A stretch of 64,000 bases of DNA from the IMG/VR virus record IMGVR_UViG_2565956641_000003, positions 700-64,699 of that record; one strand, written 5' to 3'. Within the stretch, counting starts at the first letter, position 1. Each line of letters starts with the position of its first letter. Positions 1 to 64,000 of the stretch are shown in pieces. Source of the DNA: a virus. Lineage: Duplodnaviria > Caudoviricetes. Under the pieces are notes generated by a model, which saw only the letters and a list, made by a program, of their open reading frames with translations, was not told the DNA's origin and did no database searches. The position numbers and the translations under genes were made by a program.

Positions 1-381
1 AGCATTAAAATTACGTTTCACTAAATCATCTGCCCGTTTTTGGTCATCTCGGTTACGAGTAGTTTGTTTATTCTTACCACGCCAAACACCTTGTATACCT
101 AGCTTTTGCATCAATCGAGCAACTGTACAACGTGCAATAACATAACCCTCACGTTTCAATTTTTGCCAAACTTTACGTACACCATATCGACCTGAACTTT
201 CTTTCCAAATACGTTTGATTTGCTCTGCATGATGTAAATCATGCAGAGCACGTTTCGCTCGATGTTCTGGGTTATCAACGAGATCTAAAGCCCGATAATA
301 GGTCGAAGCTGCAATCGGTAAAATTCTACAAATCGCTTCAACACCATATCGATCTTTATTGTTATGGATAAAATCCACCAT
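1..381 (-). CDS. IS3 transposase OrfB, 5' part (runs out of window)
   Basis: Reverse complement matches the start of orfB at 61467; TAATG coupling with orfA. Confidence 0.9.
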   Translation of the reverse strand, partial: MVDFIHNNKDRYGVEAICRILPIAASTYYRALDLVDNPEHRAKRALHDLHHAEQIKRIWKESSGRYGVRKVWQKLKREGYVIARCTVARLMQKLGIQGVWRGKNKQTTRNRDDQKRADDLVKRNFNA

Positions 382-704
382 TATTTGTGTGGGCGGTCGA
401 GCTCCGCCTGGGCGAAAAAAGCGGCTGCTTTGCGTAGAATTTCATTGGCACGTTTTAATTCTTTAATTTCACGTTCCATTTGCTTCATTTTTTCTTGGTC
501 AGATATCTGTTGTACTTTGGCAGGATTTAGTTGATCCAGATGCTTTAAATACCAAACACGCAATGTTTCAGGAGTACAACCGATTTTAGGAGCAATAGCT
601 GTGATTGCTGCCCAAGTAGAAGGATAATCTTTTTCAGATTCAATTAGTAATTGAACCGCTCTTTCTCTAATTTCGGGGGTATAGTTTGGTTTTTTCATCG
701 GCAT
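381..704 (-). CDS. IS3 transposase OrfA
   Basis: HTH plus leucine zipper ending LKRANEILRKAAAFFAQAELDR. Confidence 0.95.
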   Translation of the reverse strand: MPMKKPNYTPEIRERAVQLLIESEKDYPSTWAAITAIAPKIGCTPETLRVWYLKHLDQLNPAKVQQISDQEKMKQMEREIKELKRANEILRKAAAFFAQAELDRPHK

Positions 705-1039
705 AGTCTCTCAGAATATTGACTCTCCGACAAACCCGGTACGGTTCACCTTTTGTTATGTTAATACAGAAAGGTGGGAATGTTACTGCATACTGTGTAT
801 CGAGTAAAAGTCAAATAATTGTCTCCTCAAACGGTATAACAGATCAAGGCATTGAAAAAAATCCAATCCGTGCTTGAGTATAAATAATTTCATAGAGTGG
901 TAAATCCAATGAGTTTTATCACTCTGCCAAAATCCAATTATATCTACGCAATACTCATGTTTGATAATTGTTTTGCGAAATTGTCATTACATTTTAGATA
1001 GTTTCCCCCCAAGTATATTTTTAAAGATAAAGCTCCATT

Positions 1040-1160
1040 CAAAGAGCTTTTTCTTAACATCATTCAAGCTACTACACTCATTGTATTTGGCAATTGTATC
1101 AATGATCCAAAGTGTGATCTCTTTGCCCTGCCCTGACTCAAGTTTTAAGAGTTTGGTGCA
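1040..1160 (-). pseudogene. Remnant of an o-spanin (Rz1-like) gene
   Basis: Start-less frame CTKLLKLESGQGKEITLWIIDTIAKYNECSSLND with the two-Cys pattern of o-spanins; in-frame TAA immediately upstream; lies downstream of the lysis genes. Confidence 0.5.
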
Positions 1161-1256
1161 TTACGTCAAACTTATATTAGAAGTATAAAAGTTTATCAAA
1201 AATTCAATATCAGCTATATTGAGTCAATTATATAAAATTAGAAAAGAGGAATTTAG

Positions 1257-1793
1257 GTGATGCTAGAAACGGAACACCTTATACTTAGACAATGGAAGGA
1301 AAGTGATTACCTTCCTTTTATTAATATGGGTAAAGACCCTGAGGTAATGAAATATTTTCCAAAAAATCTTACTGAAGATGAGAGTATTAAAATAATTCAA
1401 ACAGTTACAGAAATCCTTAATAGGAATAAATGGGGAATTTGGGCTGTAGAATTAAAAGAAAATCATAAATTTATTGGGTTTATAGGTCTCCATGATCAAC
1501 CTCTACAGTTTGATTTTTCTCCTTGTGTGGAGATTGCTTGGCGCCTAGCAAAAGAATATTGGGGAAACGGCTATGCCACAGAAGGAGCCAAAGCTGTTTT
1601 AGAATATGCATTTAATGTATTAGATCTCGATAAGATAGTTTCATTTACAGCTATTACTAATAAGTCATCAGAAGCAGTAATGAAAAAAATAGGGATGACA
1701 AAAGTTAAGGAGTTTAATCATCCAGAATTTTCTTCAGCACCACATCTTGAAAAACACATTTTATATGAAGTAACTAAACCTGATTTAGCATAA
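1257..1793 (+). CDS. GNAT acetyltransferase, RimJ/RimL family (moron, opposite strand)
   Basis: LETEHLILRQW, WGNGYATEGA and NKSSEAVMKKIGM motifs. Confidence 0.9.
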   Translation: MMLETEHLILRQWKESDYLPFINMGKDPEVMKYFPKNLTEDESIKIIQTVTEILNRNKWGIWAVELKENHKFIGFIGLHDQPLQFDFSPCVEIAWRLAKEYWGNGYATEGAKAVLEYAFNVLDLDKIVSFTAITNKSSEAVMKKIGMTKVKEFNHPEFSSAPHLEKHILYEVTKPDLA

Positions 1794-1810
1794 TATTCGT
1801 TATCCAAATT

Positions 1811-1831
1811 AGCCCTCACTCAGAGGGCTTT
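1811..1831. terminator. Hairpin terminator between convergent GNAT and lysis genes
   Basis: AGCCCTC-ACTCA-GAGGGCT inverted repeat; identical core at 23318-23334. Confidence 0.7.
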
Positions 1832-1927
1832 CACACAAATACCCACACTCACGTTCGTGTTGATAGTGTGGGCTGTACAACCTGAGATTATTAAATAGAT
1901 CAATAAACTAATTATCTTGAGCTGCAT
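1820..1927 (-). CDS. Unannotated 35-aa lipoprotein overlapping the endolysin 3' end
   Basis: MQLKIISLLIYLIISG-CTAHTINTNVSVGICVKAL; lipobox ISGC; translated by hand. Confidence 0.65.
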   Translation of the reverse strand: MQLKIISLLIYLIISGCTAHTINTNVSVGICVKAL

Positions 1928-2423
1928 ATTTTAGATTCTCAGCGACTCGATTAGTCCACCCTTTGCCATAAGTTCCCCATGTCGATAAGGATGTATAAAA
2001 TTTCAAACGTTCAGAAGCCAATAGCAATAGAACGTCATTCACATCTTTAGCTTTTACTACTGCAATTGTTTTTGGCCCTATAATGCCATCATCAGAAACC
2101 CCTACGGCTTGTTGAAGCTCCTTAATTGCTCTGCTTTTACCTGCATTCACGGCGAAGTCCCACAACTGATAGACAATTGCTGGGTGTAGTTGATCTGCAC
2201 CTAACTTATTCCACCAATCATTTCGATAAATTTCTTTTGCTTGGATTAATGTCAAATTCTTAATGTCTAAATTCGGATAGGTATTCGCTGCAATGCCATA
2301 TTTCGTGCCTTTCAATGTACCACTCCCGACCTTTCCACCAGTCCAGTTTCCTGGATCATTTCGATCTATTGAATAACCACCCTCATGACCGATTAATCGT
2401 TCAAATGCTTTATCAAAATTCAT
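1908..2423 (-). CDS. Endolysin, glycoside hydrolase 108 with PG-binding domain
   Basis: HEGGY, DPG..TKYGI, D.AVNAG, DGIIGPKT and GKGWTNRV motifs. Confidence 0.93.
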   Translation of the reverse strand: MNFDKAFERLIGHEGGYSIDRNDPGNWTGGKVGSGTLKGTKYGIAANTYPNLDIKNLTLIQAKEIYRNDWWNKLGADQLHPAIVYQLWDFAVNAGKSRAIKELQQAVGVSDDGIIGPKTIAVVKAKDVNDVLLLLASERLKFYTSLSTWGTYGKGWTNRVAENLKYAAQDN

Positions 2424-2791
2424 TTAAATATTGCTCCAAATGCTTCTTTAATCTCTGTGATAATTTCATTGAATGATTTGCCTTTTAGAAGCTGTACGGA
2501 TTGATAAGCAATACCAATACAGAGCATTCCAAAAATAGCAAAAATCAACATCACAAAACCTTGTGCCATATGTGTGTAATGAGTTAAGTCATAGTATTCA
2601 ATGAAAGCTGAGCCACCATACAAACTGATAGCTACGCTAAAAGTGAACTTCATAATGACACCCATCGTGATTTTGATGCGACCTTGAGTATCTATATCTC
2701 CACTTAAAGTAAGTGCAAAAATAGCCCCAATAACGGCTGCAACAATTTTAAAAAGCCATGGTAGACCTTTGATAGAAATTGGATCGTTCAA
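2420..2791 (-). CDS. Holin (three TM segments)
   Basis: Hydrophobic segments; ATGA overlap with endolysin; TTG start at 2791 follows AGAGGA. Confidence 0.75.
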   Translation of the reverse strand: MNDPISIKGLPWLFKIVAAVIGAIFALTLSGDIDTQGRIKITMGVIMKFTFSVAISLYGGSAFIEYYDLTHYTHMAQGFVMLIFAIFGMLCIGIAYQSVQLLKGKSFNEIITEIKEAFGAIFK

Positions 2792-2835
2792 TGTAATTCC
2801 TCTAATTTTTGGCAATAAAAAAGCACCCGAAGGTG

Positions 2836-3375
2836 CTAAAACTGAATTGAATTTATTTGCTCAATATTTTCTGACTCATAAATAAGTTGTCGAGCTATTC
2901 GACTTCTTTCATGACAGTTTAAAATATGCTGAGCAAGGGCAAGTCTTAATCCTTTCAATTGTTCTGCATTGAGTAAAACAATTGAATTATCTTTTAAAGT
3001 CCACTCCACCTCTACGCCAAGATCACTTGCAGTGATAATTCGTGACTGCGAAATAATATCAGAATCAAAAATATGCCCTAAAAATGAGAAACCGCCATAT
3101 TCGGCGGTTTCTCTTTCTTCTTTGATCTCAGACCATTTCTGATCCTTAATTAGATCTAATGAACGAGGATCAATCCACTGTTTTAAATCATAATCGAATA
3201 CATGATAAATTGATGGCTGATCGGGGATAAATGCCCACCATCCACGATAATACATATTCGATTGTGGAGGATCAGAAACAGCCAAACAACCAAGTGGCTT
3301 ATTTAATGCAATTGTTTCTTCATTCGCATAAATCAATTGTAGCAATTCGCCTCTTCTTGAGATAATTGCTGTCAT
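2836..3375 (-). CDS. Tail fibre assembly-like protein (DUF4376-like)
   Basis: Follows J; FDSD..SQSRI and WTLKDN motifs. Confidence 0.65.
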   Translation of the reverse strand: MTAIISRRGELLQLIYANEETIALNKPLGCLAVSDPPQSNMYYRGWWAFIPDQPSIYHVFDYDLKQWIDPRSLDLIKDQKWSEIKEERETAEYGGFSFLGHIFDSDIISQSRIITASDLGVEVEWTLKDNSIVLLNAEQLKGLRLALAQHILNCHERSRIARQLIYESENIEQINSIQF

Positions 3376-6300
3376 TTTTTTAGCTCCAGGACTGATAATG
3401 TTGCTGTTAAGACAGATGCATTACCTGTATTCCAAGGTCGAATCATGAGTCCAGCATCTGCTATTGTGGTTGACCATCCCACCCTAATTGAATACTGAGC
3501 AATTCCAGTATATGCATCATCGATGATTGTAGGTAATTGAACAGCGCCATTAAATATTGCAACATCGTTAATAATTTCACTTGAAGCCGCAACTCTTCCA
3601 ATAAAAATTGGTGAGCCATTTCTGTATAAAACAACACCACAATACATAGTTTTTGGGGCATTGCTCACGGTAGATCCATTTGATCTCCAAGCTGATGCAC
3701 ACACGTTGTCAATATACACATAGCCACTGATTTGGCATTTCCCTCCACTTCTGTTCAGAGACAAAGATATAATGTCTCCAAAATAGTTTGATGTATCCAG
3801 GATTACTGCATCGCCTCCAGTAAATACAGTCGCACTTCGTTGAGAACTTCTTTGGATTGGTGAAACAAGTTTAATCCCCACTGGCACTGTTACTGCATTA
3901 TCTTTGATCTTAAGTGTACTTACAGCCAAGTCATCGATATTTGCTTCTTTGACTTTGATTGTGCCTAAATTGGCACTGATCGCACTCAAACTATCTGCAT
4001 AAATCTTACTCGCAGAAATATAACCAATATTAGCGTTATCAAGGTAAAGTCCAGCTGGAACCACGGTCCCATTCGGTAATGTCACTGGTCCTGCTTGGTA
4101 ATTAAAAGCATACTTGGCTTCATTACCTACCGATGCCGGTGCCGCAATTGCAAACTGATCAGCACGAATAATGAACAGACTCTTTCCTGAACCCTCGTTA
4201 ATCAATCCAATACCAGCCACATAACCATTCACATCAGTTTTCACTGTGTACTGGGCTTTGATACCGTTAATTGACTGCAACGATTGTTGAACTAATGCAG
4301 TGTTAGCTGTTGTGTTATCTTGCCAAGGAACAGGTGCTGCATCTCCATTGTTCCGCTGTACTTCACAAGCTTGCGCTCTTGACATGAACTGATACGCTTC
4401 CCAACCACATTCCTGTTGCCTAAATACCACATTCATAGTCATTGCGTTTGAGGGAGCTTGGACATTTTGGTAAAGCCGATGCATGTCACTGAGCATCTGT
4501 GCTGTATTTCCACCAGAGCTTACAAGAATAGATTTATCAGGTTGTGCTGTATAAGAATCTGTTATATATGCACCATTCTTGTCATAGAAATATGCAAATA
4601 AGACTGTCTTACATCTATGATTCTGAACATAGCCACTAATCTGATAAAACTTACCTCCTGTGACTGGAATACTTTGATAGAGTTCCGTGTATCCAACAAC
4701 ACCAGTTTGATCGCCAGCTACGTGCATAGAACTATTCATACTAGGCTTATACCAAGCTTCATAATTTGGATAGTTCACATTCCCCTCTTTTACAAGGTTA
4801 ATGTCATAGCCATAAATATAACTAGAGTTTTGCCAACCACTTGTATTCCCCATAGAGAAGTCAGGGTTAACAAGTAAGTTACCTGACCCAGTTGGCATAC
4901 CAGCAACAGTTGTACCCACCTGTGTAATAGCCTGTGAGTTGGCTTCAACCCTTCCGTTAATTTGAGTCACTGCAGCATCCAGATTATTGGTTGCCGTAGC
5001 TGTCGCATTCAACTTGTTGTTGATAGAAACTGGAACCATACTGGCATCATAACCTTGAGGCTCAATATACTCATCTCCCTCCCATCGACCTTGAATCACA
5101 ATCTTTGGTGTACCCGTATATTGATTACAAGTTAATTCATACCAAGTACCACCACGTAACAGCACATATTCCTGACTTGAGTGAGTCAGTTGCCCTAACC
5201 ACATCGCTGGTGATTGGTTGCTCTGTGTCCAGAGATAACTGAAATTTACAACTTGTCTTTCAATATCTTGCGCGCCCCAACCAGATGCTCTTGCTTTCCA
5301 ATGTAATGAAAGCGCAAAAGTACCACCGCCATGACTTGACCAAGGAGCAGCGAATTTTCCAAGTGGCATCTCGAATGCCAACTCCCCAATACCATTACCC
5401 ATCAAAGGAATTAAGATCGGGTAATACAAGTTAGGATCAAGGTTTGAAAGATCTAATGGGAATTTTCTCCCATTTAATGCCAATTCTGCTTTAGCCTCTA
5501 CTTGTGTCAAAGCCTGCCCTTGAGAAGAAATTGTATTGCCTTGTTGCTCAACAGTGGTCTTCAATGAATTAAGAGCATTGGCATCTGCCTTGCCCTCGAT
5601 TGCACTTTTAAGTCCTGTAACAGCAGAAGCATTCGCTTTGATCTCATCGTCATGCCTAGTTGTAGTCGCATCCAACTTGTTTACAGCTGTTGCTGAAGCG
5701 AAATCTTGTTCAGATAAGCTCCAATCAAATGGAATGTTGCCTTTCTCTATAACAGGTCTTCGGAAGTGATATGTACCACCCATGTGACCTACTCCGAAAT
5801 GGAAAGCAAACCCACCTTTAACGTATTTACGTGTATGGTAGTACCTTTGCCAAACGCCAACTTTTTGCACTTGACCTTTAGCCAATGTCAGATTCATGTA
5901 CGTCATAGAATCTTTCCAATACAACTGCGGTGCGTATGGGAAACTTCCATCTTCATACATCATCTCTACAGAAAAAATACAGTCATCATCAGCATTCAAC
6001 CTATTATCAACTTGAGAAGCCTGTGCCCATAAAAACCCTGTAACCCAATTATTGTTAGGTGATTGAGCTTTGATTGTAAATACTCTCAGATCAGCACTGT
6101 ATCCAGTCTCGATATTTTCTGCATGAGCGACACCACCAGACCAGAACTCAGAATCTACCAACAAGTTCTTAGCACCTACAGAAATATTATCAAGATTAGC
6201 TTTTACACTAGTAATCGCCTGACCTTGTGAAGTAATCGTATTGCCCTGTTCTTCCACAGTTGACTTCAGCGAGTTCAATGCAGAGGAATCTGCCTTGCCG

Positions 6301-9300
6301 GCAATCGAGTTCTCAAGAGCTGTAATCGCCTGACCTTGTGAAACAACATTGCCATCAAGAGTTGCAACTTTCGAGTCAAGCGCTGTTAATGCAGAAGCAT
6401 CAGCTTTACCCTCAAGACTATTTTGCAAACCAGAAATAATACTGCTTTGAGAATTAACCTGATCACCAATAACCAATACATCATTTTTTAGATTCTGTAC
6501 CACCGATGCATCAGCTTTACCTTCAATCACCGAGTCTAAAGAGATCAACTTAGAAGTGTTTGCTTCAGTCTCTGTAGCAATCGTGTTTACACGAGTTTGA
6601 ACATTTGACAACGTTCCATCTATAGATGCTTTGTAGTTGTCCAATGTTTCAGTCTGTGACCTATCAGCATCTTTACTGCGTGTGACTTCCTGAGTTAAAC
6701 CTTCGTTAAGCGCTTTGACCTCGTCTCTACGTTCTGCTGTTTCAGTTGCAAGCGCATTTGTTAATATCTGTGCTTGAGAATGAGCAGCCGTTGCAATTTT
6801 ATTGACTTCTACAACTAGATCTCTTGCTTCAGAACCGATTTCAATACGACTGATCAAATCTTGATTTAGCTGACTATCGGTAATCTGACCATCAAGTAAT
6901 TCAAGTACATCTTTGGCATCAGATGTGGTTGTACCGTTTGTCCAGTCAGACCAGTCTCCGATATTCCCAATTCGATCAATCAAACGTGCTCGATAGAATT
7001 GAGTCAGATTAGGCTGTAATCCTTGGATGACTGTGGTTGTGGTTGGATATGCAAAAGAACCTAAAGTCGCAATGTTGGATGTACTATCTGGTGAGACTTG
7101 GATCTCTACATAAGCCGTATCCAAAGCATTTGCTGGATAACTCCAATCCAGTTTCATACCAAATAAAATGCCAGTTGCCTGGATAAACGCCACTTTTGGT
7201 GGTTTACCTTGCTTCCCTGTTAATTCAGTTAAAATTGAATAGGTGGGTAAAGATGAAATATCAAAAGCACTTATCGCAAAAACTCGTGCTTCATATTTAC
7301 CAGCGTATATACCGGCTATCTCTGCCGAGTTATTTCCAGTTAAAGGGAGCTTTAGCCAAGTACCATTATCTTTACGCCATTCAACTTGATACTTGGTTGC
7401 ACCTTTGGCTTGTGACCAGCTGATGACCATAGTTTCAACAGACATTCCTTGTTGAACCATTTGCTCACTGGAAATGCTGACTGATTCAACAGGATCTTGA
7501 GTTGTAGGGTTAATAATTGAAATTGGGCGATCATCAATAAATGCACCATGATCAATTGCATCAAACTTAGACTCATTGTGCTGAATTGCAGTAATGGTAA
7601 ATTGGTGCTGTTCATCCTGAGAAATTGATACGACACGAAACTTCATCGTCGCTAGATCTTGCGCATCAATCACCCAAACATTTTGTGGAGCAACAGAATC
7701 GAATGCTGATACCACAGTAATTACTCTGCCATTTTTTGACTGAACTACTCTTGCCTGTGCCTTGCCATCTTCACCATTAACAATTAGACGGTCACCAGCT
7801 CGGCATACAACATCATCACGATCTAAGGTGATTTGCTTTAAATTAGCACTGACTGATGAAATACGCCCACCATTTGCACGACCAGCCAGCAACTCATCAG
7901 CAAGTTCAATCACTTTACCAGGTAATGGAATATAGCCATCCAACCCCACTTTAAAGGTGACAGTTCGAGTTTCGAGTTGTTCAGTTTTTAAAGCCCATTG
8001 ACCAGTACGTTGTGCTTGACCTTCCGAGGTACAGCCCCATGCTTCAAGCTCAAGTAGTTTTACTCCTCGATCACGTGCAATCGCGGCTTCATCACGAACA
8101 AAAACATATTCCGTCTTATAGCGATTTTGCGGATTATCCCAAGCAACTTTAACTGCATTATGCCGATCACGTGCACGTGTACCTGTGTAATTAATCCCCA
8201 TAGCACCATCAATAATATTAGCGGATGTATAGGTGAACATCGTATCTTGTGGTAAATCAGCCTCACATACGATCGATGCACCATCCCAATAACTGATTGC
8301 ACGAAATAAACCTGCAAGTTTGCTTAAAATATCGAAAGCAGATTCGGCACTTTGAATGTATACATTACAAGCGAACCGTGGCTCTTGCCCACCTTTACCA
8401 TTCGGTACCAGCTGATCACAATATTGTGCTAAACGATACAATGACCATTTATCAATCATTTGCTCGGTTAAACGGTTACCCAATGCATATCGCTTATTGG
8501 TACATAAATCATAGTAAATCCAAGCGGGATTATTGCTGTATGCACGCTTAAATAGACCGTCCCAAATTCCGATGTAAGTTCGGCTTACAGGATCATAGTT
8601 GCTTGGCACCTTGATCTTTACACCCTTTAGGTCAACAGCAATTTTAGCAATATTCGAGAATGTTTCAGCATCATATTGCACACCAATCAAAGCAGTATTT
8701 GGGTAAGCAAGCTTAAGATCGACAACCTCAGTAATGGCTTGAATATACATCTTATCGCTGACATATTCTGAGCTTGAATTTGGTGTTTTCCGAGTAACAC
8801 GAATCAGCCAATTGTTATTAGCTTCTGGAAGCCCAATTCGATGGGTACGTTCATAATTTGCTGAAGTTTTACCTGACATCTGAGTATCAAGCATTAACTC
8901 CCACGATCCGCCATCGGTTTGAACTTCAATGGTGTAATCAATCACAATACCCGAGACATCACCATTTTTAGGATCTTGTTGTTTTAAAGCACCAAATCTA
9001 ACACGTACAATCACAGCATCAAGTGTAAGATTAGTCACACCTTTCACCCAAGGCGTATCGCTTTTAAGTTCAACACCTACCGCAGTTTCAGATGCAATGC
9101 TTTCAAAACCTTCCATGTAGGTTTGGTCATTAGTCCCTGATCGAAAATCTAGAGTGACATCTTGAAAGTTTCTTGCACCACTGTCGTTTTCAACAGGTGT
9201 GTCATCTAAATAGATAGACTTGTAGCCATTGGCTAAACCTTCAACTTCCCCTTCACTCATGCCATATTGTAAACGTGCATAAGTTTTAGATGCCGTTGTA

Positions 9301-9380
9301 TCGTTAGCAACCTTAGGTTGTCTTTGGCTTTGACTACCACCTTTTGCACCTTTAACTGTTTCAAGCATACTTTTCACCAC
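3372..9380 (-). CDS. Central tail fibre / tip protein J
   Basis: GAKGG start, MSEGEVEGL, NNPAWIYYDL, EPRFACN, FN3 domains, coiled repeats, YVAGIGL C-terminal motif. Confidence 0.93.
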   Translation of the reverse strand: MVKSMLETVKGAKGGSQSQRQPKVANDTTASKTYARLQYGMSEGEVEGLANGYKSIYLDDTPVENDSGARNFQDVTLDFRSGTNDQTYMEGFESIASETAVGVELKSDTPWVKGVTNLTLDAVIVRVRFGALKQQDPKNGDVSGIVIDYTIEVQTDGGSWELMLDTQMSGKTSANYERTHRIGLPEANNNWLIRVTRKTPNSSSEYVSDKMYIQAITEVVDLKLAYPNTALIGVQYDAETFSNIAKIAVDLKGVKIKVPSNYDPVSRTYIGIWDGLFKRAYSNNPAWIYYDLCTNKRYALGNRLTEQMIDKWSLYRLAQYCDQLVPNGKGGQEPRFACNVYIQSAESAFDILSKLAGLFRAISYWDGASIVCEADLPQDTMFTYTSANIIDGAMGINYTGTRARDRHNAVKVAWDNPQNRYKTEYVFVRDEAAIARDRGVKLLELEAWGCTSEGQAQRTGQWALKTEQLETRTVTFKVGLDGYIPLPGKVIELADELLAGRANGGRISSVSANLKQITLDRDDVVCRAGDRLIVNGEDGKAQARVVQSKNGRVITVVSAFDSVAPQNVWVIDAQDLATMKFRVVSISQDEQHQFTITAIQHNESKFDAIDHGAFIDDRPISIINPTTQDPVESVSISSEQMVQQGMSVETMVISWSQAKGATKYQVEWRKDNGTWLKLPLTGNNSAEIAGIYAGKYEARVFAISAFDISSLPTYSILTELTGKQGKPPKVAFIQATGILFGMKLDWSYPANALDTAYVEIQVSPDSTSNIATLGSFAYPTTTTVIQGLQPNLTQFYRARLIDRIGNIGDWSDWTNGTTTSDAKDVLELLDGQITDSQLNQDLISRIEIGSEARDLVVEVNKIATAAHSQAQILTNALATETAERRDEVKALNEGLTQEVTRSKDADRSQTETLDNYKASIDGTLSNVQTRVNTIATETEANTSKLISLDSVIEGKADASVVQNLKNDVLVIGDQVNSQSSIISGLQNSLEGKADASALTALDSKVATLDGNVVSQGQAITALENSIAGKADSSALNSLKSTVEEQGNTITSQGQAITSVKANLDNISVGAKNLLVDSEFWSGGVAHAENIETGYSADLRVFTIKAQSPNNNWVTGFLWAQASQVDNRLNADDDCIFSVEMMYEDGSFPYAPQLYWKDSMTYMNLTLAKGQVQKVGVWQRYYHTRKYVKGGFAFHFGVGHMGGTYHFRRPVIEKGNIPFDWSLSEQDFASATAVNKLDATTTRHDDEIKANASAVTGLKSAIEGKADANALNSLKTTVEQQGNTISSQGQALTQVEAKAELALNGRKFPLDLSNLDPNLYYPILIPLMGNGIGELAFEMPLGKFAAPWSSHGGGTFALSLHWKARASGWGAQDIERQVVNFSYLWTQSNQSPAMWLGQLTHSSQEYVLLRGGTWYELTCNQYTGTPKIVIQGRWEGDEYIEPQGYDASMVPVSINNKLNATATATNNLDAAVTQINGRVEANSQAITQVGTTVAGMPTGSGNLLVNPDFSMGNTSGWQNSSYIYGYDINLVKEGNVNYPNYEAWYKPSMNSSMHVAGDQTGVVGYTELYQSIPVTGGKFYQISGYVQNHRCKTVLFAYFYDKNGAYITDSYTAQPDKSILVSSGGNTAQMLSDMHRLYQNVQAPSNAMTMNVVFRQQECGWEAYQFMSRAQACEVQRNNGDAAPVPWQDNTTANTALVQQSLQSINGIKAQYTVKTDVNGYVAGIGLINEGSGKSLFIIRADQFAIAAPASVGNEAKYAFNYQAGPVTLPNGTVVPAGLYLDNANIGYISASKIYADSLSAISANLGTIKVKEANIDDLAVSTLKIKDNAVTVPVGIKLVSPIQRSSQRSATVFTGGDAVILDTSNYFGDIISLSLNRSGGKCQISGYVYIDNVCASAWRSNGSTVSNAPKTMYCGVVLYRNGSPIFIGRVAASSEIINDVAIFNGAVQLPTIIDDAYTGIAQYSIRVGWSTTIADAGLMIRPWNTGNASVLTATLSVLELKK

Positions 9381-9421
9381 GCAATAAAAAAGCGCTTTAC
9401 GCGCTTATATTCTTCTTAAAA

Positions 9422-10051
9422 TTATTTCTTACCACCACTGCTGCCACCACCTGTATAACCAGCATCAGCAGAACTAAAGGTATCGACTGCAAACTGACCC
9501 GCATTTACAATGAATCCACCGACTTCGCGCTGACCATACAGAATTGGAACTGGATTACCTTGTGCAATTGTGGTCACAGCTCCACCAAAGCTTTTATTAG
9601 CCCTGTTTCCGTCTTGGTTTTGATCTTGTGCATCCGCTTTAGGAGTAAGCATTTGTGCAATTCCACCTACAACCATTCCTGCGCCTGCACCAATAACTGC
9701 AGTTCCCAATGCTGTTCCAGCACCAAAAGAAAATATGCCTGCAACAATCAACACAGCACCGAGCACAAGCTGTAAAACACCACCATTACCACCTGCTCCC
9801 ATAACTTTCGGCACAATCTTGATAACTTTGGCACCAGTATCAAAATCGATCTGATCTTCACTGATGTTTTCATCATCTTGAAAAATGGCAAATGCCAAAC
9901 CTTGTTCATGCGCATTCAGCATGAATTGTTCAAAGCCTGGTACTTGAACGGATAAGGCTTTGACTGCTTCACGGGTACTTTCAACAGCAAGCTTAAACTC
10001 CTTACCAAATTTCTTTCCCAGTACGCCATAGAGTCTGATCGTTTTAAGCAT
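9422..10051 (-). CDS. Tail assembly protein I
   Basis: IRLYGVLGKKFG and QGNPVPILYG motifs; lambda gene order. Confidence 0.9.
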   Translation of the reverse strand: MLKTIRLYGVLGKKFGKEFKLAVESTREAVKALSVQVPGFEQFMLNAHEQGLAFAIFQDDENISEDQIDFDTGAKVIKIVPKVMGAGGNGGVLQLVLGAVLIVAGIFSFGAGTALGTAVIGAGAGMVVGGIAQMLTPKADAQDQNQDGNRANKSFGGAVTTIAQGNPVPILYGQREVGGFIVNAGQFAVDTFSSADAGYTGGGSSGGKK

Positions 10052-10787
10052 CTTTGTGCCTCACTATTTTCACAACACGTTCTTGCCATTGTTGCCCAAA
10101 GATTTCACGCACGGACTTTCGACCATAAGGATGATGTAGGATTAATGGTCCACCAAAACATGCAGTGCTTTCTTCTGATTTGAATTGCCAATGATCGCCC
10201 AACCAAATTACTGCGTGGTTCGGGTGTTCTGTACGTCCAACATTACACACCAACATATCGCCATACTGCGGTTGACTGACTTCATAAAATCCCGCTGCAT
10301 CTAGGTTTTCTAGATAAAGCGATTTATGATCTCTATCATTCCACCAATTATCCAAACGCTCGAAATCAATGAGTTTGATATTTAACTCACGAAGATAAAA
10401 ATCACGAACAATTGAATAGCAGTCTTGGTACCCATGATGATAGTCACGACCAATGAGTGGTGCTTTATAACCACAGGGTTCATAGACTTGAAACTCAACT
10501 TCAGGATAAGCACAAATCACCCATGGCTTTTCATGAAGTTCAATTTGTAATAAGTCTAAATCAGATGCGCGTGCTGTCGCATTTGGATGTGAGTGGACAT
10601 AGGCTTGAATCTCTCCTTGATCTTCAGCATTCGCCAAGTCTTCATGGTGGATTTGAAATTGACCATGTTCAGCAACATTGCGACAGGCGATATAGCGACC
10701 AGAAACAATAACCCCGCAAGATTCTCCGGGGTAACATTGTTTAGCATGAGATAGAATCGCTGCTTTGAGTTTTTTATTTAATTTCAT
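10044..10787 (-). CDS. Tail assembly protein K (JAB + NlpC/P60)
   Basis: ESCG, VHSHP...S..D, DCYS and PNHA motifs. Confidence 0.9.
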   Translation of the reverse strand: MKLNKKLKAAILSHAKQCYPGESCGVIVSGRYIACRNVAEHGQFQIHHEDLANAEDQGEIQAYVHSHPNATARASDLDLLQIELHEKPWVICAYPEVEFQVYEPCGYKAPLIGRDYHHGYQDCYSIVRDFYLRELNIKLIDFERLDNWWNDRDHKSLYLENLDAAGFYEVSQPQYGDMLVCNVGRTEHPNHAVIWLGDHWQFKSEESTACFGGPLILHHPYGRKSVREIFGQQWQERVVKIVRHKDA

Positions 10788-10789
10788 TT

Positions 10790-11554
10790 TTACACCATTG
10801 AAGATGCAGGGAATCCACCAAAATGAAGCTCATTCTCACGACAACGGCAACCTGAAGTTCGATAGTTACATCGATCTAAAACAGGATTGTCTGTCGATTC
10901 GTCTTTTTCGGTAAACATTGCTGCACCGATGTAGCCACATTCTTCACTTCGATATTCCCAGTTGCAGTAATTTGAGATTTGTCGTGTAGGAATCTTTAGC
11001 CCTTCAAAATCCACTGGATTAGAAAGTTCAAAGGTTACCTGCTGAGCATTTTCAGAAGTCTTTTGTTCAATAAACCAAATCTGCTCACGTTTCTCGCTTG
11101 AGTTCGCACTGGTATTCCCAGTACTAAAGTTTTCTGCATCCAGATATTTGGCTAAGGTGGTGATGACTTTAAGCTTTGCACCTGCAAAGTCGCCAAACTG
11201 TAAACAATATGCAGTGACTGCTCCCTGTATGCCATTAATATTGTTGGCCATACTTAAAGTAGGAGCGGAAGCCTTACCATCACTTCGCATTTCTAAACCA
11301 CTGACTTCCAGTGCCATGGGTTCAAATGTCTGACCATCAAAGATGATGTTACGATGCCAAACTTTTTTATCACCAGTATCAGTAACCATCGGACCATCAG
11401 AACCAATCGAGCTATAAATCTTTTCCCAATCTTGGAATGAAATATGTCCATGGAAACGCAAGATGCCAGCACCTAAAGCGCTGGCATCTAATTCAAATAA
11501 GGTAATTAAACCATCTACATAAAGTTTCTGAAAATCACTGTTTAACATCTTCAT
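10790..11554 (-). CDS. Minor tail protein L
   Basis: YLDAENF, CNWEYRSEECGY and FGGFPA; Fe-S Cys pattern. Confidence 0.9.
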   Translation of the reverse strand: MKMLNSDFQKLYVDGLITLFELDASALGAGILRFHGHISFQDWEKIYSSIGSDGPMVTDTGDKKVWHRNIIFDGQTFEPMALEVSGLEMRSDGKASAPTLSMANNINGIQGAVTAYCLQFGDFAGAKLKVITTLAKYLDAENFSTGNTSANSSEKREQIWFIEQKTSENAQQVTFELSNPVDFEGLKIPTRQISNYCNWEYRSEECGYIGAAMFTEKDESTDNPVLDRCNYRTSGCRCRENELHFGGFPASSMV

Positions 11555-11867
11555 TCACCACAATATCGAGGTTTAAACCCTCATCATCATAAATAGCCTG
11601 GATAGATTGAATTGAAATCCCTGAACGATTCTGCATAGAAACAATATAGGGAATCAGCCAACTGATAAATTGTGCTTCTTTTAATGAGATACGGCTTAAA
11701 TCAGGCTCTTTATCCTTTTTTAAGCCGATTAATACATCATCTGTCGCCTTGTTATAATCAATCGATAGGTAATCTATTTTTGATCCAAACTCATAAGCAG
11801 ATGCATCAATTTTAGCCATGAGTGCTGCAGTAAAACTTGCTTCAATTCGTGTAAATTGCTTTGACAT
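11535..11867 (-). CDS. Hypothetical phage protein between M and L
   Basis: 110-aa ORF in operon orientation. Confidence 0.6.
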   Translation of the reverse strand: MSKQFTRIEASFTAALMAKIDASAYEFGSKIDYLSIDYNKATDDVLIGLKKDKEPDLSRISLKEAQFISWLIPYIVSMQNRSGISIQSIQAIYDDEGLNLDIVVNEDVKQ

Positions 11868-11924
11868 TTTTAATGTACCTTCAAGTAAAAAGCCCCAACG
11901 ACTGGGGCATGAAGTTAAGTGGAT

Positions 11925-12269
11925 TTAAGGGTAAAAGACTTGGGTGAATGTGGTTGAGATTGCCCAGATCATTCCACCCACTTGACTAGGTGAATAGCTT
12001 GTATCTGTTTTAACTCTCACTTCACCATCTAAAGGAGCATTCCAGAGAAATGAATCAGAACCTTGATGTCGATCAAAAAAAGCTTTGATTTGAAGAATCT
12101 CATCTTTTGTTGATGTGCGTTTGTATGCCCATTCTCCCTTTCTATTGTTGATCCCTACTGAGATATTTTGTTCGTAGCCATCACCAAATTTCGAAGTCAA
12201 AATATTGAAGTTTTGTTTGCTTGAGTTCCCATCCAAATCACAAGGGAATGTAAATTTTTCATTGCTCAT
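11925..12269 (-). CDS. Distal tail protein M
   Basis: FGDGYEQ...GINN and FFDRHQG..SFLW motifs. Confidence 0.9.
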   Translation of the reverse strand: MSNEKFTFPCDLDGNSSKQNFNILTSKFGDGYEQNISVGINNRKGEWAYKRTSTKDEILQIKAFFDRHQGSDSFLWNAPLDGEVRVKTDTSYSPSQVGGMIWAISTTFTQVFYP

Positions 12270-12283
12270 AAATCGATTCCAAT

Positions 12284-12306
12284 AAAAAACCGCCTTACGG
12301 CGGTTA
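12284..12306 (-). terminator. Rho-independent terminator closing the accessory island
   Basis: AACCGC-CTTACG-GCGGTT hairpin followed by a T-run on the minus strand. Confidence 0.65.
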
Positions 12307-12320
12307 ATTTAAAAATAAAT

Positions 12321-12809
12321 TTATTCCAAAGTTACTTTTTCCTCAATAAGAAAATAGAGCGCTTTATTGTTAAAAGGAATGATGAAAAATCTTACAATTA
12401 CACCACTTGGAAGTGTCAGTTTAGCAAAATAAACATCCAGGTCTCTTACCACAACATCATCACTAAAGCACCATTCAAGATAGTCCATGATTCGAAAAGC
12501 GAGATACTTTTTACGATCTGCTGTATCAATTGTCATGCCTAGTGGCTTAGTTAATAAATAGTCTTGAATTAATGTTTCAATATTAGAATACTTAATTTTT
12601 TCGTATGAGAAATCTAATCCAACATAATTATCATAGTGTTTAAAAAAGTTGCCTTCTATAGTTAATGTCGGATCATTATCAACATCAAAAATATTGAGAT
12701 TTTTCTCTCTGATATCACCATCGATTTCTGCAAGACCATTTAAAAATCCTGAAAGAAAACTGATTGAAGTATCTATTAATTCCATTTTGCCCCCCTTTAA
12801 TGACATCAA
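12321..12809 (-). CDS. Hypothetical acidic protein, possible orphan immunity protein
   Basis: AT-rich ORF between two terminators, downstream of a toxin-immunity pair; start probably MELIDTS. Confidence 0.6.
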   Translation of the reverse strand: MMSLKGGKMELIDTSISFLSGFLNGLAEIDGDIREKNLNIFDVDNDPTLTIEGNFFKHYDNYVGLDFSYEKIKYSNIETLIQDYLLTKPLGMTIDTADRKKYLAFRIMDYLEWCFSDDVVVRDLDVYFAKLTLPSGVIVRFFIIPFNNKALYFLIEEKVTLE

Positions 12810-12919
12810 TATACGCCTTAATGAACTTGAAAGTAGGTAATAAATCCATTATTGGCTAAGAATTTAAAACTATTCTACGGCTAAAGAAACCGCCTATGGC
12901 GGTTCTTAGCATTTTATTT

Positions 12920-13321
12920 CTAGATGTTTTCTATTGGTGATTCATCATCAATAATATAAACACTCGTTGGCATCCGAATTTCGTACTTCCAAATATATGG
13001 ATAGAATCCAGGGCTTAACACTTCAAAATTACACTGCTCATCATTTTGAATATACATTTCAGTAAACAATGAAAAATCATTAGCACCACATCGGGCAAGT
13101 TCTGCAATATTGTTAATTATAAAATCTAAATATGCTTTTTCATAAGCACCATAACTTACATCATGATAATCAATAAACTCATTTGGATGTACAAATGAAA
13201 TGCTATTAGGAAATTCATCCTGATAGAGAAATGTTTTTAACTCGTTAGAGTTTAATCTTTCAATGCAGCTTTTAGCATTAAAGTTTTCTCCTGAAATATC
13301 AAACGTGATTCTAGCTTTCAT
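12920..13321 (-). CDS. Putative immunity protein for 13321-14370
   Basis: Acidic 133 aa; TAATG translational coupling to the toxin stop. Confidence 0.6.
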   Translation of the reverse strand: MKARITFDISGENFNAKSCIERLNSNELKTFLYQDEFPNSISFVHPNEFIDYHDVSYGAYEKAYLDFIINNIAELARCGANDFSLFTEMYIQNDEQCNFEVLSPGFYPYIWKYEIRMPTSVYIIDDESPIENI

Positions 13322-14370
13322 TACAAAAATTTCTCCAAATTGATCAAGATCATTTCTTTCGACTTATTACCTTTTATAAAAATTTCTCCCGTTTTAGGGT
13401 CTTTATAAAAGTCAAAATTATTCGAACCTCTTAATTCTTTGCTATATGTTTTAACAATTTTTTTCTTCAATGGTGTATTGTGCCAGTTTTTATTGCCAAC
13501 TAATTCACCAATCTGCTTTTCATTCATTTTTTTTGACTGTTTACCATCATTTACAGGCTTTTCGTCATCAGGATCAGGATTATTTGGGTCTGCATTAGTC
13601 GAATTGTCTTCGAACTGCTGAACAATCGGTTTAGCTTTTTCTGCATCGTTCTGAGCTTCATTTAAGATATCTTGAGCTGCTGCAACTGTTGCTACTTGTG
13701 CATCAGTATTGCCTGCTTGAGCGTTATCAATAACTTTTTGAGAGACTGTGTCGAATGGGAGGCTTTTATCATTTAATTTACTAGGATCATAATTCGGATT
13801 TGCAATTTTCTGGATATAAACTGGTGCAACCCAATTAGGGTAGTTTTTATAAATAACATCACAAGCTACGACATTATTTTGAAGGTTACAACCACGATTA
13901 CCTGTAATTTCCCCCCAACCATTATAATTCCCATTATTCCAATGAGCTGTATAAGATTTCAGAATAGATTCATAATTGTTTGATTTCCATTCATTGTCAG
14001 AATCGAATTTTTCATAATAGTAAAATTCATCTGAATTTGAAATGGAATCCGTTTTTTCTTTATATTTAATCTGATTATTCGCTGGGTCCATCACCCAATC
14101 GATACCATCCAACAGCTCATTTACTGCTACTGTCAGTGCAACTCCTGCCACACCACCACGAAGAATTTTTGAGACTTGGGAAGCATTGGGGACAATTGAG
14201 GCATTTGAAATTTTAGCAACACCTCCTACATTTTTTGTGGCATTAACTAAACCGGTTGCACCGACTGGTGTTGGATTTCCTACATTCCAACCATTAAGCG
14301 TTACGGCGCTTGCTAACCCTGAGCTCAGGGCTAAACAAATTCCCGATAACAAAGCTAAACTCTTTTTCAT
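13321..14370 (-). CDS. Secreted polymorphic toxin candidate 1 (Sec signal, shared TspB-like region, Ntox33-like C-terminus)
   Basis: Signal peptide ending ASA; blocks shared with 24074-25192; PNNPDPDD linker; basic tip WH..LKK...FDFYKDPKTGEIFI. Confidence 0.7.
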   Translation of the reverse strand: MKKSLALLSGICLALSSGLASAVTLNGWNVGNPTPVGATGLVNATKNVGGVAKISNASIVPNASQVSKILRGGVAGVALTVAVNELLDGIDWVMDPANNQIKYKEKTDSISNSDEFYYYEKFDSDNEWKSNNYESILKSYTAHWNNGNYNGWGEITGNRGCNLQNNVVACDVIYKNYPNWVAPVYIQKIANPNYDPSKLNDKSLPFDTVSQKVIDNAQAGNTDAQVATVAAAQDILNEAQNDAEKAKPIVQQFEDNSTNADPNNPDPDDEKPVNDGKQSKKMNEKQIGELVGNKNWHNTPLKKKIVKTYSKELRGSNNFDFYKDPKTGEIFIKGNKSKEMILINLEKFL

Positions 14371-14557
14371 TCTGTTTCCTTTTCTTTAGGCATAAAAAAA
14401 GACAGCCGAATGACTGTCTTGTGTTTTGAGATATTACTTTTTAAGTAATATTCCTCGGTAAAATTCTTTTAGGTAAATAGGGCTGCGGCATTTTTAGTGC
14501 AATAAAAACCCACTCGAGTGAGTGGGTTTAGTTTTCTAAATTATGTAAAACTATACT

Positions 14558-15205
14558 TTAACCTTCTTTAGCAGAACCTAGAGGAAGGTGAAAATCTTCA
14601 GTCATTTTAATCGGATAAGGCTTGCCATTAATATTTAAGGGCTTAAATCTTGCTTTATCTTTAAATTCTTTCAGTACGTAATTATCTAAATTATTTAATC
14701 CGCTACTTTTCGTGATCTTGGCTTTAGTTATTTTGCCGCTATCATCGGCTTCTACATATATACTTAATGATCTGCTTTCACCCTTTAATTCAGATTTTTT
14801 TGGAACAATATTTGGGAAAAATGCATATTTAGGGATTCTGGAAACTGAAAATTCAAAAGGTAGTTTTGTGCGTAATGGATAATTTGTATTTACATCCCAT
14901 TCATTCCATGCTTTGAGTTTTGATCCTTTCACAGCTCTTAATGCTAAGCGGTCTAATTCATCAACTCCGCTACTTTTGATTACTTCAGCTTTATGAACTC
15001 TACCATACTCATTAGTTTCTAAATAGATTAATAAATCTCTGTCGTAACCCTTTAATATTTCATTTTTAATAATAATTTTTGGTGGTATTATCCATTTCAT
15101 TAACATTCCACTAACTGGGTCTCTCTGTACTTCTCGAACCTTAGAATCTGCTCCAAAACAAAAACTGGAAACCAATAAGCAGAAAATTATAAATATGCTT
15201 TTCAT
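14558..15205 (-). CDS. Exported protein with two tandem TonB C-terminal domains
   Basis: Cleavable signal; twice the pattern G...A.(V/I).KSSG...LD; ends FKPLNINGKP. Confidence 0.8.
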   Translation of the reverse strand: MKSIFIIFCLLVSSFCFGADSKVREVQRDPVSGMLMKWIIPPKIIIKNEILKGYDRDLLIYLETNEYGRVHKAEVIKSSGVDELDRLALRAVKGSKLKAWNEWDVNTNYPLRTKLPFEFSVSRIPKYAFFPNIVPKKSELKGESRSLSIYVEADDSGKITKAKITKSSGLNNLDNYVLKEFKDKARFKPLNINGKPYPIKMTEDFHLPLGSAKEG

Positions 15206-15279
15206 GATATATCTCTTATATATTTAGTCCAAGATACTAATTTTTATGCCAAAAAGAAACCTCCCGAGGGAGGTTTGAT

Positions 15280-15999
15280 TTATCTTTTATCCAGAATAAG
15301 ATTAAAAGAGTTTTGATGTAGATCTTCCATATCTTGATCCCAAGCATTTATAGATTCAAGATGATGCTTGATTTCTTGATAATCGCTACTTGAATGTAAT
15401 GTGCTTGTTAAAAACGCAGAATATGCTTTATCTTCCTGGCATGATAATAATAAATTGGTCACTGAATCCTTTGTATCATCAATATTTGCAAGGTTTAAGG
15501 CTAATTTTGACAATTGCCGATTAACCTCATTGCAAGCTAAAAATCTAGGAAGTACAACGCGATCATCATCATTCAAGAAAAGTTTGGTAATAGTTGCCTT
15601 GCCCTTTTCATCTTTACCATAAAGCCTAAATGACTCTTGACAAAGGTGTGCTTTGGGCTCATCAACATATGGATTAACTATTGGGAATTTCTCAACATCT
15701 AATGTCCATTTTTTTCTATTACAACGACCACATGAAGGTAGTAAATTTTCCCAGTCAACAACGTTATCAGGATATGAGTCTTTATCTTTAAAATGTTCTA
15801 CCTGCATATATGAATCTTCAATTTGCAACTTGCATTCACAGTAGGCACATTTGTTTGATGAACTTAAAAGTAGTGGATTACCAATGCTCTCATCTTTCCA
15901 CACTACTTTAGTTTTGTCTTTTTTAAATCTTTCCGTCAATTCATGAACTTTTTCCACTGAAAGATATTCAGGCTTTTCACCTCTTTGCAACTTGATCAT
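15280..15999 (-). CDS. ptuB: HNH endonuclease, Septu PtuB-like
   Basis: CAYCE, VEHFKDK, WENLLPSCGRCN and VNPY.DEP..HL motifs. Confidence 0.75.
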   Translation of the reverse strand: MIKLQRGEKPEYLSVEKVHELTERFKKDKTKVVWKDESIGNPLLLSSSNKCAYCECKLQIEDSYMQVEHFKDKDSYPDNVVDWENLLPSCGRCNRKKWTLDVEKFPIVNPYVDEPKAHLCQESFRLYGKDEKGKATITKLFLNDDDRVVLPRFLACNEVNRQLSKLALNLANIDDTKDSVTNLLLSCQEDKAYSAFLTSTLHSSSDYQEIKHHLESINAWDQDMEDLHQNSFNLILDKR

Positions 16000-16002
16000 G
16001 GA

Positions 16003-17256
16003 TTATTCTCCAAGACTATCTAGCTGCATTTTAAAAACTGGTCGTAGTGGATATTGAGGATGCAACATCTTATCAAGTTCATGGTAAGCCTTTTTTGCAT
16101 CATCTTTATTCTGTTCATCGAGAGCCTTATCAAACCTAGCTTTTATTTCATTATATTTTTTAGTCCGTAAATCTGGCATTCCCATCACATCTTCAAGAAT
16201 CTCCTCGATTGTCCAACCTTGGTATCCATATTCAGATTCAGGTAATTCACGTCTTTCAACTACTCCATTTTTACGCTCTAAAGCAATTACTTCACCTTTG
16301 ATCGCAGTTTGTACTACATGAGGACTATGCGTAGTTATGAAAAATTGAGCATTGGGGAAAACTTCTTTAAGAATTGTGCAAATGCGACCTTGCCATTCAG
16401 GATGAAGATGTAATTCTACTTCGTCTATTAAAATAATCCCATTAAAAAGTTTATGACTTGTAGTAACGTAAATCGCTCTCTCAGAAAGTTCTCTAAAAAT
16501 ATTAAGAATTATAAATAAAATTGATTTAAAACCAGATGATAAATATTCAAAGTATATATCTCCAGTCGGAGTACTAACAATAATTTCATTATTTTTTAAT
16601 GATTTATATTTGATACCACTATCCAATACTGAAAAAGATTTTTTAAGTTCCTCAATATTTTCTAAATCACATAAATCTAATGCATTAGGACTTGTACTAA
16701 GTAATAATTGAGATACTAACCATCCTTTTAAATCTTCGCCATCAATTCCATTTACTAAACTCTTTAGTCGTTTTTGTAATTTTTTTTCACTAAAGCTAAT
16801 CGAATCTAAAAAACGATAATCAAATACCCTATTAACCTTGAGATAAATGACGTTAAGTAATTCTGTAAAAATTGTTGGTTCAGAAGATATTGAAGAATGA
16901 CGGTGATTGGATGGCTCATACTCATTAATGCTTTTAATTAAAACATTCTCAAATGCGTCGGTTTCTAATTCAATGTTACCTTTTGTAGAACCAACACTTT
17001 TATTTACAACACTTTTAGGATCATACTCTGAGAATACATAAACTATCGAATCAAGAATATTTGTTTTACCAACACCATTTGCTCCACAAATAATATTCAT
17101 TCGTTCATTGAGATTTTCTAATTTTAAATGAGATACTCCCCCTACATCTTTTATTTCTAATGATTTAACTTTCATTGTATCTAAGCCATTGTTGTTTGAT
17201 GAGTTCATCATACATTCAATCGAAATTTTTCCAAGCTTGTTTTGAGTCTGATTCAT
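16003..17256 (-). CDS. ptuA: ABC/AAA ATPase, Septu PtuA-like
   Basis: GANGVGKT, LSSG, ILIDEVELHLHPEWQ, TTHSP; start may be MKVKSLEI. Confidence 0.78.
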   Translation of the reverse strand: MNQTQNKLGKISIECMMNSSNNNGLDTMKVKSLEIKDVGGVSHLKLENLNERMNIICGANGVGKTNILDSIVYVFSEYDPKSVVNKSVGSTKGNIELETDAFENVLIKSINEYEPSNHRHSSISSEPTIFTELLNVIYLKVNRVFDYRFLDSISFSEKKLQKRLKSLVNGIDGEDLKGWLVSQLLLSTSPNALDLCDLENIEELKKSFSVLDSGIKYKSLKNNEIIVSTPTGDIYFEYLSSGFKSILFIILNIFRELSERAIYVTTSHKLFNGIILIDEVELHLHPEWQGRICTILKEVFPNAQFFITTHSPHVVQTAIKGEVIALERKNGVVERRELPESEYGYQGWTIEEILEDVMGMPDLRTKKYNEIKARFDKALDEQNKDDAKKAYHELDKMLHPQYPLRPVFKMQLDSLGE

Positions 17257-17296
17257 AGCTTTATTAAACCTTTAATTGGGGTTAAAATTTATCTAT

Positions 17297-17359
17297 GTCT
17301 CTTTTGAACAAAGCTGATATAAAAAACCCCAATAGTTCGTAGCTACTGGGGTTTTGTTT
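17297..17359. repeat. 63-bp hairpin-containing direct repeat, copy 1
   Basis: GTCTCTTTTGaACAAAGCTGATAT...AAAACCCCAATAGTTCGTAGCTACTGGGGTTTTGTTT; near-identical to 25266-25329. Confidence 0.9.
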
Positions 17360-17397
17360 GAGAGGTAAAAACCTTCCTGAAGTAGGTTATTGTCAAT

Positions 17398-18189
17398 TTA
17401 TTCTGGCAAATCAATAGATTCATGAAATTTTTTAATTTTATAAACAGCAGGTTTATCTTTTATTGTTTCAACATATACATCAACAACATAAGCTTTTTCA
17501 TAGATTTGATCTTCACCATGAATCATTTCATATTGAATTTCATCACTATCGAATAGTATTTTAACCTCTTTATCTGAAATACTTTCAATAATCCCTTTAT
17601 AGCCTTTTCGATTATCTGACCGAGTTTGAGTCCAATATAAAACTACTTGCTTATGCAAACCAAGAATAGGTTCTTTTAATTTCTCTATTTCTTTTGTTGC
17701 TTTATTTTGAATTGCATTTGCTTCTGTACTATTAATATTTATTGTAATACTGCCAGTGTTATTTGAAGCATCTAATTACAAAATAGATCCAACATCTTTT
17801 GCTATTGGTTCCACAAACTTTGAAACCCTGCTAAGAGTTTGTTTGTCTAGATCAACAGGCTTTGAACCACTTCCTTTCAGATATTCAATACATGATTTAA
17901 AATGTTTAGTAAAATCAATTACTGTGTTTGCGTGTTCCGCAAAAGGCATCAATGCAGGCGCTAATGCTACTAACTCAGTGATAATTGACCCAGGTCTAAT
18001 CTCCTTGATATATAGTTTGATTTCATCAGAAACAAGATGATTTTGAGATTCAGCAATAAAATCAGAATATTCAGCACCTAAACTTATCATGCTTTGAGCA
18101 AAATCAATTAAATCAACTGGCTGTTTATTTTTCATATTGATAGTTAGCATAGCCTTATCATCACTAGCCAATAATTCTATATTATCCAC
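17398..18189 (-). pseudogene. 263-codon hypothetical gene broken by one in-frame TAA
   Basis: ORFs 17776-18189 and 17398-17658 are in the same frame and the gap is open after the TAA at 17776-17778. Confidence 0.85.
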
Positions 18190-18360
18190 TACTACCCCTT
18201 ATTAATTAAATTTCAGCGACATGAGATGACGCATAAATTATGTATTTTTGAGATAGTATGTTAATAAACTTTTGATTGGTCAAATAAAAAATCAACCAAA
18301 CCTGAATAAAAACAAAACCCACTTTGCGTGGGTTATATACTAGAACTACAAAAGATTATC

Positions 18361-18672
18361 TTAAGTGCTTGAAGCTTTAACCCTTATTCTGTTGAAAAAT
18401 TCCTCAGAAACACGATCAGGATACTTAATCTGGACCCGAGCTCCTTCTCCAATTTTTTGAGCTAGCTTACCTAATTCCACTGCATGTCTATCTGACCAAT
18501 CATTATTTAATGCCCATTCATTTATTTCATCTTGATCTAAAGTTTCGCCTTGATTCTTTAACCACTTAAATACTGATTTCTTGATAGAATCATCTAATGG
18601 ATGTGTAGCACCTGCGGAAACATTCACGCGTATATTAAGTGCTTCTAAAGCTGCTTGTACTAATGGAGTCAT
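18361..18672 (-). CDS. DUF1889/YoaC-like small protein
   Basis: VNVS.G..HPLD...W...NDW....A..L...A pattern. Confidence 0.6.
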   Translation of the reverse strand: MTPLVQAALEALNIRVNVSAGATHPLDDSIKKSVFKWLKNQGETLDQDEINEWALNNDWSDRHAVELGKLAQKIGEGARVQIKYPDRVSEEFFNRIRVKASST

Positions 18673-18681
18673 ACTTTCTTC

Positions 18682-19014
18682 CTACAACAAAGTAAAAATC
18701 TCACCATTCAACATAGTGAAATCATTGTTTATATTTGAAATTGATTTTAAAACTCCAATCTCAAGTCCAACTAAATAATGATTTTTAAAAATCCATGATT
18801 TAGCTTCTTGCCTAATGTATTCTTCTTCCCTACATTCAAACAATAACTTGGCTTGTTGTATCTGCCCCATCTGGTTTTTAACTTTCACAGAGAGATAGCA
18901 AGGAAATATATCCAATATTTTCAATTTTTTACTCTCAAAATTGAGAAACAACATCAATAAAAACGAACTCCTGAGAGTACTTAGTTGGTATACCAACAAA
19001 TGTAAACTCAACAT
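18682..19014 (-). CDS. Hypothetical protein (true start probably internal, near 18930)
   Basis: Fills the gap in a tightly packed run of minus-strand ORFs. Confidence 0.45.
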   Translation of the reverse strand: MLSLHLLVYQLSTLRSSFLLMLFLNFESKKLKILDIFPCYLSVKVKNQMGQIQQAKLLFECREEEYIRQEAKSWIFKNHYLVGLEIGVLKSISNINNDFTMLNGEIFTLL

Positions 19015-19186
19015 TTCTATTTAGTTGATGACGCTGAGTTTCTGCATGTAAAGATGAAATATGACTAATGTCAAAAAATTTAACTATATTACCATTACCT
19101 ATAATCTCCTCTTCCTCATTGGCAATCAATACTTGCAACTCAGGATCAAATTTTTGTAATTTGATTATTAAATCTTTAACTTTCAT
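18935..19186 (-). CDS. Hypothetical protein
   Basis: MKVKDLIIKLQKFDPELQV phage-type N-terminus; ATGA overlap with upstream gene. Confidence 0.65.
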   Translation of the reverse strand: MKVKDLIIKLQKFDPELQVLIANEEEEIIGNGNIVKFFDISHISSLHAETQRHQLNRNVEFTFVGIPTKYSQEFVFIDVVSQF

Positions 19187-19440
19187 TTTCTAATCTCTGA
19201 ATAAATTATTGTGTATTTTTTCCTAGATACTGGATGAATAAATGAATTGTTACCCCATAAGAATTTTATAGGTTTATCGTAGTCGTCTAAACAAATTAAA
19301 TCATAAGCCCAAATATCTATAGCTTTTTGTTTAGATTCTTCAGGACGATAATGTGAGAAAAATTGGAGTGCAATTTTATGACCTTCAGTATCTATCGCCT
19401 GTAGAGAACAACTGTATCGATTTTTAAAATCTTCGTACAT
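19183..19440 (-). CDS. Hypothetical protein
   Basis: AAGGAG RBS; packed operon. Confidence 0.65.
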   Translation of the reverse strand: MYEDFKNRYSCSLQAIDTEGHKIALQFFSHYRPEESKQKAIDIWAYDLICLDDYDKPIKFLWGNNSFIHPVSRKKYTIIYSEIRK

Positions 19441-19450
19441 TTATTACTCC

Positions 19451-19681
19451 TTACAAATATTTGCAAAATTCAATTTGTGTAAAAAAAGGATGACTACAAA
19501 AATTCTTAGTCGCAAAATACATAACTATCAAAAAAATAGTTCCTGCAATTAGCCCAAAATATCCTGTTATCTTCCAATTCACCACATCATCATTTCCACA
19601 ACGTCCACAATAGGAATAGTAGTGTTTAATGCGAGCACCGCAGTTTGGGCATTGTTTATGATTTATTAAATTATTACCCAT
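19451..19681 (-). CDS. Zinc-ribbon single-TM protein
   Basis: CPNCG...YCGRCG followed by a TM helix. Confidence 0.7.
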   Translation of the reverse strand: MGNNLINHKQCPNCGARIKHYYSYCGRCGNDDVVNWKITGYFGLIAGTIFLIVMYFATKNFCSHPFFTQIEFCKYL

Positions 19682-19682
19682 T

Positions 19683-20207
19683 TTATCCCACCCCTAAAAT
19701 TGATCTGTAAAGATCATCAGCTTGTTTTGCAACTAAAAAAAGCACAGCCATTGTTGGTGTCAGTAAAAAAATTATCGTGAGGATAAATTCTACGAATAAT
19801 ATTTTTTCACTTTTAAATACTAAGTTTAATGTAGTACATAAATGTCTGGACCATACTTTGAAGCTGTTTGGATTCTCACATGGTTTAAAACCATCTATGT
19901 TATTAATTTTATTTTGCATGTGATCACTACTTTTATTAGTAAAATCAATCATATTGCTTATGACCAAATAAAAAAACAGACAAGTTAAGGCTAATGTAGA
20001 ACACCAAAAAACTAGTGTTTTTCCCGAAAAATCTAGTTCAAATGATCGCACAGTAAATAGCACCCACACACTACCAACTAATACTTGTGGTGTTAAGTTC
20101 CTCATATACTCTAGGACTGCTTTACTCCCTTCAGAAGTAAATAAAAAAAGCTCTTTATTGCTCTTTTTTTTATCATTATCTTTTTCGTTCATAGAGATTA
20201 TCTCCAT
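19683..20207 (-). CDS. Membrane protein (about three TM segments)
   Basis: Hydrophobic segments; YMRNLTPQ motif. Confidence 0.7.
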   Translation of the reverse strand: MEIISMNEKDNDKKKSNKELFLFTSEGSKAVLEYMRNLTPQVLVGSVWVLFTVRSFELDFSGKTLVFWCSTLALTCLFFYLVISNMIDFTNKSSDHMQNKINNIDGFKPCENPNSFKVWSRHLCTTLNLVFKSEKILFVEFILTIIFLLTPTMAVLFLVAKQADDLYRSILGVG

Positions 20208-20255
20208 TGTTTATATTTGAGGTGCATAAGCATAAAATGCTTATGCACCAGATCA

Positions 20256-20408
20256 TTAAGTTGCACATGGAACTAAGAAAGCCCATGCTTCATACCCATA
20301 CTCACGCGCATCTAGCACTTTGCCAGAGTTGCCTCGTACTTTACGGAATCTACAAAAGATCCATTTCATGCCTTTCGGCGGTTCTTGAGTACCTAACTTC
20401 TTAAGCAC
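20256..20408 (-). CDS. 50-aa basic protein downstream of the ImmA/IrrE peptidase
   Basis: GTG start after GGAGGTGA; WIFCRFRKVRGNSGKVLDAREYGYEAWAFLVP. Confidence 0.65.
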   Translation of the reverse strand: MLKKLGTQEPPKGMKWIFCRFRKVRGNSGKVLDAREYGYEAWAFLVPCAT

Positions 20409-20564
20409 ATAGCTCACCTCCTCTCCCAAGGAGATTTGAAAAGCTAACTTAAATGATCTACAATGAAGTTCCTTACGCTTTATAGTAGTCATCTGAGTTA
20501 GCCGAATAGCCCTTGGGTGTACTATCCGAAACTGATATGAGAGATAACTTTCATATCAGTTTTT

Positions 20565-21104
20565 TCATTTTAAAGAATTAAATTTGTTTTTAGCTGCCAA
20601 GTAGCCTACTTGGAATTGAGCCTGAATCTGTTCAATTGTTAACCCAATACAAATCTCTGTCGGCATTAAGAATTCAGCTGCAAACATATCGGCTTGCCAT
20701 TCTGAGTCTTCAAAATGTTTATGAGTAGGCAACGATCCTCGTGCAAAAGCAACGCCCTCATGAAGAAACAAATGTCCTAATTCATGTGCAGCAGTAAAAC
20801 GCGCACGATTATGCATTGGATTGGTAGAATCACATAAAGCGTCATAGACATCTTCACGTAGAATAACTAAAGATGCATCTGGGTTTGTCCACCCCTCAAC
20901 ATCAGGCATCTCGTGAATTTCTCTAACTTCAAATGTCACCTTATATTGATGCAATGTATGTTCAAGAATTCTCACCAAATCAATGGCATCAGCAGGTAAT
21001 AAATTGAAAAACTTATCTCGTACTGTGCGAGCTTTATCCTTGATGCTTTGTGCGCTCAGGGGGCGAACTTTATACCCCCTAGGCACTGAACAACCAGATG
21101 ACAT
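20565..21104 (-). CDS. ImmA/IrrE-family Zn metallopeptidase
   Basis: RARFTAAHELGHLFLH ... EWQADMFAAEFLMP. Confidence 0.92.
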   Translation of the reverse strand: MSSGCSVPRGYKVRPLSAQSIKDKARTVRDKFFNLLPADAIDLVRILEHTLHQYKVTFEVREIHEMPDVEGWTNPDASLVILREDVYDALCDSTNPMHNRARFTAAHELGHLFLHEGVAFARGSLPTHKHFEDSEWQADMFAAEFLMPTEICIGLTIEQIQAQFQVGYLAAKNKFNSLK

Positions 21105-21107
21105 ATA

Positions 21108-21464
21108 TTAATTCCCCTCTAAGATTTTTCTCAGTTCAGCTAAATCAACCGACTGTGTTTGAATACGTCGTGCAAACATTAATGCAAGTTCCGCTTCTTC
21201 AGCATCATGCGTTTTGATTGTTACGTTTTCTACACTTTGGCTTGCAGCATGAGTTAACAGCTTTTCTTCATCATTCGTCAGTCCTAGAGCATTTGTAATT
21301 TTTGTAATTAATTCAGCACTTATTGGCTTTTTACCTGTTTCAACAGCTGATAAGAAAGCTGAACTAACACCAATAGAAGTCGCAAGTTCATTAAGATTGC
21401 TATCGTAATCAATCCGAAGCTTTCTAATTGCTTTTCCAAATTCTGTTAGTTTAGACATTTTCAA
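21108..21464 (-). CDS. Xre-family HTH regulator
   Basis: FGKAIRKLR...ELATSIGVSSAFLSAVETGKK. Confidence 0.9.
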   Translation of the reverse strand: MKMSKLTEFGKAIRKLRIDYDSNLNELATSIGVSSAFLSAVETGKKPISAELITKITNALGLTNDEEKLLTHAASQSVENVTIKTHDAEEAELALMFARRIQTQSVDLAELRKILEGN

Positions 21465-21769
21465 AACCCTATTGCGTCACTAATTCATTATTGAATAAGT
21501 GAATACTTTTTACAGTATTAGATCATGATAAACAAATTTTAAATTTTATTCAACACCAAGGATAAAATAATTAACCTTTAGGTTAATTTAAATTAGACCT
21601 TAAAACTATTGCTTTACTCAACCAATATTTTTATTCATATGCATTTTTAATAAATTTATAGTGATTGCTCTATAAATCGAGAGGTGTTTCTAAAATGGAA
21701 GTCAATTTAACCAAAGAAGATAGGCTTTATTTTCATTGAATTTAAAAAGCACCCTAGGGTGCTTTATAT

Positions 21770-22351
21770 TTATAAACCGCTAGTATCTTTATCACCCTTT
21801 TCTTTAAAACAGCTTGGCGAGTTTGATAGTTCATACGATAGTGTAACTTGTCCAGAATTTGGACCATTAGCACGCGCCTTAAGCATTATATTTTTAACTC
21901 CATTCTCTTCATTTGGCTCCCATGCTGCTACCAACGTTCGCTCCTCTTTATACAACCCCATTGTCCAGTCATTAGGTTCTTTCCAGATACTTCCAGACCT
22001 TAAAAAATTATAATCCCCAACAGGAGTACCATATTTTTCTGTAAGAGATTCTTTAATGGATGCAAACTCATCCTTAATACCATCCCCATAAACATTTGTT
22101 GTGATTGGCTTTCCCCAACCAAGTACTTTGCACAATCCATTTTGTGGTGTAATCAGCATTAGATAATCTTTAAAGGCTTTGTATGGTTTTGGAACATTTT
22201 TAAAAGAGTAATAATTCTTATCCAAAACCTCTGCAACACCACTAACCTTTTTGACTTCACTTAAGGACATCCCTGTTTTCAATCCGAAAGGTGCTTCAGC
22301 ATTTGCAAAACCTGATAAAGCCAGCAAACTAACTAAAACTATTCTTCTCAT
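21770..22351 (-). CDS. Exported hypothetical protein
   Basis: Signal peptide ending ANA; APFGLKTGMS and LTEKYG.P motifs. Confidence 0.75.
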   Translation of the reverse strand: MRRIVLVSLLALSGFANAEAPFGLKTGMSLSEVKKVSGVAEVLDKNYYSFKNVPKPYKAFKDYLMLITPQNGLCKVLGWGKPITTNVYGDGIKDEFASIKESLTEKYGTPVGDYNFLRSGSIWKEPNDWTMGLYKEERTLVAAWEPNEENGVKNIMLKARANGPNSGQVTLSYELSNSPSCFKEKGDKDTSGL

Positions 22352-22521
22352 AATGTAACTACTTTGTTAATTCTCGTAACTATATTAACAGAAGTAATTT
22401 GAATAAACATTAGGCGAAAGTAGGAAAACCACTGTATGTCAGTTTGACACAATAGAATACTTTCTAGTAATGAACAGAACTCTGAATTCACAGTAGGGCT
22501 TTAAAAGTGTAAATCAGCAAA

Positions 22522-22590
22522 AAAGTGTGATTTTTTGCCCTGCCCCTAACTCAAGTTTTAAGAGTTTAGGGCAAGGAGTGATTTGGTTGA
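22522..22590 (-). pseudogene. Second o-spanin-like fragment, homologous to 1109-1160
   Basis: Shared AAGTGTGAT..TTTGCCCTGCCC..ACTCAAGTTTTAAGAGTTT; frame NQITPCPKLLKLELG. Confidence 0.55.
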
Positions 22591-22628
22591 TTCTATGATA
22601 AGTTATTCAAAGTTACGCAAAAGTCGTA

Positions 22629-23237
22629 TTATATTAATTTTGCTGACTTTTTACTTTCCCCACCTTTAAAGAAGGCTAACTCTAATGCTCTGTATCCTGA
22701 GATCTTATATCCAACTTTGTCTACCATTAATTTATAAAACTTGGCAAAAGTATCTTCAGCTTTCAAATTTTCAAGAAGGTCTAAATATTGAAGGTAGATT
22801 TTAGGATCCTGTAATCTATAGTTATGTGGTTCTTTACGACTTAAAAATCTAAAAACCCTACTATCCCAAATCGCATATTGTTCTGGATTAATGAAATGTA
22901 ATAATTTTGATGTTCCTACAAGGGAGCTATTAAATGAATCTTTTAAGATCAAAAGCTCTTTAGCAGTGATGATATTACCTTTTTTAATTCTGTTAAAAAT
23001 TACAACTAGATCATCGGCATTTTTTAGATCAATTTCTTTTAAAATCGTTGGCATCCATGAATAAGTAAAACTTATTCCTATAACAATATGATCTAATTCA
23101 ATAGTATCTATTTTCTTAAAGAAATTAAGAAAATAGGAGTAGGCTAAAAGATAATTTTCGTTATCTTTATCAAAATTATTAGCAATATCAATAATTTCAT
23201 TAAAAATTTTTTCATTATTTTTTAATGTTATAGACAC
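22629..23237 (-). CDS. HhH DNA-glycosylase-like protein (DUF6308-like)
   Basis: SLVGTSKLLHFINPEQYAIWDSRV ... YRALELAFF. Confidence 0.55.
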   Translation of the reverse strand: MSITLKNNEKIFNEIIDIANNFDKDNENYLLAYSYFLNFFKKIDTIELDHIVIGISFTYSWMPTILKEIDLKNADDLVVIFNRIKKGNIITAKELLILKDSFNSSLVGTSKLLHFINPEQYAIWDSRVFRFLSRKEPHNYRLQDPKIYLQYLDLLENLKAEDTFAKFYKLMVDKVGYKISGYRALELAFFKGGESKKSAKLI

Positions 23238-23409
23238 TTTTATCTACCTGAATATAAATTTGTGTAAGTAGTTTAACCTTTTTAAATAACTAAATTAACA
23301 TAATGGGCGTTAAGTCAGCCCTCACTCAGAGGGCCATGCTTCAATTAATCTTTGAAAAATTGAGTTACCCCTATCTATACATCATAGAGGTGTCTTGAGT
23401 AGTAGAATT

Positions 23410-24072
23410 CTAAGCATTATTAATTTCCAATAACTTAATATTATCTATAGACTGATTAATATTCGCAAATTCAACATCATTGATTCGGTTAGCAACCTCA
23501 TCGTACTCACCTTCGACAATTGAGATATGAGTTAAGAAATCAATCAATAATTCAATTTGTCTTTTGCTAAAATAAGCTAATAATTCTGAAATCAACCTAT
23601 AACTATTGGCCCTTTTCAAACGAGATGACCATGATGAAAAGCTATTTGAAAACAATATATGAGGATCTTTTACATTATTATTGAAATCAGCGTCATTTAA
23701 AACACAATTCATAATTGCAGGAGTGTAAAATAAATATGCTTGAGGTGCTAAAAAACTAAATCCTGTAGCGCAACGTTCCAGATAAACACAAGGTATTTCA
23801 AATGGATCATTATAACGATTCAACATTCTTCTTTTTTCTTTAATTGCATCAATCGCTTCTTGACGATCCTCTGGAAGCCAACTACCGGTATCAATAAAAT
23901 GGATTTCTTGATTAATCCATTCTTCCTCAGTTAAATTTAAGTCAGTATGCGGTTTATCGAAATGCCAATAGCTAGTATCTGCATAGTCTTCTTCTGGAAG
24001 AGTATAGGCGTCACCTAAAGTTACATTTTTAAATTCCAGCTTTATTTGTTGTAATAAATTTTCAGTATTCAT
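23410..24072 (-). CDS. Putative immunity protein (DUF6714-like) for 24074-25192
   Basis: IKLEFKNVTLG...FSFLAPQAYLFYTPAIM pattern; starts 1 nt after the toxin stop. Confidence 0.65.
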   Translation of the reverse strand: MNTENLLQQIKLEFKNVTLGDAYTLPEEDYADTSYWHFDKPHTDLNLTEEEWINQEIHFIDTGSWLPEDRQEAIDAIKEKRRMLNRYNDPFEIPCVYLERCATGFSFLAPQAYLFYTPAIMNCVLNDADFNNNVKDPHILFSNSFSSWSSRLKRANSYRLISELLAYFSKRQIELLIDFLTHISIVEGEYDEVANRINDVEFANINQSIDNIKLLEINNA

Positions 24073-24073
24073 G

Positions 24074-25192
24074 TTATTGACCTAATAATCCTAAATATTC
24101 ATTACACTCAGCAGCTACTTTTTTTGCCTCTATTGCTTCCAGAATATGGTTTTGATGTGGAGGAGTCCAGCAAGCATTCTCTTCGTCTCGGGCTTTTCCT
24201 AATTCAGAATAAGCTGCATATCTTGTTAGTAATTGACTTGAATTCATATTTTTTTCACACTTTTTCAAACCACCAACAACTTCCTTGGCGTAAACAACAC
24301 GACCTCTTATAGTAGGGCGTGATCCAATTGGGCATATCCAACATTGACCATATATATTACGTGATTCACCATTTGGACATTTTTCAGAATTCCTCTCCAG
24401 TTCATCCTCTATTTCTTTAGCTTTTGTAGCATCATTCTCCGCTTCACTAACTATTGCTTGGGCTGCTGCTAATGTAACAGCTTGAGCATCCGTATTTCCC
24501 GATTGTGCGTTGTTGATGATTTCTTGGGAGACTACGTCGAGTGGGAGGGTTTTTTCTTCTGTTTTTTTAATTTTTATAATATCAAAACCAAAATCCACAG
24601 CATAAACAGGAGAATATGTATAGATCCAACAAGTTCCATAGGTTCCATTTGAAGAAATAGTTATATTTCTAAGTGATGAATCTGGGTATGCTTCAGATTT
24701 AACTTTATTTAAGCGCCATGAACAATACTCTTCCGCTGTATCAAATAATGAATCACCAAGCCCTTTGTATTGTATTATACCTTCAATTTCGGTTTTGAAT
24801 TTAACACTATTGTTCTCTGGGTCCATCACCCAATCGATGCCATCCAAAAGCTCATTGACCGCAAATGTAAGAGCTGCACCACCGAGACCTGCTCGAAGTA
24901 TTTTTGAAACTTGCGAAACATTTGGAGTGATTAATGCTTTAGATTCGGTAGAAACCCCACCTATAATTCTATTTGCATTTAGAACTGTTGAAGCACCCTC
25001 AGAAGCATAACCATTAACTACCCACTGTCCAAAAGATGCTACTGGAGCACTCATTGTTCTTGCAGATGCAGCCTTATAATAGTTAAAAGATGCTGGTGAA
25101 CTTTGTAATGTCGATTGAGATGTATCGTTTTGGTCTGATTCACCACAACCAGTCAAACCCAAAAGAACTGCTAAAAATAATAATTTTTTCAT
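24074..25192 (-). CDS. Lipoprotein polymorphic toxin candidate 2 (shared TspB-like region, Ntox16-like C-terminus)
   Basis: Lipobox LTGC; blocks shared with 13321-14370; Cys-rich helical tip AR....ACW...H..H......AAEC. Confidence 0.7.
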   Translation of the reverse strand: MKKLLFLAVLLGLTGCGESDQNDTSQSTLQSSPASFNYYKAASARTMSAPVASFGQWVVNGYASEGASTVLNANRIIGGVSTESKALITPNVSQVSKILRAGLGGAALTFAVNELLDGIDWVMDPENNSVKFKTEIEGIIQYKGLGDSLFDTAEEYCSWRLNKVKSEAYPDSSLRNITISSNGTYGTCWIYTYSPVYAVDFGFDIIKIKKTEEKTLPLDVVSQEIINNAQSGNTDAQAVTLAAAQAIVSEAENDATKAKEIEDELERNSEKCPNGESRNIYGQCWICPIGSRPTIRGRVVYAKEVVGGLKKCEKNMNSSQLLTRYAAYSELGKARDEENACWTPPHQNHILEAIEAKKVAAECNEYLGLLGQ

Positions 25193-25265
25193 TTATTTCC
25201 CCTTATTTTCAGATAGTTTATTTGACTTGTTGTTGAAAAACTATCTTAAGTTAAAGTTTAGTAAC

Positions 25266-25329
25266 GTCTCTTTTGCACAAAGCTGATATGAAAAACCCCC
25301 AATAGTTCGTAGCTACTGGGGTTTTGTTT
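25266..25329. repeat. Hairpin-containing direct repeat, copy 2
   Basis: About three differences from 17297-17359. Confidence 0.9.
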
Positions 25330-25388
25330 AGGGGGAAGATATTGTTGAGGGAGGTTTAGTTTGTTCGGTTTTTATTAGATTTAAAGTA

Positions 25389-25643
25389 TTACTCTACAGT
25401 CAATCCAAAGTTCTTGGTGATTACATTTAAAACTGTTCCAGATGGTTCTATAGAGAATGAACCTACTTTAAATCCTTCGATTTTAAAAGTTCCTTGCACT
25501 TCCGCACCTGATGGTGGATTAGCTAACCCCCTAGCGATAAATTTTCCAGTATTGGTTACGGTATTTACTTCCACTTCAACATCCGTCGTTTTAAATGTTC
25601 TTTTACTGGTAATCATGCTGTTTTCCTCACTATTATCAGCCAA
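25389..25643 (-). CDS. Hypothetical protein
   Basis: GAGG RBS before MITSKR. Confidence 0.5.
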   Translation of the reverse strand: MADNSEENSMITSKRTFKTTDVEVEVNTVTNTGKFIARGLANPPSGAEVQGTFKIEGFKVGSFSIEPSGTVLNVITKNFGLTVE

Positions 25644-25800
25644 CTTATTATAAGCAATAGTTTTTGGTTATGTCCAAAAGTTCATCGCCTAAATTAGACA
25701 TATTATTTCCTAACTTCAATCAAGTGTTTTAAATTGCTCAAACGCCATTAATTTTGATTATCGTCTACACGATTTTCTAAGCTGCCTATTCAGCAGTGAA

Positions 25801-26259
25801 CTACCACTCATTATCTGACTTGGTTATAGGTTTGTCAGAGGTGTTATTTTCAGCTAAAACTGTTTTTTTTAGTTTTTCTAAAAAATCATCTGCAGTTTTA
25901 CTCATTTCTTCACTTGCATCGTTTTTGTTTTTTCGAGCCTCTTCAAAAGCCTTAGGGTGTCTTAACTCCATAATAGCGAAAAACTCTTTCTCTTTACCCA
26001 CAGCAATAGCGGAAAACAATCCTCTCATTGAATCCAGCAACCCTGTAACATCATTCAGTCGCTCCTTAAGAAGAATCACTTCTTGATCACTTGTCTTTCC
26101 TTGGTTTTCAAAACTACTTTCCAAGCGAGCAATAACATCCGCATTTATTGAACGCCCTAAATTAGATGCTGATTCCGTAATCTTATCTTTTAATTCAATT
26201 GGTAATCTGATTTTTAACTGTGGATCTTCTCTACTCATGTCTATAACCATATACCGCAA
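25801..26259 (-). CDS. Arc/Mnt-family ribbon-helix-helix repressor (Mnt-like)
   Basis: MSREDPQLKIRLP.ELKDKI...A...GRSINADVIARLESSF. Confidence 0.88.
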   Translation of the reverse strand: MRYMVIDMSREDPQLKIRLPIELKDKITESASNLGRSINADVIARLESSFENQGKTSDQEVILLKERLNDVTGLLDSMRGLFSAIAVGKEKEFFAIMELRHPKAFEEARKNKNDASEEMSKTADDFLEKLKKTVLAENNTSDKPITKSDNEW

Positions 26260-26278
26260 AACCGTAATGCTTATTGTA

Positions 26279-26351
26279 TACCACCGTGGGGTATTGACAA
26301 TAGAACCACCGTGGTTTAAATTAATTTCAATTAAACCACGGTGGTTTAATT
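26279..26351. promoter_or_regulatory. Divergent promoter region with three CCAC(C/G)GTGG operators
   Basis: Sites at 26281, 26306 and 26336; TTGACA 26294-26299, 17 bp, TAAATT. Confidence 0.75.
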
Positions 26352-26373
26352 AAAGTTCATGTAAGGAGTAAAT

Positions 26374-26538
26374 ATGATTTCTGAAACAACACAACCTTCA
26401 CAAATGAAAATACGAGTCTTAGATTCAGATGATCATGCTTGGCTTAAGCAACATGCTGAAAACACCGACAGATCAATTAATTACATCGTTAACCAAGCTA
26501 TAAAACTATATAAGCAAATAAAAGGAACAGAAGCATGA
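26374..26538 (+). CDS. Unannotated 54-aa Arc-like RHH protein
   Basis: AAGGAG RBS; QMKIRV.....HAWLKQHAENTDRSINYIVNQAI; ATGA overlap with the antirepressor gene. Confidence 0.8.
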   Translation: MISETTQPSQMKIRVLDSDDHAWLKQHAENTDRSINYIVNQAIKLYKQIKGTEA

Positions 26539-27302
26539 GCAATCTATCTATTTTTAACTTCAATCAAAATGAAGTGCGTACCATTGTAAGAGATGGTGGT
26601 GATATTTGGTTTGTGGCATCAGATGTAGCTAACGCTCTAGATTATCGTGATGCTAGTAATATGATTCGTAATTTAGATAGCGATGAATCTGCTACTCACA
26701 ATCTGAGTATCAGATCTGAGAACGGCATAGAGCAAATTCGTGAAGTTGCAATCATCAATGAATCAGGCCTTTATTCTGCAACCTTAAAAAGCCGAAAACC
26801 CGAAGCTAAGTCTTTTAAAAAATGGATCACTTCTGTAGTTCTACCAAGCATTCGTAAAAATGGTGGTTATATTGCTGGTCAAGAGAATGACGATCCTGAG
26901 TTAATAATAGCTAAGGCTTTGCAAGTTGCTAACAATGTGATTATTCGAAAGACTCAAGAATTACAGCAAGCGCTAACTGAACGTGATCATGCAATCGAAA
27001 CAAAAGCTCATATCAGTGACAAGAAAACTGCAACAGCAATGGCTACTGCATCCGTTAAGAGTAGACAAGCAGAAGCACTTAAAGAACAGTTGGGCGAATC
27101 TAAAAACTACGCATCAATTAAAGCTGTAGAAATTAAGACTGGTGGAAAATATGGCTGGCACAAATTGAAAAAATGGTGTGAAGCTAAGGGTAAGAAAATT
27201 AAAGATATTGCTGATCCAAATTTTGGAACTGTAAAGATTTATCCAAGGGAAGCTTGGGAAGCTGTATACGGGATAAAACTTAATTCTATTTTTCAGGCAT
27301 AA
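26535..27302 (+). CDS. BRO-N domain antirepressor
   Basis: WFVASDVA.AL, INESGLY and SRKPEAKSFKKWITSVVLPSIRKNGGY motifs. Confidence 0.9.
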   Translation: MSNLSIFNFNQNEVRTIVRDGGDIWFVASDVANALDYRDASNMIRNLDSDESATHNLSIRSENGIEQIREVAIINESGLYSATLKSRKPEAKSFKKWITSVVLPSIRKNGGYIAGQENDDPELIIAKALQVANNVIIRKTQELQQALTERDHAIETKAHISDKKTATAMATASVKSRQAEALKEQLGESKNYASIKAVEIKTGGKYGWHKLKKWCEAKGKKIKDIADPNFGTVKIYPREAWEAVYGIKLNSIFQA

Positions 27303-27303
27303 C

Positions 27304-27666
27304 ATGAACAATATTTCAGACACAAAAAAACCTTGTCCGACTACCAATCTAAACAAGGTTTATCTGTGCCCCAAAGGACTACAAACTATGCACACTATAG
27401 CATCACTCGAACCAGAACCACAAGAACCTAAGAAATTTAGGAAAGATAATATGCAAGCGGACTTACACACTACTGCTACAAAACTCGATGAGATGGCAAA
27501 TTTATTCTCCATTATCAAATCTTTGATTGAAAACAAAGGGAAGTTCACAGATCAACAAGTTAAGCAACTTGCTGAAACAGGCATGTATATTTGCGAAGAC
27601 TGGTCAGATCAAGTCACAAGAATGGAAACACTCTTAACACAAGAACATAAACTTTATTATCATTGA
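27304..27666 (+). CDS. Hypothetical protein (start uncertain)
   Basis: ORF directly after the antirepressor. Confidence 0.55.
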   Translation: MNNISDTKKPCPTTNLNKVYLCPKGLQTMHTIASLEPEPQEPKKFRKDNMQADLHTTATKLDEMANLFSIIKSLIENKGKFTDQQVKQLAETGMYICEDWSDQVTRMETLLTQEHKLYYH

Positions 27667-27699
27667 TCGAGTTAAAAAAACAGGGCTTTTGTCCTGTTT

Positions 27700-28110
27700 T
27701 TAATTTTTAAATTCTTTTTCACAATAAGGTGAGGCGTTTGATAAGGAATTGTCAGGTTTGTATTGATAAGTTGCCCCACCAAAATACGATACTTTCAAAG
27801 TTAAAGAAGATGCATCATTTTTAATAATAGTTTGCTTTAAACCATTTTGCATAAACAGTGTATCCCCATTGATTTTAAACTTCTCTAATGTGTCTTTGCC
27901 ATTATAGCTAGCACACATCAACCCTGTACCATCATTATTAAACTTAATTGTGACAAGATAAGGACCATTATTACCAGACCAAAAACCTTTTAAATTCGTG
28001 CTGGTGGGTTGAACATTAGTAAAGTTATTATTCGTCATTTCAGAAACAGGACTTACGCAGCCAACTAAGCCAACTACGACACCCAATCCTAATATAATTT
28101 TCTTCATCAC
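27700..28110 (-). CDS. Lipoprotein moron
   Basis: Lipobox LVGC; beta-rich mature domain. Confidence 0.8.
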   Translation of the reverse strand: MMKKIILGLGVVVGLVGCVSPVSEMTNNNFTNVQPTSTNLKGFWSGNNGPYLVTIKFNNDGTGLMCASYNGKDTLEKFKINGDTLFMQNGLKQTIIKNDASSLTLKVSYFGGATYQYKPDNSLSNASPYCEKEFKN

Positions 28111-28172
28111 AAATCCTTAATTTATTTTGAATAAATCTAACATTTGGAAAAAAGAAAAGCTACAAATGCAGC

Positions 28173-31100
28173 TTATCTTCTTCTTCTAAACTCCCTATCT
28201 AGAATCCCGCCCTGATTACACTCTTGTTGAATGATCTTTCGCACCCCGTTTCCAATCACTAGCCCTAGTTCTTTTGAAGCACCTTCACTTTTCACCTCAC
28301 TAGTACCATCATTTTGGATTGTTACATAGACAGTCACTGGAGCGCTAATGGAAGCCTCACCACTTGTTGTATTAATTGAATCTAAAATATGAGATTCAAT
28401 TAAAACTTGGTAAAGCAGGATAACTTGAGTTGAGTTGTGTCTTACTATTTCCAGTTACATATCCACCATCAGCAAAACCTATTATATTTCCTTTGCGCAT
28501 GGCTTCTACTTTACCCACACCACCCCATCTGGCAATATCTTCTTGGGAAAATACTACTTCACCCTTATGAACTATGCCTGCTGGATCAAATTTACCACCT
28601 GAACCTGTATAGCCTCCATTTGAGAATCCTGCAATTGTTTGGGCAGCAATTAAACCAACAGAGGCGTAACCAAGCCCTCTTACAAGCGCAGCGGCAGGAA
28701 CCCCTAGAATTGGACCTAACTCTAAAGCCTTAGTTGATGCCAATTCAGTGCTAATAACTGCTTGAGCGATTGCTATGGCTTGTTGTGTTAAAAACATTGT
28801 CTTATAAGCTGCGCTCTGCTCACCAGTTGCATCTTTAACCATGGTAGTTACACCACCCCAAACAGAACTAGCTTGGGTCAATAAGGAGTTATAACCGTTA
28901 AGCCTTTCATCTTGGATTTGGCGTTGTAAAACCCTCTCATCCTCAATTCCTTTCATTCGGATTAACTTTAATTGAGTCTCAAGATTTTGCTCAGCTTTAA
29001 TTAACATTTGACTTCGTGTTTCAGCATCAATTAAATACTGATCCTTGTCGTCCTTCTTATTAATATCTTTAACAGAATTTTGATAAGAATCATGAGCACC
29101 ACCAACGGCAGAGCCATATTGATTTTGAAACTGCCACATTGCTAATTGTTGTTGCGACATGGTGTTTTGTGCCATTACCTCATAATAAGCACGTTGCAAC
29201 TCACCTGTTTGCTGTTCGAGAGAGGCTTTAAACTCATTGAGTTTGTCGAGTTGGAGTTGCTTGTATGCAGTCAACTCAAGACTATGGAGTTCTTTATATG
29301 CCTTTATATATTTAGCTTTTACCTCATCGCTATATTTACCCTCAGCATCTAGCCTTAGCACATTTGTGTCATAAGTATACTGAAGCTTCTGTGATTCAGT
29401 GTATTTGTAGCCATTCAACTCATAATCTTGTTGAAGATTATTGAGCTTCTTTTGCGCTTCAAATCGTGTGGTTAACTGAGCTTCATATGATTTCTTTTCA
29501 TCACCTGATAAGGCTGAATTTTCACGAATCTTCTTGAGTTGATCCTTATATTCTTGCTCCTCTTGAAGACCTTTCGACATAAAATCCTTACGGATTTTTT
29601 CGGCTTCCTCTTGAGATTTTTCAAGCATTTTAACTTGATCATTTAAGAGCGATTCATAGTCTTTAGAACTCCCTGAAAAACCACCCATTCCACCCATGTA
29701 GCCATAATAATCTTTGATGTACTGATTATTATATTTACCAAGGTTTTTACCCTTTTGAACGTTACCTTCGCCAGCATGGTAAGCACGGACTGCTTTCTCG
29801 ACATTTCCATTGAAAAGCTTCAGCAGATATGAAAGATATTTTGCAGCACCTTCGGCAGATTGCGCTAAGTTATAGCGATCTTTTACGCCATACTGGTCAC
29901 CAGTTCCTTTAAGAAATTGGAAACCACCTGCCGCACCAGAACCTTTGTTGTATGCATTTGCATTACCGCGTGATTCAATCATATGAATCGCAGACAACAT
30001 CCCGCTTGGTAGCCCATACTTGCCTTCTAATCCATCGAAGTTATATTTAGCAGCATTTGCCTTAACTTTTTCATTGACCTGTAAGACTTTGAGTTGCTTT
30101 TCAAGCTCTTTAGTACGATCTTTTTCAGATTTAGAACGTTCTTCTTCAACTTTTTTAATTTCAGTTGTAGTCAAAAGTTCTCTACCCAAAAGAGCAAGTG
30201 TGCCAAGTGGTAATTGCTTGTCTGTTCCTAATATTCCTGCCGCCTCACGCGCCTTTAGAATAATATCAGCAGATTCTTTAGAAAGACCTTGGTTGTAAAG
30301 CTTTAATCTCTCCTCATTCTGCATTGATGAAGTCAAAGAACTACTAATAAATTTCTGAATTTCAGCACTTAAATTTTTAACTTTATCTGAAGTTAGGATT
30401 GCTTCTTTTGTAATATCATTAAAGCCTTTTGCAGAGTTTGATGCTTTATTTCCTGCGAGTTCAGCATCAATTCCAAACACTTTTAAAGCTTCTTGAACCT
30501 TTTGAACTACAGGTAACTTTTCACGATAAAGGTCATTATCTTTCTGTAACTGCTTTAACTGTTCAGGCGAAATAAAATCAAGTTTATTAAGGGCTTTGAT
30601 TGCATCCTCTTGGCTTAATACCCCTTGACGAACTTTATTGGAAATCTCAACGATCTCAACATTACCTTTATAAGCATTTTGAAGATCAATAACATGGGCA
30701 TTAAAAAGACTATTTAGCTCTTTTAATTCCTTATTCTGACCTTTAAAAGCATCTTCTAAATCAGATTTAGCTCCATTTTTCTGCACACCTTGAAGTGCTA
30801 TTAATTCCTCTTTGGTCTTGTTAGCAACTTCAGTTTGTTCAGCTAATTTCTTATTTGCATCATCAGTACGCTTTTGCAGATAGGTATAACCAGCAGCCAA
30901 ACCCATCGCAGCTAGAGTTAAAGCTCCGATCGGTCCACCAATTGCAGTTAGTAGTTTAGAACCGAGAGCCTTACTTTTATTCAAAGCATCTTGAGCAAGT
31001 GTGTATTGAGCAGTTGCGATAGTAGATTCTTTTAAAGCAACGTTATGCGCCACTTCTGCTGCTGCTAAACGTTGTGTAGCTAAAGCTTGATCATCTTTAC

Positions 31101-32286
31101 TTTTTGCATTCACTAAAGCCAGTTCAGCTGATCTAACCTCTTGAGCAGCTAAAACAACATTCTGTCTTGCACGAAGCGCTTCAACACCAGTTAACTCAAC
31201 CGTAGCTGCTTGTTCAGCAAGCATACTGGTTTGATGTTGCACACTTGCCGCTATTGCAGTTCGAGTTGCAACGGCTTTATCCAAAAATGATTTGGTTAAG
31301 TAACCAATACCAACCACCATTGCACCATCTGCTAATGGTCCTAAGTTTTGTGATAAAAGCTGAATTGCATCCGCTAAAGTTTTCGCAGCACCTGAACTTT
31401 GACCTGCTTCACCAACGAACTTACCTAACTCATTGTTTAAAAGAGTTATGGATTGTCCGATTGTTATGTCTGTTTTAGAAAAGAGATTATCAACTGAAGC
31501 TTTAGCCTTTGTTAATGCTTTTACTAATTCAGCAGAGGTAATAGATCCAGTTGCAGCAACTGAACGTAGTTGACCAACAGTAATCCCCATTCCTTCTGCG
31601 ATTGCTTTAGCTAAGCCAGGAGTTTGTTCCATCACGGAATTGAGTTCTTCACCTCTAAGAGTCCCAGAACTTAAAGCCTGATTGAACTGTATTAAAGCTG
31701 CCTCTGATGCTTGAGCACTTGAACCAGATATGGCTACAGCTTTTGATACTGTTTCAGTCAATCTTGCTGTATCAGACATTGATAAACCAAGTGCTTTGGC
31801 ATTATTAGCAAAACCTTGATAAACCTGAGCTGCACTTTCCCAACTTTGGCGCGTGTTTTGAGCGATCGCAAATGTATCGTTCATAGCACGATTTAATTCA
31901 GTTTGAGTGTTGGTGACAAGTTTTAAACGGTTCTGTAGACCAGTGTAAGAATCCATCTTGTCGATAGTGCTATTGATCGTAATAAACGCTGCTAAATGAC
32001 CAGCCAATGTTTTGATCGCAACACCAGTCTTATCAACTTGTTTCTCTTGCTTCGCTAACTCTTGAGTCTGCTTTTCAACAGCCTTAGTCGTATTATTCAC
32101 AGTAGTATTGAAGTTTTGAGTAATGTTACTTGTGACTTGAATAGTTTTGCCAAGCTTCGAAGTTGAATCACTCGCCTTTTCACCACCAGTAAAGATTTTA
32201 ACCAACTCTTTACTCAACTCTTCGGCATTCTTTTTAGCTTGTTCAGAGCTGATTTCAATTACTAAACGGCTTGTTTGTTCTGTCAT
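28173..32286 (-). CDS. Tape measure protein with lytic transglycosylase domain; frameshift near 28400 separates the last ~75 codons
   Basis: [14 protein letters not shown] tape motif; IES.G...GA.G.FQF..AYHAGEG SLT; GIVHKGEVV; shifted frame continues to ...[20 protein letters not shown] at 28173. Confidence 0.9.
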
Positions 32287-32364
32287 TTGGATTACCTTTA
32301 GGCGTAAAAAAAGCGCCTAAGGGCGCATTGGAGACAATAAAAAACCGACCATTTGTAGGTCGGT

Positions 32365-32523
32365 TTATTTCAAGACTTGAGAATAAAAATATGAAAATGA
32401 AACTATTAGAGCTGAACTAGCTATGCCAATTTTAAGTATAAAATTAGCAAGAGAATTGATAGTTTTTACTTTATTAGCAACTTTTTGACTCATTTCACCG
32501 GTAATGCTTATTTTGGCACTCAT
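32365..32523 (-). CDS. Unannotated 52-aa single-TM protein
   Basis: GGAG RBS; MSAKISITGEMSQKVANKVKTINSLANFILKIGIASSALIVSFSYFYSQVLK. Confidence 0.6.
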   Translation of the reverse strand: MSAKISITGEMSQKVANKVKTINSLANFILKIGIASSALIVSFSYFYSQVLK

Positions 32524-32536
32524 TCATATCTCCAAT

Positions 32537-32749
32537 TTACATGCCAATAAAGTGGGCTGAGGCTTTTAAAATAAAGTTAACAACCATTATTAGCACTACA
32601 ATAAATGCAATATTCCAAAAAATTTTTACAAAACTTTCGGGTTTTAAGTTCATAGCTTCCATAGTTGCTCCTAGAAACTTCACTAAAAATTTGGTATTCT
32701 TATCTGACATAGATTTTTTCCTCTTTACTTCTCGGTTGAGCGGATACAA
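32537..32749 (-). CDS. Small single-TM protein (start probably MSDKNTK)
   Basis: GAGG RBS; C-terminal TM helix. Confidence 0.6.
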   Translation of the reverse strand: MYPLNREVKRKKSMSDKNTKFLVKFLGATMEAMNLKPESFVKIFWNIAFIVVLIMVVNFILKASAHFIGM

Positions 32750-32846
32750 AAAACCCCAAGAGCTGCGAACTCTCGGGGTTTTGTTTTGGTCTATAGAAAA
32801 CCATACGAATATAGTTCTCTCTTATACGTGTAGCTCTATTCAAAGA

Positions 32847-33571
32847 TCACTTCTTCTTACTCGCCTCTTCCAAAAACAGGTTGTCTAAAGCAAAGATACA
32901 ATCATTGAAAATCCATCTCGGCACCGGTGATTCATACTGCTTACAATAATCATTCACAGCCCCAAGACTTAAAGCCATAGGAATGCATTGCTCATACTGT
33001 CTAGAACGAGCAATCACGTAATAAGCTGAAAGAATGGAGTGAGCTGTGTATGAATATTCAGGCGGTAGATAGTAATCAGGCAATGGCTGACCTAGCTTTT
33101 GATAGACTTCTCTTGCTTTTTCGATGTCCCATTTCGCTGTTTGGTACTTGTAGAGCTGGATGACTTTCCCAATGTTTCAGCCTTTTCTTCGTTGGCTTCA
33201 ACTTGAATCTTTTGGGCTTCTGCAAGGATCCACACAATAAGCTCGATTGACTCATTTGTACTTGTGCAAAGAAGCTCAGCATTTTGCTTGGAATATTCAA
33301 AAATATTCCCTTCTTCATCTTCTAAGCCTTGCCAGTTCAGGACTAAGTGTGACACCGCCTTACTAAATGATTGAGCAATTTCACGAGAACTTTCATCTGT
33401 AATATCTCGGACACCTTGAATCTCTTGCTCAATACGAGTGCCACGCAACTCCATGCAATGCTTGAATGATGGCTTATCTATTCCTGCAATAAGAAATTTA
33501 GCACCATCTTTGTAATCAATCAGCTTGCTTGGAATTTTGGTTTGTTCTTGTTCTTCGATTTTAATTTTCAT
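32847..33571 (-). CDS. Tail assembly chaperone G (33092-33571) and G-T fusion by -1 frameshift
   Basis: Lambda-type slippery G GGA AAG at 33164-33170; the -1 frame runs into ORF 32847-33083. Confidence 0.85.
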
Positions 33572-33573
33572 GC

Positions 33574-34488
33574 TTATGGACCTGCCACGATAGGAATACG
33601 TTTAAGAGTAGGTGCAGCATCTGCCACAGTGAATGAAAATTGAGTGTTAAGAATGTCGCCCGCTCCACCACTCGGTAGAGGTGCTGAAACCAACACATTT
33701 GGAAGTGACAATGTGTATTTATTCCCATCTTTATCTTTCAGGCTATATTCAAGGCTAATCGGCTCATTCAAGAACTGTTTTTCATATAACTCAGCGGTGT
33801 TTTTAGACCATGCAACTGTGAAGTTACCACTGCCTTTCATGATGGTTTCCAAAATTCCAGAAATATTGTTTTCATAATCCAAGCACTTTTGAATCTGCAT
33901 TGTATTATCAATGGTCAATTCAATCTGAGTGACACACATCCCTGCTTTCTTTTCACCTTCAATCAAAATGTCGCCGGTTGAAAGACTTGTAAATGGAATT
34001 GCATCTCCTGCAGGTGTTACGGTACCAGTAGGTGCAACCTCATATGCAGTACGTTTCATTGCCATGATTGAGAATTTAGAAGTCACAATGCCACTATCAG
34101 GGATGCTCAAGGTCCATTGATTGATATGACAGCCTGTGAAAACTTGATAGTTATCGATATCAGTAAAACCGCGAATAATCGAAAGTGTTTTTCGACTAGT
34201 GCCACCAAATGTTAAGACGTTACTATTCCAAGCATTGAAGGCAACAAGCTCTAAGACACCATCTTGAATACCATAAGCCCATTCAGATTCAATATCGCCT
34301 TGTACTTCAACACCAGTCACTAAAGTACCAGCTGCAATTCGTGAATCTTTGATTGTTTGTGATTCGGTGGTTTGTGCAGATGCATCCAAACCATTGGTGG
34401 TGAATGCAAATGTATTCCAAGTTGTTGCAATCACACCGGGTGATGCTTCAAAACCAACTCGGGTTAATTGTTTAGCTCCAGAACTCAT
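33574..34488 (-). CDS. Major tail tube protein
   Basis: MSSGAK start, FTGC motif; position before chaperone and tape measure. Confidence 0.88.
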   Translation of the reverse strand: MSSGAKQLTRVGFEASPGVIATTWNTFAFTTNGLDASAQTTESQTIKDSRIAAGTLVTGVEVQGDIESEWAYGIQDGVLELVAFNAWNSNVLTFGGTSRKTLSIIRGFTDIDNYQVFTGCHINQWTLSIPDSGIVTSKFSIMAMKRTAYEVAPTGTVTPAGDAIPFTSLSTGDILIEGEKKAGMCVTQIELTIDNTMQIQKCLDYENNISGILETIMKGSGNFTVAWSKNTAELYEKQFLNEPISLEYSLKDKDGNKYTLSLPNVLVSAPLPSGGAGDILNTQFSFTVADAAPTLKRIPIVAGP

Positions 34489-34565
34489 GAAGTTCTCCTT
34501 AATTTAGGCATAAAAAAACCTCCCTTAAGGAGGTGGATAAAATTAAACCCTGACAATGCAGGGTT

Positions 34566-34880
34566 TTAAGTTTCGTAACTAATAGTTTTACCTTCAATAC
34601 CTTCAATTAGTTTCAAAAGGCTTTGATGATGTAAAACTATTGATTTGTGTTTTGGTCTAGCTCGCTCAATGTCTATTGTTATTAGCATGGCAGCTTGAAT
34701 ATTTTCTGCTGGCTCAACACTTTCAAAGATGTAAGTTTGATCATCAAAAACAATATCAGCATAACCATCTTCTTCAGAGCTTGGTCTACATTCAGCAATC
34801 ACATATGCAATATTCACGCTATGCACTCCTGCATCACTAATCTCAATTGACCTTTCGCTTGTGGGAAAGCTTGATAGCAC
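34566..34880 (-). CDS. Hypothetical protein
   Basis: ORF following KilA-N gene; start uncertain. Confidence 0.5.
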   Translation of the reverse strand: MLSSFPTSERSIEISDAGVHSVNIAYVIAECRPSSEEDGYADIVFDDQTYIFESVEPAENIQAAMLITIDIERARPKHKSIVLHHQSLLKLIEGIEGKTISYET

Positions 34881-35602
34881 CGAGCTGTAAAGTCTTGGTA
34901 ATCAATGGAACTGTTTGCAATGACTTCCACTGCATTGATTTGTTTTGAAAGCATATACTCACCGCCATTTGTAAGCCATTGATGCATTTTCTCACCATCA
35001 CGTTTATTTGCTCGAAGTTCTGAAACAACCTCTTTTGGCATAATGATTCGATAAATCCATTTATTTGTAATGTCTCCAAAAATTGCAGGACTACCACCGA
35101 TATGGTTGTTGAATTTTGTTCCTGTGATCTTTGCCAAAGCTTTGTAATATGAATCAGGAAAACGTTTTTCCCATGTAGTTGCAGTTGGCAACAACATCAG
35201 GCGAATCATATCTTGTATGGATGGTGGTGCTTGATTGGTCCGTAGCAGATTGTCGATTTGCAGATCACACCAAACCCCAAAACGAGAATCAAGCCAACGA
35301 GCAAAAGGGACTGCCAATTTAGGGTGCAACCAAGTACCTTGAGCGTTACCATTTTGACTGGTAACGGTACTTCCACCTCGTTTAGTTTTAATTAGTGATT
35401 TTGGCTCACTTATTCCCATGTATTCACAAAGTGCTTGAATATATGATTTAGTTTCAGCAAGGTTAATCCAATCATTCGTACGCTTTTTGAATCGTTTCGC
35501 AGCTTCTGTTGCATTAAACCAACCATTGTTATCAAAGGATTGGTCATAATCTTCATACTTAATTTTTACAATTGCATTCATGATGCTTCTCCGACTGTCC
35601 AT
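34814..35602 (-). CDS. KilA-N domain protein with P63C-like C-terminus (antirepressor-like)
   Basis: GWFNATEAAKRF, GTWLHPKLA..FARWL, WEKRFPDSYY and KMHQWLT motifs. Confidence 0.85.
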   Translation of the reverse strand: MDSRRSIMNAIVKIKYEDYDQSFDNNGWFNATEAAKRFKKRTNDWINLAETKSYIQALCEYMGISEPKSLIKTKRGGSTVTSQNGNAQGTWLHPKLAVPFARWLDSRFGVWCDLQIDNLLRTNQAPPSIQDMIRLMLLPTATTWEKRFPDSYYKALAKITGTKFNNHIGGSPAIFGDITNKWIYRIIMPKEVVSELRANKRDGEKMHQWLTNGGEYMLSKQINAVEVIANSSIDYQDFTARCYQAFPQAKGQLRLVMQECIA

Positions 35603-35760
35603 AAATAAAAATCACTGGCAAAGAAGTACATGAACAGTCAAAAGACTACTTCTCTTTCGGGGATCAGCCTAGCCAGTGGTTGCCATATTTCAGGCATTAA
35701 AAAACCTGCCACTAAGGACAGGTTCGTTTAAAAGTAATTCAGGTTTGCTGTGTGATTAAG

Positions 35761-36171
35761 CTAATTAACTCGAAACTCAGCTCTCACTATATTTGCGTAA
35801 AAATTGTCATCATCCATACTTTGTGGTGCATGAACTTTATAGACTTCTAAATGTGAAACACCAAATGATTGAAGAAAATCACGCCATTGGTCACATAGGT
35901 TTGCCATAGCGATTGTTCCAGTGTTTTTTGGTGCGAAACATTGGATAGAGATTAGTCCAATATCACGAATACAAGGTCCGTTCCCAATTCCAGCTATTTG
36001 GCTATCTCCATACTGAATATAGACCCTACACCACAACTTATTTGTAGGCGGAACAAAAGGTTTTCCATCTACCGTTGGTTGGTTTGGAATTCGTAGATTT
36101 GCCTTTTCCACACCATTAAACTGACCTATCTTTTGATAAATCGCTTTCTCAGCTTCGCTTAAAGTCATCAT
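35761..36171 (-). CDS. Tail terminator-like protein
   Basis: G.ISIQCFAPKNTG; position. Confidence 0.75.
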   Translation of the reverse strand: MMTLSEAEKAIYQKIGQFNGVEKANLRIPNQPTVDGKPFVPPTNKLWCRVYIQYGDSQIAGIGNGPCIRDIGLISIQCFAPKNTGTIAMANLCDQWRDFLQSFGVSHLEVYKVHAPQSMDDDNFYANIVRAEFRVN

Positions 36172-36563
36172 TTGTATTTACTCGATACTGAAAGAAAGAT
36201 TAAACCGTAAATTCCTGATGGCGCTTGTTGCGAATGACCATTCTCAAGTCTCAGTGCATAAGGGAGATTATTTTGTAAATAAACTGTGTCACCAAGTTTG
36301 GCTTGCAATATCTTTTCCGCTCCTTCAGAAAACGCTTGTGGATCAATTGAACCTTTGGGTGTTTTATTTCCGTTGCTTGGCAAGATTGCAGAATCAGCAT
36401 GATTCACTGAAATTCGATTGTTGTAGCGAAATCCTCCCTCATCAACAGGACTTGCAATAATCACTCCTCTCAACATCTCCGCACTTATCTTACGTAAATG
36501 ATCATCACCATCTTTCAACACCTGCAAAGCAAACTCTGTAGGTTTGGTTCCTTTCCATCCCAT
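36168..36563 (-). CDS. Neck protein, HK97 gp10-like
   Basis: SPVDEG.FR, NNLPYA.RLENGHSQQAPSG. Confidence 0.85.
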   Translation of the reverse strand: MGWKGTKPTEFALQVLKDGDDHLRKISAEMLRGVIIASPVDEGGFRYNNRISVNHADSAILPSNGNKTPKGSIDPQAFSEGAEKILQAKLGDTVYLQNNLPYALRLENGHSQQAPSGIYGLIFLSVSSKYK

Positions 36564-36603
36564 ATTTCACCCATTAAAAAACCCACCGAAGTGGGTTTAT
36601 AGT

Positions 36604-37347
36604 TCATGCTTTAAGCTTTGTGCTGAGAAAATATACCCTTCTAATATCAATATATAGAATATCTAGTACTTCACCCTGTGAAATCGATATATTATTTACA
36701 TGCTCCTCGATCAAACCAGGAAGCTGTTTTTCTAATAACTCTTTATTAGGTTGATGAACTTGGTACTTATGGAATAAACGAATTTCATCAAATATTTTAT
36801 ACATTTTATAATACTTTTCCAAAATCTCATCGACCACCTCAATAAACTCTTTTACTGCATCATTACCCATTCTGGATGAAAGACTACTTAATGTAGTGTT
36901 TAAGATATCAAGGTGAATTTTATTCTTTTCCTCCTCTTCTTTAAATAGATTTTTATCTTGAATATTAGTACGAATGGCTAATAATGACTTCTTAAATGTT
37001 AAAAATAACTTACGTAATTCTTGGTAAACAACCTCACTTTCGCTCTCAATTTTTATTGCGCGATGTTGTTCTCTCCAATCGCTAAAAAGAACAAAAGCAG
37101 CCACAGGAGCAAGAAATGCTGCGCTAATACTTAGAGCATCCTTTAAAATTTCATAAATTTTATCTTTAGCAGGGACAACTTTTAAAAATCCACTATTTAT
37201 TAAATAACCAACAATTAAAAAAGCACAAAAGAAATATACTGTCCAAAATGCTATATCAAATATTTTTTCTTTTAAAGTCTTGGTACCCATAAATCCCCCT
37301 TGATTTCTGGAAGATAATACTAAACTTTCCTCAACTGACAAACCCAA
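36604..37347 (-). CDS. Membrane-anchored moron protein (start probably MGTKTL)
   Basis: Two TM helices, FLAPVAAFVLFSDWREQH, AT-rich, own terminator. Confidence 0.7.
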   Translation of the reverse strand: MGLSVEESLVLSSRNQGGFMGTKTLKEKIFDIAFWTVYFFCAFLIVGYLINSGFLKVVPAKDKIYEILKDALSISAAFLAPVAAFVLFSDWREQHRAIKIESESEVVYQELRKLFLTFKKSLLAIRTNIQDKNLFKEEEEKNKIHLDILNTTLSSLSSRMGNDAVKEFIEVVDEILEKYYKMYKIFDEIRLFHKYQVHQPNKELLEKQLPGLIEEHVNNISISQGEVLDILYIDIRRVYFLSTKLKA

Positions 37348-37685
37348 ATACTTTCGCTTGGATCTTTACTCACATTCAAGACTTTAAATTGACCTTTACT
37401 TGCCAACCAAACATCATCAATCTGAGGTACTTGGCTGACTTCATTTTGAAGCACAATGGCTTTTACATCTTCGACTTGATAATCAATAGGCTTAACCAAA
37501 TCTCGCTTATATGAGCCAAATACGCCACGTCCTGAGTATTGCTTAACAATCACTGTGGGGTAAGTCTGTGAGTCAAAATCGAAATCACCAGATTGGATTT
37601 CTTTAGAACATGTGAAAGTGGTAATTGCATCTGCAAGCTTAGTATTAAAAGCCTTAGCTACTTTAGATTGAATCTTATCTCTCAT
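37320..37685 (-). CDS. Head closure protein
   Basis: Position; DP....W.CQLR C-terminus. Confidence 0.7.
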   Translation of the reverse strand: MRDKIQSKVAKAFNTKLADAITTFTCSKEIQSGDFDFDSQTYPTVIVKQYSGRGVFGSYKRDLVKPIDYQVEDVKAIVLQNEVSQVPQIDDVWLASKGQFKVLNVSKDPSESIWVCQLRKV

Positions 37686-38056
37686 CCTCGATACACCTTG
37701 AATGTGAATCCTTTGGGCTTTAGATCTAGCGAATTTATGAATGCTTTGGCAATCTGTTCAAATTCTGAAATTTCACGACTACCCTCAACAAAAGATTCCT
37801 CAACTTCAACTGAGTCGGCTTTTACACGTTCACTGGTTGTTTGTCGTGAAACACCAGAATAAATCACACCAGCTATAATACCTTTCACGATTTCACATGC
37901 TGCATCTTGCAATAAAGGATCTATTGGATCAGGAACAAAACCGATTTCATTCTTCATCCATGTATTGGCCAACAGAATTAAACGAGCTTTATCACCTTCA
38001 GGCGCAAAGTCGCTCCCCAATATACGATTTGCATCTTCTATAGTGATAAAGCTCAT
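37682..38056 (-). CDS. Head-tail adaptor
   Basis: MSFITIEDA; position after capsid. Confidence 0.7.
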   Translation of the reverse strand: MSFITIEDANRILGSDFAPEGDKARLILLANTWMKNEIGFVPDPIDPLLQDAACEIVKGIIAGVIYSGVSRQTTSERVKADSVEVEESFVEGSREISEFEQIAKAFINSLDLKPKGFTFKVYRG

Positions 38057-38063
38057 GACTCAC

Positions 38064-38402
38064 CTATTTTGTTTTGGTTGTTTTCGGTTTTTCTTCATCC
38101 GTTTTATTGGCGTTTGCTTCCAATTCGGTGATTCGGGCTTTCATCGCGTCAATGTTGTTTTTAAATGCAATAAATTCACCTTGAGCGCTTTGAAGCTGTT
38201 CTAGACAATCTTTTAATTTAATCTCAGCTTCTTCTAATTGTTTCTTTGCTTCTAAACTTGAGTCAACATCTGAAGCTTGGTTAGTTAAATTAGATAATTT
38301 TGAATCACCATAGAGTTCGTGTTGTCCATGAATAAAATCAGACTCATTGATTACACGGTATCCATTACCATCTTTGATTTGGACTGTATTTAATAAAGTC
38401 AT
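38064..38402 (-). CDS. Hypothetical virion-associated protein
   Basis: INESDF....HELY motif plus coiled coil. Confidence 0.65.
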   Translation of the reverse strand: MTLLNTVQIKDGNGYRVINESDFIHGQHELYGDSKLSNLTNQASDVDSSLEAKKQLEEAEIKLKDCLEQLQSAQGEFIAFKNNIDAMKARITELEANANKTDEEKPKTTKTK

Positions 38403-38444
38403 TTCTATTTTCCAAAAAATAAGGGCGATTTCTCGCCCTATTGG

Positions 38445-39581
38445 TTAACCTAAAAGTAGTCCGATATGTCGCGGTGCAATAGCTTTGACACCCCAAGCCA
38501 AACTGACTTCATAGACAACTTGTTTGTATTGGCGATAAACCGCAATTTCAAATGCCAATCCAGTAACAGGATCTACAATTTGCGTACGATCATCTGCACT
38601 ATCTCCGCCCTCAGGTAAAGCAGGAGTACGTGTTGCTAATGCAATTGCTGAACGTGAAAATGCGAGGTTTGGTACATAGTTATTACCCACACTAACTGCA
38701 GCTTTATCAGCTGGAACTAAAGCCAATCCATGATTAAGAATTAAGTTAGATCCTGCTAAACCACCAGACACATATTGAGTGCCATCACCCGCAAATGTCA
38801 CAATATCCCCACCGAGAATTGTTCCAGTCCCAGTGTTTACAGCAATAGACTTATCACCAACTGATGAACTGCCATTTACAAGATAACCATCACCAGTCCC
38901 TTTAGCATGTACACCGACCGCATGCGAGTGGCGAATCGCAAAGTTCATAATACGGTCAGTCATACCATTTCGTAGCATGTCATCACGACCGGCTTCATTG
39001 ACCTTGAATAATCCTGCTTGCTTACCACGCAAATTACCAATTGCTGCATGACCTAAAACTAATTGCAGATCATTACGCGGCGCACCATTATTTTCCAAGA
39101 TACCTAATGTGCCAGCAAAATCAGTCATATCAGCTGCAGTGCTGAACGGCGTTTGTCCTGCGGTACCATAAGCAATTGATGCATTTTTATAAGCTTCTAG
39201 CCAACAGTCCCGTTCGATTTCATTTACCAGAGTTCGCATAGCTTGAGCAAAACGATCGGTTTGAATTGCAGCAAAGGTACCTGCATTTTGTAGTGAACGA
39301 GTTTCTTCACCATTCCAGCGGATCGGTACATTTCGTGACTTGGTAATTTTAGCCACGATGTTGTCTACCGTACCATCACCTGCGTCTGGTGCATGTACAC
39401 CGGGTTTAGTATCTTGTGCTTCTGCAACGGTTGTTACTGGAATTTTTACATCATCACCAACTGCAGCACGTTCAATACCAGTATCACGTGTAACTGCAGG
39501 AATAAATCCAGTAATCTCACGAGAAACAATATCGAGTGCTGCATATAGCGTTGGCAATAAGCCATTTAAATTATTAGACAT
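38445..39581 (-). CDS. Major capsid protein (P22 coat-like)
   Basis: Size and position; insertion domain GDIVTFAG; AWGVKAI.P end. Confidence 0.88.
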   Translation of the reverse strand: MSNNLNGLLPTLYAALDIVSREITGFIPAVTRDTGIERAAVGDDVKIPVTTVAEAQDTKPGVHAPDAGDGTVDNIVAKITKSRNVPIRWNGEETRSLQNAGTFAAIQTDRFAQAMRTLVNEIERDCWLEAYKNASIAYGTAGQTPFSTAADMTDFAGTLGILENNGAPRNDLQLVLGHAAIGNLRGKQAGLFKVNEAGRDDMLRNGMTDRIMNFAIRHSHAVGVHAKGTGDGYLVNGSSSVGDKSIAVNTGTGTILGGDIVTFAGDGTQYVSGGLAGSNLILNHGLALVPADKAAVSVGNNYVPNLAFSRSAIALATRTPALPEGGDSADDRTQIVDPVTGLAFEIAVYRQYKQVVYEVSLAWGVKAIAPRHIGLLLG

Positions 39582-39597
39582 TCACTAGTCTCCAAAA

Positions 39598-40374
39598 TTA
39601 ATTTTCTGTAATTTGTCCGCCATCTTTCATGAATGCTTGTTTTTCTGGTGGTGCTAACTGTTCAAAACTTTGACGTGACATCGCTTTGCCACCCCCTTGT
39701 CCGCCTTGACCTGAAAAACCACCACCACCTGCTTGTGAACCTTTTAGAATAGAATCTTTATGTTGGTATCCACCGATTAAGATTTCTAAAGCTTCATCAA
39801 ACGCAGCTTCATCACCATGATTTGTGCGGGAATAGATTTTTTGACCTTTACTGTCATATGCGATAGGTTTGCCATCTTCGACCTTGAAGTTTTGACCAAA
39901 CATGGCTTGAACCATATCGACAGGAACAGCGACTTTTTCTTGGATAAACTTAGAACGAGCAAATCCACCACCGATCAATTCATTATGTAATTGCTGTTGA
40001 AATGCATCACGTTCAGATGTTATTTGACCAAGTTGTGTTTCATAAGTTTGTTTCACAGAATCAATTGCTTCAGTTCGTACCCGTTCTGCTTCTCCTGCAT
40101 CAATCAACTTTTTATCATCAAAGTTTTTGATGGTATTTAGAGCATTTCGGGCTTTTTCAGCATCTAAACCTTCAAATGTTTTTAAACTTGCTTCCGCTTG
40201 TTCTTTAGCAATTCGATGATTTTTGGCTTCTGATCCGAGTTCATTAATTTTTGCAATCGCATGTGGTGCATCAAAGGCAATCTCTGTTCCATCTTCATGG
40301 AGGTATAAAGGTTTACCTTCTTCATTCACTTCTGCGTAGGTCTTATTTTCGATTTGAATCGTTTTAAGTTTCAT
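39598..40374 (-). CDS. Head scaffolding protein
   Basis: Coiled coil, Gly-rich linker, MSRQSFEQL...GG end. Confidence 0.8.
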   Translation of the reverse strand: MKLKTIQIENKTYAEVNEEGKPLYLHEDGTEIAFDAPHAIAKINELGSEAKNHRIAKEQAEASLKTFEGLDAEKARNALNTIKNFDDKKLIDAGEAERVRTEAIDSVKQTYETQLGQITSERDAFQQQLHNELIGGGFARSKFIQEKVAVPVDMVQAMFGQNFKVEDGKPIAYDSKGQKIYSRTNHGDEAAFDEALEILIGGYQHKDSILKGSQAGGGGFSGQGGQGGGKAMSRQSFEQLAPPEKQAFMKDGGQITEN

Positions 40375-40482
40375 AGGTTTCCACCATTTTTAATTAAGCT
40401 TCCGCTCGTTTCACCAATCGTTTCCACTTTTGGCAGGCAATAAAAAAGCACCCATTTGGGTGCTTGTATTAAAATGAATATG

Positions 40483-40692
40483 CTATTGGGTTTCTTGAGG
40501 ACCAAACTCTTTTTCACAAAGTTCTTTAAGATCATTCCAATATTTAACAGCATTCGGACCATCAAAAGTAAGATATTCTTGTCCTGAGGCTTCTACATCT
40601 TCACTTCTAATGATCTGATCTTCTGAAATATTAAATTTTTCTTGAAGTCGTTTAATAGTTCTTTCTCTATCCAGCTTTAACTCGTCATTCAT
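40483..40692 (-). CDS. 69-aa acidic protein, possible immunity partner of the MuF C-terminal domain
   Basis: TAATG coupling to MuF; terminator follows. Confidence 0.6.
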   Translation of the reverse strand: MNDELKLDRERTIKRLQEKFNISEDQIIRSEDVEASGQEYLTFDGPNAVKYWNDLKELCEKEFGPQETQ

Positions 40693-42383
40693 TAGCTCAT
40701 CTCTCGTGAATAATTAAGATTAAGCCGTTTAGCTACCATTAGCCATAATTGATGCTCTAGCTCATGTTGGGCAAATCTTATATTGATGAAATCAGTATTA
40801 ATCATATTCCTAGTTATGTCTAGAGCCTTCGGTTTCAACTCATCAACAGTATTTTGAATTTCCTTAGCAGACGGCCAGATGTTAGTTTCTTTACTACTAG
40901 ATATTGCAAATCTCATGTTCTTTGTCACAACCCTGACTTCTGCTAGATTCAATTCAGCCGCAGTCAAAATATCCTCAATTGAGAAGTTTGATCCTTTAGG
41001 ATGGTTATGTGTGAATGTTGAGTGAGCTACCTTACTCCAAAAATCTGATGAAACTGACACCTTATCAGTATCTCCAGCTATCATCTTAATAATTTTGCCA
41101 TCTTGCGAAATGAATGCACCATATTCCGTATTTTCACTGCGTATGTCATTTTCATATGCAACAGCTTTCTTTCTCGCAGGCGTTGAAACATCAGGCTTTT
41201 GTGTTTTGTTAGGTAAATCATAAAAGCTTGGTTCATTTTGTGGCTGTTTAAAACTCTTGCCAGTTTTTGAAAGTTTGAACACTGACTCAAAGCCTTTTTC
41301 ATCCACCTTACGTAACTCATCTAAAGTGAATTTTCGACCAGACAATGGATCAACAAACTTATCAATTGGAAATCCACCCTCTTTATAGAGCTTGTATTTA
41401 ACAGGACCTAACCATTCTTTTTGAAAAGACTCATCTTGCCGATCAAACCAATCTTTATAGGTCGTATTCGCATCAACATGTCCAATCTTTCCATCTCGCT
41501 GATCTTTTGGAATATCCTTTACAGGACGGTTATCCGCAACAAATGGTCTTGTACCATCTAATTTTCCATCTTTGTCACATCCGACTTGAACAGTTCTACA
41601 TCGATGGTGATAAGGCGGTTTTTCATGACCAATACCAATCAATTGAACACGCCCATCTTTTACAGCACACCCAAAACTTGTTCGACCATCTAAGGTAGCA
41701 ACATCTCTTGTATATTCAAATCCTAAAGCTGACCACGTCTGCAAATAGACGTCATTACTTAAATGTGCTCGAGCTGTTCGTACTTCAGCATCAATTACAT
41801 TCCGAGTTTGATTCAACAAACCATCAGCATAATTACGCGCTTTGGTTCCTTTAATACGCTGAATAATTTCCTGATTTGTTTGCCCATTTGAAACACCATC
41901 ACGAATAACATATTCAGCTTTTTTTCGAACACTTTCAGCGACATTCGGAAAGATATAATCTAATAGTTGACCACCAGCATAAGGTGTTTTCTTTGCCTTA
42001 TTCAGCAGAGTTTTCCCACTTATTACTGGAGCTTTTTTATTTGCCAACTTATAGATATATGCTGATTCATAAGAAGCCAAAGCAATCATCGAAATATCAA
42101 GAATTTCAGGAAGAATAGTAGAGATTGACTGTTGCCAATTCGTCATTACTCCCTGAATTTCTTTTAAAGATGCTGTTGTATATTTTCCACTCGTTAAAGT
42201 CGTTTTTTCAGCTTCATTTAAATCATCCAACAAATCACGGAGTTGTTTTAGCATCTCCAATGATAAGTCATCAAAATGATTTAAAATTTCATGAATAGAG
42301 CTTGAGGATAGGCGTTGAAGATAAGAATTATGCTGATTTAAGGCATCAATTATTGCTTGTTGTACCTCTAGATCGTTCATCAT
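40692..42383 (-). CDS. MuF/SPP1 gp7 minor head protein with C-terminal JAB/MPN-like extension
   Basis: ATLDGRTS..C, PPYHHRCRT; extension with E...THNHP....FS.ED. Confidence 0.85.
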   Translation of the reverse strand: MMNDLEVQQAIIDALNQHNSYLQRLSSSSIHEILNHFDDLSLEMLKQLRDLLDDLNEAEKTTLTSGKYTTASLKEIQGVMTNWQQSISTILPEILDISMIALASYESAYIYKLANKKAPVISGKTLLNKAKKTPYAGGQLLDYIFPNVAESVRKKAEYVIRDGVSNGQTNQEIIQRIKGTKARNYADGLLNQTRNVIDAEVRTARAHLSNDVYLQTWSALGFEYTRDVATLDGRTSFGCAVKDGRVQLIGIGHEKPPYHHRCRTVQVGCDKDGKLDGTRPFVADNRPVKDIPKDQRDGKIGHVDANTTYKDWFDRQDESFQKEWLGPVKYKLYKEGGFPIDKFVDPLSGRKFTLDELRKVDEKGFESVFKLSKTGKSFKQPQNEPSFYDLPNKTQKPDVSTPARKKAVAYENDIRSENTEYGAFISQDGKIIKMIAGDTDKVSVSSDFWSKVAHSTFTHNHPKGSNFSIEDILTAAELNLAEVRVVTKNMRFAISSSKETNIWPSAKEIQNTVDELKPKALDITRNMINTDFINIRFAQHELEHQLWLMVAKRLNLNYSREMS

Positions 42384-43821
42384 CTACACCTTGATATGGC
42401 TGATAGCCACCTAATGGCTTACTCATCCGATATTCTTCAATCTTCTTCTCAATTTCTTCCCACTTTGCATCTGAGAATGTTCCAGTTTGCTCATACTGAT
42501 AAAGAATTTCAGGAGGCAAAAGATCACCTTGGACCATCTCTAAAATCAGTTTTGAACGTTCAACATTGTATTTTTGCTTATTAAAATCTTGAGAAATGAC
42601 ATAAGTCAGTTCATCAGGCTTTAAATCGTGATCAGGCAAGGCAAACTTTGCACACCAACGTAACGCCATTTGTAATGCTTCGCTGATATTAGATACTGCT
42701 AATGAAACAACTGAATGCTGTATAGAGTCCTCATTATCTGCTTGTGTCGCAGTTTTATTAGCAGAACCTACCTCAATTAGGCGAGCACCCATTTCTTTCA
42801 TTTGTAGCCATTTATCAGTCATTAATTGCTTGGCTAAGTTGTTTTCACTCGCTTGAGCAATCTCAACCTTAGTTGGAAAACCATTCCGAGCGCCAATCGC
42901 TAACTTATCCTTTTTAATGATTTCATATTGATCAGGAGTGATATTTGGCATTGATACAATCGGTTGACCCACAATAAATCCTGATTCTTCCACATCTGCA
43001 GAATTACGATAATGAGCAAGATTTAGATCAGCCAATTCAAGCAACGGCGGATTATTAATTTCGTCTGTATTATCGATCGCACCACAAAATGTAAATGGAA
43101 TATAGTTCCAATGCTTACCGTGATAATCTGTAGGATAGTAAAGCGGTCCAGCTTCAAAAATTTGTTTTTCATTCCGCTCATAAAGCTGTACGGAATAAAC
43201 AAAATCATCCTGACCTTTCTGTAATCTCAAAACGCGGTACTGAGTATCACTCGTACGACCAAATCCATCATCATCAAGCTTTGATATATTTTCTTCAATC
43301 ACGACCAAAGATAGTTTTTTCTGATTTCCCACAACAATGAAATCCCAATTAATAACAGATTGAGCTTTCAATGTATGAATCATTGGAAATGCATTCTTTT
43401 GCTTATCTTCTGCCCGATTTCGACTAGGCTCAACTTGTGGAAAATCGACATACACACCACAACGATAATGCTTAAAAATCAATCGCAGCATTTGTTGGGA
43501 GCTTTGATAAATAGACCGTCCTGCACCATCCGCATTTCGCTCTAAATACTCAAGCTCATCTGGTCTTTTAAAATCAGGCAATTTATTAAATGCTGAACCA
43601 ATATGACTAATCAAAGTCCGACCAGTCGCACCATAGAAAACCGCTCGATCCAAATACTCCTTATAACGGTCCTCATCCCCATCACCGAAAGTGACAGGCA
43701 CTGGTAAATATGTTTTACCTTTTTTCTTTATTGCGTCCTGTCCATCACAAACATCATCAACTTTATTCCAGGTATCAATGTTTTTAATATATTCAGGATG
43801 CTTTGAAGTTACACCTGTCAT
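42346..43821 (-). CDS. Portal protein (DUF4055-like)
   Basis: YLDRAVFY, LNLAHYRNSAD and GARL motifs; follows TerL. Confidence 0.88.
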   Translation of the reverse strand: MTGVTSKHPEYIKNIDTWNKVDDVCDGQDAIKKKGKTYLPVPVTFGDGDEDRYKEYLDRAVFYGATGRTLISHIGSAFNKLPDFKRPDELEYLERNADGAGRSIYQSSQQMLRLIFKHYRCGVYVDFPQVEPSRNRAEDKQKNAFPMIHTLKAQSVINWDFIVVGNQKKLSLVVIEENISKLDDDGFGRTSDTQYRVLRLQKGQDDFVYSVQLYERNEKQIFEAGPLYYPTDYHGKHWNYIPFTFCGAIDNTDEINNPPLLELADLNLAHYRNSADVEESGFIVGQPIVSMPNITPDQYEIIKKDKLAIGARNGFPTKVEIAQASENNLAKQLMTDKWLQMKEMGARLIEVGSANKTATQADNEDSIQHSVVSLAVSNISEALQMALRWCAKFALPDHDLKPDELTYVISQDFNKQKYNVERSKLILEMVQGDLLPPEILYQYEQTGTFSDAKWEEIEKKIEEYRMSKPLGGYQPYQGVDDERSRGTTSNN

Positions 43822-45320
43822 CTTCTTCTTCCAAAAATTGGTATATCAAGGGTTGTTACTGGTTTTGCCTTATTCATTGCTATAGCAAAATAACGGAATG
43901 CATCAGCACCATGTGACGTATGATCATGCAATGGCTTGTCTTTCCAACATCCTTTTTTGTCATCCCACTCTTTACGATAGTTTTCTAAATTGGAAATACC
44001 TTGTTCACACTTGATCTCATCAAAAGCGCATTTAGGTAAAATCTCACGAACTTGTTCAATACCATCATCCACAGCAGTGCGAGGCAATACGTTGAATTTT
44101 ATTGAATAGACTTGACCATCAATTTCATATCCCTCTTTTGCTAATTCAACTCGTGATTTTGCATCCGAGCCAAACTCTTTGTTTGCCATGTCGTGAGGTC
44201 CATAATGACCGCGAGAATCATAGTTATAGCCTTTCTGCTTTAGAACAGTCATGTAGTGACGTAGACCTTCACCACTGTTCTCGTAGTAATCAATGAAATG
44301 AAATTGTTCACCAACAAGCCTACAAAACCAGATTGCAGTTGAATCACCAACACCAATATCCCAAAACGTATAAACCAATTGGTGAGAATTATCAGGTAAC
44401 TCACCAATCCGACCATTTGCATATAAGAATTTGAATTGTTTCTTGTAGTACGCACCTTCAACTGATTGCTGAAATGCCTCAGATGGAATGCTTGGATATT
44501 CACGCTTGATGTCGTCACCAAGCGTTTTCTCTTTTTGCCAATACCACTGTTGTTGCTCGGGAGTGGTATGGATGTTGTATTTAGCTTTGAGCTCAGAGAA
44601 ATAGTCTTTTAAACGCTGCGGTAATTCACCTGCAACCTGCAAAGCATATTCAGCATTTTTCCACCAGGAGAAAAAGAAGAATTTCCAATCTAAGATTCCT
44701 AAAGTTCTGCCTTGTAATTGAAGGTTTTCAGCTTCTTGGCAGTAATCATAAAAATAACCAGCCTTGCCCTCAGCAGTTGATTCTAGTGTTATTTTTCCAT
44801 CAACACTCACTGCCTCAAAAGCACCAGTGACAATTTCACGTGCTTTATCTGGATATTTGGCACAAATTTTACCAAACTCAGAAATATGCAGACGTTTTAG
44901 AGTACCGCCACGAAATGAAGTACTTACTGTAACTGAACCGCCCTTTTTAAAGACCAATTCTTCTTTTGTTTCAATAAGAAGTGGATTAGCGGCTCTTAAA
45001 GGGTGAGGTAATTTCTCATAAGCATATTTAACTTTCTCACGAAACAAGCGCTTAGCATCATGTAAGGTATGTGCAATTAATGCGCATTTATCAGACATAA
45101 ATAAAGCAGCATCTAATTGAATAATACAAACTTCTGTTGTAAATCCAAGCTGCCTTGCTTTTAAGATAATGTTTCTTGACCACTCATTTTCAAAGTATTC
45201 AAGTTGCTCAAGAGTCATCTTGAATTTGACTTGTTTACCTTTTTTATCGGTGATGTAGTATAGATTGTTTAATCGCCAGTGCTGATCAACAAGTTTTGCT
45301 CTATGCTCAGGTTTAAGCAT
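43818..45320 (-). CDS. terL: Terminase large subunit
   Basis: LKARQLGFTT, LHISE, LESTAEG, WDIG and SHGADAFRY motifs. Confidence 0.95.
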   Translation of the reverse strand: MLKPEHRAKLVDQHWRLNNLYYITDKKGKQVKFKMTLEQLEYFENEWSRNIILKARQLGFTTEVCIIQLDAALFMSDKCALIAHTLHDAKRLFREKVKYAYEKLPHPLRAANPLLIETKEELVFKKGGSVTVSTSFRGGTLKRLHISEFGKICAKYPDKAREIVTGAFEAVSVDGKITLESTAEGKAGYFYDYCQEAENLQLQGRTLGILDWKFFFFSWWKNAEYALQVAGELPQRLKDYFSELKAKYNIHTTPEQQQWYWQKEKTLGDDIKREYPSIPSEAFQQSVEGAYYKKQFKFLYANGRIGELPDNSHQLVYTFWDIGVGDSTAIWFCRLVGEQFHFIDYYENSGEGLRHYMTVLKQKGYNYDSRGHYGPHDMANKEFGSDAKSRVELAKEGYEIDGQVYSIKFNVLPRTAVDDGIEQVREILPKCAFDEIKCEQGISNLENYRKEWDDKKGCWKDKPLHDHTSHGADAFRYFAIAMNKAKPVTTLDIPIFGRRR

Positions 45321-45332
45321 ATGCCCTCCTTA

Positions 45333-45752
45333 TTAATCCCCTTTGCTAAGTTCATCCATCAGATCTGAAAGAGATTCAATTTCAATAGTACCTGAGTGTT
45401 CAATTTTCCCTGCAAACATTCCAAGATGTTTTCCTAACATTTCAATAGCTTTATTCGCAGCTGCACGATTTGGTTCTGCACCACTCATGCATGCTTCCAA
45501 GTTATCTTTTAATTTGCTTAAAACATAAAATGAATCAATGCCCAACTCTTCAGCACGTTCATCTTGAAGAAACTTAATGCGTGTTTGAACATCTTCACGA
45601 TGCATTGCACGCCAAGCATTTGACTTGTCAGTATAGCCTGCCATATCACCTGCTTTTTTCTTGCTTCCAGTGATAATGAAAGCTTGGGCAAGTTCTTCAT
45701 GTTGATGATTAGCTAACGGCTCACTCCCTTTCGGAAGCTCTATATCTTCCAT
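45333..45752 (-). CDS. terS: Terminase small subunit
   Basis: A...AGY HTH, KAIEMLGKHLGMF. Confidence 0.88.
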   Translation of the reverse strand: MEDIELPKGSEPLANHQHEELAQAFIITGSKKKAGDMAGYTDKSNAWRAMHREDVQTRIKFLQDERAEELGIDSFYVLSKLKDNLEACMSGAEPNRAAANKAIEMLGKHLGMFAGKIEHSGTIEIESLSDLMDELSKGD

Positions 45753-45991
45753 AAAGGAATCTCCTAATTGATTAACTTCAATTCAAAACTTATAATTTAT
45801 AATGCAGGAGCAAGGACTTCCCGATGGTTGTATTTATACTTCACAGGGTTCCTGCCGTTAGGTAAGTTTTTGAACTCCTATTGACAGAAGCAGTAACCAG
45901 CCTGTAGTCAATCGAAAGAACGAAGGACGCCACCCGAAAAGAATCACTGTGATATACGCTGAATTATCAGGAGACTTTCCCTTGGGAGATT

Positions 45992-46846
45992 CTAGGCAGC
46001 CAACTTATAAAAGTCTTCGGCCATTTGATTTGGTGTCTTAAAACCCAAACCCTTTTGAATTCTTCGATGATTATAAAATAATTCAATGTATTTTATAATA
46101 TCTGCTTTGGCTTCTTCTCTGGTTTGATAGTTGTAATGATGCACTAACTCATTTTTCAGTATTCCCCAAAAGCTTTCAATCGGTGCATTATCGTAACAGT
46201 CTCCGCGCTTGCTCATTGAACCTTGAAAACCATATTGCTCAAGTATATTTCGATATTCATGGCTGCAATATTGACTTCCTCTGTCTGAATGCACAATCAG
46301 TTCTTTGGTTGGTTTTTGATTGTGAATAGCCATATTTAGCGCATTACAAACAAGCTGTGCTGTCATGCGCTCATTTAAGCTATAGCCAACCACTTGCTTC
46401 GTGTAAAGGTCTTTTACCGCTGCTAAGTACAGCCATCCTTCAACAGTCCATATGTACGTAATATCACTTGACCATGCTTGATTTGGTCTAGTCATTGAGA
46501 ATTGTTGCTCCAGCAGGTTTTCATAGATCGCTCGATTATGGTCACTATTCGTAGTCCTTTTAAAACGCTTGTGTCGCTTACAATACAGGTGGTTCAGCGC
46601 TTTTATCTGACGTACAGCGTACATACTCATTTTTATGCCCTGAGCTTGTAAGTATTTGGTTAATCGAATATAACCATAGCTCTGCCTTGTCTCCTCATGG
46701 GCTATTTTCACCAATATCGTCTGTTGATTTCGTTGAATCGTTCTTTTGCTCACGCCTCTCTTGAGCCAATCATAAAAACATGAAACTGAAACATGAAGTA
46801 ATCGAGCCATTAAGGTAATTGGAAAAGAATATCTTTTTTGTTTCAT
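45992..46846 (-). CDS. IS3 transposase OrfB (DDE)
   Basis: WSSDITY, HSDRGSQY and DNAPIESF motifs. Confidence 0.95.
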   Translation of the reverse strand: MKQKRYSFPITLMARLLHVSVSCFYDWLKRGVSKRTIQRNQQTILVKIAHEETRQSYGYIRLTKYLQAQGIKMSMYAVRQIKALNHLYCKRHKRFKRTTNSDHNRAIYENLLEQQFSMTRPNQAWSSDITYIWTVEGWLYLAAVKDLYTKQVVGYSLNERMTAQLVCNALNMAIHNQKPTKELIVHSDRGSQYCSHEYRNILEQYGFQGSMSKRGDCYDNAPIESFWGILKNELVHHYNYQTREEAKADIIKYIELFYNHRRIQKGLGFKTPNQMAEDFYKLAA

Positions 46847-46857
46847 ATAGGCGTACC

Positions 46858-47157
46858 TTACTGACTTTCTTTGGCAAAGTACGCTGCTGCCTTTTTTAAA
46901 AATTCACGTTCCATTTCAGCTATTTTGAGCTGTTGTTTGAGTTTTTTATTTTCTTCGAGTAGAGCGTTTAGATCAGGTGAATACTGTTTTGTACCTGCTA
47001 AAGTTCCAGCCTTTGCTTTGGTATTCCAATTTGAAAGAGTTTGCATTGAAATGCTAAGTTGTCTAGCTGTTTCCGAGACATTGCCTTGATTGGCTTCAAT
47101 TAATTTGATGGCTTCAGCTTTAAATTCTGTGGTGTAAGTCTTGTGTTTCTTGCTCAT
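46858..47157 (-). CDS. IS3 transposase OrfA
   Basis: YTTEFKAEA, EREFLKKAAAYFAKE. Confidence 0.95.
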   Translation of the reverse strand: MSKKHKTYTTEFKAEAIKLIEANQGNVSETARQLSISMQTLSNWNTKAKAGTLAGTKQYSPDLNALLEENKKLKQQLKIAEMEREFLKKAAAYFAKESQ

Positions 47158-47328
47158 GGTAAACTCCTGATGAGTGTGTTTAGTTTACCAAGTTAAAACC
47201 TCCTGTTTTTTCAGCACACATCACTGTAGCAGTGAAGTCTTTATTAGAAGCCCATAAATTGGGCTTTTATTTTTCCGAATTATTTTCTTCACCTAATAAA
47301 AATCTCTAGATGGATGCAATTGAATATT

Positions 47329-48126
47329 TTAATTTATTTTATCTTTTAAATATTCTTTGAATTGATTATGCTCTAAATCATATTCATGTAAGTCAAATTT
47401 ATATTGATCAATCACACCTAAATCTAAACGCATTAAATTCATTAAATTTATTAATATTGGTCTTAAAGGTTTCAAACTATCAATCATTTCCATCATCAAC
47501 TTTTTTTTGTACTCATCAATTTTATTTATATTTTCTAGAAAATCTTCGTTCATTTTCTCAATTTTGATTTGAGTATTAACCATTTCCTTATGAAATATTT
47601 CAAGTTTATTTATTTTTAATGATAAGTCCAGTTCAGTAATTTTAACTTCGTTGGAAAGTGAACTAAATGAATCAAACTCTTTTTGATATCTTTGTGTAAA
47701 TTTATCTAAATTATCATTTTCATATTCAAGCATTATAATTTCTTTTAAACCAAAATTTAAATCAAACATAACTTTAGTGAATAAAGAGTTTAACTTATCA
47801 GCCTCATAACTTATTTCATTACTTGAAATAAGTTGTAACTTCCTTATTTGAGTATTTAATCTATTTATGAGATTATTTTCTGATCTTGATTGTCTATCAT
47901 TTATGCATTTAAATATAAAAGTATTTAATAAATAGATATCCTCAGCTAACCCGAGATATACTTCCTTTCTTAACTCTAATTTTGTTTTTTTCTCATTCTC
48001 TTCCGCCTCAAATTTATGCCTCTTTTCAATGGCTTTAATATTAAAATAATTAGTAATTGCTACCCCAATTAAAGTAGAAGATCCTGTAACAATAGCAATA
48101 CCTAAAGCAATCCATTGTTGTTCCAT
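47329..48126 (-). CDS. Very AT-rich moron, N-terminal TM plus coiled coil
   Basis: GAGGGG RBS; hydrophobic N-terminus. Confidence 0.7.
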   Translation of the reverse strand: MEQQWIALGIAIVTGSSTLIGVAITNYFNIKAIEKRHKFEAEENEKKTKLELRKEVYLGLAEDIYLLNTFIFKCINDRQSRSENNLINRLNTQIRKLQLISSNEISYEADKLNSLFTKVMFDLNFGLKEIIMLEYENDNLDKFTQRYQKEFDSFSSLSNEVKITELDLSLKINKLEIFHKEMVNTQIKIEKMNEDFLENINKIDEYKKKLMMEMIDSLKPLRPILINLMNLMRLDLGVIDQYKFDLHEYDLEHNQFKEYLKDKIN

Positions 48127-48242
48127 TACTTTAACCCCTCAATAATTGATAAATTATTGCTTTTTATATGAAAGCATTGAAACCCAAGGTTATATTTTTT
48201 TTAATTTTTTGCAAATTATTTTTTAATATTTTATATTTAAAA

Positions 48243-48425
48243 TCAATTATTAGCAAATTTTAAGCTATTTTCAATATTCTTCACATACTCATTAATCTTC
48301 TTCACTCTCATTTCACACTGATTCTTAAATGCCCAAGTGGAATTGAGATGATTCAGTGAGAGTAAGCGTGCTTTGTCTTGTTCGAGTAGCTTTAGATTCT
48401 TCTGTGCTTCAACTCTATTCATCAA
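48243..48425 (-). CDS. Small hypothetical phage protein
   Basis: 60-aa helical ORF. Confidence 0.55.
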   Translation of the reverse strand: MMNRVEAQKNLKLLEQDKARLLSLNHLNSTWAFKNQCEMRVKKINEYVKNIENSLKFANN

Positions 48426-48471
48426 ACTTTTCTCTAGGCATTAAAAAACCCCTCTGAAGGGGCTTTATTAT

Positions 48472-48681
48472 TTACTCATTCTCAATTTCTGTTTTTAACT
48501 CAGCAATGAGATTGTTATAGTATTCAATTTCCTTAATAGTTCTTTCTCTGTCATGCTCAATAAAAATTAAAGCTTGACCCTCATATTGATCAAGATTTAT
48601 AGCTAATAATTTTTTAGTAGTTCTCTCTCTTAGATCTTTATAAAACTCTAATGTCTCGTGTAGATATTCAGCTCTAGTCAT
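48472..48681 (-). CDS. Small hypothetical protein
   Basis: 69-aa ORF followed by terminator. Confidence 0.55.
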   Translation of the reverse strand: MTRAEYLHETLEFYKDLRERTTKKLLAINLDQYEGQALIFIEHDRERTIKEIEYYNNLIAELKTEIENE

Positions 48682-48851
48682 GAAGTATTCACTTTAAATT
48701 TAAATTAAAACAATGATTATACATATATTTTATTAATTTTGAATCTAAACTGCTCTAACCTTCCCACACTTCCGACACTCTCTCACCGTAAAGAAATTCG
48801 AATATTCCCAAACGTGGCGGTAGAAGATTTGTTTGATTCGAATTTTAGAAT

Positions 48852-49220
48852 TTAAATCAATCCATCAAAAAGATCGCCATTTAAGCAATTATTCAAAATT
48901 CTTTGTTTGAATCCATTAATTGTTATTTCTTTCTCAAAATTCGTTTCTTTGATATTTTCACTATGGACTTCAGTTAATAACTTATTAATTACTATTACGA
49001 ACCTTGATTTCGAATCCTCAGAACTTTTCGGATATATTTCGAGGAATTTTTGGAGAAATTGTTTTTCAGTTTCGAGTGTCACACCTGCCAGTCTTCTCTC
49101 CATAATTTTTTTGGCTTGAATACTTATACGCTCACAATCAGATTGAGCACTAGGGGTATCTGTGTAAGCTATACAACTATTAGAAGCCATAATAAAAATT
49201 AGTAATAAATATTTTTTCAT
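48852..49220 (-). CDS. Exported helical protein (moron)
   Basis: Signal peptide; Cys near both ends of the mature part. Confidence 0.7.
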   Translation of the reverse strand: MKKYLLLIFIMASNSCIAYTDTPSAQSDCERISIQAKKIMERRLAGVTLETEKQFLQKFLEIYPKSSEDSKSRFVIVINKLLTEVHSENIKETNFEKEITINGFKQRILNNCLNGDLFDGLI

Positions 49221-49315
49221 TTTTTAATCAAGTTATTTGAATTATTCGATTTTAACAAAAGTCATCAGGTACTTAAAACAAAAAAGCCCACATTTAAGTG
49301 GGCTTCAGTAACAGA

Positions 49316-49726
49316 TTATGCCCGCAACATTTTTTCAGCACCAGCGGCTAAGAATGCAGAGCGAGATTTAAACTGCTTATCTTTACCCACCTTATCGTCA
49401 ATTAGACGAATTAACCGGCTTGGTAAAGTGACATTGATTTTTTCAGCCTTACCTAGATAACGACTTACATCAACATCAACAACAGCCCAAATAAAGCCTT
49501 TAAACTCATCATCATTTAAGTACTTACTTACCTCAGAGGCTAAAGGAATTTCCTCACCATCTTCGGCTAAGATTTCTAAATGACCTGCAATTGCATCTTT
49601 CACATTACTCAATGCCTCTTCAAAAGTATCACCTGCTGAGAAGCATCCTTTAATGTCTGGAACAATCACACCGTAGGCTTCAACATCTGAGCCTTTTTCT
49701 ACTGCAATTGGATATAACATACTCAC
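49316..49726 (-). CDS. hicB: HicB antitoxin
   Basis: VPDIKGCFSAGDTFEEAL, KINVTLP and SRSAFLA motifs. Confidence 0.93.
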   Translation of the reverse strand: MSMLYPIAVEKGSDVEAYGVIVPDIKGCFSAGDTFEEALSNVKDAIAGHLEILAEDGEEIPLASEVSKYLNDDEFKGFIWAVVDVDVSRYLGKAEKINVTLPSRLIRLIDDKVGKDKQFKSRSAFLAAGAEKMLRA

Positions 49727-49762
49727 CTCTTTTTAGAGAAAATCAAGTCTGGGTGAAGCGGG

Positions 49763-49945
49763 TCATTCTAGACCCGCTTGCTTCAAGATGCTTTTTACAG
49801 TGCCTTTTGGTAAATCCTTTTTAGGATGAGGTACTGTAACCAGTCCCTCTTTGGTAGGATGTTTGAAGTGATGATGACTACCTCTAACCCTTACCTCATA
49901 CCAACCATCTGCTTCGATGATCTTGATCAATTCCAGACTTTTCAT
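49763..49945 (-). CDS. hicA: HicA toxin
   Basis: GSHHHFKHP...VTVPHPKKDLPKGTVKSILKQAGL. Confidence 0.95.
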   Translation of the reverse strand: MKSLELIKIIEADGWYEVRVRGSHHHFKHPTKEGLVTVPHPKKDLPKGTVKSILKQAGLE

Positions 49946-49973
49946 TTTAACTCCATCTGTCTTGATGAGCTAA

Positions 49974-50016
49974 TTATAACCCTAGAGTTATAAAATATCA
50001 ATAACCCTAGAGGTAT
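49974..50016. promoter_or_regulatory. Tandem palindromic operators upstream of hicAB
   Basis: TTATAACCCTAGAGTTATAA and ATAACCCTAGAGGTAT. Confidence 0.65.
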
Positions 50017-50098
50017 TTTTTTAATTGTTTTTATAAAAAAAGCCCATCTTTTTGATGAGCTTATTGCATAGTACTAATGAATATTGAAAATCGTAATA

Positions 50099-50461
50099 TC
50101 AAGAATTTTCGGCTAAACATGTTGCTAATATTGTCGCATAGCCATATGTCATGTTAGATGTATACCCAGAAATATCCTGATCATTGATTTTAAAGTAATC
50201 ATTTTTATATGTATCTTCAACCATTTCAGTGAATTCTTTGGTTTGGTTTTTCCCCGACTCTAAATCTGAATATAAGACTTCTAACCCTTTAACTCTTTCT
50301 AATGCAACTTCTTTAGGAACACCATCAATTTTCCAAAATGCCGAAAGCACATGAAATTGAGCAATATTTTCACAATAATTTGCATGAGCAAAAGCAGGGA
50401 TAAGCATTAAAAGGAAGATTATTATTTTCATATTCTTTTTACTCAAAACAAAACCCCGCAA
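50099..50461 (-). CDS. Exported helical protein (start probably MKIIIF)
   Basis: Signal ending AHA; two Cys. Confidence 0.7.
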   Translation of the reverse strand: MRGFVLSKKNMKIIIFLLMLIPAFAHANYCENIAQFHVLSAFWKIDGVPKEVALERVKGLEVLYSDLESGKNQTKEFTEMVEDTYKNDYFKINDQDISGYTSNMTYGYATILATCLAENS

Positions 50462-50538
50462 TGCGAGGTTTATCTAGTGGATTACCATAACTTCGTCCAC
50501 TATATCAGAAATATGCCATATTGCGTTTAAACGGTCAA
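50450..50538 (-). promoter_or_regulatory. Putative Q-dependent late promoter pR' with tR' terminator
   Basis: TTGACC, 17 bp, TGnCATATT downstream of Q; then a hairpin with a T-run at about 50450-50471. Confidence 0.5.
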
Positions 50539-50539
50539 G

Positions 50540-50725
50540 CTATTCATATTCGAAAATAATTAAAGCACTATACTCAAATAAATTATCATCAGCATTGCAA
50601 GTAGTGTGACTGATGGCTTTGATAGAGATATGGTTGTTATTCTTTACGAGCTCGTGTTTTACCCAAGCATTAATTTCATCAGCTAGGCCTTCTGCTGAAT
50701 TTGATTCAAATGATTTGACTGTCAT
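50540..50725 (-). CDS. Small hypothetical protein
   Basis: Follows Q with RBS; YSALIIF end. Confidence 0.6.
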   Translation of the reverse strand: MTVKSFESNSAEGLADEINAWVKHELVKNNNHISIKAISHTTCNADDNLFEYSALIIFEYE

Positions 50726-50728
50726 TGA

Positions 50729-51163
50729 TTACTCCATTTTTAGAAAGTTATATTTACCAAGAAGATAGAATCTAGCACAACCAACAACAATGTTCACTTG
50801 CCCTTTGGATTGATTTGTAATATTTGCAATCGAACTTAAACTACGATTCTCTACCTTATGCTTAACTAAACACATCACTGCGTACTTTGCTTGATAATCC
50901 ACTGAATCACTCTTAAAAATACTTCTCAGCAACGCCTGTACTTGCTCTGCCTCAAAGTCACTAATCTCGCAACGGATATAACACTTCGAGTTACGTGGTG
51001 TTTTATCCGCTTCACGAATCAACCAATAGATCTGATTAACATGCAATCCATCAGGCAATTCACCACCTTTTAAACGAGCGGTTTCACACCAAGCGCCAAA
51101 TTGCTCAAGCCATCCATCAATTGTGTATTTAGACCAATCCATAATTCTCACCGCTGCGTTCAT
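50729..51163 (-). CDS. Late antiterminator Q-like protein
   Basis: WLEQFGAW, C.ISD.EA; position at end of early operon. Confidence 0.75.
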   Translation of the reverse strand: MNAAVRIMDWSKYTIDGWLEQFGAWCETARLKGGELPDGLHVNQIYWLIREADKTPRNSKCYIRCEISDFEAEQVQALLRSIFKSDSVDYQAKYAVMCLVKHKVENRSLSSIANITNQSKGQVNIVVGCARFYLLGKYNFLKME

Positions 51164-51172
51164 AATTGCCCC

Positions 51173-51592
51173 TTAAATATCTTCTAATTTTTTAAAATCA
51201 AATTTCTGAATATTTCTAACCTGATAAGCCAAATTTCTTAAATCAACAGTTTCGCTCCTAAGCTTGCTGTACTTAGTACCTATTTCCTGAACCTCAGCAA
51301 TCAAGCTCTCTATCCTTTGTTCGTGATATTTACGCTCTTGCGCCCGAACTTTAGACTTAATTGCCTTCACCTGCTGACGATACTGTGGGTATTTTTCAGC
51401 TCCTGATTTCATAAAATAATCACGCATGTAAGTGTAGAATTGACCTTGATTACCAAATACAAAAGCTGTGCAAAATATCAGATCAATCTGAACAATTTTT
51501 GGCATTGATTCATGACCAAACTCATGACGTTTTTGAATACCAATCCCAGTCAAACCAAAATTAATTAAAACTCCCATCACACAATCCCCCAA
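51173..51592 (-). CDS. Hypothetical protein
   Basis: Operon-packed ORF. Confidence 0.6.
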   Translation of the reverse strand: MGDCVMGVLINFGLTGIGIQKRHEFGHESMPKIVQIDLIFCTAFVFGNQGQFYTYMRDYFMKSGAEKYPQYRQQVKAIKSKVRAQERKYHEQRIESLIAEVQEIGTKYSKLRSETVDLRNLAYQVRNIQKFDFKKLEDI

Positions 51593-52050
51593 ATCAACAT
51601 ACCTGCATCACGCTGTTCTTGATTCGTTCGACCTTGCCAGCCTGTGATGCGATTAAATTCTTCTGAATTCTTTTTGGTTTTAGTTGGTCTTACCAACACC
51701 ACCGCCAAGCCCAATGATTCAGCCATTTCTACAAGTAATTTGCCTGTCGCATGGTTCTCACCTACATTCTTAGCAATTCGCTCACCTGCGCGCTTAGATT
51801 GACCAATACGACTATGTAGATTTGATTTTTTATTCATCCAACCCGCTTCGATCACCACTTTCTTGATCTGATCCTGGTGACTGCGGAATAGCTCAACAGT
51901 TTCAGCAAAAGTTAAGTTTTTCAGCTCGAATGACGGTCCTAAGACAGCCACCCCCGATTTTTCTAAGTCTGGATCAATACCAATGATGATATCTTTAGGA
52001 ATTTTCATTTTTACCACCCTATGCTTGACCACTTGCCACAGTAGCGACAC
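51577..52050 (-). CDS. RuvC-like Holliday junction resolvase
   Basis: IIGIDPD...SGVA, VVIE, RDA motifs. Confidence 0.75.
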   Translation of the reverse strand: MSLLWQVVKHRVVKMKIPKDIIIGIDPDLEKSGVAVLGPSFELKNLTFAETVELFRSHQDQIKKVVIEAGWMNKKSNLHSRIGQSKRAGERIAKNVGENHATGKLLVEMAESLGLAVVLVRPTKTKKNSEEFNRITGWQGRTNQEQRDAGMLIWGIV

Positions 52051-52104
52051 TGATAGGCTTCAAAATAGACATACTTAAAATTGTGTTTGCAGTTCTGCTG
52101 AAAT

Positions 52105-52392
52105 TTATTCATGCTCACCTCGCCTAATTTCTGTCTTTTCACTTGCAAGATATAAATCCACTTCTTCAAGCAAGGTGTTGTATTGCTTTTTAGACTCAGC
52201 GCTTAATTCAGATGCTTGCTTGTTGATCTCCATTGCCTCATTGAATTCTTTTAAGCTGTGAACTGGCTTATTTGCATCATCTTCAAAGCAGTTTGCAAAA
52301 TCTTGGAATCGATCAATTGACTCGCGATGCACTTGAATCCAATTGATAAACATCAACCCAATTTTTGCTAATTCTTGGTTATCCATGCCCAC
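52105..52392 (-). CDS. Hypothetical protein
   Basis: Operon-packed ORF. Confidence 0.6.
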   Translation of the reverse strand: MGMDNQELAKIGLMFINWIQVHRESIDRFQDFANCFEDDANKPVHSLKEFNEAMEINKQASELSAESKKQYNTLLEEVDLYLASEKTEIRRGEHE

Positions 52393-52711
52393 CCCTCAAT
52401 GCTTTTTCTAAAACATCAATCTGCGCTTCAACTTGATCACATCCCCACAAATCATTTTCAGCTTTAAGCCCTTTAAGAGCATACAAAGCTGATTCAATCC
52501 CCTTGTCTTTCTCCTTAATCACGCTTTCTTGACTCAATCCCACCTCTGCCATTTCATTGATCTGTGATTGAAGTTGGTTAATCTCAGCCTGTCGGGATTG
52601 CTGACCAGCCTCGAAATACAGCTTTTCAGTTTTAGGCTCACCCCATAATTCAATATGAGTTGCCAGGTTAACTTTACTTATTTTTTTGAAAGCATCTTCA
52701 AACTTATCCAT
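52379..52711 (-). CDS. Hypothetical protein
   Basis: Operon-packed; QQSRQAEI coiled coil. Confidence 0.6.
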   Translation of the reverse strand: MDKFEDAFKKISKVNLATHIELWGEPKTEKLYFEAGQQSRQAEINQLQSQINEMAEVGLSQESVIKEKDKGIESALYALKGLKAENDLWGCDQVEAQIDVLEKALRGGHG

Positions 52712-53153
52712 GACGTTCTGCCTCCAATCTGCGACCTGCTTTGATTTCTTCGGGAGTGGCGTGTTTAAACAATCCGCGAAATGCCCAAAAAGAATGGCTC
52801 ATATCTTGTGAGAATATTTTTATATCTAAATCCTTAACAATTTCAATTTTATGCAATTCTCTATCAAGCCCCGCTCGTCTAACGACAAAATCCCCCACCT
52901 TAAACTCGTCATGTTTTGCAATGGCGGTGCGAAGACTATCCAAGTCTGCCCAAGGATTTACATTAAATTCATCAATCCACTCACCATTTACTAAGTGTTG
53001 CGTATTAAAACCAACTTGACGAACATATTTTTTTCGTAATAAGCACCACTTAACTGGAAAATTAGATTCGGGCGCACCCTCCACAATCTCCCTTGCCCTA
53101 TCAATCCCACCTACTTTCTCAATCAAGCTTTGATCGTTGTTTATCGTTGTCAT
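52704..53153 (-). CDS. Hypothetical protein
   Basis: AREIVEGAP and HATPEEIKAGRR motifs. Confidence 0.65.
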   Translation of the reverse strand: MTTINNDQSLIEKVGGIDRAREIVEGAPESNFPVKWCLLRKKYVRQVGFNTQHLVNGEWIDEFNVNPWADLDSLRTAIAKHDEFKVGDFVVRRAGLDRELHKIEIVKDLDIKIFSQDMSHSFWAFRGLFKHATPEEIKAGRRLEAERHG

Positions 53154-53437
53154 AGTGTCACCTTAAATAATTCTTTCGCTTTATCTGTTAAAAAGAATCG
53201 ATGCTCATCTGAGTAAGAACAAACTTTACGTTTGATATACCCTGCACTTTCCAATTGAGATGTGTATCGTTGAGCTGTTCGAGTTGAAACATTAATTACT
53301 TTTTGCACTTCTGCATTAGTCGCAATTGGAGTCTCTTTAATCACTAGTAACACTGTCAGCATGCGTTCAAAAATAGCCACGTGTCCTTTAGGCATTCCAA
53401 CCCAATCCAAAGTCTTATCATCGTGTAAATCTTTCAT
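53150..53437 (-). CDS. Winged-helix DNA-binding protein
   Basis: VSTRTAQRYTSQLESAGYI. Confidence 0.75.
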   Translation of the reverse strand: MKDLHDDKTLDWVGMPKGHVAIFERMLTVLLVIKETPIATNAEVQKVINVSTRTAQRYTSQLESAGYIKRKVCSYSDEHRFFLTDKAKELFKVTL

Positions 53438-54186
53438 ACCGACTCCCCTTGCATCATCCGTTGATCACCCCAATTGCACTCAACCAGTGTCAAACCATCG
53501 TGTTGAAAGCGTGACCACAACCGATCACCCAAGTCTTTTTTAAGTTCGTCAAGAGTGAAATTTGAAATCAACATGGTTGCCTTACCCTCGTCATATCGGG
53601 AGTACAAAACCTTGTGAACCAGTTGCAATCTGTTCTCATGGCGATCGTGCAAACCATATTCATCAAGAATCAGTAAGTCATAGTCAGTAAAGCGGTAAAT
53701 CGCATTAGCTTCGCTGTCATCGGTTCTTTTCCAAGCATTGGCAATCTCATTAGCCATATCCTCAGAAGTGATATAGCGAGCTGATTTACGCTTATCCAAC
53801 ACGTTTAAAGCCACTGCACTAGAAAGATGTGTTTTGCCTGTACCAGTACGACCAACCATGATCAGATTACGAACCACACCACCCATGAAGTCTTTAGCAA
53901 ATGACATACATTGAGCTTTTGCATTACGCTGACCATCGTTAGAAACTAAATAATTCCCAAACCCACTTTGAGCATGGCGTAGTGGTAATTTCGCACCTGC
54001 AAAGTGTTTATCACGGACCATAGTGTTTACTGCGTGATGATGTTCTTTTTGACCACGATCTAGTAATTCAAATGAACACTGTTTGCAGATTGATCTACCA
54101 CGATAAACAACATGATTAGCTTGGTGCTTAGAACAAAACTCTGTTGATTGTTGATTATCAAAACTCACTGTAGACATTGCGTTCAT
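53434..54186 (-). CDS. DnaC/IstB-like helicase loader
   Basis: GRTGTGKT, LLILDE, ISN and GDRLWSR motifs. Confidence 0.9.
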   Translation of the reverse strand: MNAMSTVSFDNQQSTEFCSKHQANHVVYRGRSICKQCSFELLDRGQKEHHHAVNTMVRDKHFAGAKLPLRHAQSGFGNYLVSNDGQRNAKAQCMSFAKDFMGGVVRNLIMVGRTGTGKTHLSSAVALNVLDKRKSARYITSEDMANEIANAWKRTDDSEANAIYRFTDYDLLILDEYGLHDRHENRLQLVHKVLYSRYDEGKATMLISNFTLDELKKDLGDRLWSRFQHDGLTLVECNWGDQRMMQGESV

Positions 54187-55091
54187 ATCAAGCCCTCACA
54201 GTTAATATCATCGGTTGCTGGCTTGTACTGCTGAACATCACCCCAAGCGTCATTGACGTTACGTGATGCAGTTTTAGCTGTTTGTTTTTCAGCACGATCA
54301 ATCTTAGCCAGGTGTTTTTCGAATTCTTGAATCAACCATGCAGCAAATTTTCTTGTGCGTTGGTTTTCAGTCAGATCAATTTTGTTTTCCCAATGCGCAT
54401 TGAAATTACCTAAATGAAAATTGAAATCAGCAAGAGATAAAATTTCTTCACAACGTTGACTAAATTTTGTTTGAGCCAAAATTGTTTTTAAGAAACTCAG
54501 ATTTGGTTTCCAATTTTCGTTTTGAATCGAATTTTTTTCTGCGCTCTCTTGTGTGTGTATTTCTTTAATATTTTCTTTTAAATATATTTCTTTTACAGAG
54601 TGACATTTGATGTTACTAGTAGTGGAGACATTGGATGTACCCACACTAGTATCATTCAATGTAACTACATTTAATGCACCAGTATCATTAGATGTTACTA
54701 GTTCAGGCTTAATTCGATCCTCAAATGTGACCGTATAAGTTGTCGTTTTACCCAGATTTTTAGTAATGCGAATAAGTTGAAATTTGGCTAAATCAGCCAT
54801 ATTTTTTCGTACTGTTCTTTTGTCTTTGAAGCCCGTCAATTTCATAACTAAAGCTTCACCAATGGATTTGTTATCTCCGTGAAAGCCTTTGATGTGTCGA
54901 TTTAAAAGGATAAGGCATTTGATCGCCTCACCACTTAAAGCACTTAAATAACCTTCATCACAGATAAAATTAGGCAATGGAGTAAAGCCCTCTTCTTTCT
55001 TCGACATAGCTTGTCGCTCTTTTTTTGGAAATTGAACCAGCTCTCCTTGTGGGATAAGTGGTTCGTGTGCTAAATTTGTTTTCATATTCAT
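54183..55091 (-). CDS. Replication initiator (lambda O-like)
   Basis: GFTPLPN N-terminal wHTH; internal iteron-coded repeats. Confidence 0.82.
   Translation of the reverse strand: MNMKTNLAHEPLIPQGELVQFPKKERQAMSKKEEGFTPLPNFICDEGYLSALSGEAIKCLILLNRHIKGFHGDNKSIGEALVMKLTGFKDKRTVRKNMADLAKFQLIRITKNLGKTTTYTVTFEDRIKPELVTSNDTGALNVVTLNDTSVGTSNVSTTSNIKCHSVKEIYLKENIKEIHTQESAEKNSIQNENWKPNLSFLKTILAQTKFSQRCEEILSLADFNFHLGNFNAHWENKIDLTENQRTRKFAAWLIQEFEKHLAKIDRAEKQTAKTASRNVNDAWGDVQQYKPATDDINCEGLI
54600..54703. repeat. Putative iteron cluster (phage ori)
   Basis: About five CATTnnATG(T/C)(T)A units inside the O-like gene, beside an AT-rich tract. Confidence 0.55.
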
Positions 55092-55145
55092 TGGTTCCTA
55101 ATTGATGAATGGAAACCACTCCAGTTACCGCTGGTAGTGGTTTTT

Positions 55146-55466
55146 TTATTTAAATAAGATCCGCATGTATTCAGGCGAACTAAACGCATTACTCAAATAA
55201 ACTCGCGTTGCTTCCGCAATTTCTTGCGAACAATAAACATCATTTGCATTCACCACTTTCAATCCAATAGAACTCAACAAAGATGCAAAAAACTCAAGAT
55301 CAGTCAAGTTATTGGATTTCTTATCATTTTTCATGCGAGACAAAGTACTTGCATCAACTCCAAGTTGTTCAGCAACCTTTCCCTGATTAGAGGAATTAAT
55401 TGCTTTCAAAATGAGCGATACGTTATTGCTAGCGCTTGAGTTTTCTTCTATTGATACTTTGCTCAT
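55146..55466 (-). CDS. CII-like regulator
   Basis: QGKVAEQLGVDASTLSRMK; follows cro. Confidence 0.8.
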   Translation of the reverse strand: MSKVSIEENSSASNNVSLILKAINSSNQGKVAEQLGVDASTLSRMKNDKKSNNLTDLEFFASLLSSIGLKVVNANDVYCSQEIAEATRVYLSNAFSSPEYMRILFK

Positions 55467-55474
55467 GGTAGTTC

Positions 55475-55666
55475 CTAAGCAGAAAGTGCTTGTAGATTGG
55501 CCTTTAATTTGCCTTTGGTTAAAACTTGGATTCTTGCTTGAGTATCTACAGGAATACCTCTATGACGCCATTTGCTAATGGTTCCTCTAGTGACCCCAAG
55601 AATCGTTTTAGTAAGTTGAATATCGTTCTCAACTCCAAAATGGGTTTTTAAATCATCAACTGTCAT
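55475..55666 (-). CDS. cro: Cro-like repressor
   Basis: Short HTH divergent from cI; T.GKLKA end. Confidence 0.85.
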   Translation of the reverse strand: MTVDDLKTHFGVENDIQLTKTILGVTRGTISKWRHRGIPVDTQARIQVLTKGKLKANLQALSA

Positions 55667-55667
55667 G

Positions 55668-55749
55668 GTTTACCTTTATAAACTTATAGTTTCCAATAGT
55701 AAACCATAAGTTTATTTCTAATTCAATATGTTTGTTTACTATAGGAAAC
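55668..55749. promoter_or_regulatory. OR-like operators, three 16-bp GTTT(A/C)C-N4-G(T/G)AAAC-like sites
   Basis: 55668-55683, 55689-55704 and 55734-55749. Confidence 0.75.
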
Positions 55750-55767
55750 ATTAAAGAGGATGTTTTT

Positions 55768-56511
55768 ATGAGCACTATCAGCGATCGAATAATCCAAAGA
55801 ATGACCGAATTAAAAATTCGACAAGTTGATTTAGTGGAAGCAACAGGCGCTACAAAAGGTGCTGTGTCTAAATGGGTTGCGGGAACAAATATTCCTAAAG
55901 CTGAATTCTTACCACCTTTAGCAAAAGTTCTTAAGACATCACAAGACTGGCTATTAACTGGTGAGAATGAGCTAAAGAAAAATAACTTTAATATGCAAGA
56001 ATTTATGGATAAACACGGATTAACCCGAAAAGAAGAATCTTCGTTCGACGTTAATGATATCCATGAACCAACAGTTGTGGATTATGAAATTGAAAATGGA
56101 TTTATTTGGATTGATGTAGTGGAAGCAAACTTTTCATGTGGTACAGGTGAGTCTATAGAATTTCATTTTGATGTTGTTAATGGAAAGTTTCCCTTCCCCC
56201 CATCATTTTTTCAAAAAAAATATGTTGACCCTAGATGTATGAGAATCATTAAAGCTAAGGGTGACAGCATGTCTGACTTTATTCATGATGGCGATCTAGT
56301 AGGAATTGATATCTCTCAAACCGATATTATAGATGGCGAAATTTACGCTGTTTATTTTGAAGGTGAAGGCATGATTAAGCAGATATTTAAGGAAGAAGGT
56401 GGAAAGTTAAGTCTTCATAGCCTTAATCCTAAATATCGTGACCGTGAAGTGAGTGAATTAAACGGTTTAAATTTTAAAGTAATGGGTCGTCAATTCTGGC
56501 GTGCTGGATAA
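55768..56511 (+). CDS. cI: CI repressor (HTH + S24 peptidase)
   Basis: HTH, SCG cleavage region, GDSM, IK; ATG at 55768 after GAGG. Confidence 0.92.
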   Translation: MSTISDRIIQRMTELKIRQVDLVEATGATKGAVSKWVAGTNIPKAEFLPPLAKVLKTSQDWLLTGENELKKNNFNMQEFMDKHGLTRKEESSFDVNDIHEPTVVDYEIENGFIWIDVVEANFSCGTGESIEFHFDVVNGKFPFPPSFFQKKYVDPRCMRIIKAKGDSMSDFIHDGDLVGIDISQTDIIDGEIYAVYFEGEGMIKQIFKEEGGKLSLHSLNPKYRDREVSELNGLNFKVMGRQFWRAG

Positions 56512-56540
56512 TTACAATTTCTTAAATAAAAGAGAATGTT

Positions 56541-56849
56541 ATGATCGCAACACTTAATAAATACAAGACTGCGCTAACAATTAATCGTCAAGAATTCAAA
56601 TTGGCCTTAGCTAAAATTGGTGCAGGAATTGATAAACAGATAACCTCACTTAATAAAGCTAAGCAAAGCTATGATGCTGCAGAAATTGCACGTGAGGTCA
56701 TTACTGAAGCAAATATCTTTGAAGCGATTATCGAGGGGTTTAACGAAGCTGAGGAAACTAATCTAAAGTTGGCTGACATAACTAATCTCAAAGCAGCTCA
56801 AGAGTGGATAGATGAGTTTTTAGAAAAATATTCAAATATAAAAGATTAA
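56541..56849 (+). CDS. Hypothetical protein co-oriented with cI
   Basis: 102-aa helical ORF. Confidence 0.65.
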   Translation: MIATLNKYKTALTINRQEFKLALAKIGAGIDKQITSLNKAKQSYDAAEIAREVITEANIFEAIIEGFNEAEETNLKLADITNLKAAQEWIDEFLEKYSNIKD

Positions 56850-56897
56850 AAACTGCGAACCCGACGCAGTCCTTATAATGATCGGGTGGAGAAAAAA

Positions 56898-58009
56898 ATG
56901 GTTATACCTGATAATATTGTTTATATGCCATCTGTAAGAACTGGTAAGTATAATTTAGCAGCTTTAAAAGAGTTAAGCCCAGAAGTTAAATCGCAAATAA
57001 TCCCTAGAGTTATAGTTAGAGGGGATAATACTACCGATCTTGACTCTTTCTTAAATGACTGGAATGGAATGCCATTATTTTTAGAAATATCTAACTATTT
57101 ACTTGATATAGATTGTGTTTTAAACATCTCATTAAATGATAATAGTAATCATTTTTTAAATAAATTGAATTTTTTCCAAGAAAAATGCAGAATTTCAAGT
57201 AACTTAATTCCTGTAATTAACGAAACATCCAGCGAAAAATTAAGAGATATTGTTCAATTAGGTATTAAGACTGCTAACTCTTTTGGGTTAATTGGAATAG
57301 TTTTAGATGTATCTGCAAATTTTGATAAAAGCCTGAATATTTTAAATTCACTATTAGCAGCTTTTTCAGATGAAGCTATCTCAAGAACAATTTTGATTAT
57401 TGATTCAGGAAAAATTGATAACCTTAATCAAATTAATTTAGACAATTTAACAGAAGCGTTCAAAATAGTTAAAAATTTTAATTTTTATTCAATTATTACT
57501 AGTAGTACATCATACCCATCTACGCGCCCATCAGCAGGTGAAACAGCAACCCATACTTGTATCGACCCTGTTTGGCAAAATAGATTTAATAATCAATTAA
57601 ACAAAATTGAGAAAAAAATATATATGGTGATTATGCAGCAACAGATCCATCTGGTGAGGCTATAGAATTCGACTTTGCAGTACATCCAATTCCATATGCT
57701 ACATACCTTTTAAATGACTCTTTCGAGTGGTTTACATTAAGAGAAGGTAAAGGTGGGGAGTACGAAAAATTCAGAATAATTGCGCAAAAAATTCGCGATC
57801 AAAATGGTTATCATGGGGATGATTTCTGTTATGCGACCAATCAAATAAAGATTATTGCAGATCATTCTAGAAGAAAAGCTGGCAATCAGGCTTTCTGGAA
57901 TAAATTAAAAATAAATCAGCATATAAGTGCAATTATTAAATTAAATAATGATGGTTATCTTGGGGCTATTGGATTGAGTCATAATGAAGAAGATAATGAT
58001 GATGATTAA
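56898..58009 (+). pseudogene. T4 beta-family protein, frameshifted in an A7 tract
   Basis: One extra A at 57612-57618 restores KKNIYGDYAA...WNKLKINQHI, open to TAA 58007-58009. Confidence 0.75.
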
Positions 58010-58602
58010 GACTTTCGCTCCTTTAGTTTTTGCAAAACGTAAGGCTTTAAATCTTTTAAGCTAGAGCGCTCTGACAAAATATCCCGAATTTCATTTTTTG
58101 TCATTCGGGATTTTATTTCTAGAATATTATTTTGAGAAGCAAAACCAAGCAACTCATCTTTCCAAAGCAGGCCAGATAGGTCATAAAAATTTAATTTCTT
58201 GTTCTGTGATGCATATCGAACTACAGCAATAGATCCAGAATCATCAACCACCAACATACCGATATGTTTATCAGTAACTTCTAAAGCATGATGTAAGTGC
58301 TTGCCATGACTACACAGCCATATTTCATCAAAAACATTACTATAAGCTATCATTTGAGATAGCCATCTCTTTAAAGTATCTTTCTCCGACTTGATCTCAA
58401 AACCAACCAAACGCCCATTTGCTAGAGCCAAATCTGCACGAAACGAGCAATCCACAGTGGAATTCGGGTCTTTGTTCCAAAAGCCAAGTTCATTAATCAA
58501 AATATCGTTATGCTTGAGTTCAAATTTTTCATGGACCCAATCCCTTAGAGCTGTCCGAATATCATCTGGTCCTAAAATCTGATTTTTACTAAACATACTC
58601 AA
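58006..58602 (-). CDS. sce7726-family PD-(D/E)XK nuclease-like protein
   Basis: INEL, RADLA, GFEIKSEKDTLKR...Q..AYS.VFD and LLWKDEL motifs. Confidence 0.8.
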   Translation of the reverse strand: MSMFSKNQILGPDDIRTALRDWVHEKFELKHNDILINELGFWNKDPNSTVDCSFRADLALANGRLVGFEIKSEKDTLKRWLSQMIAYSNVFDEIWLCSHGKHLHHALEVTDKHIGMLVVDDSGSIAVVRYASQNKKLNFYDLSGLLWKDELLGFASQNNILEIKSRMTKNEIRDILSERSSLKDLKPYVLQKLKERKS

Positions 58603-58717
58603 CCTCTTTTAAAGAACTTAAATATCCCTACTTAAGCATTTTGGATTTTAGCAGATATCCCTAAAATATCAATTGAACATAACAGCCCCATACAACCCAC
58701 CCTGCGTGGGTTTTCTT

Positions 58718-58894
58718 TTACCTTAAATAAAATCCAAGACAAAACAAAAATACACCTGGTAACATGCATAGAAGACCAACAGCTTTGGCATCATGGACAC
58801 TATTTACATGCTTATGAAAATAATGTGGACCAAATACAATTCCCACAAATGATAGTAAAAAACCAAAAATTATTAAGAATGGTGACATAAGCAT
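58718..58894 (-). CDS. Possible 58-aa two-TM protein
   Basis: Hand-translated MLMSPFLIIFGFLLSFVGIVFGP...LFCLGFYLR; weak RBS. Confidence 0.35.
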   Translation of the reverse strand: MLMSPFLIIFGFLLSFVGIVFGPHYFHKHVNSVHDAKAVGLLCMLPGVFLFCLGFYLR

Positions 58895-58984
58895 GATCCA
58901 TATAGTTTGATTTTATTGTATATCACCTCATGAGTTGTTTGTTTTCATTTACCTGTGACACCGAAAACTTAAAGTCAACACCAA

Positions 58985-59142
58985 GGTTACTGAAGGAAAC
59001 CTGTAATAACTAAGTTTGACCTATCTCGCCCTGCTATATGCAGGGTTATTTTTTGACTAAAGAAAAAGAAAGTTTCCAAAAATAAAAATAAAGTTTCTTT
59101 AAATAAACTTTTTATTGACAATAAAGTTTCCTTTGGTAAACT
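58985..59142 (+). promoter_or_regulatory. PL/OL-like early promoter and operators
   Basis: TTGACA 59115-59120; operator GTTTCCTTTGGTAAAC 59126-59141; weaker sites at 59093, 59072 and 58985. Confidence 0.7.
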
Positions 59143-59216
59143 ACAATGTATCAGATAACAAAAAAGCACACCGACCGTCAAATCAAATGTGCATTTACTC
59201 AATGAGTGAGATAAGT

Positions 59217-59405
59217 ATGAAACAACAACATGTAAAAAGTCAAACAGGAAGGTTATATCAGCAACCAACTCCTGAAAACACAGTTCAATATAAGAAATCA
59301 GGCTTAGTTATTCCTGCCCTTATCGTTATCGCAATGTGTCTTGCTGGCGTAGTGAATTGTGCAGGGTTTCAAAGTTCAATCGCTAAAGTCGGGGTAAAAC
59401 AATGA
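59217..59405 (+). CDS. Small TM early protein
   Basis: MKQQHVKSQ start; TM helix; ATGA overlap. Confidence 0.55.
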   Translation: MKQQHVKSQTGRLYQQPTPENTVQYKKSGLVIPALIVIAMCLAGVVNCAGFQSSIAKVGVKQ

Positions 59406-59776
59406 ATATGCCCTTTTCAAAGCCTGAGCTATTCGCTCCTTGCTTCCAAATGCTTTCGATCGACACAGAAACGATTGCAACATATTCAAACAATGTTCAA
59501 TTCGCTTTCGCTATTGGCAACTATTCAATTGATTGTGAAATTAAAGGTGTAGAAGTAATTGATTCAATTGATGTCGAATCTCAATTTGATCCTGAAGGCG
59601 GATGTGAAGTTAATTACACCAAGCTAGAAGTTGATAACAAAACTTTGGTTTTAGTCACTCATTCCGATTTTGAAGAAACACCGTCAGGCTTGCATTTCAT
59701 TCTAACTGATTCGCAAGTAACTGAACTAAATCAGTGGTTACAAGCTGATGCAATTGAAAATTTAGAAGTTGTTTAG
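59402..59776 (+). CDS. Hypothetical acidic early protein
   Basis: Operon-packed ORF. Confidence 0.65.
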   Translation: MNMPFSKPELFAPCFQMLSIDTETIATYSNNVQFAFAIGNYSIDCEIKGVEVIDSIDVESQFDPEGGCEVNYTKLEVDNKTLVLVTHSDFEETPSGLHFILTDSQVTELNQWLQADAIENLEVV

Positions 59777-59787
59777 GAGAAAGAGAG

Positions 59788-60294
59788 ATGAATTCTCAAG
59801 TTCAAAATAGAACCCATTGGAAGCAATTAATCAATCCTAAATATCTAGGTGTTTATTGCCTTCCAAATGGACAGGACTTAACTGTCACAATCCGCTCTGT
59901 AGGTCGTGAAATTGTTATAGGTGATGGCGGTAAAAAAGAAGAATGTACGGTTGCACAGTTGATGAACTCAAAACCAATGATTCTTAACCGAACCAACTGT
60001 AAAACCATTGAACGAATGTATGGTCCATATTTAGAGGATTGGGCAGGTAAATCAATTACGGTTTTTGAGTCATCCGTAAAAGTCGCAGGAGAAATCGTTG
60101 CTTGTTTGCGTATTAGAAAGGAAGTGCCAAACCTCCAAAAAGTGTTACACCCTATTACGCCACAACAGTTCGATAAAGCACTGAAAGCGGTTGAATCGGG
60201 ACATTACACCATTGAGCAAATCGTTGCTGGATATGCTTTAACTCAAGATCAACTTAACCAATTAAATGGAGTGAAGAAGAATGAAACTAATTAG
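59788..60294 (+). CDS. Putative ssDNA-binding/annealing recombination protein
   Basis: KPMILNRTN...DWAGKSIT motif; paired with an exonuclease. Confidence 0.55.
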   Translation: MNSQVQNRTHWKQLINPKYLGVYCLPNGQDLTVTIRSVGREIVIGDGGKKEECTVAQLMNSKPMILNRTNCKTIERMYGPYLEDWAGKSITVFESSVKVAGEIVACLRIRKEVPNLQKVLHPITPQQFDKALKAVESGHYTIEQIVAGYALTQDQLNQLNGVKKNETN

Positions 60295-60904
60295 AGCTTC
60301 ATCAATTGGAAAGATTATGGCGTATCCAGAGAAAGATACATTGGGTGAAGGTGCTTACACCTATCTTGAATGTTTAGCATCACAAGTGGCTTTAGATTGG
60401 GAAGAAGATTTGAGTTTTGGTGAAATTGAAAAAGGACGCATTGTTGAGCAAGATTCTATCGACTTATATAACAGCTACAACTTCACAAGTTATGTGAAAA
60501 ATACTGAACGTAAAAACTCAGATCTGATTACAGGTGAATGCGATATTGATGATCAAGAAAATAGTTTGATTATTGATATTAAAACATCTTGGTCTAAAGC
60601 AACCCACCCTTATCAACTCAAACTAGGTGGAAAGAAAGGATATGAATGGCAGCTTTTAGCTTACATGCATCTTTGGGATAGAAGCCAAGCTGAACTAACT
60701 CATTGTTTAGTTGATACACCATACGAGTTGATTGGCTATGAAGATGAAAATCTGCATGAAGTAAATCATATCGACAAAGCATTACGAGTCACTACGCTTC
60801 GTTTTGAACGTGATGCAACCAAAGAAAAACAAATGTTGGCCAAAGCGAAAACAGCTCAATACGTTTTGGCTGAATTACTGGACAAGAAAGGTATCGCAGC
60901 CTGA
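60281..60904 (+). CDS. Lambda-exo/YqaJ-like exonuclease
   Basis: RASS, G...E, GECD, IIDIK and YEWQLLAYM motifs. Confidence 0.8.
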   Translation: MKLIRASSIGKIMAYPEKDTLGEGAYTYLECLASQVALDWEEDLSFGEIEKGRIVEQDSIDLYNSYNFTSYVKNTERKNSDLITGECDIDDQENSLIIDIKTSWSKATHPYQLKLGGKKGYEWQLLAYMHLWDRSQAELTHCLVDTPYELIGYEDENLHEVNHIDKALRVTTLRFERDATKEKQMLAKAKTAQYVLAELLDKKGIAA

Positions 60905-61143
60905 TCAACTGATTTAAATAAACACTTTGAGCAATATTCTGCACATTTTCATGAATAATTTAGATTTTTGTGCAATTTTTTGCTCAGATAGAGGTAAACA
61001 AATGAGTAATAACAATGAAAGATTAGGTTTTGAGAAATTGACTGAAATCCTTACAGAGAATGAAATCGACTTGCTAGAAGATTTCCGTGAAGAGCTTTCT
61101 GAACCGTACCGGGTTTGTCGGAGAGTCAATATTCTGAGAGACT

Positions 61144-61467
61144 ATGCCGATGAAAAAACCAAACTATACCCCCGAAATTAGAGAAAGAGCGGTTCAATTA
61201 CTAATTGAATCTGAAAAAGATTATCCTTCTACTTGGGCAGCAATCACAGCTATTGCTCCTAAAATCGGTTGTACTCCTGAAACATTGCGTGTTTGGTATT
61301 TAAAGCATCTGGATCAACTAAATCCTGCCAAAGTACAACAGATATCTGACCAAGAAAAAATGAAGCAAATGGAACGTGAAATTAAAGAATTAAAACGTGC
61401 CAATGAAATTCTACGCAAAGCAGCCGCTTTTTTCGCCCAGGCGGAGCTCGACCGCCCACACAAATAA
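61144..61467 (+). CDS. IS3 transposase OrfA
   Basis: Identical to 381-704. Confidence 0.95.
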   Translation: MPMKKPNYTPEIRERAVQLLIESEKDYPSTWAAITAIAPKIGCTPETLRVWYLKHLDQLNPAKVQQISDQEKMKQMEREIKELKRANEILRKAAAFFAQAELDRPHK

Positions 61468-62369
61468 TGGTGGATTTTATCCATAACAATAAAGATCGAT
61501 ATGGTGTTGAAGCGATTTGTAGAATTTTACCGATTGCAGCTTCGACCTATTATCGGGCTTTAGATCTCGTTGATAACCCAGAACATCGAGCGAAACGTGC
61601 TCTGCATGATTTACATCATGCAGAGCAAATCAAACGTATTTGGAAAGAAAGTTCAGGTCGATATGGTGTACGTAAAGTTTGGCAAAAATTGAAACGTGAG
61701 GGTTATGTTATTGCACGTTGTACAGTTGCTCGATTGATGCAAAAGCTAGGTATACAAGGTGTTTGGCGTGGTAAGAATAAACAAACTACTCGTAACCGAG
61801 ATGACCAAAAACGGGCAGATGATTTAGTGAAACGTAATTTTAATGCTGATCATCCAAACCAACTATGGGTGGGTGACTTTACGTATATTCAAACTCATTC
61901 AGGCTGGGTATATACCGCATTTGTTATTGATGTGTTCTCACGAGCAATTGTTGGATGGAAAGTATCTACACGGATGAATACAGATATGGTGCTCGATGCA
62001 TTGGAGCAAGCATTGCACGATCGAGGTATGCCTAAGAATGTGATTCATCATTCAGATAGAGGTGTTCAATATCTTTCTATTCGCTATACCAATCGTTTAG
62101 AAGCTGCAAATTTACGAGCATCAGTCGGTACAACTGGTGATTCATACGATAATGCTCTGGCTGAAACGGTGAATGGCTTATACAAAACAGAGGTGATTGA
62201 ATATTTAAAAGCAGATTGGCAAGGTTTAGCAGATGTACAACTTGCGACACTAAACTGGGTATATTGGTTCAATAAAAAGCGTGTACACAGTGCACTGGGT
62301 TATGTATCGCCTTTTGAGTTTGAAGCAATGTACTATGATAAGATTAACCCGTTAGGTCAGGTGGCCTAA
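61467..62369 (+). CDS. IS3 transposase OrfB (DDE)
   Basis: WVGDFTY, HHSDRGVQY and DNALAE motifs. Confidence 0.95.
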   Translation: MVDFIHNNKDRYGVEAICRILPIAASTYYRALDLVDNPEHRAKRALHDLHHAEQIKRIWKESSGRYGVRKVWQKLKREGYVIARCTVARLMQKLGIQGVWRGKNKQTTRNRDDQKRADDLVKRNFNADHPNQLWVGDFTYIQTHSGWVYTAFVIDVFSRAIVGWKVSTRMNTDMVLDALEQALHDRGMPKNVIHHSDRGVQYLSIRYTNRLEAANLRASVGTTGDSYDNALAETVNGLYKTEVIEYLKADWQGLADVQLATLNWVYWFNKKRVHSALGYVSPFEFEAMYYDKINPLGQVA

Positions 62370-62570
62370 CTTAAATAAAAAAGTCTCCGACAAACCTGGT
62401 ACGGTTCATTCTCCCCGTTTTATTAGTGGTTGTGGTCATCGCCCTGAAATGTCCAACGAGCTGGTAAAAATCCTCTTTCACCTGGTCAATGAAAAACTGG
62501 TCAGTGTATTAAATGATGATTTACCGAGAGAAATTAGAAAAGCGATTGGACAAGTGGCGTAAGTGAATTT

Positions 62571-62771
62571 ATGAGCATTGGAGAAAACTTAATGGACGAT
62601 CCATTATTAAAAACATCAGAAGTCGTAAAACTTACTTTTAGTCGAAATACGATCGACAGCAAATTAAAGAAAGGTTTATTTCCACAACCTGATTATGTAG
62701 ACCCTGAAAGTAAATACCGCTACTGGCGACTTTCCACTATCAATAACTTCTTTAGTAAAAAGGCTTCTTAG
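62571..62771 (+). CDS. xis: AlpA-like excisionase
   Basis: LLKTSEV...SRNTI.....GLFPQP...W; convergent with int. Confidence 0.8.
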   Translation: MSIGENLMDDPLLKTSEVVKLTFSRNTIDSKLKKGLFPQPDYVDPESKYRYWRLSTINNFFSKKAS

Positions 62772-64000
62772 GAAGCCTTTAATTTATCTATATAGTCAGA
62801 CCAAGTCTGCATCATTTCAGCTCGTTCTTCTAAAAATTTGGTTCGGTTATAAGCACGACCATGCATATCACGTACTTGATGGGCTAACTGTTGTTCAATT
62901 CGTTCTACAGGGAACTTTAACTTTTCTTCTAATAATGTTCGAGCGATTGCTCGAAAGCCATGCCCTGTCATCTTGTCACGATCATAACCCATTCTTCGTA
63001 AAGCCATATTAATTGTCATGTCCGACATTGGGCGTGTTTTACTCGAGATACTTGGAAAAAGTAAATCAGACTTATAACAGAATGGTTTTAACTCTTTAAG
63101 TAACTCAATAACTTGATCTGATAAAGGAACGATATGTTCAACACCTGTCTTTTTCATAGTCTTAGGTGGAGTATAGGACCAAGTACGTTCTTCAAAATTT
63201 ATATTCGACCATTTAGCATGTCGTAACTCACCAGTACGCACAAAAACATGAGGCAGAATTTTTAAAGCGAATTTGGTGTGAACATAACCCTCATATTGCT
63301 CGATGTCTTTTAATAGTTGGCCAAAGTCTTTTTCTTCAACCAAAGCTGAATAATGTTTAATTTCTCTAGGCTTAATCGTTCCAATTAAATCATGTGCAAC
63401 ATCACGCTCACAAAAACCCAATGAAACGGCGTACCTGAATACTTGAGAGGCTTTTGATCGAATTCTATGTGCTGTTTCTATTGTGCCTTTTGCTTCTGCT
63501 TTACGAATGACTTTAACTAGATGCTTAGCTCTTATCTCAGAAATCGGCACCTCTCCGAATTCTTCATATAAATAGTTATAGATCCGTTCATTTCTAACGA
63601 CAGTCGCAGGTGTTAACACTTGTTTAGTTTTAAATTCTTCAGCAATTTTTCTAAATGTATTTTCATGGCTGATTTTAGCTTCTTCTAAAATGTCATTTCG
63701 ATAAGTTTGAGGGTCAATATTTTTTGAAATTAATGCTCTGTACTCTTCTCGTACTCCTCGAGCTTCTGCCAAAGTAATTTCAGGATAATTACCAATGGCT
63801 AAAGTATTTCTCTTTTTAGAGATTGGACGAGTATAGTCAAATCGCCAAAGTACAGCACCAGAAGTACGGAAAATTAGATTTAATCCATCACCATCAGACA
63901 AACGTAAATCTTTGGCTAATCCACTGTTTATATTAGCTTTAAATTGTTTTTGCGTTGCTTTAATCTTCGAATCCGTTAACGGCACTACTTTTTTTGGCAT
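62768..64000 (-). CDS. int: Tyrosine integrase, P4-like with arm-binding domain
   Basis: DGDGL, IGNYPEITLAEAR, R.GE, HGFR, QLAH and AYNR motifs. Confidence 0.95.
   Translation of the reverse strand: MPKKVVPLTDSKIKATQKQFKANINSGLAKDLRLSDGDGLNLIFRTSGAVLWRFDYTRPISKKRNTLAIGNYPEITLAEARGVREEYRALISKNIDPQTYRNDILEEAKISHENTFRKIAEEFKTKQVLTPATVVRNERIYNYLYEEFGEVPISEIRAKHLVKVIRKAEAKGTIETAHRIRSKASQVFRYAVSLGFCERDVAHDLIGTIKPREIKHYSALVEEKDFGQLLKDIEQYEGYVHTKFALKILPHVFVRTGELRHAKWSNINFEERTWSYTPPKTMKKTGVEHIVPLSDQVIELLKELKPFCYKSDLLFPSISSKTRPMSDMTINMALRRMGYDRDKMTGHGFRAIARTLLEEKLKFPVERIEQQLAHQVRDMHGRAYNRTKFLEERAEMMQTWSDYIDKLKAS

Follow-up and report, generated by a model that had tools for sequence, protein, structure and literature searches.

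The gene at 13321..14370 on the minus strand of the window (the whole stretch of 64,000 nucleotides that was analysed) very probably encodes a polymorphic toxin that has an inovirus-derived head and is accompanied by its cognate immunity gene. The ORF of 349 aa comprises a signal peptide, a head of inovirus type, a linker and a toxin tail, and has 147 homologs in the protein collection; the whole protein matches no Pfam family at E<=0.01 and no NCBIfam family. Three features by which polymorphic toxins are recognised (Zhang et al. 2012) were found here: variable tails on a common head, occurrence of the tail on unrelated scaffolds, and a downstream gene that matches the tail.

The head and its inovirus relatives

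The toxin gene and all its parts are on the minus strand. A Sec signal peptide (aa 1-22; 14305..14370), read from the translation, ends in ...LASA and is followed by VTLNGW, so that cleavage is predicted after LASA; the AF2 model has a low-confidence N-terminal helix at this position. Invariant and nearly invariant columns of alignments A1 and A2 define a first conserved head block (aa 23-105; 14056..14304) with the pattern GW...GA...PNASQVSKILRGG.AG.AL.VAV.ELL.G.DWV.DPANN, and the same two alignments define a second block of three helices (aa 200-258; 13597..13773) with the pattern LP.DTVSQKVI.NA..GNTDAQVAT.AAAQDI..EA..D..KA.PI..Q.E; pLDDT in the AF2 model is ~85-96 over the first block and ~95 over the second. 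The first-pass annotation had placed an adsorption-protein scaffold at 13600-14300, which corresponds to residues ~24-257 of the 349-aa ORF, and both motif strings that it quoted are found in the family alignment within the conserved blocks (aa ~25-105 and ~200-258). Between the blocks is a hypervariable central domain (aa 106-199; 13774..14055). The head is followed by a linker whose sequence is rich in Pro, Asp and Asn (aa 259-270; 13561..13596), with DPNNPDPDD as aa 261-269 and pLDDT below 50 at aa 264-276, and by a C-terminal toxin domain of an unnamed family (aa 271-349; 13324..13560).

The proposal that this scaffold is homologous to the proteins encoded at the g3p position beside zot in Acinetobacter inoviruses is borne out by several searches. 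PHROG 28180 (E 5.7e-40) and PHROG 7568 (E 4.9e-33) match the toxin head with the first two thirds of their phage-protein profiles of 388-433 positions. BLASTP aligns aa 1-257 at 43% with the inovirus protein P0041 (E 1e-50) and, in the best case, at 43% identity with the product of L033:2139-3461 (E 6e-49), downstream of which are a 91-aa ORF and then Zot (1.4e-20). Among deposited phages, tblastn matches orf3 of Acinetobacter phage M02 (E 5e-11), which is flanked by the coat gene and DUF2523/Zot, and a 'tspb protein' of Dulem virus 65 (E 7e-4). The homologous phage proteins, found at the g3p position on small Acinetobacter inovirus contigs, are 400-480 aa long and end in a membrane anchor; such long forms with a C-terminal anchor occur at 62 of 103 related loci. 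Zot was sought at the 50 of these 62 that have an ORF of at least 350 aa within 1.5 kb downstream, and at all 50 the next large ORF is Zot (PF05707, above the Pfam cut-off). A lack of similarity to zot-adjacent inovirus proteins had been named beforehand as the result that would speak against the proposal; with Zot at 50/50 loci and strong similarity of the head, the proposal withstands this test.

Inoviruses that carry the head family are found in several Acinetobacter species. Their attachment proteins, named CoaA in phages Af1, Af4 and AfK (PMC11209303), are annotated as 'virulence factor TspB C-terminal domain-related protein' and resemble the toxin in having, after a signal peptide, a hypervariable centre enclosed by two conserved blocks, but their genes precede an ORF of ~90 aa and Zot, whereas the toxin gene lies in a tailed prophage. 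The earlier observation that no zot is nearby extends to the whole 64,699-base provirus record, in which Zot has no match anywhere, and the neighbouring ORFs that were scanned are all tailed-phage genes, defence genes or unknown. A 422-aa cluster of the ESM Atlas labelled 'TspB C-terminal domain-related' aligns with aa 23-260 at TM 0.77, and Foldseek against BFVD returns four unnamed viral proteins (E 3.5e-13 to 1.7e-7), followed at weaker values by the attachment protein of a member of the Inoviridae (E 0.024) and by the predicted model of Pf3 G3P (E 0.065). In the tree, the 114 distinct toxin-type heads form one clade (support 0.57, midpoint root only), which suggests that the inovirus head was captured once.

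Similarity between the toxin and the phage forms stops at aa ~257, beyond which the phage forms continue for ~170-190 aa with a linker, a Cys-containing domain and an anchor of TspB type. The conserved 'LEFP.FC.WAP.VCEAAQ' stretch of the phage proteins is missing from toxin 13321..14370, which also has no hydrophobic C-terminus: the phage anchor domain has been swapped for a short linker and a toxin domain, with the breakpoint at aa ~257. The NCBIfam signature for 'TspB' (NF041109) covers the C-terminal ~50 aa of the phage proteins, i.e., the anchor; all 13 long forms scanned contain it, 11 of them above the cut-off, whereas neither toxin of the window has a match to it at E<=1. Thus, what the toxin shares with the phage proteins is the head and not the TspB part, and the TspB-like resemblance noted in the first-pass annotation holds for the homologous head but not for the TspB signature itself. 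The Pfam model of Neisseria TspB (PF05616) does not match the toxin, and an Atlas feature score of 0.80 between the toxin and a TspB cluster is a lead at most. Of the Pro-rich linker and membrane anchor that had been ascribed to the relatives, the anchor is present, but the linker is rich in Ala, Thr, Glu and Pro and is followed by a C-terminal domain of ~150 aa.

The central domains of 157 family members fall into 72 sequence clusters (157 of 198 sequences were counted, the 41 missed by the anchor patterns being dropped), and four of these clusters hold both toxin and phage forms. The centre of toxin 13321..14370 matches only P0041 (41%, 90 aa) and L033 (34%) and does not resemble the centre of any of 96 other toxins; most of it is poorly modelled by AF2 (pLDDT below 50). 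Across the family, signal type, centre and tail are combined independently of one another. From these sequence comparisons, the central domain is likely to be the specificity part, and one pool appears to supply both the toxin centres and those of the phage proteins.

Comparison of the family profile with PDB sequences gives a best E of 0.085, to designed helical repeats. Comparison of the whole-toxin model with solved structures gives nothing at E<=0.001 by Foldseek and a best Z of 4.5 by VIA-align, and the Ff g3p chain is absent among the matches of both programs. Because the head resembles no solved structure, nothing in these searches ties it to a pilus-binding or TolA-binding fold, and the entry through TolA that the first-pass annotation had considered is left unsupported by these searches. 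In the literature, group A colicins and Ff phages have the Tol route in common (PMC7391070), and for filamentous phages of A. baumannii both the adhesion role of CoaA and the use of pili as the receptor are only inferred (PMC11209303).

The toxin-type tail and the likely immunity genes

The tail family has 85 matches among 1.84 billion representatives and ends no more than 12 aa from the protein C-terminus in 84 of the 85; its conserved features are W-H, K, G.tN.D and GNK. MafB, PT-VENN, Fil_haemagg_2, RHS, PT-HINT or DUF6443 domains are present on 13 of the 51 tail carriers scanned, and the carriers include CdiA-type proteins and a MafB protein (P0128). The C-terminal position in 84 of 85 matches and the attachment to MafB, CdiA-type, RHS and PT-HINT proteins identify the tail as an unnamed polymorphic-toxin domain, in agreement with the earlier description of a toxin-like domain after DPNNPDPDD. 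Modelled alone by AF2 (pLDDT 89.4), the tail consists of two helices followed by three strands; this model finds nothing among solved structures by Foldseek at E<=0.001 and has a best Z of 4.4, and no usable Pfam or NCBIfam family matches the sequence. With no catalytic fold or Pfam family recognisable in the tail, it is the company kept by the domain that argues for toxicity. Sister toxins bear other tails, Ntox16 included, so that at least eight kinds of tail are found on one conserved head.

Several leads on the identity of the tail led no further. Its sole Pfam match, Arm-DNA-bind_1 (E 0.048), was taken as chance. An Atlas feature search with the tail places two Ntox33 clusters on top (0.93 and 0.90), and PF15533 is missing from 35 of 35 family members scanned, even at E<=10. 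In the fold searches with the whole-toxin model and with the tail model, colicin D (28 aligned columns, E about 5-6) and a PVC baseplate chain (Z 4.4-4.5) came up at values too poor for use.

The start of a 133-aa ORF (12920..13321, minus strand) overlaps the stop codon of the toxin gene. The product has no signal peptide, belongs to no named family in Pfam or NCBIfam and has only six homolog clusters, and a homolog with 56% identity is encoded directly after the same-tail toxin in L032. When toxins are clustered by their last 75 residues, tail type corresponds one-to-one to the type of the downstream ORF in 28 of 28 distinct toxin loci (eight clusters versus eight clusters); on the strength of this pairing, 12920..13321 is the likely cognate immunity gene. 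Another gene (12321..12809, minus strand) encodes a protein of 162 aa that is 77% identical to the product of the ORF directly after the L005 toxin, the tail of which differs, and is a likely orphan immunity gene for this other tail type.

The cargo island and the second paralog

Both toxins of the window lie in one cargo island of ~16 kb in a lambda-like prophage. Its upstream border is the tape-measure gene (28396..32286, minus strand; TMP_3 E 1.1e-57, with an SLT domain), and its downstream border is a minor tail protein gene of gpM type (11925..12269, minus strand; PF05939 E 1.1e-23), after which come genes of gpL, gpK and gpI type. A terminator-like hairpin (14399..14420, minus strand), located by consensus scan and sequence, precedes the toxin start codon by 28 nt, and another (12288..12305, minus strand; consensus scan) closes the toxin/immunity cassette before the gpM-type gene; the segment 11800-15400 contains 11 terminator-like sites, compared to 2.3 +/- 1.7 in shuffled sequences. 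The toxin/immunity cassette is terminator-flanked cargo in the tail module of the prophage. Defence cargo of the island includes Septu PtuA/PtuB (4.1e-152, 1.3e-94) and a CapH/CapP-like pair. A secreted TonB_C protein (14558..15205) has homologs in only two other toxin loci, 5-7 kb from the toxin; it was considered as a constant companion of the toxin, rejected on this count, and treated as separate cargo.

A similar setting recurs among relatives: a tape-measure or tube gene adjoins the toxin in 8 of 22 other loci examined, only chromosomal neighbours are present in 3 of the 22, and phage genes are near the toxin in 11 of 14 further loci, 7 of which have lysozyme within ~2 kb. The endolysin gene of the window is 11 kb from the toxin.

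The second paralog (24074..25192, minus strand), recognised by the similarity of its head, is 372 aa long; its signal is that of a lipoprotein (LTGC), and its tail resembles Ntox16. A search of the provirus record with the family profile yields it as a second match, and it is 41% identical to toxin 13321..14370 over the head (E 3e-41). Its tail clusters with that of L088, which bears Ntox16, and resembles that of P0063, which is outside the tail clustering; scores for Ntox16 (PF15523) are 28.7 bits for P0063 (cut-off 25) and 23.7 bits for L088, and the second paralog itself has no Pfam match, Ntox16 included. The DUF6714 protein gene (23410..24072, minus strand; PF20461, E 6.2e-11) is likely to be the immunity gene of the second paralog, since the DUF6714 family follows this tail type in 16 of 16 loci. 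A lipobox is present in 52 of 117 toxin-type relatives, the second paralog included. Such relatives would be membrane-tethered, which fits poorly with a diffusible bacteriocin and suggests surface display, vesicles or contact.

Proposed mechanism and alternatives

The preferred reading of these data, with a probability of roughly 0.55 for the mechanism as a whole, is that the protein is a bacteriocin-like, Sec-exported polymorphic toxin with a phage-type head for recognition and entry, released by lysis. Sec would export three modules: the head, the hypervariable centre inside the head, and the exchangeable tail. The head (aa 23-258), apparently descended from the g3p-position attachment protein of Acinetobacter filamentous phages, would function in target recognition and entry: it would bind some structure exposed on a related cell, which by analogy with other inoviruses is probably a type IV pilus, and carry the attached toxin domain through the target envelope. 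The central domain would decide which strains are hit. Repurposing of the head for toxin delivery, as the first-pass annotation had envisaged, is consistent with a hypervariable centre common to the phage forms. Because the product of 12920..13321, the likely immunity protein, lacks a signal peptide and would stay in the cytoplasm, the toxin domain is predicted to act in the target cytoplasm; the product of 12321..12809 would provide orphan immunity against another tail. Expression of the toxin would coincide with that of the late genes, and lysis of the host by the prophage would release it.

A broader proposal is put forward only tentatively: Acinetobacter would have a large class of protein antibiotics, not yet described, with the entry route of filamentous phages. 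The inovirus head would have been captured a single time, have lost its virion anchor and have become a general carrier of polymorphic toxin domains, which tailed prophages would carry as late-gene cargo and release by lysis of the cell. If the centre trades types with living inoviruses, then phage and toxin would be rivals for one surface structure and exert selection on it; this would probably be the type IV pilus of competence and twitching, and one kind of phage would arm its host with the key of another kind.

The head might instead serve the producer's side only, with entry into the target relying on something else, which is possible but considered unlikely. Sec-dependent toxins with a lineage-specific domain after the signal peptide, for which surface anchoring is proposed in PMC3482391, provide a model for such a role; the lipobox in 52 of 117 relatives and the presence of the same tail on the MafB protein P0128 are compatible with it, as is the chromosomal locus L007, in which the cassette is beside two genes of T2SSE-family ATPases, read as pilT/pilU. 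However, MafB-N is described in the same text as highly conserved, whereas the head here has a centre with 72 clusters among 157 members. The head moreover shares centre types with phage attachment proteins, as would suit a part that has to deal with varied targets. In phages, by what is established for Ff g3p, the N-terminal part that corresponds to the head faces outward at the virion tip and is dispensable for assembly, which also speaks against a role on the producer's side only. That the toxin rides on co-resident filamentous-phage particles, the other delivery route raised in the first-pass annotation, is very improbable: the head is indeed shared with a virion tip protein, and inoviruses with this protein family are found in several Acinetobacter species, but the part of the phage protein beyond aa ~257 is missing in its entirety, from the 'LEFP.FC.WAP.VCEAAQ' stretch to the anchor, and it is the C-terminal domain of Ff g3p that inserts the protein into the virion and holds it there; the provirus also has no Zot.

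A protective role is improbable as the chief function, although less so than particle riding. The toxin would then be mainly a decoy that shields the lysogen from filamentous phages, and the tail/immunity pair would be secondary. E. coli cells with fragments of Ff g3p in the periplasm resist superinfection, a soluble or lipid-anchored periplasmic head would likewise occupy the phage receptor or co-receptor, and the island is rich in defence cargo (Septu PtuA/PtuB and the CapH/CapP-like pair). Yet the 28/28 pairing of tail and downstream gene and the sharing of the tail with MafB, CdiA-type and RHS proteins are marks of an offensive toxin for which a decoy has no need; phage exclusion may be a side effect of the toxin head. 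Hardly credible is a decayed inovirus remnant without a function of its own, for which the missing C-terminal third of the phage protein and the lack of inovirus neighbours might be cited: the reading frame is intact and begins with a proper signal peptide, the conserved blocks are maintained in 114 distinct toxin-type heads, the C-terminal domain is conserved in its own right and has 85 relatives, and the immunity-type gene is translationally coupled to the toxin gene.

Among known systems, the MafB toxins of Neisseria are similar to the proposed delivered toxin in being short and Sec-dependent, with a genus-restricted N-terminus, swappable tails and a downstream immunity gene. MafB toxins have a conserved MafB-N domain and MafI immunity, and one of them, P0128, bears the tail family found here. 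The toxin described here has no match to PF06255; it also differs in its phage-derived head with a hypervariable centre and has no identified partner of MafA type. Colicins and S-type pyocins are similarly modular, their targeting and killing parts assort independently, and a cytoplasmic immunity protein is encoded downstream, but the toxin uses Sec or the lipoprotein pathway for export instead of being released in complex with its immunity protein, and has no dedicated lysis gene. Pfam finds no colicin or pyocin domain in the toxin, and its Atlas feature score against a Pyocin_S cluster is 0.77, below lead level. A study of 1988 reportedly joined the attachment part of f1 to the killing part of colicin E3, with changed receptor specificity; this hybrid is alike in architecture but artificial, and comes from E. 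coli.

A search of the available literature found no paper that describes such a toxin family. The text of Zhang et al. 2012 (PMC3482391) does not mention TspB, inovirus, g3p or Acinetobacter, and the APD1 and APD2 that it names are Amoebophilus prodomains unrelated to the toxin family. If the preferred mechanism is true, it would be a natural reuse of a phage entry device as a toxin carrier, of which the literature searched reports no case from nature. The catalogue of polymorphic toxins would gain a trafficking module and two new families, one of tails and one of immunity proteins; the attachment proteins of Acinetobacter inoviruses, as yet unstudied, would gain a testable function and a soluble receptor probe; and tailed prophages would be seen to carry strain-specific weapons in the tail-gene region. 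As Acinetobacter includes hospital pathogens, narrow-spectrum antibiotic proteins with exchangeable targeting parts would be of practical interest.

Two kinds of prophage-encoded toxin offer a further comparison. MuF, listed as a trafficking mode among polymorphic toxins by Zhang et al. 2012 (PMC3482391), is similar in that MuF toxins are encoded by tailed prophages amid late genes, with plausible release by lysis. MuF toxins are packaged in the phage head and have no signal peptide, unlike toxin 13321..14370. Prophage cargo of the Shiga-toxin type is comparable to the toxin by gene position only.

Descent of the head from inovirus attachment proteins

The product of the ORF at 13321..14370 (-; 349 aa) is a polymorphic toxin that joins a head derived from inovirus attachment proteins, with a swappable centre, to a swappable tail with a matching immunity gene. 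No Pfam or NCBIfam family matched the protein, which did align with the first two thirds of the profiles of two PHROG families of unknown function (E 5.7e-40 and 4.9e-33). Its 147 relatives among 5.8 billion protein clusters, almost all from Acinetobacter where a source is named, are of two kinds: proteins of 300-400 aa with the head in common and unrelated tails, and proteins of ~400-480 aa, on contigs of 1.5-7.6 kb, in which the same head is followed by a linker rich in Ala, Thr, Glu and Pro, a conserved Cys-containing stretch and a hydrophobic C-terminal anchor. The 103 related loci that were fetched (25 from genomes, 78 from viral contigs) were sorted by script into 62 anchored long forms, 31 toxin-type forms and 10 that are truncated or unclear. 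An ORF of 80-110 aa directly follows the long form in 54 of the 62 loci, and an ORF of at least 350 aa lies within 1.5 kb on the retrieved sequence in 50, every one of which scores above the Pfam cut-off for Zot (PF05707). The window protein also matches orf3 of Acinetobacter phage M02 (E 5e-11), located between the coat gene and DUF2523/Zot, and the 'tspb protein' of Dulem virus 65. The best single comparison, with the inovirus protein of locus L033, has 43% identity over aa 1-257 (E 6e-49) and ends at aa 257; the L033 gene is followed by a 91-aa ORF and then Zot. Predicted structures independently support homology of the head: aa 23-260 match a 422-aa ESM Atlas cluster labelled 'TspB C-terminal domain-related protein' (TM 0.77), and a BFVD search ranked four viral proteins without names first (E 3.5e-13 to 1.7e-7), with weaker rows for an attachment protein of Inoviridae (E 0.024) and for Pf3 G3P (E 0.065).

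The first-pass annotation had read 13600..14300 as a TspB-like inovirus head fused to a toxin. The motif strings it cited correspond to both conserved blocks in the family alignment, and the anchored relatives encoded next to Zot confirm the inovirus-type scaffold. Descent and fusion thus hold, but the name TspB had been given to the wrong part of the protein: all 13 long forms scanned with the NCBIfam model of the 'virulence factor TspB C-terminal domain' matched it in their last ~50 aa (11 above cut-off), neither toxin in the window did, and the Pfam model of Neisseria TspB does not match the window toxin. The name therefore belongs to the anchor, which the toxin has lost, and the common part is the head. 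Both features that define the inovirus attachment-protein family, the anchor and the genome position, were tested and are absent in the toxin.

Exchangeable centre, tail and immunity gene

In an AF2 model of the window protein, built on 117 sequences, aa 21-105 form strands and two helices and aa 200-258 form three helices, all with good confidence; the model is poor over aa 111-191, which is also the variable region of the head. Centres from 157 of 198 sequences (41 were dropped where the anchor patterns missed) formed 72 clusters, four of which mix toxin and phage forms. The centre of the window protein resembles none of 96 other toxin centres and does resemble those of two inovirus proteins, P0041 (41% over 90 aa) and that of L033 (34%). 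Unrelated centres occur in close toxins with near-identical flanks, such as P0003 (73% overall identity to the window protein), and an identical centre type is found with differing signals and tails in P0009 and P0046. In a midpoint-rooted tree of the conserved blocks of 194 distinct heads, all 114 toxin-type heads form one clade, with a support of only 0.57, and the 80 phage-type heads fall apart from it.

A HMMER search with the tail (aa 271-349) against 1.84 billion representatives gave 85 matches, 84 of which end no more than 12 residues from the C-terminus of the protein. Among 51 of the longer carriers scanned with Pfam, 13 contain toxin-trafficking or pre-toxin domains (MafB, PT-VENN, Fil_haemagg_2, RHS, PT-HINT or DUF6443, the RHS match in P0136 being below cut-off), 36 have no Pfam family, and two have weak matches that look unrelated. 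By definition, a polymorphic-toxin domain behaves in this way, recurring at the C-termini of diverse toxin scaffolds. No Pfam model matched the tail family, in which a W-H pair, a Lys, G.tN.D and GNK are conserved. A model of the tail alone is confident (pLDDT 89.4), with two helices followed by three strands, and matched no solved fold. The nearest Atlas clusters are those of Ntox33 (0.93), an assignment that Pfam did not confirm.

The candidate immunity ORF (12920..13321, -; 133 aa) begins on the toxin stop codon, lacks a signal peptide and has only six relatives. When the last 75 toxin residues and the downstream ORF were clustered separately for 28 distinct toxin loci (33 minus five duplicates), the eight tail clusters corresponded one-to-one to the eight ORF clusters in 28 of 28 loci, and the pair found in the window recurred in locus L032. 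The commonest tail type is Ntox16-like (P0063 scores above cut-off) and has a DUF6714 protein after it in every case; this includes the second toxin of the family in the window, a lipoprotein (24074..25192, -; LTGC lipobox) followed by a DUF6714 protein at 23410..24072 (-). This pairing suggests that DUF6714 is the immunity family of Ntox16-type tails, the partner of which is left blank in a table of Zhang et al. 2012 (PMC3482391). The ORF at 12321..12809, after the immunity gene, has 77% identity to the partner of another tail in locus L005, and the simplest reading is that it is an orphan immunity gene.

Possible route of the toxin and its precedents

In Ff phages, the N-terminal part of g3p binds the receptor and mediates entry, and the C-terminal part attaches the protein to the virion. 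Because of this division of labour, and because the diversity of the centre resembles that of receptor-binding parts, with types common to phage proteins, it is plausible that the head has been repurposed for entry: released by prophage lysis, the toxin would recognise and enter target cells by its head as the phage does, with the centre setting specificity. The cytoplasmic location of the immunity protein also speaks for entry, since it implies that the tail has to reach the cytoplasm of a target. Counting against entry by the head, lipoproteins make up 52 of the 117 toxin-type proteins, which suggests tethered or vesicle-borne forms. The main alternative is that the head acts on the producer side, as Zhang et al. 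2012 (PMC3482391) propose for MafB-N. That the toxin rides on inovirus particles, as the first-pass annotation had also offered, is unlikely since it has no virion-anchoring domain. For filamentous phages of A. baumannii, CoaA as adhesin and pili as receptor are both only inferred in the source (PMC11209303); the suggested entry through TolA found no support, as solved folds tie the head to neither pilus nor TolA binding.

The toxin has the same plan as the Sec-dependent polymorphic toxins of the MafB type and is like colicins and S-pyocins in its modular logic. The nearest precedent for its architecture is a 1988 hybrid of the f1 attachment protein with colicin E3, reportedly artificial. No description of natural toxins of such build was found in the literature searched; the main text of Zhang et al. 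2012 (PMC3482391) contains no TspB, inovirus, g3p or Acinetobacter, though proteins of this kind could be listed in its Additional File 1. What is new in this polymorphic toxin or bacteriocin is its carrier, which derives from a phage; the family is large, and the predictions are clear and testable.

Prophage setting and neighbouring cargo

The record is an IMG/VR provirus of 64,699 bases, nearly all of it in the window, from a low-G+C prophage of a lambda-like siphophage; sources of close protein relatives name Acinetobacter bereziniae and A. guillouiae. The lambda-like tail module runs from the tube gene (33574..34488, -) through the tape-measure gene (28396..32286, -) to gpM, gpL, gpK, gpI and a gpJ-type protein of 2002 aa (together 12269 down to 3372, -). 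Between the tape-measure gene and gpM lies a cargo island of ~16 kb (12270..28395), an unusually large load for this spot, with the toxin cassette as the final one before gpM. Single cassettes of the island are bounded by terminator-like hairpins, one of them 28 nt upstream of the toxin start and one just past the putative orphan immunity gene; 11 terminator-like sites occur in 11800-15400, compared to 2.3 +/- 1.7 in shuffles, and no convincing promoter was seen between the hairpins that flank the cassette. Of 26 other distinct toxin loci, 22 were examined: eight adjoin a tape-measure or tube gene, as in the window, and a Pfam scan of 14 more placed phage genes nearby in 11 (lysozyme within ~2 kb in seven) and purely chromosomal neighbours in three. 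Tailed prophages thus carry most of these toxins, frequently among their late genes. In an Acinetobacter bouvetii contig (L007:7986-13019), a chromosomal toxin/immunity cassette has sbcCD on one side and, on the other, two ATPase genes of the T2SSE family, interpreted as pilT/pilU, which encode the motors of type IV pilus retraction; this may be coincidence but is notable given the suspected pilus route. Another prophage with a toxin of this family (L088:101-4870) also carries genes for large polyvalent proteins (ART-PolyVal, LPD39), immediately upstream of it.

Directly upstream of the toxin, 14558..15205 (-) encodes a protein of 215 aa with two TonB C-terminal domains and a hydrophobic, signal-peptide-like N-terminus, which could be a periplasmic TonB-box decoy for phage or bacteriocin exclusion or could be tied to the route of the toxin; homologs occur in L091, close to its tape-measure gene, and in L021, at a distance of 5.6 kb from its toxin. 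A Septu-type defence pair adjoins the cassette, with PtuA at 16003..17256 (-; PADLOC, 4.1e-152) and the HNH nuclease PtuB at 15280..15999 (-; 1.3e-94). An HTH protein (21108..21464, -) and an M78 (IrrE-like) peptidase (20565..21104, -) resemble the CapH/CapP regulator pair (PADLOC, 2.7e-9 and 4.6e-16), and the ORFs downstream (19683..20207 and others), which matched no family, could be the regulated effector. The ORF at 17776..18189 (-) matches positions 2-136 of phrog_9226 (261 positions) and the adjacent ORF at 17398..17658 (-) matches positions 178-260, so that they look like one gene broken in two. Among the small ORFs of unknown function in the island is a DUF1889 protein (18361..18672, -; E 2.6e-11).
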